Part shown: in pieces, positions 1 to 51,112 of the stretch
Numbering within the stretch: position 1 is the stretch's first letter
How the letters are laid out: the number at the start of each line of letters is the position of its first letter
Source of the DNA: Nemertoderma westbladi
Lineage: Eukaryota; Animalia; Xenacoelomorpha
Direction: 5' to 3'
NCBI GenBank assembly: GCA_032718475.1
Contig: JAUCBJ010002254.1
Coordinates: 1 to 51,112, forward strand
Length of the DNA: 51,112 nt
Notes under the pieces: generated by a model
Databases searched by the model: none
What the model saw: only the letters and a program-made list of their open reading frames with translations
What the model was told of the DNA's origin: nothing
Program-made: the position numbers and the translations under genes

Positions 1-1488
1 TGACAACCCTGCTGATATTTTATCAAGGTCTTGTACTGCTGATTATTTAGTGAAGTCAAATTTATGGCGAAATGGACCTACTTGGCTAAAGAATAAAAAA
101 GAATGGCCAATTTGGAAGCCTAAACATACAATTTCGATTACAGCACTTGTTGAAAATGAAGTGTTGAATGAGTACTACTGTGGTATATTGTCATATATTG
201 ATTTAACAAGATTTAATAATTACGAAGTATTACTTCGAGTAGTAGCATACATTTTGCGATTTATTACGAAACATACACGTAGTTCACTTATAATTGAAGC
301 TGAGGAAATGAATTTATCTGAACTTTATCTTATTCGATCTCTTCAAGCTTCAGCCTCCATGAATATGCTGACTCTGCTGTTGGGATGGATTACACGGGAC
401 ATTTATGGATAATAAATGATCTTATTAACAGAGAGAAATTAAAAGTTTATGTTTGCCTATTTACTTGTTGTTCAACACGACATATTAATTTAGAACTAGC
501 TAATGATTTATCAGCTGACGCCTTTCTTCAATGTTTTAGACGTCATTGTGCTGTATATTCTACCCCATCATTATGTATTTCTGATAATGCTTCAAACTTC
601 GTAGCTGGTAATGATGAGATCAGCGAACTCTACAATACCTTAGATAAGGAGGATACTATTAATAGCATGAAAGATATATGTGATGCAAACAAAGTAAAGT
701 TATATTTCTGCAAAAGAAGAATACGGTTTCATCACATACCAAAGAGAGCCCCATGGTGGGGTGGGTTGTGGGAAATTCTTGTTGGCCTTGTAAAGACTGT
801 ACTCAAGAAAATTCTAAGATCATCATTTTTGACATTTAATGAACTGGAAACTGTGCTAAAAGAATGTCAAGCAGTGATTAATGATAGACCACTATACTAT
901 ATATCTTCAGATATTGACTATCCCCAACCAATATGTCCTTCGGAACTTGTATTTGGAAAGCGTATTACAGGATTACCTCATCCACATGTTGAATTAGATG
1001 ATATACTTGACCCTAGTTTTGGTGTAGACAAAACAACAATTAATCAGGCCCATGATAGACGCTCCCTCCCCCATAACCAATTTGTAACACGTTTCAAGAA
1101 AGAGTATTTGGAAATGTTAAGAGATAAACATATATCCCAATACAAAAAGGTATCATCCTACCAGTCACGTATTGATGTTGGACAAGTAGTTCAAATACAT
1201 AGTGACACACCTAGAGTCAACTGGAAGTTAGCAATTGTAGAGCAGTTAATGAAAGGTCCGGACGGAGAAACAATAGCTGCTATAATACATACGGCAAATG
1301 GTAAAACCAACCGTCCAATTTCTAAACTATACCCACTGAAGCTTAGTGTGAGCAATATAGGGGACTTTAGAAAGAAAGAAACCCCTGAACCCCAAGATAA
1401 AGATATACGTAGAAGTACTAGAAATGCAGCTGCTAGAGCCACTGAAAGAATCAAGGAGCAGCTTAAAGATGGCCCGGGAGAATGTTGA
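1..1488 (+). mobile_element. pol: Bel/Pao LTR retrotransposon, 3' part of pol (end of RNase H region plus integrase), decayed
   Basis: Shows DNPADILSR...LWRNGPTWL...EWP (post-RNase H motif), then the integrase core (DYTG, YVCLFTC, ISDNASNF, APWWGGLWE, INDRPL) and the C-terminal WKLAIVEQL...NRPISKLYPL. There is a frameshift or deletion near 350-385. It ends in GPGEC, overlapping the polypurine tract and LTR start. Confidence 0.95.
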
Positions 1489-1774
1489 AAATATATTAGA
1501 CTGTGGTGATGGGAATGTTGACCATACTGTATCTATAAAATATATTCCCTTCGGGATCTAAGTTCTTATCTTTTAGTTGTACCGGTACTCTGTACTGTAC
1601 TGCTTTCTTATATATATATTTGAATGTGCTTTTGTCTATGTAAGTCTGCATGTGCTTTGTATGTACATTTTATTAACTGTATGTCTTATTGCCTACCTCA
1701 TGAATATGGAAACATAGTGCAGAATTGCTTGACTCTGTATTTTCTTCTGCTTGATTAGACTGCAATTCTCAACA
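1483..1774 (+). repeat. 3' LTR (292 bp) of the Bel/Pao element
   Basis: Follows the purine tract GGGAGAA. Begins TGTTGAAAAT and ends ATTCTCAACA (9/10 inverted match, TG...CA termini). Contains a TATAAAA. Confidence 0.85.
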
Positions 1775-2513
1775 CTAGCAACAAATTTTGCACCTGTACT
1801 TCCGAAAAATTCGAGTGTGAGATGTCTAGTTAGATAATTATTTATTCCATTGAATTCAGAACAGCCATAAACCTCTAAGACGCGGAAAATAAGTTGTCAC
1901 AAGCAATTAAACTATTGAATAAATTTTCAAAATTTTGTGCTAGCACCAAATTTTGCACACGCAACGAAAAATACAAGTTTGATATGCGTAGTGCAACTCG
2001 TATATATTCCATCGAAACCAGAACCCTAACCACAACCCTAAATAACCCATATTGCGCAAAAAAAAGGTTCAAACAATCAATTTACAAAATTGAAATATTT
2101 CAAAATTTGGTGCTGGCACCAAAATTTGGCACCCGCCGAAAAAAACAAGTTCGAAATTAATAAATTAATTTATATGAATTCCACCCAATTGCTAACACCA
2201 AAAAACCGGTGTAAATCAAAAATAGAGATGTTATTAATCATATTTCGTGAAATGTAATTTTAAAAAACGTCTCCAAAAAGTGCCAAAAGTAGGGGGTTAT
2301 TAAATGGTGCTAAAAACTAGAAAACTTCCCAATATTTTCTAAAACGGTTTTCACTATTAGGAAGACAATAGATTTTTAGGAAAAGTCATAAAATTTCAGA
2401 TTCCCAACAGCTTTTGTTTCAGAGTTATAACAAAAACCCACGCGGCGGGGGGGGGGGGGGGGGGGGGGTCATATTGACCCCTCCCCCCCCCCCCCCCCCC
2501 CGGTTTAATAGGG
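1775..2513 (-). mobile_element. One end of a piggyBac-like non-autonomous DNA transposon, interrupted by the Bel/Pao element
   Basis: The terminus reads TTAA|CCCTATTAAACCGGGG on the minus strand (TTAA at 2514-2517). The internal motif (TG)CTRGCACCAAA(A)TTT recurs at about 1938 and 2111, and a truncated copy starts directly after the LTR at 1775. The other end is not in the window. Confidence 0.55.
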
Positions 2514-3478
2514 TTAATGGTAAATGAAGTTGTCCCAAATGAATTTCCTTCGAAGGATTGGACATCCTTGTTAGGCAATGTGGTACAAGATAGTTATCTT
2601 TCTTTAGGTCTTCATGCTATCCTTTAATATAATTACTCCTTCAATTGTTTGTTTTACATAACTAACCTTAATTGTGCAGCTGGAGATAGAGAAATATAAC
2701 AACATCCACATTATAATCAACTTGGCTAACATCTCAGACATTTCTATATGATATTATTAGTGATATTAGAAATTGCAATTAGAAACTGCAAATATAATAC
2801 AGGACTCGAAATGTTTTTTTACTAATATACTATCTAAATAAAAAATTTACTTTGACAGAATAGTTACAGACGTACTGTAATTGTAGTCCCATGAGGATAT
2901 CTTAGTTTGAAGCAAATTAATATAGTAATTTGGAAAATAATATTAAAGTTTATATAAAATCCAAAATCCGGGACGTTTCGTATAATTGCTTTACACTTTA
3001 CACACACCGAAATAACGGTAGAAATTATGACTAAAAAGTTACACATAATTATATTAATTAGAGACTCACTGTAAAAGTGAATAGGAATTATAATTATGTT
3101 AAATATTCCGAGTAGTAAATAAAGAATTACAGATACTGTACAGTACTGAATTATTATATGTAATAACATTGAAGGCCGTACTTAGGTGAAAACAAAATAT
3201 AAGTTTTATAGAATAGACAACAGGTGAAAATATTACAAGACTAATTAAGTGTACCGGTACCAAAAGTATTTATAGCTCAAACAGTACATAATAGTAGAAT
3301 ACAAAAAAAACTACAGTAGAAATCAAATTGAATACATAAGGCATTGTAGAAAGTATTAAGTAGTGAGTGCATAGCATATGGGGGGAACTTATTATACAGT
3401 TATGGTCAGGGTTTGTAATGTAGGTTATAGTAGTGCAGCTTACAGAAAGGATAGAGAAGAATATACAGAGATATAGAA

Positions 3479-4345
3479 AGTTTTAAGGGTATAATAGTTT
3501 CAGGTTGAATGAGGTGCCCTGTACATTCAGTTTGGGGTTATCTCTACAAATGTTGATGCTTTCTTTTAGTAGAAAGTCGTAGTTAGTAGCAGGACGACCA
3601 GTAATTTTGAGTTAAGAATCTCAGAGCGGAAAGTCCCCGCGAACTGGTAAGGCTATAGCTTAGGGTGTTTCTAAAAAATACTTTTTTCTTATTTTCATTG
3701 CTCAAGTGAATTTTCCCATTGCATTTCACCTCAAAACATTATATACAAATTTTTTTCAAAAAATATTAAACTTAAGGGGTGGTACATCAGACCCGAAATA
3801 TTGAAAAATGACGCCGCGCCTACTTTTATTGCATTTCAACTTGAAATTTTCAAATGTGAAATTTGCATTCCTCAAGTTGTTCAATTTAATCATATGGTGA
3901 TTGTGAAGATTTACTTAAGAAAATTTTTTGATTGAGTTGATGCATAGGGGTGGTACAGATACACTCACTTTTTTTCAAAAACTGGAAAATTCTGAAAAAT
4001 TGTCACATATTAACTTTACAGTTGTCATATTTTAGGTGTTAGATCTATTATATCCAGCCCTCAAGTAGTTTATCTAGTTAATCTTGTTAATGTGAAGTTA
4101 TTAACACAAAAATTAATTATATGAGTTGAAATATAGGGGTGGTACAGTCAGGGTTCAGTAGGCCTAATATTGACATAACTGGGATCATGATTACAAGTTC
4201 TCCTACGACGACTTCAAAATTACTGGTCGTCCTGCTACTAACTACGATCTTCTACTAAAGGAAAGCATCAACATTTGTAGAGATAAACCCAAACTCAATG
4301 TACAGGGCACCTCATTCAACCTGAAACTATTCTACCCTTAAAACT
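3479..4345. mobile_element. Foldback/MITE-like structure with about 130-bp inverted arms
   Basis: 3479-3610 is the near-perfect reverse complement of 4215-4345. Near the ends the sequence reads TTAA|GGGTA...TACCC|TTAA. The core contains AGGGGTGGTACA three times. Confidence 0.6.
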
Positions 4346-6132
4346 AAATTATAAAATTATTCTACCCTTAAAATATCGATAGGGTCAAAATCAATATTGA
4401 GGGGTAAATGAGCTCCAGCCGAAGACCTGTCTTCTTCAATACTCAAAAGATATGTCACCATTGGTATATCTGTGAGTACCGACTCAGACACACGATGTAT
4501 CACAAACATATCATGCGATACCCTGTCGTTGTTTAGGAGCTTCTCAAAGTTGGCACTCGAAATAATATTGAAGCGTTCAGCTGGAGATTCAGCCTTATCT
4601 TTGGTGCTTAACATTTTTATACCAATTGATTTCCATTCCTGTACGGATTGCTTGCTGCATTGGTGGCGTTGACGGCGTCAACCAGCTGTTTGATAAGATC
4701 CTCATTAATTAATTAATTAGTGGCAATTAGTGGCATCGGATATAAAATTTTTCGAGATTTTTTGTTGAAGATGATAATTTCATTGGTGACAATTTCTCTG
4801 GAATTTTTGTTTTGACAAAAGGATCAATGTAAATAAACCATTTTAGGTACATAATAAAGTAAATATACATTTGTTCAATTAGGCTAATTTATAACCTAGT
4901 GAGTTTTTTACTAGAATTTGACTTTACAAATTTGAAATAATCTGGGCAGTTACGGAATGTAAATATTTTTATTTCACTACTTGCAAATTTATTTTCATTA
5001 CAAAATCTTAAATTACAAAATTCTACAAATTACAAGCTTCATATGTATGAAGTTTTAAAGGTTTTTGAATTCGATGGTAACATTTTATATAAAATCTGGT
5101 TCTGGGAAGGTGAAATTTTGTGCTGGAATTAAAAGTGGAAGTAGTGAAAAAACCATAGTCTTATCAAATGTAACGGTTTTGGGTTCAATGGGTGTATAAA
5201 GCGTAAAAGGTGACCGACCATACGTACCGTAATGCATTGGCCATCAAAATTTTATAACAACAATATTTTTATAATCGTCGTGAATTCAGAAACATTGATT
5301 TTAGATCATATGTGTTTCAATTGGACGAGCTAAGTGTAAAACAAACTTTCACGAAATTTTAAAGGCCTTTTTTTTTTAAATCTCATTATGTGTTTTTATC
5401 TAAAGTGATCTCGTACTAAAGTACTCTTTAAAATACTGGGAACGTTACAATAGCAAAAGTAATTATAAACTTCTTTAATAATTATGTTGAATATTTTTCG
5501 TTTAGTCGTTTAAGTCGTTTAGACACTAACTCAGTAATACAGCGATAAATTAAATAATAACTTTATATATTATGTTGTATGTATAATAGGATAATGCCAA
5601 CTTTATTTTACTCCAGAATGCGAATTTCTACGTTACTACGTACTTAAAAAACTTAAATATGTATGATAAATGTTGAATATAATGTCCAATTTTATCAGTG
5701 TCGTTATTTTAAGTAACACTATTTTTAAACAAATATTTATAAATTATTGTTATTCTATAGGAAATCATTAGGTGTAGTCACAATTTGTTTGTACTACCTT
5801 GTTTAATTAATGTTAATTAGTTGTAATTGAATTCTCTTTATCGTTAGCACAAATTATCATTAGTGCCATGTCTTAATAAATATCAATGCCAAAGACATAT
5901 TTGTCTGATAAAACTGCCAAAAATGAAAGCTGTATGCAGTATATCCATCCATGCAGGTACATTTAAAGTTCTCATAAACAGCATGGAATGATACAGCAGG
6001 TGGGGGGAGTTAATAATAATCTATTTAAACTGCATCCGAAATGCAAATACCAGTTGTCGTTGTAAATCCTTAAATAACTATACAACTATTGTAGGCCGAA
6101 ATCCTATTACGTGGGAGGGATGTATTCACTGA

Positions 6133-6218
6133 TGATTGGCTGATAGGATGAGGGGCTTGTTGATTGGCTGATAGGATGAGGGGCGTGTTGATTGACTGAA
6201 AGGATTAGGGGCGTGTTG
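6133..6218. repeat. 28-bp tandem repeat (about 3 copies) containing reverse CCAAT motifs
   Basis: TGATTGGCTGATAGGATGAGGGGC(T/G)TGT at 6133 and 6161, with a diverged copy at 6189. Confidence 0.8.
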
Positions 6219-7291
6219 TCTTTTGGCTTAATGGCTTAATTAGAATGAATTTCGATTTAACCGAGATTTCATCAGGTAGAGTAATGATGCAAGATAAAAC
6301 GAAATATCGAATCCCAGAAGTATTACGCCTACAAATAGGCAAGTCATTACATAAATATATTAGGGGATGTAATTAGGGTGGAGCGGGGGTAAAAGTTTCG
6401 CTTACACCTATGCCTACGCCTACACACCTACCCAAGCCCGAAGCCAGTGGGGGGGGGGGGGGGGGGGGGGGTGGTTCGTTGATTAGAACGAACCGCCCTT
6501 TTGAGAAAAGTGCCCTATTATACGAACACATGTTTGGGAAATGTGCCCTTTTTATACTCACCATTTTGAGAAATATTGTCCTTTTATATTCACCTATTCG
6601 TAAAAGTGGGCCTTTCCGGCAAAGCAAATGTTAAAGTTACATTAACAGCTTGAACAGTTTCATTTGAGTTTTATTTGTCATTTCAGGTAGGTGCCCCTCA
6701 AAATGCTTGCGTTTTATTAAATTGTCTTCAAGCTCAGGAGCTGCATGTTCAGAGTACAATTATTAATTAAAGCAAAAGGATAACTTCTAACTTAGCTTGC
6801 ATTTGGGTGTTTACATGAGAACAATCCTGTGTTTGTGTTTGTCTTATAGCTGGTTTTTCTTCTAATATTGAGGAATGTTAATGAAATGCAGTCAAAGTTT
6901 GCATTTATTAAACATTTGTGAGCCCCTTTGGCTTTGAGCTGACAAAAATAATTTGGAATTTCTGATACTAGTTTTGTTGATATTGCCAAAATGCAGGTGA
7001 CCTTCCCCTCAGAATGTAGGTTTCTGCAAATTAATTTTTCAATATATTATATTATATTTGCCAAAAAGGTGCAATCTGTATAATTATATTGCCCATTGGT
7101 TACCCATTTGTGTAAAAATTTGTTTAATGATGACACTGCTGCGACAAAATGAACCAATATATATATTTGTTGTGGTTACAGCTGTTGTAGGTAGACTGTG
7201 TGTAGGCAACTTCTATCTGCAATACTCAAATTATAAATATTAATGACGAGTAAGGGTCTTGAGCCACGGCTAATATAAAATATTGTTAGTT

Positions 7292-7334
7292 TACCATATA
7301 GCTATTTCACGCTTCCCGCGCGTCTTCAGTGGTA
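7292..7334 (-). ncRNA. Minimal type I hammerhead ribozyme
   Basis: Minus strand reads TACCA-CTGAAGA-C-GCGC-GGGAA-GCGT-GAAA-TAGCTA-TA-TGGTA: 5-bp stem I, 4-bp stem II, palindromic stem III. Confidence 0.75.
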
Positions 7335-7575
7335 TATTATTAGACACAATATTAATAAAATTTAACTAAAAAAACCAATTCAAAGCCTAAAAGATATATA
7401 CAAAACCGATACCGTTATGATACTGTACCGGTCTGCCACTTTACACAGCTAATATCTTTATTAAAATAGTCATAACTACTGTACAGTATCATAACGGTAT
7501 CGGTTTTGGAGATATCTTTTTAAGCTTTGAATTGTTTTTTTTAGTAAAATTATATTAATATTGTGTTTAATAATA

Positions 7576-7618
7576 TACCACTGACGACGCGCGGGAAGCG
7601 TGAAATAGCTATATGGTA
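7576..7618 (+). ncRNA. Minimal type I hammerhead ribozyme
   Basis: TACCA-CTGACGA-C-GCGC-GGGAA-GCGT-GAAA-TAGCTA-TA-TGGTA. Predicted cleavage after AUA at 7613. Has one extra nucleotide after A9. Confidence 0.75.
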
Positions 7619-8062
7619 AACTAACAATATTTTATATTAGCCGTGGCTCAAGACCCTTACTCGTCATTAATATTTATAATTTGAGTATGCTTACGCCACG
7701 AAAAGCATCGTTCCATTACATTAACTCGCTACTGCAATTCAGTACGTCACAGGGAAGATGCTACTGTAGTTGTTTTCAAACTAAATCTGTTCAGTATGTA
7801 CTGTACAGTGAGTGTTTTAAAGGCAGCTGAGTGTAAGTTGATTATAGCTATTAATATATATTATTCACACTAATAATACCTAATAGTTTAGGAGAAAAAC
7901 ACCAAGGGGGCACGGTACAGTAAAATTACACTAACAACAAGTTCCATATCGCATAAAACAAATAAAATTAAATATAAATAACGGATTGATCAATTTTCCA
8001 ATTCCAAAAAATAAATTTTCCTATCAAATCTTGAAGCTGATGGTCGCCAAAATTCAGACTAA

Positions 8063-9006
8063 ACTACTACTAGGATCGGCATGCTGCATTGCAGCTGCAT
8101 TTTTAAGAATGCTGTGTCGGCTTGTCGACAAAATTGCGCCGCCACAACTCCCTATCACCCATGACATTTGCTACATCATCCGCATCTTCAAGGCCAGTGT
8201 CCTTTAAGATGCGTCTCAAGAACGTCATGGGCTGTCCACCATGCTTATACACTCCATGAGGCTTCCAAAGTACAAGATTATGCACTGGCTGGTCCTCACG
8301 GCGAAAGCAATGTCCTGCAAAGCGGAGGCGATTTTGTTCTAGTGTCAAGATTGGGGGAACCAATGAGACACCTCCAATGTTATATATTGTCTGGTTGGAG
8401 ATGTGAGCATTGTACTTGACACAATGAACCCGGCGTAGCATTCTTGTGAATGTGCCATCCAGAGATTTGGTGTCCTCAGCAGTTAGAGCCCAGCATAGAC
8501 TCCATTTGACCTTAAGTTTCCGATTAATTCTCGGTGACTTCCAAATCCTGGAAAGCCTATTCAAGGCTGCCCATGCCTTTCCCTTACGTATTCCAAGGTC
8601 CTCACCTGACTTCTGGATCCATGATCCCAGGTACCAGAAGTCGTCCACATGCTCAAGCATACCATCCTTTGAACTTATGCTCATCATCTGGTCAGAGACT
8701 TGCTGAGGACTTTCAAAGTTAACTGTCTCTGGAGTTAATAAAAAGACCAACACTAGAAGCAGCCTGTTCTAATAAGCTGAGGAGCCGTTGGGCTCTCTCT
8801 AGTGATTCTCAGAGTACTCCTAAGTCATCAGCAAAGTCTAGAGCAGTTAGGTACTTGGCAGGATTTCCTCGACCTCTGGAGCCAGTAGGTGGAGTTATCA
8901 TCACCCCATTATCATTATGATGATCTAAGGACATGCGTAGAACATAGTCAACTACAATTATGAACAAGAATGGTGCAAGTGTGTCTCCCTGGAGGATGCC
9001 CCTCAC
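8063..9006 (-). mobile_element. RTE-type LINE, copy 1 (5'-truncated RT C-terminal half, 3' UTR and (TAG)n tail)
   Basis: Motifs GILQGDTLAPFLFIIVVD, LDFADDL, YLGSWI, RLRFAGHCFRR and DRELWR. The minus-strand end is GCATGCCGATCCTAGTAGTAGT. Confidence 0.92.
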
Positions 9007-10128
9007 CTGCTCCCTGGTGCGGATTGGCGCTTTCTACCTAAGAAAATGATGAGGGATGACAAGAGTGAGATTTTTCTGCACTACTACTCGGAAGTTATAC
9101 AAAATAATGTAGATTATAAATCCCCCCCCCCCCCCCTCTTTTCTATTTTCAATAAAGCTGTGACGGGGTACATCAGGTTTTGTAAAAAAAATAGTGTGAC
9201 AATTTCAAAAAATAAAAATTTGACTATCAAAATATCTTGGAAATTGACAAGGGAGAACTGGAACATTTATGTTGGTAATATACTCATACATATGACATAT
9301 CCAACAAGTTGTCACAGGTGGTCTGATGATGCTACATTATACTAATTGAGTTTTCCATCCTGATAACTCTGTTTAATTTAATTGATTTTAATATGATTAT
9401 AATAATCATCCATAAGCATCAATCAGTCTGTCCAACTTTCCAATAACTCATTGAACCGGAAGGACGCCCCTGCCAAACAACATAAATCAAAGCTAAAGTA
9501 AACATTATCTCTCCTTCATAGACTATGTCTTCAATATACTTACTGTACTACCCAGAGACAGTCAGTTTTTGTGTAGTATCATGACACTTTAGTTCACAAC
9601 CAGTTTATTGCAGATAGATTATATAACATTAAGTAATTAATATAATCAGATGGGGGGGGGGGGGGGGGGGGATACGAATAAAATTAAAATAGTATAATTA
9701 AAAATTAACCAAGACTATACAATATATACACACCTACGACCTCGACTTGTAGGCAGGTTAGTAAAGAAGCAGGTTACAGTAGTGGCGGGATGAAAGAAAT
9801 CAAAACAATAAACTAGAGTTATAATATTGTAGAAAATCAAACTTAATTGAGAATCAACAGATTGAGAATCAACAGTCTGGTGTATAGGCCAACATGTTAA
9901 CAGTACGTGTATGTGTAGGCGTAGCGTTTACCCCACATGAGGGGTGGGGCTGGGGAGGTGAGGCACTACTCACCATTTTGAAATACATATTGCTCCAAAA
10001 AAAAAATATGTAGAAATAAAGCGTAAGATCAATTTTGTGTGACAGCTAGTTTACAGAGGCGCGATTTGGGAACCTAAATAATAAACGAATGTTATCACAG
10101 GTTATTTAGATAATGCAGGTTAGTAGGC

Positions 10129-11628
10129 CTCCTACAACTACTAGGATCGTCATGCTGTATTGCAGGTGCATTTTTAAGAATGCTGTTATCGACAATGTTA
10201 GACCGCCACAACTCCCTACTCACAATGGGATTATCCGCATTTTCAAGGCCAGTGTCCTTTAGGAGGCGTCTCAATAAAGTCATGGGCTATCCACCATGCT
10301 AATTCACTCCATGAGGCTGCCAAAACACAAGATTATGCACTGGCTCATGGCACATGGACTCCATCGGACCTTAAGTTTCCGATTAATTCTCGGTGACTTC
10401 CAAATCCTGGAAAGCCTATTCAAGGCTGCCCATGCCTTTCACTTACGTATTCGAATGTCCTCACCTGACTTCCGGATCCATGATCCCAGGTAACAGAAGT
10501 CGTCCACATGCTCAAGCATACCATCCTTTGAGCTTATGCTCATCCGATCAGAGACTTGCTGAGGACTTTCAAAGTTAACTGTCAGAATGTTGGTCTTTCT
10601 GGAGTTAATAAAAAGACCAACACTAGAAGCAGCATGTTCTAATGAGCTGAGGAGCCGTTGGGCTCCCTCTAGTGATTCTGAGAGTACTCCTAAGTCATCA
10701 GCAAAGTCTAGATCAGTTAGGTACTTGGCAGGATTTCCTCGACTTTTGGAGGCAGTGGGTGGAGTTACCATCACCCCATCATCATTTTGATGATCTAAGG
10801 ACATGTGTAGAACATAGTCAACCACAATTATGAACAAGAATGGTGCAAGTGTGTCTCCCTGGAGGACGCCCCATAACACTTCAAATAGTTCTGTGTCACC
10901 GTCAACAGTAAAGACAAATGTTGCCGAACCATCGTATACTGATCTGATTGTTGCAATAATTTCACCAGTAATCCCATATAATGAAAGTATGCTGAACATA
11001 CGTGAGCGAGAGACTGAATCAAAGGCCTTGAAGAAGTCAACAAAGATAACAGCCAGATGCCTGTCTTTATTTTTTGATAACTCTTCAATTATCCTTCTAA
11101 GTGCCAAAATTGGCTCCATGGTCCCACGACCTTTACGGAACCCATTCTGATTTCCACAGAGCAGTCTCTCAATAGGATCCCTGATGCGATTTAATAGAAT
11201 TCTATTGTATAGCTTTGCAGCAATCGAGATCAATGAGATTCCCCGAAAAGAACCATAGAGTGTTAGGTTGCCCTTCTTGGGAACTGGCACCAACTAGGTT
11301 GCCCTCCAGGATCACCTTAGGAAACTTCTTTTAGCCAGTCTTCCAGAACATGAGAAGTGGCAACGGATGATGCGGTTAGAGATTTGGTCTATTTTGTCCA
11401 ATGCTGCATGTGCAGTTGGATTCATCAATAAACCAATTCCACCATTGCCACTATCATCTGCTGTCGCGAGGGCGAGTCGCCAACCGCCCCCCATGTCCTT
11501 AATCAGATCCTCATCAGTTTGTCCAAGCTTGAATTCCCACTGCGCTAAGAGAAAGCTAATCTGCCAAGGCAGTCAGCTCACCTTGTCGCATTGGGGACAC
11601 GAATGTTGTGTTAACTGAGGCTAGTCTG
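10129..11628 (-). mobile_element. RTE-type LINE, copy 2 (internally deleted: endonuclease fragment plus RT), with 33-bp TSD
   Basis: RT motifs VPVPKKG, RGISL, QNGFRKGR, FVDFFKAFDSV, QGDTLAP, DFADD. An APE fragment (GGIGLLM...ISNRII) lies at 11312-11494 and the tail GATCCTAGTAGT is present. Identical 33-bp direct repeats at 10096-10128 and 11629-11661. Confidence 0.95.
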
Positions 11629-11751
11629 CACAGGTTATTTAGATAATGCAGGTTAGTAGGCGTAATGCCTTTTCTACTAACCTGATCTCGTTCCTCTATC
11701 AACACATCCGTACTTGTTACTTGTTTATTTCGGACTGCAACAACTTCAGAA

Positions 11752-12057
11752 ATACCCTAATATCGCATACCCAAATACAGTATTGCATACCCTAATATTG
11801 CATACCCTAATACAGTATTGCATACCCTAATATTGCATACCCAAATACAGTATTGCATACCCTAATATTGCATACCCTAATATTGCATACCCAAATACAG
11901 TATTGCATACCCTAATATTGCATACCCTAATATTGCATACCCTAATATTGCATTACCTAATATCGATACCCTAATATTGCATACCCTAATATTGCATACA
12001 CTAATATCGCATACCCTAATATTGCATACCCTAATATCACATACCCTAATATCGCAT
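11752..12057. repeat. 15-bp minisatellite (ATTGCATACCCTAAT) with 20-bp variants
   Basis: Direct tandem copies are visible; some have an ACAGT insertion. Confidence 0.95.
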
Positions 12058-12369
12058 GTTATTCAGTGAGACCTACAAATTGTTTTGTTTTGTTATTTTT
12101 TTCTTGTTTTGTGCTTTCCTCGTTAACATATGTCGTACTGTATATATTAATAATTATGACACTCTGATTAGAATGACTTACATTGTTTCCTTCTAAGATT
12201 ATGTCTGTACCTTAGATTACTAGAGTATGTATACAATCTATACATATTTGCTATGATATGTTTACAATTTTTCACTTTGTACTGCAGCAAGTGTTGCTTG
12301 TATGGTGGACATTTGTAAATTTAAGGAATATATTAATCCGAGCTACTTAAAGAACAAATGCAAATAAGT

Positions 12370-14540
12370 TTCAGAGTGATTTTTTATGTCCTTTTATTTG
12401 ACTTTTTTGTCCTCCTTTTTTTACGAATTGTGCACAATGACTTTTGTTGTCCCTTTAATGACTTTTGTTGTCCTTTAATGACTTTTTATGCCAAAACATT
12501 CAAAATTTGTTGATTTCGGGTCTGTCGGACAGTTGGTTTCACTATGCCTGTGCCAAAACATTCAAAATTCCATGATTTATAGACTATGAGATAGATTTCC
12601 ATATGCGCCTGTGGTAAAAGACTCTAAATTTAATAGTTTGTGGTTGTTGTCGATAATCGATTACCACATGACGTAGCAAAACACTCATTTTATAGCCAAA
12701 AACAATTACCAATTGATGGAAAGGAGCAGGTTAAGGCCGGATTTTCTAACCAAAACAATAAACAGTCACTTTACCAAATGAAGGAAAGGAGCAGGTTACA
12801 GAGGCTAGCCTTTCTAACCAAAACAATAAACGGTCACTTTACCAAATCAGGGAAAGGAGCAGGTTACAGAGGCGGGATTTTCTAACCAAAACAATAAACA
12901 ATCACTTTACCAAATGAAGGAAAGGAGCAGGTTACATAGATGGTCTTTTCTAACCAAAACAATAAATGATCACTTAACTAATTGAGGGAAAGGAGCAGGT
13001 TACAGAGGCGGGATTTTCTAACCAAAACAATAAACGATCACTTAACTAATTGAGGGAAAGGAGCAGGTTATAGAGGCGGGATTTTCTAACCAAAACAATA
13101 AACAGTCACTTTACTAAATGAAGGAAAGGAGCAGGTTACAGAGGCGGGCCTTTCTAACCAAAACAATAAACGGTCACTTTACCAAATCAGGGAAAGGAGC
13201 AGGTTACAGAGACGCGATTTTCTAACCAAAACAATAAACGATCATTTAACTAATTGAGGGAAAGGAGCAGGTTACAGAGTCGGGATTTTCTAACCAAAAC
13301 AATAAACGATCATTTAACTAATTGAGGGAAAGGGGCAGGTTATAGAGGCGGGATTTTCTAACCAAAACAATAAACAGTCACTTTACTAAATGAAGGAAAG
13401 GAGCAGGTTACAGAGGCGGGCCTTTCTAACCAAAACAATAAACAATCACTTTACCAAATGAAGGAAAGGAGCAGGTTACATAGATGGTCTTTTCTAACCA
13501 AAACAATAAATGATCACTTAACTAATTGAGGGAAAGGAGCAGGTTACAGAGGCGGGATTTTCTAACCAAAACAATAAACGATCACTTAACTAATTGAGGG
13601 AAAGGAGCAGGTTATAGAGGCGGGATTTTCTAACCAAAACAATAAACAGTCACTTTACTAAATGAAGGAAAGGAGCAGGTTACAGAGGCGGGCCTTTCTA
13701 ACCAAAACAATAAACGGTCACTTTACCAAATCAGGGAAAGGAGCAGGTTACAGAGACGCGATTTTCTAACCAAAACAATAAACGATCATTTAACTAATTG
13801 AGGGAAAGGAGCAGGTTACAGAGTCGGGATTTTCTAACCAAAACAATAAACGATCATTTAACTAATTGAGGGAAAGGGGCAGGTTACAGAGTCGGGATTT
13901 TCTAACCAAAACAATAAACAGTCACTTTACTAAATGAAGGAAAGGAGCAGGTTACAGAGGCGGGCCTTTCTAACCAAAACAATAAACGGTCACTTTACCA
14001 ATTCAGGGAAAGGAGCGGGTTACAGAGGCGGCATTTTCTAACCAAAACAATAAACTCTGTCATGAACATAACAATAAACTATGTCATGAACATTAGAGGG
14101 AATGGGACAGCTTAAAGAGACAGCATCATTGATATACATTTCAAATTACATAAATTCAATTAAATTATATTTCAAATAAAATTAATACAATTTCTTCACC
14201 TGTCAAATTAAATCAATACAATTGAATTTCTTGCTAAATTAAATAAGGTAGGCCTACCATTACCGTATTTAAATGGTAGGCTACACAGTAGGCCTACAGC
14301 AGTACCGGTGCCGGTACCGGTACTAAAATACCTAAAATACCTGCTATATACCTACATCTGTACATACAATGCAGCAATACTGCAAAATAGTGCTCTATTA
14401 CTAATACCGGTACTGATAGCCTGAGATAACAGCAGTAGAGAAACCGGTAGCATGGAACCTAACGGTAAATTTCTGAAGGACATAAAAAGTAAAAAAAAGG
14501 ACATCATGAGTGATTTAAACGGACAATAAAATTTATTGCG
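12370..14540. mobile_element. Possible decayed DNA transposon/foldback element enclosing the first 68-bp array
   Basis: T-rich ...TGTCC motifs at 12380-12490 are mirrored by GGACA-A-rich motifs at 14477-14530 (imperfect inverted match of about 28 bp). Termini and TSD were not resolved. Confidence 0.35.
12690..14056. repeat. 68-bp tandem repeat (about 20 copies) with an 8-mer (544-bp) higher-order duplication
   Basis: Unit GGAAAGGAGCAGGTTACAGAGGCGGGATTTTCTAACCAAAACAATAAAC... with anchors at 12786, 12854 and 12922. The rare variant TAGATGGTC occurs at 12937 and 13481. Confidence 0.97.
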
Positions 14541-15228
14541 TTATATATATGGACGGGGAGTAGGTATTCCCGTTATTTCGGCGACCATCCGCAAACACAA
14601 ACCAACAAAAAATAAGTAATTGATATGGTCAAGCCCGAACCAATCACTTAAATTTACTTAGGTTCCCTTTGGTATACTCAGAAAAACTCCTACTTCAATT
14701 GTCAGTATTCCGTTGGCGAGTAATAATACAATAGATGTCATTAACTACCCAGTCCTCTGGGATGAAATCTGAATTTGGTTGCACAGCACAACCCCACAAA
14801 TTGGGCATTAACATCAAGGTGGGGTCGAACCGGTTACTTAGTAATATACCAACTCATCGATAATAATCACACCAACCAAACCTCTTGGTATCTACTTTCT
14901 AACTGGAAAAATTTAATCACACACAGAGTTTATTAGGCCTAATTTGACGATATCCATTAATGAGTGTTTCCCGAAATTATAAATTTTAAATGCTTATAGT
15001 CCTACAGAAACCTACGAACAAACATTAATAAAGCGTCCCTTAAACGTTGATACAGAGTTTGCCTAATATATTTATTACAGTTGCATTTCAACCACAATTT
15101 ATTTATTTCTTACAGAAGTTCTTCAGGAGCCAAAGATTTGCCAAAATCAAATTTAATCATTCCAATACCAACATGTCAGGATGTAAATATAGAGTAAAAC
15201 AAATTTCTGAAGAATTATTATAAACATT

Positions 15229-17050
15229 GTTGGGCGAGCGACGAAAGTAAGCGAGCTTAGCATACAGTTACCACTAACTCAATCGGTGTGTCTGTTGTGG
15301 GGCGAGCGACGAAAGTAAGCGAGTTTAGCATACAGGTACCTCTAACTCAATCGGTGTGTCAGTGGAGCGAGCGACGAAAGTAAGCGAGTTTAGCATACAG
15401 GTACCACTAACTCAATCGGTGTGTCAGTGGAGCGAGCGACGAAAGTAAGCGAGTTTAGCATACAGGTACCTCTAACTCAATCGGTGTGTCAGTGGAGCGA
15501 GCGACGAAAGTAAGCGAGTTTAGCATACAGGTACCTCTAACTCAATCGGTGTGTCAGTGGAGCGAGCGACGAAAGTAAGCGAGTTTAGCATACAGGTACC
15601 ACTAACTCAATCGGTGTGTCTGTTGTTGGGCGAGCGACGAAAGTAAGCGAGCTTAGCATACAGGTACCTCTAACTCAATCGGTGTGTCAGTGGAGCGAGC
15701 GACGAAAGTAAGCGAGTTTAGCATACAGGTACCACTAACTCAATCGGTGTGTCTGTTGTTGGGCGAGCGACGAAAGTAAGCGAGCTTAGCATACAGGTAC
15801 CTCTAACTCAATCGGTGTGTCTGTTGTGGGGCGAGCGACGAAAGTAAGCGAGCTTAGCATACAGGTACCACTAACTCAATCGGTGTGTCTGTTGTTGGGC
15901 GAGCGACGAAAGTAAGCGAGCTTAGCATACAGGTACCTCTAACTCAATCGGTGTGTCTGTTGTGGGGCGAGCGACGAAAGTAAGCGAGCTTAGCATACAG
16001 GTACCACTAACTCAATCGGTGTGTCTGTTGTGGAGCGAGCGACGAAAGTAAGCGAGTTTAGCATACAGGTACCACTAACTCAATCGGTGTGTCTGTTGTG
16101 GGGCGAGCGATGGAAGTAAGCGAGTTTAGCATACAGGTACCACTAACTCAATCGGTGTGTCTGTTGTGGGGCGAGCGATGGAAGTAAGCGAGCTTAGCAT
16201 ACAGGTACCACTAACTCAATCGGTGTGTCTGTTGTGGAGTGAGCGACGAAAGTAAGCGAGTTTAGCATACAGGTACCACTAACTCAATTGGTGTGTCTGT
16301 TGTGGGGCGAGCGATGGAAGTAAGCGAGTTTAGCATACAGGTACCACTAACTCAATCGGTGTGTCTGTTGTGGGGCGAGCGATGGAAGTAAGCGAGCTTA
16401 GCATACAGGTACCACTAACTCAATCGGTGTGTCTGTTGTGGGGCGAGCGACGGAAGTAAGCGAGTTTAGCATACAGGTACCACTAACTCAATCGGTGTGT
16501 CTGTTGTGGGGCGAGCGATGGAAGTAAGCGAGCTTAGCATACAGGTACCACTAACTCAATCGGTGTGTCTGTTGTGGGGCGAGCGATGGAAGTAAGCGAG
16601 CTTAGCATACAGGTACCACTAACTCAATCGGTGTGTCTGTGGGGAGAGTGCTGAAAGTAAGCGAGCTTAGCATACAGGTACCACTAACTCAATCGGTGTG
16701 TCTGTTGTGGGGCGAGCGACGGAAGTAAGCGAGTTTAGCATACAGGTACCACTAACTCAATCGGTGTGTCTGTTGTGGGGCGAGCGATGGAAGTAAGCGA
16801 GCTTAGCATACAGGTACCACTAACTCAATCGGTGTGTCTGTTGTGGGGCGAGCGACGGAAGTAAGCGAGTTTAGCATACAGGTACCACTAACTCAATCGG
16901 TGTGTCTGTTGTGGGGCGAGCGATGGAAGTAAGCGAGCTTAGCATACAGGTACCACTAACTCAATCGGTGTGTCTGTTGTTGGGCGAGCGACGAAAGTAA
17001 GCGAGCTTAGCATACAGACAGGTACCACTAACTCAATCGGTGTGTCTGTT
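15229..17050. repeat. 68-bp (65-bp variant) tandem repeat, about 27 copies
   Basis: Unit GGGCGAGCGACGAAAGTAAGCGAGCTTAGCATACAGGTACCACTAACTCAATCGGTGTGTCTGTTGT(G/T). Period is 68 (15841 to 15909) or 65 (15361 to 15426). Confidence 0.97.
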
Positions 17051-17929
17051 GTTCTGTTGTTCTCTCGTTCTGTTGTTCTGTTGTTCTGTCATAATTATAT
17101 GTCAAAATTATGTAATAAAGGTAATCTATCTCTGAGGATACATCGCCTGGGCTGCTCTCACATTACTGTTTGGCGCTGCAAGTTCAAATCCGACTAAAGA
17201 CTGTATAAATTTCGCACCCTAGACAAGACCCTTTAGATGTCAGTGCACACAAACCCAACAGGTAAATAGTGTGGCGACCTTCCTGCTTTAAAGGGAGATA
17301 AGCGTGAATGTGCGGATTAAATGCATAATAAAATAAACCTACAGTGAGTAACCAAACATAGCAAACTTACACGAAGTCGCTATACAAAATCCTCAAGGCT
17401 GGCAAAATACAATTAATTGTAAACTAAAGAAATCGAACAAGCTTTATACATTCCAAAGAAAAGGAAAATAAGCCATTTTAACTGGAGATTGTAACTTCAA
17501 ATTCTGTAAATTATTTTTCAAATTCCCTAATGATGAAACTGTCTCAAACGTTTCAAAAGGGTTTCTAAATGATACTTGAACTCATTCTCTGATGGGGGGA
17601 CACCATCTTATTGATCACTTATTGCATTAATTTTCCAATTAATACCACCTCACACCATGGCAGGGTCACCATTTGATCAGAGAAATTTCTATTGACATGT
17701 ACCGCGGGCCGGATTTGGAGCAGCATTCAGCACCAGTTAGCTGAACAAGGACAACATCCATTAGCTACATTGTTAACTACTTGATAAAGTTTGATGTGAT
17801 CGAGTTCAGGTTGTCAAACAATAACGTTATGAAGTTCTGATGTGATAATATCATCGATGAGCGAGGCAAATAGGTTCGTATGCCAGCATCTACTGAGATG
17901 TCAGATGTCACACAGAAATCAGAACTCAG

Positions 17930-18310
17930 GTTTAATGAAATAAACAACAGTGCATGGTCCAACACTTTATGAGACTGATCAATGTTGCATTCTTGCATTG
18001 GTCTGAAGTGTAAAAATACTGTAGGTTCTGAACCAAGTGAATAGGAATTCCAATTCTAAAGTCCAATGTAAACTTTCCAGTACCTAAACGCCCATGGATT
18101 TCGTTGGGCAACAATGGTGATTAATAATAATTGTATTTGGTGAATTTTAGATGTTGAAAAGGACACGTTTGTCCATTTCATTTACAGTATTATCTACAAT
18201 TCTTGATAACTAAACACACGCGCCTGTAATTCCTCTGGAAGACCTGGTGTTCCGTGGCAGCTATTGAAATCTCCTAAGATGGAAAACATGATAATTTGAA
18301 TCATAGTTCG
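17930..18310 (-). pseudogene. Highly decayed LINE APE-endonuclease remnant
   Basis: Minus-strand translation gives ILGDFN, D..VNE and HGR.GTGKFT in the expected order, but across broken frames. Confidence 0.4.
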
Positions 18311-18614
18311 CCTTCAACATCAACAAGATCCCAATAATGTAATCAACTTCATTTTTTAATCAGAAACGCATTGCCACATGGATGGGTAACCTTATTTGGG
18401 TTATTAAAGGTTTTAAATCCTGGAATGTATATAGATTTTAATTCTAATGTAATCACTCTATTGAAATCTACTAAGAACCATATACAATTATAGTTTTAAA
18501 GCTTATTCTTTCCTCCAGAGACTTTCCATCATGTAATCCGTAATAAGGGAGCCATCTATCAATATATTATAATCTGCACAGTAAGATACTATGAGGGCTT
18601 AACAAATAAATTAG

Positions 18615-19950
18615 ATTGGGATCCATAATCCCAGGTAGGAGAAGTCATCCAATTACACCTAAACTAAGGCTATGCTAGTAAGCTTAGTAAGCTAACCTTA
18701 GAGATTATGGTTGCATATTTAAATATTCCCTGAGGACTGTTGAAGTGAACTGTCAAAATTTTGGTCTTGGAATTAGCAAATATATCAATTCTAATTAAGC
18801 ACTATGTCTTATGCCTGTTCCAATGAGATGGGGAGCTGTTGGGCTCCCTCTAATGATTCTGAGAGTACCACTAAGTTATCAGCAAAAGTCTAGATCAGTT
18901 AGGTACTTGGCAGGATTTCCTCGACTTCAGGAGCCAGTAGGTGGAGTTACCATCACCCCATCATCATTATGATGATCTAAGTCAACCACAATTGAATAAG
19001 AATGGTGCTAGTGTGTCACCCTGGAAAACTCCCCTAACACAATGGATCTGTGTCACCATCAACAGTAGACACAAATGTTGTTGAACCATCGTATACTGAT
19101 CTGATTGGTGCAATAATTTCATCAGGAATCCCATATAATGAAAGTATGCTGAACACACGTGAGCGAGAGACTGAATCAAAGGCCTTGAAGAAGTCAACAA
19201 AGATAACAGCCATATGACAGTCTTTCTTTTTTGATAACTCTTCAATTATCCTTATAAGTGCCAAAATGGGCTCCATGGTCCCACGACCTTTACGGAACCC
19301 ATTCTGATTTCCACGGAGCAGTCTCTCAATGGGATCCCTGATGCGATTTAATAGAATTCTATTATATAGCTTTGCACCAATCGGGATCAACGAGATTCCA
19401 CGAAGAGATCCATAGAGTGTTGGGTTGCCCTTCTTGGGAACTGGCACCAACTTATTTGTTTTAATTTCTTGTGGGACGCTCTTTGTACAAGTCTATATAA
19501 TAGGGTAAATGAGCTCCACAGGGGGGGGGGGGGGGGGGGGCATTTACTTCACTGGCACGATTGGTCTTAATGATCTTTGCAGCAGCAGCCTTGACTTCAG
19601 CAACGGAGATATAACCAATTGGTACATCCGGGAGTACAGATGTAAAGTGGTTCGTTGTTGGTGGTTCCCAGTCAGCAAGTTGGTAGATTTCCATACCTGA
19701 GCTGATTGCCTGTGGTCATCGGCATCATTGATGGCTGTTCAGTATGTGAGTTGTTTGATCCTGGTGTCTTTCGCCTTGAGTGTGCCATGCTCACTTATGA
19801 AAATCCACCACCAACGGGGAGAATACCTATCTATAATGATATCATCATGCAAGAGAATTCCTTTCCCCAGCATCACAAAGAATATTAAACCCAACATTAT
19901 CATGGCATTGGTGATCCTACTGCGCTTGTTGGATCAACCATCACACTTCT
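18615..19950 (-). mobile_element. RTE-type LINE, copy 3 (decayed RT region)
   Basis: 18830-19450 is nearly colinear with copy 2 (VPVPKKGNP, QNGFRKGRG, FVDFFKAFDSV, GVFQGDTLAPFLF). Outer limits are approximate. Confidence 0.88.
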
Positions 19951-20536
19951 TCCTTATCATGGCATGAGTGAACTTGATTCTCTTGATATATACCTTCTTC
20001 AAATTCTAGACTTGGGACTCCTTAAATTTACTGGTGGTGTATGTAAAATAATATTCTAATGACAGGTGGTGATGGTGATAATAATTAGTATCAGTCTATG
20101 ATGGGAATCAGAGCCAGAATATGGATCTCTCACTTGACCAAGCCATTTTATCTTTGAATTCGATGTTGGGGTTGGGCTTCCAATAACTTAGAGTCATTTA
20201 TTTCAAGTAGATTTGAAATTGCCCGATAAATGGTTGTCAATTTCCTTTAGATTGTATACCTGCTTTACTTCCTTAGTGTCGGATTGTTGTCTATTACCTC
20301 CTGTCATCAAGCAAAAATGTGTAAACCAAATTTGTAAATAATCTGGCACTGGAGGATTGCACATTCTTGCTAGAACAAAACTGAGCTTAGATCTCCACAA
20401 TTGGGGCCTGTGTGGGACTGTGGGTATACATTTTTCCAGACATCTTCAGAAAGTGAGTCAGCCATTTCTAAATTTAACGTGGTTGCTGTACAGACACCCA
20501 AAGGCTTATGTGACCCGCCAAGTGACAATTAAATCT

Positions 20537-20605
20537 TAGTTGCGTTCGACCTCTCGCTCTTTTTACAATCTTACAGTACTATCTAACATCTTACAGTAAT
20601 TTTTA
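20537..20605 (+). repeat. 69-bp direct repeat, left copy (probable TSD)
   Basis: TAGTTGCGTTCGACC...CAGTAATTTTTA is identical to 30440-30508. Confidence 0.9.
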
Positions 20606-20888
20606 TTCAGGTCAGGTCAGGTATTCTAGGTCATTGATCAAGAAAACTTGCCACCTCCATGCAGCATAAAGGAGTTGCCACCTGTAGCTGCATAGACCCT
20701 CTTACTAGGGCAAATCTGGTCCTGTAACTAGGACTGTAAAAGCTTTTGGGGATATAACTGGCCTTTTCCATTTGTAATCCAGTTTTCCCCCATTCGCTCA
20801 AATCCTCTAAACTGTTGCTTCTAGTGGCACAATCTGCCCGCTGGTTGGCTGATTTGCTGTACGTATGGCCTCTTTGTTCTGTTCGATT

Positions 20889-20920
20889 AACCAATCAGAA
20901 CAATGATCGACCAATCAGAG
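20889..20920 (+). promoter_or_regulatory. Two CCAAT boxes (RACCAATCAG), 20 bp apart; possible internal promoter
   Basis: CCAATCAG at 20891 and 20911. Motif match only. Confidence 0.3.
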
Positions 20921-22189
20921 CGATTTAGCCTTGTGTTGGCTATGGGCTGCGAAGGCTAGGGAGGTTTGACATTTAGACATTCGTGGAATCTGTGGAATAT
21001 GGAACTCTGCCAATGAGAGCTTTTCCTCTTTGTGTTGAAAGCTACCTGCAACAGCTCACAGGGTTCAGTGTGTTGGTTTTCCTGATGCCATGAACATCGG
21101 CTATGGAATTATTCTGAATTATTCCAACATTAGAACGGCTTTAATTATAAGAACACATAACTGTTACCGGTACAGCGGTACGAGACACTAAGAACACATA
21201 ACGGTACGGTACGTATTGCACATTATTTACTGCTATTTGCTGTTTGTTATTAATTGTATCGGTTGTTTACATATTGTTATTTGGAGAATAACGATAAACG
21301 ATCAGAAACCCCGATCTTCTTGATACACTAAGGTTAGAGAGACCGGCTACATATAGCAATTGCGACTTATATTATCGTGGTTTGTAGTGAATTGAATGCT
21401 ATTTTATAGGCCCTACAAATGTCGGTTGCTATTCTCTTTATATATGATTAAAATCAGTGACTATCGGCAATTCAGTGTGCAGCGGTGTGCAATAGTCTGT
21501 ATGTGCTTGTCCGCGTAACAAAGCATCTCCTAAAGAATGCGCCTTATGTGTAACTTATAATCCATTCCGTTGTGTTTAGTGTAAGCCATAGCTCTGTTTA
21601 TATAGATAGAGCGCCACGTCCTAAAGGAACTGCTAATATTTCCCGAAAGTGAATAATATTTGTCAGAGATTATATATTAACGATCAATCGAATAGTACGG
21701 TAGGCCTGCACCGCAATCAAATTAAAGCATCCGAATCCAGTCTCCCGGGTATATCCAGCGGGTGAATGGTCGCGCATAGACTGGCTTCGGCTAATGTTGG
21801 ATTTATTTGTGTCAAATACTTGTCATAGGCTAAAGTCGATTTATAACCTAGAAGACATATAGATTTGGCGGGTTAAACTGCCAAAGGTCTTAAAAGCGCG
21901 AACAGTAACAGTTATAGCTTCTTGATTGCGGCGTAAGCAATCAAGTTGATAGTACCGGTCGACCGGTAACCAGTAGGCCTGACTGCCTGATCACCCGGAC
22001 CGGTACTTACAACAGTACAAGTACAGCAGTATTATTCGATTTGATAATTATATACCTGTAGGCCTTAATAATTAATCAGGGACTGCAGCCCTGGTTTTTT
22101 ATTGAGATTTTACTTATTTCTGTCAGTTTTATTTATTTGTAGGCTAATATTGAGCAGAAGGCGTGTAAGCCTGCTCAGATTGTACAGAC

Positions 22190-22768
22190 AATTTGTAGGC
22201 TAGATTGTTGTCTGACTGTTGTTAAGTCTGAACGGATTGCAGTGTGTGTAGAGCATCTGTCCGATAAAGTGCTAGTTAGGAACGTAGGGGCTTCAAGTGC
22301 TGTGAGGTAAACCCCCTTTGAAAGAATAAGTCGTACTACTAGGTTAGAACGCATACTAACTAATCATTTCGGAGTCTGCATATACTGTAGTTTATTTAGG
22401 CTTGATAGTAGTCTGCCATCGTTTGGTCTGTACTTTGTTTGTGTAGTCTGTACAGGTAGCGTATAATTCTTATTTAGATAATTTGTAGGCTGGATAGTTG
22501 TCTGGCTGTTGTTAGGTCTGAGGAAATTTCGGTGTGTGTAGAGTGTATGTCCGATAAAGTGCCAGTTGGGAACGTAGGGGCTTCCAGTGCTGTGAGGTAA
22601 ACCCCCTCTGAAAGAATAAGTCGTACTACTAGGTTAGAACGCATACTAACTAACCATTTCGGAGTCTGCATATACCGTAGTTTGTTTAGGCTTGATAGTA
22701 GTCTGTCAGTATTTGGTCTGCATTTTGTTTGAGTAGTCTGTACGCGTAGCGTAATATTTATTATTCAG
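22190..22768 (+). repeat. Diverged 290-bp tandem duplication in the leader of the gag element
   Basis: AATTTGTAGGCT starts both units (22190 and 22480). The units are colinear with scattered substitutions. Confidence 0.92.
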
Positions 22769-23971
22769 AGTTTATGCGATTATTCGCAACATTCATATCC
22801 CCAAGTTTATTCCTACAGTAATTGTGTTTGTTATACATACCGTTATAGTTAAACTAACCCCGGTACTACATCAGGGCTGCTAGGCGTAGGTAAAGACTGG
22901 AGATTTTGTGCTTTGGTCACTCCGGCAGATACCGTGGTTCTTTTAGCTGTTCAAGTATTTTAACTACTGATTATTTGTTGTATAAGCACTTGTACCTAAT
23001 TTAGGGTTTAGTGTACAGTGCTTTCCGAAGGTGATTAGTGTGTAGGCAGTATATTTGTGTTGTAAAGTGGTTAATAGGCACGTTGGTTCTGGTAGACCGC
23101 GGTAATTAACTTCTAGGTAGGAACACTCCGTGATACATAACGTAGTACTTATAGCGCCACGGCTATAAGTCGTCAGACGGTGGTATTTTTCTATCTGGAC
23201 AACGCAGTATATTTACTACTACTTATTATTTTCAAATACCGTAGTACCCTGTCCGTTGTAATAACCAGATATTCTAACCCTTTGTTAGGCTGGTTAGTAG
23301 ACTTCTTGTAAAATTACCCTAAAAATTCGTACTTGTAATTTTTGTGTTTATTTAGAGATTGTAATCTCACCCCGAATTGTACGTAATTTGTAGTATTAAG
23401 TAACTTAGGTAAATTAGAATTATTTGTTTTAGTGTCCAACAAGTAGCACTTCACTGAGAGCGCACAGCTTCTGTGTAGTGACTCCCCCCCCAGAAATAAT
23501 AACATTTATTTCAAATATTGACAAAAACCCATTAAACGGGTATATATATTATAAATCAACTCAAACCGATTTATAAATAGTAGGCCTGTCATACAACAAT
23601 TAGGTCTAAATATCAGTTGGACTACTGCTTAAATAACGGTAATAAAGTAAGTTAAAGTAACCAAGTAACCCTTAAAATTCAGAAATTCAATTATTCTAAA
23701 ATAATTGACATACCGGTATTTACAATAGGCTTATTATATTTATTTCTATAAATTTTAGGCTGAAATTATACCGGTATTCTGTAATTAATTCTAGTCTGTA
23801 ATAATACTTATATATACTATAAGCATACTGGTATTCTAATATATTATATATATATCACGCTACACTGAGTAGCAGTATCGGTAATTAATTACTAGGCTAA
23901 CAGTTGATACTGAATTACTAAACTTGCTTTAACTGTAATATAGCAGTAGGCATTCAACTGTACAATCAAAC

Positions 23972-26900
23972 ATGGCTGACACAAGGCAAACTCTGTCAGA
24001 TAGTCTCCTAGAAACAACAGTCTGTTTCTCAGATAGGAGTATAGAGAATCCCAGACCGAGGTCTGAGACCCCTCCTACTGTAAGAAAGGCAACCCCTACA
24101 GTAGCTGTGTCAGAACCTAGGTTAGTAGAAGCAATTTCGCAATTTGCGAAGTTAGTGAAGCGCCATAGGTCTATCATAGGCACTCGAGCTCAGGTCAAGC
24201 GGGACCAAGAAGCGGCAGAACAGCAACAACCCGCGAGCCAAGAACTTATTTCTCAACGGCCCGACAGCTCCAGTAGTGAGGATACTGTAGAGCTGACACC
24301 CGAGCGCGGAGCAAAGATGACGGATGTGGTTTATTCGGATCCCCTTCTCATCCTTCTTGCAGCCGTACTCACTAGGTTATTGATTGCGGTGGAAGAACAC
24401 CAGATCGATTGGGCGAGAAGTAAGCGATCGACTAAAGATAGTTATGCGGGATACACAAGGGAAGAACTGAAGTCTATTGTCGAGTCGCAATGGAACTTCC
24501 CCGGACCCGGACTCCCGTTTGATTTATCAGAAGCTGCCTGGGAAGATATACACAGGATGGGAGTAACCAAGGAAACCATCGATCCAGCTGTGTGGAAGAG
24601 GTCCGCAGCCGGATACGTACAGGGATTCGTCAGCTCTATGGAGCGATTAGAAAAACAACTGTTTCAACAACCCCAAGGACCTCAAGAGCAGGGACAGCTG
24701 CTTTATCAAGTTAAAGAAAGAATTCTACGAATCAGGCTAATCTTATCGGCCTTTGAGGAGGCTTCTAAAAGAAGACAAGACACGTCGTTGCAAGTTGCCG
24801 TAAAGACTTGGTTTCAACGGGTGAGCCTCCAGGTGCAAGGAACGACTCAGTGGAAAGCCCAGCTGGATGAGCGCTCAACCCATGGAGAATCAACAGACGC
24901 TACTTTTTCCCAAGTGGAAAGTGAAGCGGCGGCAGAGAAGCCGCATAAGAGGGATGCCATTGACATCTATCTATCGGACTATCAACGTTTTGTAGGAGAT
25001 GAAGAGTTGAGGAGAAGACTAGAGGGGCTTAGCCCTAATAGTGAAGGAGCCCAGCGTGTGTTGGACGCAATCGATGTGGATAGGTTAGCTGCGAACCAAG
25101 CTAAATTCAATGAAAGCATCCGCATCGCTAAGGTTCAAGAAGAACAAGTAAAGAAAAAACGTATAGAAGATAGAAAGACAGCAGCAGCGGCAGTGGCAGC
25201 GGCAGAAGCGGATAGAAAAGCGGCAGAAGCAAAAGCGGCAGCTGCAGCAGCCGAAGCGGAAAGAAAAATAGCAGTGGCAGAAGCAGAACGGAGGGCATCT
25301 GAAGAGACAACCCAACTAGAGTTGGAAAATCTTCAAGAGAGGCAAGACAACTTTAATAAACAGTTAACAGCTAGTAATATGCAGATAATGAATCGATCTA
25401 CTCCCAAAAGACAAGGTTATACATCATCTGAGGAAGGCGATACCACCGATCCTGAAGGCGGAGGAAATCGATCTCGCCTAAGCAGACGTAAAAGAATGTC
25501 CCACCGTCAGAAATTGCCTGATTTGCCCCCAGCTGTTAGAAGGCAACTAAATAACACAAACTTAGGTAGTACAGAACCCACAGACCAAATAATTAAAATA
25601 GAAAGACTCCCTACTATAGTAGATGAGCCTGAAATAATTAGGCCTGTTCTTGAAATCACCCCTTCGATGATAGAGACACCTGTACTCCCAGAACCTACCT
25701 TTAAATTCCCTTTACACAGCACCAAATTATCTGTGCCTAGAGGAACAGCCCCTGAAACAGTGTCGGTCCTGGACTCCGAGCGAAATATAAAGGATATATC
25801 GCCCGTAGTCCCTCGTCTGCCCGCTACGACGTTGGCGGATCCCGCTTCGGCGGTTGATTGGGTAGACGAGAGACGGCGGGGGATGGACATTCTCCTCGGA
25901 GAGATGAAGGAGAATCGAGTGCGCTCCTCCCAACAGGTCCGAGAGTTAGAAGGGACTGTTCAACAGTTAAAGGGAATCGTAAAGGAAAGTAGGTTAGAGT
26001 TGCAAGAAGTGCAGCAAAGTATCGCGCTAGAACGCGATAAATTAGTAAATTTACAAAAGGGTATATCACCATCCTCTGTAACAATATGTCAACCCGTTAG
26101 GTCTGAAGTATCTCATGCGCAAGGTGTGGAGCCTACACGCATCTATACTGCTAGCGAAGTAGAAACTCCTATAGTAAACCCTATTAAGGGTAATTATCAA
26201 CCTGTTGACAATGATATCCCATATAGACTTGATAATAATCCGAGAAATTTATATACCGATAACTCGATATTAAATAACACGATGGCCCAAGAAAGTTTTA
26301 CGCGTCAAATGGCTAGAACCGAAGCCCGTCAAGCGGTAAAGGTGGGAGAAATCGTCAAGTTCAATGGAGATGAGATGAAATGGTTACCTTTTAATGAATA
26401 TTACAAAGATAACATACAGAACTCTGTACTATCTAATGGAGAGAAACTTAGATTCCTCATCGAGTGCTTGGAAGGATCTCCCAAGTTAATGGCGTTAAAG
26501 TTTATTGGACATCCAGACGGATTAAGACAAGTTTGGGATACACTAAACATCAGGTATGGTAATAGGAATAACATAGCTGGGTATTTGTAGGCAAAGTTGG
26601 TAGCGCCCCGAAAGTTTATTAGCAGCGGGATTATAGAGTTTTCCGATGAGATTCAGGAGATCTGCAGACAATTAGATTGGCTAGGTAAGTCTCATGAGTA
26701 TCAGAGTGCTATGGTTATTAGAGCAGTGGCTTCTACTTTACCGAAGGGTGGAGTAGGTACACGCTGGGACAAGAAAGTGTTATATATGATGGAACAACAA
26801 CAACGAGACCCTACCATGGCTGATCTCATGTCATTCTTGGATGGCGAAGTGAAATTACAGCTCATAAAGCAGTCCAGAGAGAAGACACCGGAAAACAAGG

Positions 26901-27721
26901 TAAGTGAGAAACCCGTCTCTAGGAGAAAGGTAACACCAGTGTGTTATACAGACGACGGCGAAAGCCAGACTTCTCAAGGAGAGGATAGCGGGAAAGACAC
27001 TGAAAGATCTTATTATGTCAATAAAACGCCTAAAGAACAGGTAAGTAAATTCAAGTCTCGAACCAATGACAGGAGAGAACAGGTAAGAAAAACTCCTCCT
27101 ACGTCTCCCAAGAGAATCCAGGTGAGAAAGCCCGAAGAAAGAACGAGTGTGCACACTGTTATTCAAAATAAGGTAAGTAACATCAAACCGAAATGTGCGC
27201 TATGTGACGGGCCCCACCGTTTGAATATGTGTGATAAATTCCTAAAGAAATCATTAAAGGATAGACGTGAAGTCATGTGGGATAAGCGGTTGTGTTATAA
27301 TTGCCTCAGACGAGGACACCAACGGCGAACCTGTTACTCCGACGCAAGGTGTGCAAAGTGCGGTGCGAAACATCATATCTTGTTGCACACTGAATTTGAG
27401 CGAAACAACCAGAGTCAGGTAAGTGATTCCGAACTACATGTCCAATTCAGTGATGTGAACGACACTGACCAATATTCTGAGATGGAAGGATTCTATACGG
27501 ACGAATTCTCCGACGAAAACGAATCCTGTTACCTGACAAATACCGCAGTGTATCGAGCACTTACGTATGAAAAGGACACCGACAGCGAGCTCCCCCTAAC
27601 TACTTCGGACAGACAACCATCTTGGAAAGCACCAACTTCCAATGTAGGAATCCGAGAATTTCCTGTAGTACAGTTAAGGGTCCACGGACCTACGGAGTTA
27701 TATAGTGAACGCCCTCCTTGA
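23972..27721 (+). CDS. gag: Bel/Pao-type Gag with a very long N-terminal extension; interrupted by one in-frame TAG (26588-26590)
   Basis: The 872-aa and 374-aa ORFs are in the same frame. A DUF1759-like capsid region (KFNGD..KW..F, EKLRFL..CLEG, L..RYG) spans the stop. Three knuckles, [27 protein letters not shown] and [13 protein letters not shown], match the Bel/Pao pattern. Confidence 0.88.
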
Positions 27722-28622
27722 CTCCGGTAGCACAGGAACATTCATCGACAAAGAACTAGCCGAAGACATCTTTGCTGGACAACCCAAGTTCCGAACTAAG
27801 CTAAACATGTCAGAAATTATGCAGGTTTGGAAATCTACCGTAATAGCGGATTATTATGTAGGCGCGTTGTCCACCCCCCAGGATGAACTAGGAGAACACA
27901 GCATAAGGTCAGTAAAAATGGTAGCGATAAAGAACTTCGCGACCAGCCAAGTGGAACCTTATAACTGGGATGAGGACGATTTCACCCAGCAGCTTGAAAT
28001 ACCTAGATTCAACACCGATTACCCTGGAGTCCAAATACTCATCGGTCAAAATGCGCATGAAGCGCTCGAGACATTGGAGAAACGGCCTGCTCAACCGCAA
28101 CCACTACAAGTCTATGCGGGAAGAACTAGAGTAGGTTGGTACTTTACTGGCCCTTCTCGTAGAACTCTTATGGAAAGATTACCAAAAGAACAGGTATATC
28201 AATTAAGTGAACGGGAAGTGGAGAGCAGTGAAGTTGACGACCCAACTGAGGGAACACCATACTCCTCAGATAATGACGACATCAACCCCAATGTAGATCA
28301 ATGGAGATATTGCCCCGAGACGATCAATCTAGCCGACATCGCCTCCAGAGGAGCAACTCCTCAAGAACTGACAGATACTCCAGACTGGTTAGGTGAACCC
28401 GACTTCCTAAGTAAAGAAGATGAATGGCCTCCCCATCTTAACCCGGCGAAGATTAGACAGGCCAAGGGAGCGGAGAAAGTAACACAACCACTCAATCGCC
28501 CAGCTGGTCGTTTATGTTTACTGGAAAGAGACCGAAAACTGTCCGGAAACTATGGAAGGCAAGATACTCTTCCCACGACCACTTCCCTAATCCAACAAAT
28601 ATCTAGGGACTCCATAACGTAA
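27705..28622 (+). CDS. Aspartic protease fused in frame to short pol remnants (no RT, RNase H core or integrase core)
   Basis: [18 protein letters not shown] and RTRVGW (protease and linker), then QWRY.P...NLADIASRG...WL...DFL...EWP, then [11 protein letters not shown]. It is in the +1 frame relative to gag near 27695. Confidence 0.85.
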
Positions 28623-28630
28623 CAACATAC

Positions 28631-28930
28631 GGAGTGGGTGTGTGACTATATTATTTTATATTTATTTTATTATTTTATATTATGTATGTATTATTATGTA
28701 ATTTTATTATAATCGTTTTCTTTAATTTTATTTAGTAGAATGTTATTTTAGCGATTATTTAGTAGATTAGTGCAATATATATTCGCGTTTATTACTTAAT
28801 TACTTATATATTATATTTAGTGCGACGGCGAGAAATAATTCTTTTTCTCTTTCCTTACTGTCCGTATCATATTATAAATACGTGACTACAGTAAGATAAA
28901 ATATCCGTACTTATTAAAGTACAATAAAGC
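28631..28930 (+). promoter_or_regulatory. Possible relic of PPT and 3' LTR start
   Basis: G-rich GGAGTGGGTG is followed by TGT (28641) just after the stop codon. TATAAATA at 28873 and AATAAA at 28923. No 5' counterpart was seen. Confidence 0.35.
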
Positions 28931-29173
28931 TCCTACTATATTCAAGTATTATTGGTAAAGTAGAGTATTAGGAATGCAAAGTTCAGATCCTCGTGTCTCG
29001 GCTAAACCAAGCTCTGGGTAGACCTTGGAAACGACTTGCCTCTTCTCACTGACATTGCTTCGTGCGATATTGCTCTCATACCGTATATTAAATAATACAT
29101 ATAGTAGCGTGATGTCCCTTTAACAGTAGCGTAAAACGCAAAATAAATCTGTTAAACCCTTTGACCATCTGTA

Positions 29174-29435
29174 ATTCTAGTCGATTAAGATATCGTGGCA
29201 CCCACCGATATACTTGAAAGACAAATTCTAGAATCAGTGGTTAACGTCCCCAGACAAGTTCTGGAATAAACTGGTGCCCATCCTAAATATTAATTATTAA
29301 TATTTACAAAATCTGTCAAATTTTAGATCCTTTAACATTCTAGTCGATTAAGATATCGTAGCACTTACCGATACTCTTAAAAGGACAAATCCCTAGAATC
29401 AAGGATCCCAGTCCCCAGACTTGTTCTGGAATAAA
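29174..29435 (+). repeat. Two copies of a roughly 97-bp hairpin-forming module in the 3' UTR of the gag element
   Basis: 29174-29270 and 29337-29435 share ATTCTAGTCGATTAAGATATCGT...CCGATA...CTAGAATC...GTCCCCAGAC..GTTCTGGAATAAA. Confidence 0.85.
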
Positions 29436-30439
29436 ATTGTGTCTATTTAATATTAAATAATAAAATTACGGGAATAAATTTAAATTCATCTTTTAATGAA
29501 TTTGATAAATTGTTATTTTATACAATTTATAATATTCCCCAAATTCCATTAATTAATAGATCATGGGAGCGGAAATTCACCTCTTAAGTGTATTAGTGTG
29601 CGAGAATCTCCGACATATAGTCAATACCCAATAAAATTAATAAAATCATGTATAGAGAGGATATTGACAATTAAAGAATTACTATTAAATAGCATCCCAG
29701 ATCTGTATGCATGAGAATTACCCTAATTCTACCGCTAGCTTTCCATAATGTCACCATAGTAACAGCCACGCTAGAATTAGAAGTGAGTTTAAAGAACAAT
29801 AAAAAGCTTGCCCATTGAATAGCATACGGAATAAATAGCACACCGCTAGTATCCAAGGATACATAATAACAACGTGACATTCTGGAAGGCACTTGACTAA
29901 CGGACAAATGACCCGAATGTGTGATAGAATGTGTACCATTTGTGACAGTTACGTGGAATTTATGCGTTTGTAGGTGAATGTTACTACTAAGGTGTGTTTA
30001 CAGTAGCGAGTTGCAATTGTGAAAGTAACCCTAACTCTCCAGTAAGAACCTGAAGTATATCTAAGCCTTTGGGACGGACGGTGGAGTGACTTGTGCTGGT
30101 TGTTGTAGTCGTTGTGCAGCTACGACGTTGGCGATAGGCACATCGACGAAAGTACACCAGCGCTGAGGATCTTGCACTGTCCGGGGGCAGAGAGGGGTAG
30201 GCAGCGACGCCCGCTAGCCTAAATATAAACTCATTATAATATTAATAAACTCATATAGCAGATATGGCTGAGTTGATAGAAGATGATCTTGGTATCAGGG
30301 AGCGATATACTATACCTTTACAGGCGTTTGTTGATAGCTTGATACGCGGCGACGCTGGTCCAACTACTACGGAGGACGATGGTCGTTATATCGAACCGCC
30401 GATGTCCCAGGAGCAACTTAATGCCGATCCTAGTAGTAG

Positions 30440-30508
30440 TAGTTGCGTTCGACCTCTCGCTCTTTTTACAATCTTACAGTACTATCTAACATCTTACAGT
30501 AATTTTTA
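30440..30508 (+). repeat. 69-bp direct repeat, right copy (probable TSD)
   Basis: Identical to 20537-20605. Its first bases (TAGT) are continuous with the (TAG)n tail. Confidence 0.9.
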
Positions 30509-30535
30509 CATTATAAAGAGCCAGAATGAGTCCCG

Positions 30536-30982
30536 AGCACTCACGGGCGCATGGGCCGCTCACGGCACATAAGCTGCTCACGGGCACATGGGCTGCTCGC
30601 GGGCACATGGGCTGCTCACGGGCACATGGGGTGCTCACGTGCACATGGGCTTCTCACGGGCACATGGGCTGCTCACGGGCACAGGGGGTGCTCACGGGCA
30701 CATGGGCTGCTCGCTGGCACATGGGCTGCTCGCGGGCACATGGGCTGCTCACGGGCACATGGGCTGCTCACGGGTACATGGGCTGCTCGCGGGCACATGG
30801 TCTGCTCACCTGGTACATCGGCTGCTCACGGGCACATCCGCTGCTCACGGGCACATGGGCTGCTCGCGGGCACATGGTCTGCTCACCTGGTACATCGGTT
30901 TCTCACGGGCACATGGGCTTCTCACGGGCACATGGGCTTCTCACGGGCACATGGGCTGCTCACGGGCACATGGGCTGCTCAC
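30536..30982. repeat. 19-bp GC-rich minisatellite (CACGGGCACATGGGCTGCT)
   Basis: About 23 tandem copies. These explain the three overlapping spurious ORFs. Confidence 0.97.
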
Positions 30983-31461
30983 ACTAAGCAGCTATTCCAC
31001 TAAACCCTTAGGCAGAGGCAATTACCATGAAAATTTAGTGAATAGTACACCATTATTTTTAAATACAAATTTAAGAAAAAACAGTAGACCTATTATTTAA
31101 ACACATGAGCAATTTTTATTAATTGAATAATTAATAAACTGAAATAAATTTAATCGAGAAAATGTGACTCATGGAGGCAGAGAGTGCTCTCTGGCGTATT
31201 TATTATATAATATTGTGCGCTTTATGTAGCTTGAATCTCTATTTACTTTCAGTAGCTAAACGAAAGAGTTAGTGTACGTTCGGTACGTTGTTCCTTAAGA
31301 AAATCCCAAAGGGATTTAGTGAGGGCGATGAGTCAACTCGTATGAATATAATTAAGCCTCTCTCAAACCACCGGCTTGTCACTTTAGTTCCTCTAATGAA
31401 TAGATTTACGAACCGCATAGCCTTCCTTGGGAGTGGTGATCCGATCTATGATGAGAGGAAA

Positions 31462-31876
31462 GTGCCCGATACAGTATCCAGTACAATGTCCAGTACAATG
31501 CCCGGTACAGTATCCAATACAATGTCCAGTACAATGTCCGGTACAGTGTCCGTTACAATGTCCGGTATAATAGTGTCCGATGCAATGTCCGGTACAGTGT
31601 CCGTTACAATGTCCGGTATAATAGTATCCGATGCAATGTCCGGTACAGTGTCCATTACAATGTCCGGTATAATAGTGTCCGATACAATGTCCGGTAAAGT
31701 GTCCATTACAATGTCCGGTATAATAATGTCCGATACAATGTCCAGTACAGTGTCCGGTGCAGTGACCGTTACAATTTCGAGTACAATGTCCGGTACAGTG
31801 TCCGTTACAATATCCAGTACAGTGTCCGTTACAATGCCCAGTACAATATCCAGTACAGTGTCCGGTACAATGTCCA
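31462..31876. repeat. 12-bp minisatellite (TCCGGTACAGTG-like) with 15-bp variants
   Basis: Tandem degenerate copies, giving repetitive translations on both strands. Confidence 0.93.
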
Positions 31877-34464
31877 TTGGTGCCCTGTTTGATCACTAAT
31901 GGTTTTCGCATTCATTTGGGATTAACTACCACCACAGTTTATATACATTTCAGCTTTCCATGCCTCCAAAAACAATTTTAATATTATTAAACTCAGATAA
32001 TCATTTAAGTAATGCATTAGCAGCGCCATCACCTGGTTTCATGCGAATTTCCAAGATTGTCACAATTCATTACTACCAGTGGAATTGTGTCCAATGGGCT
32101 TGTTGAGCTTTAGTGTTTCGCTTTACTACAACAGGCCAATGCGAAGTGACAACTGTGAACGTCTCCCTTTGGGAAGCAACCTCGTTACATTCCTATAGTA
32201 TATCAATAGTGGGAATGATTTACTCAATGATTCGGATTATTTAGTTGGTTACCGATGGGCAATTAATTGTGATACCAATTTCCTAAGTAATAAACTAATT
32301 ACACAAAGTGGTTGTAAAAGTTTTCTTTAAATGTTTTATTAATTAATTTATTTATTGCTTATTTTATTCACAAATTGTAACAATTAATAAACTCACAACC
32401 GATGTATATAGGTTATAGTGGATAGGTAGTTGTTCTTTCTAAATTTTTTAAATTTGGGGTTATTAAGCCACTCGTTTGAACAATTTGTCATGTTGTAATA
32501 TAATAATAGATAGTGTGCTATAAATTATTCTGTAATTTCTTTTTGAAGGAACTAATGAAAGGTACGAGATAAAACAAAACTAGTAGCATTAATACATCTC
32601 ACAAATATGTAAACAATGATCTACAGTACCTAAAAAAACATTCCTGCATTAATATATTAACTAGAATTATAAGACTTGTTGTTTATGTGTTCATCTAAGA
32701 TATAGATAAGGTTTCATTTTTTTTTCTTTAAAAAATCAGCTGCATAATATTTTATTTTATTTATTATTATTCTTAAATATTGTACACTTCGCCGATACCA
32801 AGAACTATACGATTTATCAATGTGGTATGATTTATCTTATATCTACATACTGTATATAACTTATTTTCCCGAAAAAAGCAATTTAGAGAAATCCTGATTC
32901 TACATACAGTATTATCATTACACATAACAGTTACACACATGCACTATATTACAGGTCATGGTCTATATACAGTAGTTAGTAGTTAGTACAAGTCAGACCA
33001 TACATACAAGCTGGCCTAGATACAGTACATTAAGTACATATATCATTTACTTTCGTGAAATCGTGAAATTATGATATTATCAAATTACAACAGTTACACC
33101 AATAATGTATTTATTTTTTTATTTAAATTATTTTTGGTTTATTTTCTGTATAAGTATATTCGATATCCGCGCCAGTAGTGATCTAATGAAAACTTATATT
33201 TATTGTTGAAGGGTGCAGAGACGTGAAATAACGCATTAAAAGAAAATGAATAATTAAAAAATTAAAACAAAATTTTTTTTTTATTTTTTTTTTGTTTCCT
33301 TCACTACATCTCCCTCCCTACATGTAACAAAATTGACTTGACATGCTTAACAATGTCTCAAATAAAATATTCTAGAAACAATAAATTATTTTCTGGAATT
33401 TTGCAAATTAATAGCAGCAAACAAGCTTATTCATCTCAAACTTATAACAACCAACCATACAATATACCGTCTAGTCTACCTTTTCACTTCCTACTTGTAG
33501 TTTCAGTGTACTATTATTTACAGGCCTCACACTTAGTCTACATCATGCTCTCTCTTTTGGTATTTCCTAACGTTTATTTATGTTTGAATTGTATATTGGT
33601 TACATTTATTTGTATTAAATAATATTGAATATTTGTTTAATTAATTTTATTATTAACATAAATATACAAGATAATAGCAATAGCAAATAACAATAATATA
33701 TGAACATTTTTGACGGCGGCTAGGACGGGTATGGGGGGGGGGGGGGGGGGGGGGCGTGCAAATGTTGTATGAATCAATTCCATTTCTTTTTATTTCGCAT
33801 GCCCTGTGAAAAAATCCTTGACCCGTCCCTGTTTCGAGCACATACAGATCGTCAATATTTAGGCCTACCACCAGGTCCGGTACCGCTAATAGCCATTCTG
33901 TAGGATCTGAGGATGAGACAGGTCTATCCACTATCACCAATTGCAGTATTCAGATAGTGATAGTACTGTACGTACAGTACTAGGTCTACATGTGTTACCG
34001 TGTACAAGTACCGGTACCGATACTGTACAGTAAGATAATATTAGTTAAAAAAAACTTTTTAAACTTATTTTTTGGAAATTACATGTAGTAAAAAAAAGTT
34101 AGAATAATTAACTCAATTTTAAAAATATTAGTGAGAAAAAGAGCCTTTATTACGTATATAAAATATATTATTCTTATTTGCTCTGGTGCTGGTGTTGCTC
34201 AGTGGCCGCCGAACAGTACTCATCGATACACGCAAGCTGTTCTTTCAAAAATTTCCAAACAAGCAGAAATTTCAACATTTCATCCTATGATTCTTCAAAC
34301 GGGCGTTATAATTTCATTTCAGATGGCCTGTATTGTATTTACGATAGCTACAGATAGGGGGGGAAACTGGATAGCTAAGTTCACAAATAGCCTTCATCTT
34401 GCTGCTGTATTGACAATCAATTATGCACTTCCTGCCCGAATTTCCCGCTCGCCTCACCCGTAAC

Positions 34465-34569
34465 GGGTTGGGGTAGCAGGGTGTGCGGTGGTGGGTGAGG
34501 GGTTGGGGTAGCAGGGTGTGCGGTGGTGGGTGAGGGGTTGGGGTAGCAGGGTGCGGTGGGTGAGGGGTT
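34465..34569. repeat. 35-bp G-rich tandem repeat, 3 copies
   Basis: GGGTTGGGGTAGCAGGGTGTGCGGTGGTGGGTGAG at 34465 and 34500, with a shortened third copy. Confidence 0.9.
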
Positions 34570-35048
34570 AATATAACAGGTTTCAGAGTGAAGATCGCTG
34601 TATCGGTAAATATAAATGGTCAGTAGGCATGCCATTGTGTACTGTAGTATGAATATGTAATTAATGAATAACTGATTTCAGGATCAAATCTAAGAAGCGT
34701 ATTATAAGATATGATATTTCAAGATATGTTTCATAATATTATAAAATGTATTATGAAAATAATATATAATATAATTAGGGACTAATATACATATCCCCCA
34801 GCTTTTGCTACGTGGATAAAATATACAATTAATGGATATGGCTACACAACACTATGTAGAGTAGAGAAAATGTAGAACATTGTTAAAAAATACAAAGAGT
34901 TGAATAGCAAAATTAAAAACGTGCACCAATATTTAATTAATTTACGTAAAGTACATAAAGAGCTTTATTTCTCTTCCAATGTAACAATTACTAAGATAAT
35001 TCGAGTCTCTGAAATGTAAGGATGACATCTCAGTTATTACCTCATTAC

Positions 35049-36141
35049 GGTGTCCGGACACTTCCCCCCGGACAATCCTCCCCGGACACCCCCCCCCCCC
35101 CCCCGTTCAAGTAGGACACTTCCCCCGGACAATTGCCCCCCAGTCACTTCCCCCCGGACACTTGCCCCCCAGACACTTCCCCCCGGACACTTCCCCCCCC
35201 AGACACTTCCCCCCCCGGACACTTTCCCCCGGACACTTCCCCCCGGACACTTGTTTTCTAATTCTCTATTTCCAATTTATTGTTTTCTTCAAATTGTCAA
35301 AACAGATGGGGATGACAATTATTGATCCAATTAAAACTATACCTCTCCAGGGGAAAATCGACATGCGTCGACCTGTATTCTGTGTTCATCATTACATATT
35401 GAAAAACTAAATAAATTTCCTGGTTACTTGCAATATTTTTAATAGGATTGTGTTTAATTATATAATATTGTAGTAATTTTTATATTAATTTGGTTAACAT
35501 TCAATGGAGATCCTACTTTAGGCTTAGTCAATTTATTATCTGATGATACAAACATGAATTAATTACTTCAAAATGGTCTTAAAGTCTCTCACCACGCGGG
35601 CACACAGAGAATTGCCGGGGTTTGGGGGCGGCAGCCCCCAACCTAAGAAGCGGGGGTTTGGGAGCGGCAGCCCCCAACCTAAGAAGCGGGGGTTTTGGGA
35701 GCGGCAGCCCCCAATCAAAGAAGCGGGGGTTTGGGGGCGGCAGCCCCCAACCAAAGAAGCGGGGGTTTGGGGGCGGCAGCCCCCAACCTAAGAAGCGGGG
35801 GTTTGGGAGCGGCAGCCTCCAATCAAAGAAGCGGGGGTTTGGGGGCGGCAGCCCCCAACCAAAGAAGCGGGGGTTTGGGGGCGGCAGCCCCCAACCTAAG
35901 AAGCGGGGGTTTGGGAGCGGCAGCCCCCAACCTAAGAAGCGGGGGTTTTGGGGGCGGCAGCCCCCAATAAAAAGAAAAACAAACAAAATTTGACTATAAA
36001 AATGTTCCTTCTATAATTTTACAAAAACTTGTCCTGTAAATCTTTAACTTTTCTTTATTGCTTTGATGCCAGATTAATTTTAACACTTTAACTGGGGGGG
36101 GGGGGGGGGGGGGGTGTGTCCGGGGGACGTGTCCTAGAACC
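35049..36141. mobile_element. Non-autonomous DNA transposon with GG...CC termini, imperfect TIRs and 8-bp TSD
   Basis: Left end GGTGTCCGGACACTTCCCCC; right end (reverse complement) GGTTCTAGGACACGTCCCCC. Flanked by CTCATTAC (35041-35048) and CTCATCAC (36142-36149). Subterminal CCCCCGGACAC repeats are present. Confidence 0.7.
35616..35966. repeat. 36-bp tandem repeat inside the DNA element
   Basis: AAGAAGCGGGGGTTTGGGGGCGGCAGCCCCCAACCT, about 10 copies. Each can form a TTGGGGGC/GCCCCCAA hairpin. Confidence 0.95.
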
Positions 36142-37883
36142 CTCATCACAACAACAATTAAAAATGGCAGTTATTTCATACAGAATCTGCGGCGTTAATT
36201 TATATGCTTTTTAATGTTCCTACCTAACATTAACATGTTCTTCTACTTCTTTACTACTTTATACCTAACAGTTTATATAGACATACATTTGGAAATGTTT
36301 CTACTAGAAAGTTCCATGTTTCATATTCCAAGAGATGCGTGCCAGAACCCACTACAGTGCAACCCACACCCGTGCCGCACAATGTATATAACATTGTACA
36401 GAAGTTTAGTTTACTGGGGAAACAGAATCGACGTAACAAAAATTTCCATATGAAAATTAATAATAAAGAAGTATTAGTAGTAGTAGTAGCTCCCGGAGCG
36501 CTGTATAAATTCAAATCTTTTATAAATCACAAATATAATATAATTTGACAAATTACTGACATATTTACTCCTCGTAAAGACAATGATTGGCATCCCATCA
36601 AAAATATGTAAATATTATATTATGATTCGCCAGTACAGCTTTTACGCATCAACAGCCTTCAAAGCCACCACCTCAAGCTTGCTGAACAATGTTTCCACCA
36701 GCAGTATCAACCAGTACACAACCTTGTGCTGAGACAGCCCGGTGATGGTGAGAATTGTAATCAATTTTCACTACAAAATTTCACTACAATTAACACTACA
36801 AAAATACGTTCCCTCGGGATTCTGATTTAAATTCAATATCATTATTGCCATTATTATCCCCATCCACTTCACTCACTTCAAAACCCCTGCCTTTGCCACC
36901 CAATAATACAACAGCCTTGTCCTTCCCAGTCACCTCTAACCCTGTCCCCATGCCCACCTTGAATCGCCTGGAATTTGTGGGGCTTGCTTAGGGGCGTGGG
37001 TATTTTCCCACAGAGAACAGAGCTTTTGGCCAACCTGCTGCGCTCTAGTGCTTGCGCACTCTGCCAGCTGACTTCTCAGTTCGTCCCAGGACCAACTGCT
37101 TAGCCAGGAGGACAAAATAGCAGTATCTTCCCGGGTTTGACTCCGTCTGTTTACAGTAGTGCTTGCTCACTCTCTCTACACTTAGATGCATTGCGGGGCG
37201 ACCTTTGGTCAAACCTCTGTGTCGTAGGACAAAGTAGCAGCTAACTCTATCTTTGTCCCATTGGTCCCACCCCCATTTGGACACAGATAGTAACCTGGTG
37301 CCATATACCAGTAACACAGTCTCTACTACTCTACTGCCAGGAATGAATTACCTTTCAGATAAGGTGTAATTCCGGGTAATTTCCATTCTCTTGATAATTT
37401 GATTTATTACAGACCATGCCTTATCCTTTGATATTCCAGATCTCCAAACCAAAGATCCTAGTTTACCGAAGTGTTCTACACCACCACCAACAATAAATGA
37501 CTGAACAGCAAACGAATATCATTAGTAAAGTTTAGATATCTTCAAGTGTTCGTGATATGAAGACTTCAATAATTTTCACAGTTAAAGAAATCTTGTTTAA
37601 TTTTGCCAAATGTTTTAACACCTGATATAAATCAGCTAGCGCGGCATATGACCCGTGAGGGAGCCTGAAATATATCGGCTTACTAAATTGGGCTGGTTAT
37701 GTATCATTCGATTGATTTTCGCTATATAATTCCCTAAGATAAATAAAACGATATGTTAGCCAGTTTTCATTAATTATATTATATACAAATGGTTTAATTA
37801 TGTTTATTAGATATTACAGATAAATAAATAATATAATATATATATACAGTAAAAAAGCTCATTTATTATTATTAATATTAAAA

Positions 37884-37918
37884 TACCGAATGCATTTCGC
37901 GTTGGCTCTTCAGCGGTA
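37884..37918 (-). ncRNA. Minimal type I hammerhead ribozyme
   Basis: Minus strand reads TACCG-CTGAAGA-GC-CAAC-GC-GAAA-TGCA-TT-CGGTA. Confidence 0.8.
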
Positions 37919-37946
37919 AAAAGAAGAAGAAGAAAAAAAGAAGTTT

Positions 37947-37981
37947 TACCGCTGAAGAGCCAACGCGAAATGCATTCGGTA
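37947..37981 (+). ncRNA. Minimal type I hammerhead ribozyme (35 nt)
   Basis: TACCG-CTGAAGA-GC-CAAC-GC-GAAA-TGCA-TT-CGGTA: 5-bp stem I, 2-bp stem II, palindromic ATGCAT stem III, predicted cleavage after AUU (37976). Confidence 0.8.
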
Positions 37982-39322
37982 TTTTAATATTAATAATAAT
38001 AAATGAGCTTTTTTACTGTAGATATATATTATATTATTTATTTATCTGTAATATCTAATAAACATAATTAAACCATTTGTATATAATATAATTAATGAAA
38101 ACTGGCTAACATATCGTTTTATTTATCTTATTTCTATCGGATGTCAGCTTAAAGCAAACTACTTCTATATTAATACTAATTCCCTAAGTAATTAGTACTT
38201 AATAGTCCCTAAGTAAGTAATATCTAAGCTCACATACGGGATAGTATTAACAGTTCTGTATCAGATGTTGCGCTCAAGATATCAAACAGGTCTATTTCTT
38301 ATGGTAATTACAACAGATTGTTAACGAGAATCATAGTTTGTCACACCTTTTAGGGGTGTGGTATTATGGAACCGACTGAAATATACTCTGGGACCTGATT
38401 TACTGAGTGGACAATTTTATTTATGAACAAGGAGTTTGGTAGGCTCACGCACGTTGGGGCTATCCAATATCATATATTCTCATGCACACCACTTACTTGA
38501 TTGTGAACTGGGACTGCTAATTTACCGACCACATCTTACCTCTTCCAATATAAATAAAGATAGGTTGCGATATAATGGTAGTTAATATAGCATCATCTCC
38601 ATATCATCACCAAATCAAATGACTATCAAATCTATCAAATACTAACAAATTTAACAAAGACTATCAAATATAATATATAAACAGGTACAGCAGTAACTCA
38701 GTACAATTCAGTGTGTCACGGTGTTTCAGTACTTTGAGGTGATTCGTTACGATTGATTGGTGTCTTACCTGCTTAATCCCTCTCTCACTATCTATTGGCA
38801 ATGGCTTATGGTTAGTAGACCGTTGCCTATATTAGAATGGTTATACACTGCACCAATAAATATGATAAATATGAATACAATAGCTTTAACGTTTAATACA
38901 CAATATGACACAATGAATAGCTTGGGTGGTCATCTGACTTCCAATTTGGTTCCTTTGGCAAGGCTCCCGATTGTAAGTTGACCTTTGGAGATTGGCTTAC
39001 TATCGGGGTGCTAATAGATTTCCCATTTTGGTTATTAACTGCCTTGAGGTGACATATTGGTCTTCTGGTTGATGAAGTGCCTTAGGGATTGCTCCCTTAA
39101 GGGCGCCTAAGGGCGCCTGTAATAACAAATATAAATGTTAAATTTATTTATATATTATTTGTAAAACAATGAAATTGTTTTATACTGTATTCTGTTTGTG
39201 TAGTTAATGTAGATTCGTTATTTTTGTGTTTTACATATCTTTCTGGAACCTTGAATAGTAGAGAATGAATTATATTAGAAGACTCATCGTATGCAACATT
39301 TGATTTCTATAAAAACAAAGCG

Positions 39323-39541
39323 ATGCCCTCTAATAGCCTCAACAAATCCTTCCTTGAGATGTCAATGTATGAATTGATCATCGACTGCTCCAGAGTTGAT
39401 ACCCAACCAGGTCATGGACAGGAAATAGAACATGTGCTTTGGGACGATGCTACCTGGATTCTAACTAGTGCATTCATTATATTCACAATGCAAAGTGGAT
39501 TTGGGTTACTGGAATCTGGATCCGTTTCAACTAAAAATGAG
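39323..39541 (+). CDS. amt: Ammonium transporter (Amt family), first recognisable coding exon; 5' boundary uncertain
   Basis: WDDATWILTSAFIIFTMQSGFGLLESGSVSTKNE, then the donor GAG|GTAAGT (phase 0). Confidence 0.88.
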
Positions 39542-39794
39542 GTAAGTACCGGAACCACAGTAGACATCACCTCACCATGCAACATGGATCTATTTTGTTG
39601 TCATTTATTTTCTATGTAACACTAAGATTTTAAAGAAACAATAATGACACATTCTTAATTTTGATATTTCTAAGTAGGCTCACAGTTGCAACGAATACTG
39701 AGCACAAAATCATTTAAAATCTTTAATTAACATAAATCCTTATACCAACATAAAAAGATAAAGAAGGCAAGGACATACAAACATAAAAATAAAA

Positions 39795-40200
39795 TTCTTT
39801 CAGTCAAAGAGGCCACTGGGGGATGGGCTACCTGTAGCCATGATGGAAGCGGCGTTGAAAAATGAAGATGATCTTCCAGATCCGCTACAGAAGAAACCTG
39901 TGCAGCATTCCTGTACGATGGTGAGGAGATAGATGGGAGACGATCTCTCGGAAGAATATGGAGGTCTCCGGACCGGGGTGGCCGAGTGTCTCAAGAGCCA
40001 CTGGATGGAATATATGGCTGCACTCCATCACCTCGCTGTATGTATCATACTTCCCCCGCTCGGCTCCTTCTGTTGTGCGCCACTGGCGTCCCAAATCATG
40101 GCGCACCATGGCGTCCCAAATGAGTGTTCTATCCTGGGACCACGGTACTAATGATAAGTAGAAATGGGAAAATGGAGGGGAACTCACAGCTAGCCAGTGT
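39795..40200 (-). mobile_element. 3' fragment of a CRE-like (restriction-like endonuclease) non-LTR retrotransposon in an Amt intron
   Basis: SLVPW..RTLIWDA, AE..K..Y, FHPVALETLG..G....F and NAASIM motifs across frames. Confidence 0.75.
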
Positions 40201-40536
40201 CAGTGCCCACCTTACTATGTCGTTCACCATCGCATGGTTTAAATGTTATTTAAGATTCCGATGTTTTTTAAATCTTATTAAGATTTTGTTCTCATTTGAC
40301 ACAACATAATGTTCACTCACTGGTATGGCACTTCTGCACATTACTATAGGTAATTGAGTTCCTGGAATTTAAAATAAATGTTTGCTGAAGTTTCTCAATT
40401 TCTCAAATTTTATTAGAGTGGTTATTGATAACTAATAGACCATATGTGTAGACACATTCTTACCTTGTATCACACATTTATTAACATTTTATCGTGTTTT
40501 ATTTTACTAACAATTTCTTTCATTGTTATATTTCAG

Positions 40537-40689
40537 GCGAACATTATGGTGAAAAATATAGCTGATGTTGTATTTGGAGGGATTTCCTATTGGCTGTTTG
40601 GCTACAATCTCAGCTTTGGCGGAAGTAAGAAAACAACCCCGTTTATTGCCATTGGTGAGGAATTGATAAACACTCCTAATGAAGAAGAT
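40537..40689 (+). CDS. amt: Ammonium transporter exon
   Basis: Acceptor TTTCAG|; ANIMVKNIADVVFGGISYWLFGYNLSFG...PNEED; donor |GTAAGT; phase 0/0. Confidence 0.92.
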
Positions 40690-41742
40690 GTAAGTCAATT
40701 TTAGTTAATTAAATAATTTCTTTCTTAGTTTGGGACAGGTCATGTATAGAAAGAGTGAAATATATTGTAGTTTTGTATGTACATTCTGTTCGCATAATTT
40801 TAAATTTTGTACATGGATTCATACAGACTTAAAAACTAAACCAACTAAACTAAACCATCGGAAATACAATTTTCGAATGCCCCTGTGGCTATGGTTTTGT
40901 TTAATTGTGACCATTTCATACTTCATGGACGATATTAAGTTCTATTTTCCGGAGTTGTTTGAATGAAAAAAAATGAAGAAACATTTTTGTTCGTTATGAT
41001 ACTTTTTTTCCACCTCAATACACTTTATCCTACTTATCCGTTTTATGTACCGATCTCTTTCCGAATTTCTGACTAAGATGGCTTTTTGGGCAGTTTAACA
41101 TAATAATTATGTGTTATATTTTAAATTACATTAACTATTATTTCTACCCACAACTGCCATTGTACTCCTAATTTTAATTATCACACATATTGACGTACTT
41201 GGAGCAGAAAGCAGAAATGTTGTAAACATTTATCAATTTATCTATTAATTGAGTTGAAATTTACATATTTTGTTATTTTAATGAGGTACTAAAATTGAGG
41301 ACAGTTGACACTTGAAATTGACAACCTTGACCAGACAGAATGCCGTGCTGTCATCCGGCCATTATTCCATTCCTGATAAGGTTGAGTCAGTAGGAGCAAT
41401 GCAAGCATTCAAGGTTCTGAAATACAATGGATAAAATCTTGGAAAACAGGAAGCGAGCTCATAATCAGTAATTTATAATTAACAGAAATACAATGCAGCC
41501 GGAATGAAAGTGAATGTCAAGAAAACTGCTTAATTACCATAAGGGAGAAGAAGAGTAGTAGTGCTTATTAAAATATATACATTGTCAATCATGCAATTAG
41601 ATTCAACTTTTAAGTTTTTATAGAAATCCATATGATCTCTGATACGGAATTTAATGTATTTTAACGGATAATTATTTTCTTGTATGTCTAGACCTTGTAT
41701 CACGATCCAAAAATATTAGTAATTTTCAATGGGTCGAATTAC

Positions 41743-42413
41743 TACTAATATCAGCATGCCATTATATATATTACATATATATTAAGAATGCTGTGCCGGC
41801 TTGTTGACAAAATTGCACCGCCACAACTCCCTATCACCCATGACATTTGTTAGATCATCCGCATCTTCAAGGCCAGTGTCCTTTAAGATGCGTCTCAAGA
41901 AAGTCATGGGCTGTCCACCATGCTTATTCACTCCATGAGGTCGCCATGAGATTATGCACTGGCTCGTCCTTACGGCGAAACCAATGTCCTGAAAAGCGGA
42001 GGTAGTTCCATGACCTACTATCGTATACTACTATAGTAGGTCATGGTAGTTCCATTCAAGTGTCAAGCTAAAGGGAGAGTAAGGGAACATCTCCAATGTT
42101 ATATAGTATCTGGTTGGAGATGTGTGCATTGTACTTGACACAATGAACCCGGCGTAGCATTCTTGTGAATGTGCCATCCCGAGATTTGGTGTCCTCAGCA
42201 GTTAGACCACAGCATGGACTCCCAAATAAGAGTACTGGTACTACTGCTGCCATAAATAATTGAATCTTAGGTTTCGTTTTATTCTATAGGACTTCAAAAT
42301 CCTGGACAGACTATTTAATGCTGCCCATGCCTTCCCCTTACGTATCCGAAAGTCTTCACCTGACTTTTGGATCCATGATCCCAAGCAGCAGAACTCATCC
42401 ACGTGTTCAAGGA
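41743..42413 (-). mobile_element. RTE-type LINE, copy 4 (3' fragment) with 15-bp TSD, in an Amt intron
   Basis: Colinear with copy 1 (LTAEDTKS.DGTFTRMLRRVHCVKYNAHISNQ). Decayed tail TACTAATATCAGCATGC. AATGGGTCGAATTAC occurs at 41728-41742 and 42414-42428. Confidence 0.9.
42008..42046. mobile_element. 39-bp palindromic mini-insertion (14-bp TIRs) inside RTE copy 4
   Basis: CCATGACCTACTAT / ATAGTAGGTCATGG, flanked by TAGTT on both sides. Absent from the homologous position in copy 1. Confidence 0.6.
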
Positions 42414-42554
42414 AATGGGTCGAATTACGAATGGGTTCAATTGTCCAGTCGGAAATGTTTGGATCAAAATTATACGCAGGCTACAGTTTATACTTCAAAC
42501 AAAATGTAATTGTATCACCACCTACCAACACCTCTTCTTTGCCATCATGAGTGA

Positions 42555-45500
42555 TAGGCAACATGGGCCTCCTTCCTCAGCACTACAGATGAGACCCCAA
42601 CCCAGTCATATTAGAAACACAGCCTCCATCCTCAGCACCATGGACCCCTACCCTATCTGATCGGCAACACAGTCTCCATCCTCGGCACCATGGACCCAAC
42701 CCTATCCGATTTAGCAACACAGCCTCCTTCCTCTGCACCATGGACCCAACCCTATCCGATCAGCAACACGGCCTCCATCCTCGGCACCATGGACCCAACC
42801 CAATCCAATCATCATCACGGCATCCATCCTCAGCACCATGGACCCCACCCCTATCCAATCAGCAGCATGGCCTCCATCCTCTGCACCATGGACCCCACCC
42901 CTATCCAATCAGCAACATGGCCTCCATCTTTGGCACCATGGACCCAACCCTATCCGATCGGCAACATGGCATCCATCCTCAGCACCATGGACCCCACCCC
43001 TATCCAATCGACAACACGGTCTCCATCCTCGGCACCATGGACCCAACTCTATCCGATCGGCAACACAGCCTCCAACCTCTGCACCATGGACCCAACCCCA
43101 CCTGATCTCCAACACAGCCTCCATCCTCGGCACCATGGACCCAACCCTATCCGATCGGCAACATGGCATCCATCCTCAGCACCATGGACCCCACCCCTAT
43201 CCAATCGACAACACGGTCTCCATCCTCGGCACCATGGACCCAACTCTATCCGATCGGCAACACAGCCTCCAACCTCTGCACCATGTACCCAACCCCAGCT
43301 GATCTCCAACACAGCCTCCATCCTCGGCACCATGGACCCAACCCTATCCGATCAGCAACACGGCCTCCATCCTTGGCACCATGGACCCAACCCCATCCGA
43401 TCAACAACACAACATCCATCCACGGCACCATGGACCCTAACCCTATCCGATCGGCAACACAGCCTCCATCCTCGGCACCATGGACCCAACCCTATCCGAT
43501 CAGCAACACGGCCTCCATCCTTGGCACCATGGACCCAACCCCATCCGATCAACAACACAACATCCATCCACGGCACCATGGACCCCTACCCTATCTGATC
43601 GGCAACACAGTCTCCATCCTCGGCACCATGGACCCAACCCTATCCGATTGGCAACACAGCCTCCATCCTCTGCACCATGGACCCAACCCTATCCGATTTA
43701 GCAACACAGCCTCCTTCCTCTGCACCATGGACCCAACCCTATCCGATCAGCAACACGGCCTCCATCCTCGGCACCATGGACCCAACCCAATCCAATCAAC
43801 ATCACGGCATCCATCCTCAGCACCATGGACCCCACCCCTATCCAATCAGCAGCATGGCCTCCATCCTCTGCACCATGGACCCCACCCCTATCCAATCAGC
43901 AACATGGCCTCCATCTTTGGCACCATTGACCCAACCCTATCCGATCGGCAACATGGCATCCATCCTCAGCACCATGGACCCCACCCCTATCCAATCGACA
44001 ACACGGTCTCCATCCTCGGCACCATGGACCCAACTCTATCCGATCGGCAACACAGCCTCCAACCTCTGCACCATGTACCCAACCCCAGCTGATCTCCAAC
44101 ACAGCCTCCATCCTCGGCACCATGGACCCAACCCTATCCGATCAGCAACACGGCCTCCATCCTTGGCACCTTGGACCCAACCCCATCCGATCAACAACAC
44201 AACATCCATCCACGGCACCATGGACCCTAACCCTATCCGATCGGCAACACAGCCTCCATCCTCGGCACCATGGACCCAACCCTATCCGATCAGCAACACG
44301 GCCTCCATCTTTGGCACCATGGACCCAACCCTATCCGATCGGCAACATGGCATCCATCCTCAGCACCATGGACCCCACCCCTATCCAATCGACAACACGG
44401 TCTCCATCCTCGGCACCATGGACCCAACTCTATCCGATCGGCAACACAGCCTCCAACCTCTGCACCATGGACCCAACCCCACCTGATCTCCAACACAGCC
44501 TCCATCCTCGGCACCATGGACCCAACCCTATCCGATCGGCAACATGGCATCCATCCTCAGCACCATGGACCCCACCCCTATCCAATCGACAACACGGTCT
44601 CCATCCTCGGCACCATGGACCCAACTCTATCCGATCGGCAACACAGCCTCCAACCTCTGCACCATGTACCCAACCCCAGCTGATCTCCAACACAGCCTCC
44701 ATCCTCGGCACCATGGACCCAACCCTATCCGATCAGCAACACGGCCTCCATCCTTGGCACCATGGACCCAACCACATCCGATCAACAACACAACATCCAT
44801 CCACGGCACCATGGACCCTAACCCTATCCGATCGGCAACACAGCCTCCATCCTCGGCACCATGGACCCAACCCTATCCGATCAGCAACACGGCCTCCATC
44901 CTTGGCACCATGGACCCAACCCCATCCGATCAACAACACAACATCCATCCACGGCACCATGGACCCCAACCCTATCCGATCAGCAACACGGCCTCCATCC
45001 TTGGCACCATGGACCCAACCCCATCCGATCAACAACACAACATCCATCCACGGCACCATGGACCCTAACCCTATCCGATCGGCAACACAGCCTCCATCCT
45101 CGGCACCATGGACCCAACCCTATCCGATCAGCAACACGGCCTCCATCCTTGGCACCATGGACCCAACCCCATCCGATCAACAACACAACATCCATCCACG
45201 GCACCATGGACCCCTACCCTATCTGATCGGCAACACAGTCTCCATCCTCGGCACCATGGACCCAACCCTATCCGATTGGCAACACAGCCTCCATCCTCTG
45301 CACCATGGACCCAACCCTATCCGATTTAGCAACACAGCCTCCTTCCTCTGCACCATGGACCCAACCCTATCCGATCAGCAACACGGCCTCCATCCTCGGC
45401 ACCATGGACCCAACCCAATCCAATCAACATCACGGCATCCATCCTCAGCACCATGGACCCCACCCCTATCCAATCAGCAGCATGGCCTCCATCCTCTGCA

Positions 45501-48500
45501 CCATGGACCCCACCCCTATCCAATCAGCAACATGGCCTCCATCTTTGGCACCATTGACCCAACCCTATCCGATCGGCAACATGGCATCCATCCTCAGCAC
45601 CATGGACCCCACCCCTATCCAATCGACAACACGGTCTCCATCCTCGGCACCATGGACCCAACTCTATCCGATCGGCAACACAGCCTCCAACCTCTGCACC
45701 ATGTACCCAACCCCAGCTGATCTCCAACACAGCCTCCATCCTCGGCACCATGGACCCAACCCTATCCGATCAGCAACACGGCCTCCATCCTTGGCACCTT
45801 GGACCCAACCCCATCCGATCAACAACACAACATCCATCCACGGCACCATGGACCCTAACCCTATCCGATCGGCAACACAGCCTCCATCCTCGGCACCATG
45901 GACCCAACCCTATCCGATCAGCAACACGGCCTCCATCTTTGGCACCATGGACCCAACCCTATCCGATCGGCAACATGGCATCCATCCTCAGCACCATGGA
46001 CCCCACCCCTATCCAATCGACAACACGGTCTCCATCCTCGGCACCATGGACCCAACTCTATCCGATCGGCAACACAGCCTCCAACCTCTGCACCATGGAC
46101 CCAACCCCACCTGATCTCCAACACAGCCTCCATCCTCGGCACCATGGACCCAACCCTATCCGATCGGCAACATGGCATCCATCCTCAGCACCATGGACCC
46201 CACCCCTATCCAATCGACAACACGGTCTCCATCCTCGGCACCATGGACCCAACTCTATCCGATCGGCAACACAGCCTCCAACCTCTGCACCATGTACCCA
46301 ACCCCAGCTGATCTCCAACACAGCCTCCATCCTCGGCACCATGGACCCAACCCTATCCGATCAGCAACACGGCCTCCATCCTTGGCACCATGGACCCAAC
46401 CACATCCGATCAACAACACAACATCCATCCACGGCACCATGGACCCTAACCCTATCCGATCGGCAACACAGCCTCCATCCTCGGCACCATGGACCCAACC
46501 CTATCCGATCAGCAACACGGCCTCCATCCTTGGCACCATGGACCCAACCCCATCCGATCAACAACACAACATCCATCCACGGCACCATGGACCCTAACCC
46601 TATCCGATCGGCAACACAGCCTCCATCCTCTGCACCATGGACCCAACCCTATCCGATCGGCAACACAACCTCCATCATTTGCACCATGGACCCAACCCTA
46701 TCTGATCGGCAACACAGCCTCTATCCTCGGCACCATGGACCCAACCCTATCCGATCAGCAACATGGCCTCCATCCTCTGCACCATGGACCCAACCCTATC
46801 CGATCGGCAACACAACCTCCATCATTTGCACCATGGACCCAACCCTATCTGATCGGCAACACAGCCTCTATCCTCGGCACCATGGACCCAACCCTATCCG
46901 ATCAGCAACATGGCCTCCATCCTCGGCACCATGGACCCAACCCTATCCGATCAACATCACGGCATCCATCCTCGGCACCATGGATCCCAACCCTATCCGA
47001 TCGGCAACATGGCCTCCATCCTCGGCACCATGGACCCAACCCTATCCGATCAGCAACACGGCCTCCATCCTTGGCACCATGGATCCAACCCTATCCGATC
47101 AACAACACAACATCCATCCTAGGCACCACGGACCCCAACCCTATCCGATCGGCAACACAGTCTCCATCATCTGCACCATGGACCCAACCCTATCCGATTG
47201 GCAACACAGCCTCCATCCTCTGCACCATGGACCCAACCCTATCCGATCGGCAACACAACCTCCATCATTTGCACCATGGACCCAACCCTATCTGATCGGC
47301 AACACAGCCTCTATCCTCGGCACCATGGACCCAACCCTATCCGATCAGCAACATGGCCTCCATCCTCTGCACCATGGACCCAACCCTATCCGATCGGCAA
47401 CACAACCTCCATCATTTGCACCATGGACCCAACCCTATCTGATCGGCAACACAGCCTCTATCCTCGGCACCATGGACCCAACCCTATCCGATCAGCAACA
47501 TGGCCTCCATCCTCGGCACCATGGACCCAACCCTATCCGATCAACATCACGGCATCCATCCTCGGCACCATGGATCCCAACCCTATCCGATCGGCAACAT
47601 GGCCTCCATCCTCGGCACCATGGACCCAACCCTATCCGATCAGCAACACGGCCTCCATCCTTGGCACCATGGATCCAACCCTATCCGATCAACAACACAA
47701 CATCCATCCTAGGCACCACGGACCCCAACCCTATCCGATCGGCAACACAGTCTCCATCATCTGCACCATGGACCCAACCCTATCCGATTGGCAACACAGC
47801 CTCCATCCTCTGCACCATGGACCCAACCCTATCCGATCGGCAACACAACCTCCATCATTTGCACCATGGACCCAACCCTATCTGATCGGCAACACAGCCT
47901 CTATCCTCGGCACCATGGACCCAACCCTATCCGATCAGCAACATGGCCTCCATCCTCTGCACCATGGACCCAACCCTATCCGATCGGCAACACAACCTCC
48001 ATCATTTGCACCATGGACCCAACCCTATCTGATCGGCAACACAGCCTCTATCCTCGGCACCATGGACCCAACCCTATCCGATCAGCAACATGGCCTCCAT
48101 CCTCGGCACCATGGACCCAACCCTATCCGATCAACATCACGGCATCCATCCTCGGCACCATGGATCCCAACCCTATCCGATCGGCAACATGGCCTCCATC
48201 CTCGGCACCATGGACCCAACCCTATCCGATCAGCAACACGGCCTCCATCCTTGGCACCATGGATCCAACCCTATCCGATCAACAACACAACATCCATCCT
48301 AGGCACCACGGACCCCAACCCTATCCGATCGGCAACACAGTCTCCATCATCTGCACCATGGACCCAACCCTATCCGATCACCAACACGGCCTCCATCCTC
48401 TGCACCATGGACCCAACCCTATCCGATTGGCAACACAGCCTCCATCCTCGGCACCATGGACCCAACCCTATCCGATCAGCAACACGGCCTCCATCCTCGG

Positions 48501-49150
48501 CACCATGGACCCAACCCTATCCGATCAACATCACGGCATCCATCCTCGGCACCATGGATCCCAACCCTATCCGATCGGCAACATGGCATCCATCCTCTGC
48601 ACCATGGACCCAACCCTATCCGATCGGCAACATGGCCTCCATCCTCGGCACCATGGCCTCCATCCTCGGCACCATGGCCTCCATCCTCGGCACCATGGAC
48701 CCAACCCAATCCGATCGGCAACATGGCCTCCATCCTCGGCACCATGGACCCAACCCTATCCGATCGGCAACATGGCCTCCATCCTCGGCACCATGGACCC
48801 AACCCTATCCGATCGGCAACATGGCCTCCATCCTCGGCACCATGGCCTCCATCCTCGGCACCATGGCCTCCATCCTCGGCACCATGGACCCAACCCAATC
48901 TGATCTCCAACATAGCCTCCATCCTCAGCACCATGGACCCAACCCTCTCCGATCAGCAACGCGGCCTCCATCCTTGGCACCATGGATCCAACCCTATCCG
49001 ATCAACAACACAACATCCATCCTAGGCACCACGGACCCCAACCCTCTCCGATCGGCAACACGGCCTCCATCATCTGAACCATGGACCCAATGCTATCCGA
49101 TCGGCAACATGGCCTCCATCCTCAGCACCATGGACCCAACCCTATCAGAT
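42555..49150. repeat. Intronic 49-bp satellite (about 130 copies) with higher-order repeats
   Basis: Unit GGCACCATGGACCCAACCCTATCCGATCGGCAACACAGCCTCCATCCTC. Identical ORF translations recur at offsets of 1628 bp (43677/45305, 44122/45750) and 590 bp (46910/47500/48090). Confidence 0.98.
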
Positions 49151-49246
49151 AGGGTGCTCACTGTTTAGCTCACTGCTTAAGCCCGCGGGTTAATAATTAG
49201 ATTTAGAAAAAATGAAGTAATTTTACTATAATGATATATTTGGCAG

Positions 49247-49418
49247 GTTGGTCACGTGTTTGCTAAATACATATTCCAAATGTCTTTTGCCACTACCGCT
49301 ACCACCATTGTGTCCGGTGCTATGGCTGAAAGGACAAGATTAATAAGTTACATTGTGTTTTCTTTTATAAACACTGTTGTCTACGCCCTGCCAGCCATGT
49401 GGTTCTGGCATGAAGCAG
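49247..49418 (+). CDS. amt: Ammonium transporter exon (not in the ORF track)
   Basis: Acceptor TTTGGCAG|; VGHVFAKYIFQMSFATTATTIVSGAMAERTRLISYIVFSFINTVVYALPAMWFWHEA; donor G|GTGAGT; phase 0/1, matching both neighbours. Confidence 0.93.
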
Positions 49419-50516
49419 GTGAGTGCTAGTAGTTGCTATGGCTTGGGGTTATATTCACTCAGTGACGCAGTTAACGTTTGGTTACAGTAGAGGGGAGGGG
49501 GGGGGGGCATCATTAAAAGTACAATTAATATTGTAAAATTTGTCCTATTTCAAATGTGGTTGACGAAATAATTTTAAGAGCCTTTTAAGCCTCTGCATTG
49601 CATTGGTTCTAAAACAACTTTGAACACAAAAGAAGTTAAAAATTTGATCATTTATATAAAAATGATTGATTATTACATTTTAAAAAACTAAAAAATTTTT
49701 TTATTTGGAACATTATAGGGCAATTTATTTACCTAGCGTCAACGAGGTTAATAAAAGGTCGAGAGATTATTGAAAAAAAAATGTTCTACGTTTTTTCTCT
49801 TCGTACAATACGTGATTTTGTTTCTTCAATTGGTACTTTTTGTTGCTCAATTCTGTAATAAAACATAGAGCGATATACTTACAATACTGCAGTACAGTAG
49901 TGATACAAAATAAATTGAACTGCAGTATTTTACTATATTGCTTCAAAAGTTACTATGATTCATATTATTGTACTCTTCAACTCCTTCCGCTGCCTTACTC
50001 AATTTTAATACAGTAATTTAGTGTTCTCGAATATTTATAAAATTTAAGTAATTCCACCAAAACTATTTTATTTTACTTTTTCGCTGGGAAAAAGTAAAAT
50101 CAATGCAATCCTATGGGTTACTTTTTCCCTTGGGGAAAAAAGTGAAACTATTTCACCTGATTTTGGAGTATATACGAGAAGAATTTATGAATAAAATATA
50201 ATTTGGTAATAATATTTTCTGTATTGAAGTCATTCGAACCTGGTACCTATTTAAACAACTCTTGCGATCTCATTTAAACAACTATGAATATCACAAAACA
50301 ACACTAGACAATGATAGTACTTACCGTTGTCCTACCGTAGATACTGCATCCAAATTACAATGAATATAGTTAACAGGAGATAACAGAAAGTTAACCTAAA
50401 TTCTATGTTGGATAATTCCGAAAAGATAATTATTAGCAAATATGCTGACCAGTGTTCGAGTTACAACCGAATTCTTATAGCGGTAAACCGAACTATCAAC
50501 TATTACTTACATTCAG

Positions 50517-50765
50517 GATTCTTGCACTGCATCGGGGCAGTTGATACCGCCGGTAGCGGTGCTGTGCATATCGTCGGAGGAGTCACTGGACTACTCGCTA
50601 CTCTCATTCTTGGCCCTAGAATCGGGAGATTCTCTAGAGACGGAGATGGTGGGGATACTGGCCATGTGTTTAGCATGGGGAATCCAACCAACGTGATCCT
50701 TGGTACCTTTATGCTATGGTGGGGATGGCTCGGGTTCAACTGTGGTAGCACATTTGGAATATCAG
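50517..50765 (+). CDS. amt: Ammonium transporter exon; 3' boundary uncertain, gene presumably continues beyond the window
   Basis: Acceptor ATTCAG|; GFLHCIGAVDTAGSGAVHIVGG...LGPRIGRF...GTFMLWWGWLGFNCGSTFGIS; candidate donor CAG|GTAGCC. Confidence 0.88.
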
Positions 50766-51112
50766 GTAGCCGATATTGATTGAAAATAATAACCTGGATA
50801 TTTTGCCTTTTTTGGGTAATTCTGAAGCTATACTGGTTTTCAAGGTCGATGATCACGATAAAACTCATTAAGAATTATTCGTGGTAACGCAACTATCATT
50901 TTTTTGGCTTGTCAGATGGGACGAAAAATACAAGTAGCATAAAATGTCAAACGTCATAAATCGAATTTGGTTGGATAATACGATATTATTGACTGTCATA
51001 TTCGTAATCAGCGTCCCAGAAAACCCGTAATGTCTAAAAATCAGGTTGATTTGGTGATGATTTTTTGATATCAAATTTGTGCTACTTGTATTTTTCGTGC
51101 CGCACATTTACA

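Follow-up and report, generated by a model that had tools for sequence, protein, structure and literature searches.

The window, a 51,112-nucleotide stretch of Nemertoderma westbladi DNA, contains a 9.8-kb Gag-coding insert. We interpret it as a single, likely dead copy of an abundant Bel/Pao Gag-protease family that was cut at 30420 and joined to a 19-base RTE tail in one RTE-primed insertion giving a 69-bp target-site duplication (TSD). The probability of this reading is roughly 0.7. Since the 19-base tail was not seen on other copies of the family, we regard the piece as a likely single mishap during a LINE insertion and not as a new Gag-coding SINE family.

Target site and RTE tail

The insert boundaries and the RTE-like LINE copies of the window are as follows.

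20537-20605, no strand: left copy of the TSD, 69 bp
30421-30439, plus strand: RTE 3' terminus, ATGCCGATCC(TAG)3
30440-30508, no strand: right copy of the TSD, opening with TAGT
8063-9006, minus strand: RTE-like LINE copy 1, source of the tail match
10129-11628, minus strand: RTE-like LINE copy 2
41743-42413, minus strand: RTE-like LINE copy 4

The direct repeats reported in the preliminary description were exact, with 69/69 identity between 20537-20605 and 30440-30508 and no extension possible on either side. In contigs from public runs (X1 to X5), the depth was at most 116 across 30441-30508, which is the single-copy level. The 69-mer is therefore target DNA, and its being an end of the element was ruled out. 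Flank contigs of X1 and X3 crossed the left copy and ended exactly at 20605, where both runs branched; X3 had an additional successor there as well as the right flank. No contig in the public runs joined 20605 to 30509 as an empty allele would, and insertion in one step is therefore putative. An internal TSD, which would mark later entry of the gag unit into an RTE-tailed SINE, was sought in the window and none was found. One TSD encloses the entire chimera. It is of the variable-length type with tail-target microhomology, as had been claimed, the TAGT of the target being in phase with the (TAG)n tail.

The sequence at 30421-30440, which includes the first TSD base, was identical at 20/20 positions to the reverse complement of 8063-8082 in copy 1, again as described earlier. 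The tails of copies 2 and 4 were similar, not identical. Only about 10 nt of the match had been called non-repetitive; for these 10 bases, the chance of a match at one given place is about 5e-7, and 0.05 matches are expected in the window. The 19-nt tail begins at the 3' foot of a small predicted RTE hairpin and does not itself contain the hairpin. The junction between 30420 and 30421 is blunt, with the 5'-truncated RTE end lying directly on foreign sequence. A metagenome scan with the 19-nt pattern returned five loci, four matching the window over only 19-28 nt and one without a match, and these were taken as chance.

Copies 1 and 4 scored in an RTE C-terminal profile, and copy 2 has an RT domain (RVT_1, E=2e-27). 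Both long TSDs claimed for the local family were confirmed: 33 bp at copy 2 (10096-10128/11629-11661) and 15 bp at copy 4 (41728-41742/42414-42428). A TSD of copy 1 was sought and none was found. Copy 2 had 772 long relatives. Identities of 44-58% were seen, and many of those among the 120 listed were about 1,040 aa with an endonuclease (PF14529/PF03372) and an RT (PF00078). The tail donor fits the RTE layout, in which a single ORF of about 1,000 aa carries AP endonuclease and RT domains and the element ends in a short-repeat tail, here (TAG)n. From the preliminary description and the domain layout, we take this LINE to be a probable RTE. The window holds about four such copies in 51 kb, with lengths of 0.7-1.5 kb.

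The Gag family and the left end of the insert

The insert is composed of the following parts.

20606-20735 (inner edge approximate), minus strand: very high-copy piece ending in (ACCTG)3, with a predicted hairpin
20736-21429, plus strand: medium-copy segment with CCAAT boxes at 20891 and 20911
21430-23971, plus strand: 5' non-coding stretch of the core of the high-copy family; 22186-22769 is a 290-bp tandem duplication (self-BLAST)
23972-27721, plus strand: Bel/Pao gag, whose long N-terminal region matches no known family
26683-27423, plus strand: cluster of splice-donor-like motifs inside gag
27678-28622, plus strand: Pol remnant in a different frame, with protease, RNase H end and Pol C-terminal motif
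28623-30263, plus strand: AT-rich spacer with a 163-bp tandem duplication at 29174-29467 and a TATA-like box at 30224
30264-30420, plus strand: first 52 codons of a further family frame (ATG at 30264) in an env-like gene position, cut at the junction

The Gag unit belongs to a very high-copy family in the public-run contigs, likely with hundreds of copies or more. Contig depth, a rough measure of copy depth, was 2e5-1.2e6 per bin over the 5' part in X1-X3 and stayed at the family level throughout the spacer. It was approximately flat from 21430 to 30420 (X1-X3 bins), with neither a 3' bias nor a 5'-truncation gradient. Between 30411-30420 and 30421-30430, the depth fell from 558,188 to 77 in X2, from 183,978 to 0.4 in X3, from 6,960 to 0 in X4 and from 13 to 0 in X5. 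The drop was at least 7,000-fold in X2 and X3; of a summed depth of 5.6e5, 77 was left at the first base of the tail. The RTE tail accounts for about 1e-4 or less of the family depth, and approximately 99.99% of the X2 family depth continues elsewhere. Loose contig ends at 30418-30420 read one common other sequence in X2, X3, X4 and X5, which are four runs from four studies with two species labels. Among the 20 of 49 records listed, there were at least 23 such contigs in X2, nine in X3, four in X4 and one in X5. Family contigs ran on beyond 30420 by at least 307 nt (X4 record 22), and no contig spanning the junction was seen among those listed. The depth of 77 over the tail in X2 may represent the present locus or other RTE tails. 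Short X2 joints from 30443 to 29003 or 29038 were considered as tandem or nested tailed copies and were dropped, the local depth being at most 116 and theirs 168-255. The RTE tail is probably private to the present copy, but since contigs drop rare variants, a few more tailed copies may exist.

The earlier assignment of the cargo as Bel/Pao gag-protease with neither RT, integrase nor an LTR pair was upheld. Gag contains DUF1759 (E=1e-5, above the cut-off) and a weak CCHC match, and all three homologues found were Bel/Pao polyproteins. Its 770-aa N-terminus had no relatives among 1.84 billion representatives; of the four weak matches obtained, three lay in the DUF1759 region and the fourth covered a short internal stretch. 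In the Atlas, scores were at most 0.76. A viral-contig scan for gag also found nothing. The only in-frame stop in gag (26588-26590) was absent from other copies in the variant table. Third codon positions held 12/15 of the listed segregating sites in gag versus 3/9 of the private sites. This lack of codon bias in the private changes supports a likely dead copy. On sequence grounds, the Gag unit is a real high-copy family under apparent selection on Gag. Seven of the ten plus-strand AGGT[AG]AG motifs of the window cluster inside gag. None of 100,000 permutations was as tight, for a motif picked after the cluster had been seen.

The Pol remnant aligned to residues 443-632, 1145-1199 and 1708-1717 of the protein P0003, and its end to the C-termini of P0002-P0004. 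The preliminary description had missed that the protease frame also retains an RNase H end, from approximately 28299, and the last Pol motif (28497-28526). The frame has lost integrase, RT and the greater part of RNase H, and Pfam gave no RT or integrase domain. Since depth was high across both pol deletion points, this enzyme loss looks family-wide. In the further frame, which had also been missed, 15 of the 27 variable places fell on third codon positions (p=0.014), and indels were absent. No homologue of it was found among longer proteins (nine candidates, no matches), in the Atlas or in viral contigs. One weak bacterial match in prokaryote genomes was set aside, having neither DNA nor translated similarity to the window. 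The present copy has no end-to-end repeat beyond the TSD, and so no LTR pair. The cut falls inside a conserved reading frame, exactly at the tail junction; therefore, the absent LTR pair is probably due to truncation. A motif scan gave seven candidate primer-binding sites, by motif match alone. Six-frame Pfam searches of both non-coding regions gave nothing above the cut-off, and Rfam gave no hits.

In this study, we found that the left end of the insert also adjoins a high-copy piece. Read on the minus strand, this piece ends in (ACCTG)3, a single base short of the TSD. Its implied summed depth was 5-7e5 at 20606-20697 (X1-X3). Three perfect triplets of a 5-mer, this repeat included, occur in the 38,655 non-satellite bases, and the predicted fold of the piece had z=-2.0, with 7/200 shuffles equally good. 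The piece at 20606-20735 is likely the outward-facing 3' tail of a second, putative retroposon. It showed no microhomology with the TSD, and a TSD of its own was sought and none was found. The left-end motif was absent from the viral-contig and prokaryote-genome scans. The piece was also tried as an RTE C-terminus and gave no score against the profile of 120 relatives, in which RTE copies 1, 2 and 4 scored. Next to it, the medium-copy segment had an X1 depth of 1.3-5e3 at 20773, 20835 and 20969. It is joined to downstream sequence in other copies by joints from 20903 to 21122 and from 21166 to 21221 and by an X4 contig at 21303-21631. A motif scan placed its CCAAT boxes 285-305 bp inside the left end of the insert.

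Origin of the insertion

In the preferred reading, the RTE endonuclease would have nicked the bottom strand between T and TAG, and reverse transcription would have started on the RTE's own RNA. It would have covered about 19 nt before halting at the foot of the small 3' hairpin, with the remainder of the insert supplied by the Gag family. The long TSDs of the local RTE copies support RTE-primed insertion, and so do the chimeras with U6 that RTE-clade LINEs make in Anolis, as presented in the relevant part of PMC4476161. In the part of PMC4245944 that concerns vertebrate RTE elements, TSDs peak at 10-12 bp, which weighs against an RTE-primed origin of a 69-bp TSD. The 9.8 kb copied, far more than the RTE copies in the window, also counts against it. 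Two routes may have supplied the Gag part. We slightly, and tentatively, prefer dual priming, in which copying of a second RNA, with an (ACCTG)n tail, would have been primed from a top-strand nick 69 bp away, followed by blunt joining of the two cDNAs at the junction. Dual priming would explain why the TSD is long and why both of its edges carry tail-like sequence. The other possible route, slightly less likely, is a template switch to a sense Gag-family RNA, or ligation of such an RNA. The preliminary description had offered a one-off template-switch chimera as one option. The one-off part of that claim fits, but a plain template switch leaves the tail-like left end unexplained.

The other option it offered, a capsid-coding non-autonomous family with the RTE tail at its end and the RTE LINE as its means of spread, is largely refuted and very improbable. 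The exact RTE end, the TSD and the tail-target microhomology at the present copy speak for it, as do a real, selected, high-copy Gag unit and the small X2 depth over the tail. However, copies in four runs lack the tail, a finding that the preliminary description had named as refuting its claim, and pass 30420 into other shared sequence, with almost all of the X2 depth and effectively all of that in X3-X5 going elsewhere. The flat depth without 3' bias, the cutting of a conserved frame after 52 codons and a tail without the RTE hairpin also stand against such a family. There is a slim chance that the idea applies at the left. A subfamily of tens of copies with the (ACCTG)n left tail of a second LINE may be a 10-kb antisense passenger of that LINE, and the present copy may result from dual priming by two LINE RNAs at one target site. 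If so, the idea of a giant LINE parasite would hold after all, although for the other end of the insert and for another partner LINE.

A history in two steps is unlikely. A minus-strand insertion would have been primed at the left by the (ACCTG)n tail and joined by its 5' side at 30420 via CTTA, with a TSD of about 71 bp. The TAG site of the right TSD would afterwards have received a 19-nt RTE fragment, with a 2-bp TSD. When 30421-30441 is removed, the right side equals the left target from 20535 on, and the 4-nt CTTA is common to the family end and the target flank; a match as good occurs at 123 of 6,448 positions (1.9%). The shared CTTA suits two steps better than one, and the resemblance of the left end to a retroposon tail agrees with this. 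However, a second independent insertion would be needed within 2 bp of the first junction in a window with so few RTE copies, and a 9.8-kb antisense transcript would be required. We give little credence to capture during DNA repair, in which a double-strand break, started by the RTE or otherwise, was filled from genomic or extrachromosomal family DNA and the RTE tail is a short abortive cDNA at one end. The promoter-like CCAAT boxes, normally absent from sense mRNA, and the great abundance of the donor family would suit this. Templated insertions of non-L1 sequence also occur in L1 events, according to the portion of 10.1101/2024.08.27.596794 that treats them. Capture alone gives no reason why a tail-like repeat should lie precisely at the edge of the left TSD, and neither splicing nor any other mark separates an RNA from a DNA template. 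An assembly chimera at the junction is extremely improbable. It agrees with no listed contig having been seen across the junction, but a misjoin is not expected to yield a perfect 69-bp duplication and an exact, in-phase RTE terminus, and X1 and X3 branch exactly at 20605.

Relation to known elements and meaning

HeT-A and HAL1 are non-autonomous elements whose only product is a Gag-like or ORF1 protein and which depend on the RT of another element; they took their coding part from a LINE, and all known copies have the non-LTR 3' end. Unlike these, the present element has a Bel/Pao gag, and the LINE tail is on one copy. The chimera is a variant of known LINE chimeras. These include the template-switch products U6/L1, U6/L2 and U6/RTEX of Anolis, as far as the excerpted account in PMC4476161 extends, and MINE (WEIRD-MGL) of Magnaporthe, which has 31 copies (PMC2104539). 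As in those chimeras, as far as the same account describes them, a 5'-truncated LINE 3' end is joined directly and in the same orientation to foreign sequence, with a TSD around the whole. The foreign part differs in being 9.8 kb of an LTR-type retrotransposon cut on its own 3' side. Their 5' part is a full-length RNA copy, whereas here the family continues past the junction and a frame is cut. The LINE part is 19 nt and the TSD 69 bp, versus 10-20 bp in the chimeras so described. Unlike MINE, no recurrence was seen, and the left end has a tail-like repeat of its own.

Dual priming was postulated in 2010 in a case where it could not be told from twin priming, with poly(T) only (PMC2837659). 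The present copy would be similar in that both nicks would be primed, leaving a blunt junction inside the insert and tail-like sequence at either edge of the TSD. It differs in its long cargo and in that the two ends would derive from two retroposon families, the left tail being putative. As in HERV-W processed pseudogenes made by L1 (PMC6995185), an LTR-type element would have been copied by LINE machinery with loss of the LTR pair. Roo, Tas, Cer-7 and Anakin are BEL-Pao elements that are defective or non-autonomous and have an extra 3' gene (PMC7642597). Like these and TR-GAG elements, in the features that the sources at hand cover, the family keeps gag and protease, has lost the enzymes and has an extra frame past Pol. 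Unlike them, within the same coverage, its extra frame has no detectable homologue, the 770-aa N-terminus of Gag has no relatives, and LTRs were not seen in the short family contigs.

As a one-off, the insert is a fossil of the capture of an LTR-type element by a LINE, and such a capture is the raw step with which composite or SINE-like families begin. Its sizes are unusual, with a long cargo, a short LINE part and a long TSD. If the left end is the tail of a second retroposon, the insert would be an example from nature of two different RNAs priming one site, the dual priming that was proposed in 2010 and left unconfirmed by its authors (PMC2837659). The donor family merits its own annotation, being very abundant and enzyme-less, with Gag under apparent selection and an unexplained extra gene.

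Target site of the insert and RTE-like copies in the window

The LINE copies, tandem arrays and host sequence of the window are as follows.
8063-9006, minus strand: RTE-like LINE copy 1
10129-11628, minus strand: RTE-like LINE copy 2
41743-42413, minus strand: RTE-like LINE copy 4
12598-17053: tandem array, unit about 68 bp
30526-31020: tandem array, unit about 19 bp
31425-31907: tandem array, unit about 12 bp
35580-35987: tandem array, unit about 36 bp
42567-49200: tandem array, unit about 49 bp
50384-50779: exon of an ammonium transporter (Pfam E=4e-23), the sole host gene piece seen

Together with the repeat content, the transporter exon suggests an animal genome. The array of 19-bp units begins 17 bp to the right of the duplicated target site. 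Long near-perfect inverted repeats at 37735-38130, 7222-7688 and 3479-4345 (arms of 187, 171 and 132 nt) are probably foldback or MITE-type elements.

As the preliminary description had stated, the 69-mers at 20537-20605 and 30440-30508 match perfectly, and 30421-30440 reads as 8063-8082 in reverse complement, where LINE copy 1 has its 3' end. Neither 69-mer can be lengthened on either side without losing the match. The tail match contains 10 non-repeat bases (chance about 5e-7 per given place). Contig depth over the 69-mer stayed at or below 116 (10-bp bins, 30271-30570); it is therefore target DNA, and the reading that it is a target-site duplication (TSD) rather than an element terminus was upheld. 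The right end bears the marks of target-primed reverse transcription: the RTE terminus is exact, its (TAG)n keeps the phase of the target's TAGT, and there is a TSD. One of two predicted folds of the copy 1 tail has a 5-bp hairpin, and the RTE part starts at the 3' foot of this hairpin, which weakly suggests a reverse-transcription stall point.

Long TSDs had been ascribed to this RTE family; this held for copy 2 (33 bp) and copy 4 (15 bp), but a search at copy 1 found none. In vertebrates the length distribution of RTE TSDs has its peak at 10-12 bp, and the tail repeats show a correlation with the base that opens the TSD, as outlined in PMC4245944 and PMC6007223. The LINE reverse transcriptase (RT) had 772 long relatives, and the putative assignment to RTE fits their layout, many of the 120 listed combining endonuclease and RT in about 1,040 aa. 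Copies 1 and 2 share an apparent internal deletion relative to copy 4, copy 2 has an endonuclease fragment joined to RT, and the two possibly represent a deleted subfamily. The targets of copy 4 (41728-41742) and of the Gag insertion (20537-20556) both carry TTCGACC no more than about 10 bases from the nick; it is absent from the copy 2 target.

Cargo and boundary of the Gag family

The gag frame runs from ATG 23972 to 27721 with one stop at 26588-26590. Its product matched DUF1759 (E=1e-5) and, weakly, CCHC; all three homologues found were Bel/Pao polyproteins (7,992 best candidates scored), and residues 1-770 had no relatives among 1.84 billion representatives. A second frame (27678-28622) passes from Bel/Pao protease to the RNase H end and then to the last Pol motif, which amounts to an in-frame loss of RT, integrase and most of RNase H. 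These results bear out the earlier account of a Bel/Pao gag-protease cargo lacking RT and integrase. HeT-A and HAL1 are elements with which such Gag-only cargo may be compared. The two insert ends had no repeat in common besides the TSD, in agreement with the reported lack of an LTR pair; if the family does have a 3' LTR, its place would be past the cut at 30420, which would account for this lack.

The junction 30420|30421 also cuts a frame opening at ATG 30264. Of the 27 places listed as variable in it, 15 are third codon positions (p=0.014) and none is an indel; a homologue was sought and none was found. Roo, Tas and Cer-7 carry env-like genes at the equivalent position, as outlined in PMC7642597. 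Seven of the window's ten plus-strand AGGT[AG]AG splice-donor-like motifs, counted post hoc, cluster in gag at 26683-27423; their role could be to supply the downstream frame with a spliced RNA, or to shield a long transcript. An exact 15-nt repeat links gag (25823-25837) with the 3' spacer (30119-30133) and exceeds the element's other short repeats.

Six of seven public runs, from four studies, contained part of the stretch, and contigs of runs X1-X4 were aligned to 19600-30570. In X1-X3, each bin over 21430-30570 had a summed depth of 2e5-1.7e6; for the flank bin, 19966-20331, the value was about 30-40. Division by 31, which corrects for overlapping words, gave depth floors of about 790-1,260 times the flank in X2 and 370-590 times in X3. 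Contig depth is not equal to copy number, so we take these figures to mean hundreds of copies at the least. Depth was approximately flat, with no climb toward the 3' end, and remained high over the two Pol deletion points. The stop in gag was not common to other family copies, and the window's own copy looks dead. Third codon positions held 16 of 25 variable gag sites (p=0.002; the 25 come from 40 of 1,211 variant rows), with 12 of 15 segregating and 3 of 9 private sites among those listed, one ambiguous site excluded. Judged by codon position, the family is under selection. The donor family (21430-30420) is of very high copy, without RT and integrase, with selected Gag and an extra gene, and occurs also in X5, under a second species label. 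A different Bel/Pao element left its 3' end (RNase H end, integrase, DUF5641) at 1-1500 of the window; behind it come a purine run and, at about 1482, TGTTG, where an LTR likely starts.

Contig depth on either side of the junction (10-bp bins within 30271-30570)
Run: 30411-30420 vs 30421-30430
X2: 558,188 vs 77
X3: 183,978 vs 0.4
X4: 6,960 vs 0
X5 (another species label): 13 vs 0

X2 is possibly the sample from which the window came; X3-X5 represent three further studies. In all four runs, loose contig ends at 30418-30420 (23, 9, 4 and 1 contigs in X2-X5; 20 of 49 rows seen) entered one common alternative sequence, and one X4 contig ran 307 nt beyond the junction. The collapse at 30421 and this common continuation indicate that the RTE tail is not the end of the Gag family, and the proposed Gag-coding family spread with that tail was not sustained, although assembled contigs lose rare variants and a few tailed copies may exist. 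The residual depth of 77 in X2 may come from the window locus or unrelated RTE tails.

Origin of the insert

One base from the TSD, 20607-20621 reads (TCAGG)3, or (ACCTG)3 on the minus strand; 38,655 non-satellite bases contain only three 5-mer triplets of this kind. Implied depth was 5-7e5 over 20606-20697 and only 1.3-5e3 over 20773-20969 in X1, and contigs of the left tail piece extend to at least 20733-20735. In other copies the medium-copy part connects with sequence downstream of it (joints 20903->21122 and 21166->21221; X4 contig 21303-21631). On the minus strand the left piece has a predicted hairpin (z=-2.0), and it looks like the outward-facing 3' tail of a second retroposon. Against this reading, a profile built from 120 RTE C-termini, which detected copies 1, 2 and 4, gave the piece no score, and the piece showed no microhomology with the TSD. 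That an antisense, LINE-carried Gag subfamily is tailed here seems improbable. At 20305, which is 230 bp to the left of the TSD, X2 and X3 contigs break or diverge, and one X2 contig has 679 unmatched bases; this is probably another insertion polymorphism.

The insert is likely a one-off chimera of odd proportions with a possible second primed end. The weights given to the routes are judgements, not computed values. In the leading route, tentatively put at about 0.38, different RNAs would prime both nicks and the products would be joined at 30420|30421, which would explain the long TSD and both ends. Template switching or RNA ligation onto a sense Gag RNA is amply documented and only a little less likely, but it leaves the left end and the CCAAT boxes inside it to chance. 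A two-step history draws on 4 nt that the Gag-family end has in common with the flank of the target (a chance of 1.9%), but would require a second insertion within 2 bp; we consider it unlikely, and capture during DNA repair less likely still. An RTE-tailed Gag family is very improbable, as family copies continue past 30420 without the tail. Misassembly is given hardly any weight. X1 and X3 contigs traverse the left flank and full 69-mer to end at 20605, and an X3 contig extends from 30479 into the right flank. Among X1-X5 contigs, none linked the left flank and 69-mer (to 20605) directly with the right flank as an empty allele would.

Dual priming of the nicks has been postulated without validation (PMC2837659), and cancer genomes contain two-tailed L1 bridges and templated insertions (10.1101/2024.08.27.596794); 10.1101/2024.12.14.628481 and PMC12016303 give background on twin priming, and PMC11838501 treats it with ligation and switching. 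HERV-W is an LTR element copied by a LINE (PMC6995185). The literature covered, mostly titles and abstract openings, contained no Bel/Pao-RTE chimera and no Gag-coding SINE. Template-switch LINE chimeras are described in outline in PMC2104539, and those of U6 with RTEX-2 in Anolis in PMC4476161. A LINE chimera as such is thus of a known kind; what is unusual here is its proportions and the possible second primed end.

What the first reader, a model, noticed from the sequence alone, without database searches (positions are those of the whole stretch)
27705..28622. pol reduced by two frame-preserving deletions: protease kept; RT, RNase H and integrase lost
Seen: after the protease and linker the ORF jumps directly to the post-RNase H motif (WRY at 28302, [12 protein letters not shown] at 28422). 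Only about 63 nt later it reaches the integrase-terminal motif [11 protein letters not shown] (28494). In the other Bel/Pao element in this window the same two motifs (EWP at 101, NRP at 1309) are about 1.2 kb apart. Both junctions keep the reading frame. Inference: selection kept a translatable Gag-protease polyprotein while the replication enzymes were discarded, as expected if particles are still made but reverse transcription and integration come from elsewhere, or if the gene was domesticated. Two in-frame junctions could also arise by chance (about 1 in 9).
Basis: partly seen in the sequence, partly recalled or inferred. Interest (0 to 1): 0.7.

Follow-up and report, generated by a model that had tools for sequence, protein, structure and literature searches.

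The report
Gag-protease-only Bel/Pao retrotransposon family
This is one broken copy of a very abundant animal jumping-gene family that has lost its copying enzymes but keeps its particle-shell and protease genes in one frame, and it likely spreads by borrowing those enzymes from a rare full-length relative.

Summary
After the protease, one frame runs into the WRY..EWP block (54 aa after the protease GW motif, against a median of 568 in 45 relatives). It then runs into the integrase tail (22 aa, against about 510). About 1,000 codons are gone, and RT, most of RNase H and the integrase core are absent. Corrections: the retained block is likely the last strand and helix of RNase H itself. This copy cannot make Gag-protease, because it has a stop at 26590 and a frame change near 27695. 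Contigs from four studies show that both breaks are private to this copy, while the deleted form is shared by a family of at least hundreds of copies. Differences among copies in the protease are mostly synonymous (15 of 24, 7.0 expected; rough pN/pS 0.25). None of the 12 best-supported indels lies in the ORF. A longer relative about 85% alike sits at or below single-copy depth. Best reading: a semi-autonomous Bel/Pao family mobilised in trans, like plant TR-GAG elements and mouse IAP 1-delta-1. It is not domesticated. No LTR pair was found, and helper activity and expression are untested.

The parts
21468..30418 (+). High-copy block, the part of the family present in this copy. Depth starts rising at about 20730-21470; other copies run on beyond 30418.
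   Evidence: tables 2 and 7: summed contig depth about 3e5-1.6e6 (X1) against about 25-34 in the left flank; loose ends behind 30418-30419 in X4
23972..26590 (+). Gag, first piece: ATG, about 800 aa of unassigned N-terminal region, then the start of DUF1759, ending in a premature stop
   Evidence: Atlas gave only gag-like leads under 0.9
26360..26743 (+). DUF1759 (Bel/Pao Gag capsid-region domain), interrupted by the stop
   Evidence: read with X at the stop: E 3.9e-11, above the curated cut-off
26588..26590 (+). Stop codon private to this copy
   Evidence: table 3: 234,816 of 234,836 depth units in X1, and all depth in X3, X4 and X5, read otherwise here
27194..27388 (+). Triple Cys-His box of Bel/Pao Gag
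   Evidence: pattern as given in PMC554778 (passages)
27688..27701 (+). Frame change between Gag and protease, private to this copy
   Evidence: 5 of 5 listed contigs that span the site differ in length so that one frame is kept
27702..28160 (+). Aspartic protease: LLDSG (Asp at 27720), LIG at 28038, GW at 28134
   Evidence: model pLDDT 74.8, best Foldseek rows are retropepsin-like proteases but all have E > 0.001; 15 of 24 listed differences synonymous
28161..28279 (+). Acidic linker after the protease
   Evidence: 2 of 6 differences synonymous, as expected by chance
28280..28292 (+). Junction 1: about 514 codons missing (RT, connection region, most of RNase H)
   Evidence: loose ends behind 28279 and longer-relative contigs that fit only from 28293
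28293..28438 (+). Retained block VDQWRY..EWP, likely the last strand and helix of RNase H plus the helices that follow
28480..28491 (+). Junction 2: about 488 codons missing (integrase zinc finger and core); other forms of this junction exist among copies
   Evidence: tables 3, 5, 7
28491..28622 (+). Integrase C-terminal tail (NRP..L motif) and stop
   Evidence: motif compared by eye with the element at 1309 and by regex; no Pfam hit for this piece
28631..28642 (+). Purine-rich tract where a PPT is expected, followed by TG
   Evidence: sequence; function inferred from position
28643..28944 (+). Candidate single LTR (TATA-like at 28873, AATAAA at 28923). End not established; no second copy in the window.
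   Evidence: terminal inverted repeat not better than chance (0.67 of shuffles)
30264..30418 (+). Start of a further ATG ORF inside the high-copy block, cut off in this copy; identity unknown
   Evidence: no usable Pfam or Atlas hit
20537..20605 (.). 69-bp perfect direct repeat, left copy (right copy at 30440-30508), enclosing the block
   Evidence: single-copy contigs of X1 and X3 stop at 20605
30440..30508 (.). 69-bp perfect direct repeat, right copy

Best explanation
This is a dead copy of a high-copy Bel/Pao family that has lost RT, most of RNase H and the integrase core but keeps Gag and protease in one frame, and it likely spreads as a semi-autonomous retrotransposon that makes and matures its own particles while borrowing reverse transcriptase and integrase from a rare full-length relative. 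Shown: the anatomy; both deletions shared among copies; very high depth; this copy's stop and frame change being private; a synonymous bias in the protease; low-depth contigs of a longer relative. Inferred: active copies translate a polyprotein of about 1,550 aa; Gag packages the element's own RNA; the protease processes Gag; helper Gag-Pol co-assembles and supplies the enzymes; selection acts on copies that still make the protein, because translation favours their own RNA in cis. The RNase H end and integrase tail are most likely leftovers that keep the frame open to the natural stop next to the PPT. They are probably not working domains.
For: Deletion sizes about 514 and 488 aa; no RT, RNase H body or integrase core in any frame of 20600-30500. 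Junction 1 is bridged by 31 or more letters on both sides in X4 and in X5 (X5 record 29). Junction 2 is bridged in X4 and X3. Depth is continuous over both junctions in all 4 runs from 4 studies, and the rows in X1 are borderline at 28-35 letters. One 209-nt contig in X3 has depth 9,251 against 22-45 for the flank, about 200-400 fold. Stop private; frame change private, 5 of 5 contigs. Synonymous differences: 29 of 57 overall against 17.4 expected (P 8.5e-4); protease 15 of 24 against 7.0 (P 4e-4); differences that set this copy apart from at least 99% of depth, 1 of 7 against 2.4. 0 of the 12 best-supported indels lie in the ORF, which is 52% of the block (P about 2e-3 after allowing for homopolymer runs). 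The two listed indels downstream of the protease are both 3 letters. Longer relative: contigs of 558 and 556 nt in X1 and X3 fit only 28293-28438 (22 other letters, 3 gap letters), with about 290 unlike letters upstream and about 120 downstream, at 0.2-0.7 times flank depth; loose ends behind 28279 in 9 contigs of X1 and one of 255 letters in X5. Precedents in plants and mouse.
Against: No LTR pair, primer-binding site or 4-6 bp target duplication was found in this copy, so retrotransposition of the deleted form is not shown directly. The difference tables show only the 40 best-supported rows of 1,755 and of 326, and 12 indel rows of 210 and of 21. These are no proper dN/dS and may favour old differences, some inherited from before the deletions. 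Gag alone is not significant (8 of 19 against 5.8, P 0.19), nor are the remnants (4 of 8 against 2.8). The remnant departs from positions conserved in relatives (Pro in 95 of 117, Gly in 110 of 117). One of 5 joints in the ORF with known spacer letters is out of frame, and one removes the start region. The unlike letters of the longer contigs were not identified as RT or RNase H, and that relative is only about 85% alike. Summed contig depth is not a copy number and cannot tell dispersed from tandem copies.
Confidence: 0.68

Rival explanations
1. Passenger ORF. The deleted RNA is packaged entirely by helper proteins. The synonymous bias is inherited from autonomous ancestors (several origins, or recombination with them), and the in-frame junctions are luck.
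For: Several forms of junction 2 exist among copies (tables 5 and 7), as expected from repeated origin or recombination. Constraint on Gag and on the remnants is not significant. The junctions were noticed because they are in frame.
Against: The deleted form makes up nearly all depth, yet the stop and frame change of this copy are not shared. 0 of 12 top indels lie in the ORF. A 4.6-kb frame is unlikely to stay open across subfamilies 5-15% apart without selection.
Confidence: 0.15
2. DNA-level amplification. A deleted element was multiplied as part of a large tandem or segmental repeat, not through RNA.
For: No LTR pair; a 69-bp perfect repeat instead of a short target duplication; even depth over 9 kb, including 4 kb of non-coding DNA; the window is rich in satellites.
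Against: DNA duplication does not purge stops or favour synonymous change. The block stops sharply at both ends in this copy, with single-copy flanks.
Confidence: 0.08
3. The fused remnant is functional. The RNase H end and integrase tail are kept because they help recruit helper Pol, or because their RNA carries a cis signal.
For: Both junctions and both listed small indels downstream of the protease keep the frame. The WRY..WP block survived between two deletions, where one deletion could have removed it. The IAP 1-delta-1 fusion acts in cis.
Against: No significant synonymous bias (4 of 8); conserved Pro and Gly are changed; similar short-gap proteins in other animals are single gene models (8 looked up, 7 clusters of one).
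Confidence: 0.07
4. Domesticated host gene.
For: The family is also present under a second species label (X5).
Against: Hundreds of copies; this locus carries a stop and a frame change.
Confidence: 0.02

Closest known systems
Bel/Pao LTR retrotransposons (Belpaoviridae), e.g. Sinbad (PMC554778, passages read)
   Same: Single gag-pol frame, DUF1759, triple Cys-His box, LLDSG plus LIG protease, domain order of what remains.
   Different: RT, connection region, most of RNase H and the integrase core are missing. Gag is unusually long. The closest database proteins are only about 30-37% identical over the protease. The family looks as large as or larger than the largest Bel/Pao families in a 62-genome survey (three above 100 copies, maximum 397; PMC3118150, passages read), though the measures are not comparable.
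Plant TR-GAG and GAG/PROT-only non-autonomous LTR retrotransposons (PMC4350172 abstract; PMC13570524 and PMC5738225 passages)
   Same: Gag, with or without protease, is kept and the enzymes are lost; copies are abundant; mobilised by rarer autonomous partners (proposed in those papers).
   Different: Copia- or Gypsy-derived, in plants, usually under 4 kb for TR-GAG. This one is Bel/Pao-derived, in an animal, over 9 kb, and has two separate pol deletions that leave an in-frame island.
Mouse IAP 1-delta-1 (PMC7411935 and PMC6466679, passages read; the primary paper PMC2413153 is not held)
   Same: An in-frame internal deletion gives a fusion ORF; the deleted form outnumbers new full-length insertions and needs helper proteins in trans.
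   Different: An endogenous retrovirus; it loses part of gag and pol and needs Gag in trans. Here Gag and protease are whole and two deletions remove the enzymes.

Membership tests
Bel/Pao | Triple Cys-His box in Gag | tested here: met
   27194-27388, pattern from PMC554778
Bel/Pao | DUF1759 Gag domain | tested here: met
   E 3.9e-11
Bel/Pao | LLDXG and LIG protease motifs | tested here: met
Bel/Pao | Nearest proteins are Bel/Pao polyproteins | tested here: met
   174 hits with E <= 0.001; 3 of 3 scanned carry Peptidase_A17, as do the 2 hits
Bel/Pao (autonomous) | RT, RNase H and integrase present | tested here: not met
Bel/Pao | Placement on the RT tree, superfamily assignment | not testable with these tools
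   RT is deleted and the sequence of the full-length relative was not obtained
LTR retrotransposon | Pair of LTRs with TG...CA ends and a 4-6 bp target duplication | tested here: inconclusive
   Only one LTR-like stretch; no second copy in the window; the copy is cut at 30418
LTR retrotransposon | Primer-binding site and PPT | tested here: inconclusive
   Purine tract at 28631; one recalled primer-site motif found no convincing site
TR-GAG-like semi-autonomous element (works like) | One ORF with Gag, no RT or integrase | tested here: met
   Met at family level; broken in this copy
TR-GAG-like semi-autonomous element (works like) | Multi-copy family sharing the deleted structure | tested here: met
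TR-GAG (membership) | Plant element under 4 kb with Copia- or Gypsy-like Gag | tested here: not met
   Bel/Pao Gag, block over 9 kb
TR-GAG-like semi-autonomous element (works like) | Mobilised in trans by an autonomous partner | not testable with these tools
   Only indirect: low-depth longer contigs

The most novel reading that the evidence does not exclude
A Bel/Pao lineage in an animal has evolved a semi-autonomous parasite of several hundred or more copies that lives off a helper present in about one copy. It has persisted across a species split, keeps its own Gag and protease under selection, and uses the in-frame RNase H end and integrase tail as a module to capture the helper's Pol. It may also carry an extra ORF of its own.
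Probability: 0.15. Interest if true: 0.72.

Novelty: new variant of a known kind. Interest (0 to 1): 0.46.

Why it matters
Gag-keeping, enzyme-less LTR elements are well known in plants, and in-frame deleted IAPs in mouse. I found no description of such a family for Bel/Pao in my searches. Those searches were limited: 'BEL/Pao' with a slash could not be entered as a term, and Repbase and subscription journals were not covered. If confirmed, it extends the semi-autonomous strategy to the main invertebrate LTR lineage. It would give a clear case where the protease, not only Gag, stays under selection, and show that RT-based surveys can miss what may be the largest Bel/Pao family in a genome.

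Tried and rejected
No host genome is held, so copies could not be counted or aligned. Metagenome scans found nothing: 102 pattern matches, none a relative; 0 matches. Protein searches found no close family member: 2 distant hits of 2,681 candidates, 0 of 853, 4 distant hits of 2,096; the best phmmer hit was E 1.5e-9. Convergent short-gap proteins in other animals (P0050 and others) were rejected as evidence because 7 of 8 are single-member gene models. An LTR end at 28944 by inverted repeat was not better than chance. No Rfam match in 20000-31000. The Atlas gave only leads under 0.9 for Gag and nothing for the ORF at 30264. Expression: no RNA holder listed; X5 is only guessed to be RNA. Foldseek gave no protease match with E <= 0.001. 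VIA-align was busy at every try, so the aligned range of the RNase H match was not seen. Earlier-findings look-ups returned nothing. PMC2413153 is not held. Passages of PMC7642597, PMC3286476, PMC6238403, PMC8556966 and PMC12440569 showed no Gag-protease-only Bel/Pao family; no supplements were read, and they could list such elements. Whether the junctions are splice sites was not tested.

Full report
Observation. The ORF 27678-28622 (314 aa) holds an aspartic protease (LLDSG, LIG, GW), an acidic linker, the block WRY 28302 / NLADIASRG 28326 / EWP 28422 and, 63 nt later, [11 protein letters not shown] 28494. Among 153 held proteins, the GW-to-WRY distance had a median of 568 aa (45 measurable) against 54 here. 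The WP-to-RP distance was about 510 (26 measurable) against 22 (a phmmer version agrees). So about 514 and 488 codons are missing. tblastn with 44 full-length relatives finds no RT, RNase H body or integrase core in any frame of 20600-30500.

What the retained block is. A model of the related protein P0013 (pLDDT 86) matches RNase H structures (E about 1e-4, 129-133 aligned columns). Its conserved acids D191, E235, D265 and D311 span residues 191-311, with WRY on a strand (300-302) and the N-x-A-D motif at the start of a helix (310-315). The window block aligns to that part. It is therefore likely the last strand and helix of RNase H, not a post-RNase H motif. The exact aligned range was not seen because VIA-align was busy, and reading these four acids as the RNase H active site rests on my own knowledge.

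This copy is dead. Gag starts at 23972 and stops at 26590 inside DUF1759 (E 3.9e-11 when read with X). It continues with a triple Cys-His box (27194-27388) and changes frame at about 27690-27700, just before the protease active site.

The family. No genome is held, but 6 public runs from 4 studies hold the stretch, under two species labels. I laid 4 of them. Summed contig depth over 21468-30418 has a median of about 7e5 (X1) and 5e5 (X3), against about 22-45 in the left flank. That sum is not a copy number. One 209-nt contig alone, however, has depth 9,251 in X3, 200-400 times the flank, so there are at least hundreds of copies. Junction 1 is bridged by 31 or more letters on both sides in X4 and X5, and junction 2 in X4 and X3; depth is continuous across both in all four runs. 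The second label may be a sister species or a mixed sample. The stop is private: 234,816 of 234,836 depth units in X1 and all depth in the other three runs read otherwise. The frame change is private too: 5 of 5 listed contigs spanning it keep one frame. Active copies would encode about 1,550 aa.

Selection. The tool lists the 40 best-supported differences of 1,755 and of 326. I scored 57 coding rows, leaving out 2 rows at the breaks, 16 non-coding rows and 5 duplicates. Synonymous: 29 of 57 against 17.4 expected from the kind of change (P 8.5e-4). Protease core: 15 of 24 against 7.0 (P 4e-4, rough pN/pS 0.25). Gag: 8 of 19 against 5.8 (P 0.19). Linker: 2 of 6 against 1.8. Remnants: 4 of 8 against 2.8 (P 0.28). 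Differences that set this copy apart from at least 99% of depth: 1 of 7 against 2.4, as for neutral decay. None of the 12 best-supported indels (of 210) lies in the ORF, which is 52% of the block (P about 2e-3 allowing for homopolymers). Of the 12 rows shown (of 21), 10 concern the private frame change and 2 are 3-letter indels. Of 5 joints in the ORF with known spacer letters, 4 keep the frame by my hand count, but 3 of these lie in a codon-periodic Ala-rich repeat, and one joint in X4 removes the start region. This is a sample biased to well-supported, possibly old differences, not a phylogenetic dN/dS.

A candidate helper. Contigs of 558 nt (X1, depth 17.8) and 556 nt (X3, depth 9.7) fit only 28293-28438 at about 85%. 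They carry about 290 unlike letters upstream, where the RNase H body would lie, and about 120 downstream. Their depth is 0.2-0.7 times the flank. Loose ends leave the window behind 28279 in 9 contigs of X1 and in one 255-letter contig of X5, where full-length relatives pass from linker into RT. These brackets put junction 1 at 28280-28292. What the unlike letters encode was not established. At junction 2 other forms exist: loose ends before 28491 (29 contigs in X1, 5 in X3, 1 in X5) and behind 28480 (4 in X3, 4 in X4, 3 in X5). One X5 contig leaves at 28480 and rejoins at 28538, so that form is longer but still far too short for an integrase.

Element ends. A purine tract at 28631 precedes a TG, a TATA-like site (28873) and AATAAA (28923). 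But 28640-30420 has no second copy in the window, the inverted-repeat end is chance-level, and no primer site was found with one recalled motif. The high-copy block goes on to 30418, includes the start of an unidentified ATG ORF at 30264, and continues in other copies. A perfect 69-bp repeat (20537-20605, 30440-30508) encloses it. This copy is thus cut or rearranged, and retrotransposition of the deleted form is inferred, not shown.

Mechanism. Most likely (0.68) a semi-autonomous family. Its RNA is translated into Gag-protease, packaged in cis, and copied and integrated by enzymes from a rare full-length relative, and the two pol remnants mainly keep the frame open to the natural stop. Rivals: passenger ORF with inherited constraint (0.15), DNA-level amplification (0.08), functional remnant (0.07), domestication (0.02).

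Comparison. What remains meets the Bel/Pao hallmarks in PMC554778 (passages). It works like plant TR-GAG elements (PMC4350172, abstract), the 28 GAG/PROT-only sugar beet families (PMC13570524, passages), barley Sabrina and WHAM (PMC5738225, passages) and mouse IAP 1-delta-1, whose in-frame fusion helps in cis (PMC7411935 and PMC6466679, passages). It is a member of none of these. Searches listed no Gag-protease-only Bel/Pao family; they could not take the slash form of the name and do not cover Repbase. A survey of 62 genomes found only three Bel/Pao families above 100 copies (PMC3118150, passages).

Verdict. Observation confirmed; interpretation right for the family and wrong for this copy and for domestication. 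New variant of a known kind, interest 0.46.

Noticed in passing
window 20537-20605 and 30440-30508: A perfect 69-bp direct repeat encloses the 9.8-kb block, far longer than an LTR-element target duplication. Single-copy contigs of X1 and X3 stop exactly at 20605.
   Followed up: partly
window 30264-30418: An ATG ORF behind a TATA-like stretch lies inside the high-copy block, cut in this copy and continuing in others; no Pfam or Atlas identity. It may be an extra gene of the family, or the copy may be a permuted piece of a tandem pair.
   Followed up: partly
window 23972-26360: About 800 aa precede DUF1759, with an Ala/Glu-rich coiled-coil-like repeat whose length varies in frame among copies.
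   Followed up: partly
window 22186-22478 / 22476-22769 and 29174-29304 / 29337-29467: Tandem duplications (88% and 79% alike) in the non-coding parts of the element.
   Followed up: no
window 1-1488: A second, unrelated Bel/Pao 3' end lacking about 125 aa between the RNase H end and the integrase core, with a frame change; DUF5641 hit.
   Followed up: partly
window 10439-11293 and 19034-19492 (minus strand): Reverse transcriptase fragments (RVT_1), probably non-LTR elements.
   Followed up: no
window 42597-49000, 12598-14189, 15229-17009, 37735-38130: A long 49-bp-unit satellite with strong C skew, 68-bp-unit arrays, and a 187-bp near-perfect inverted repeat.
   Followed up: no
window 20606-20733: A short stretch just inside the left 69-bp repeat falls in a high-depth bin and may be a separate repeat.
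   Followed up: no
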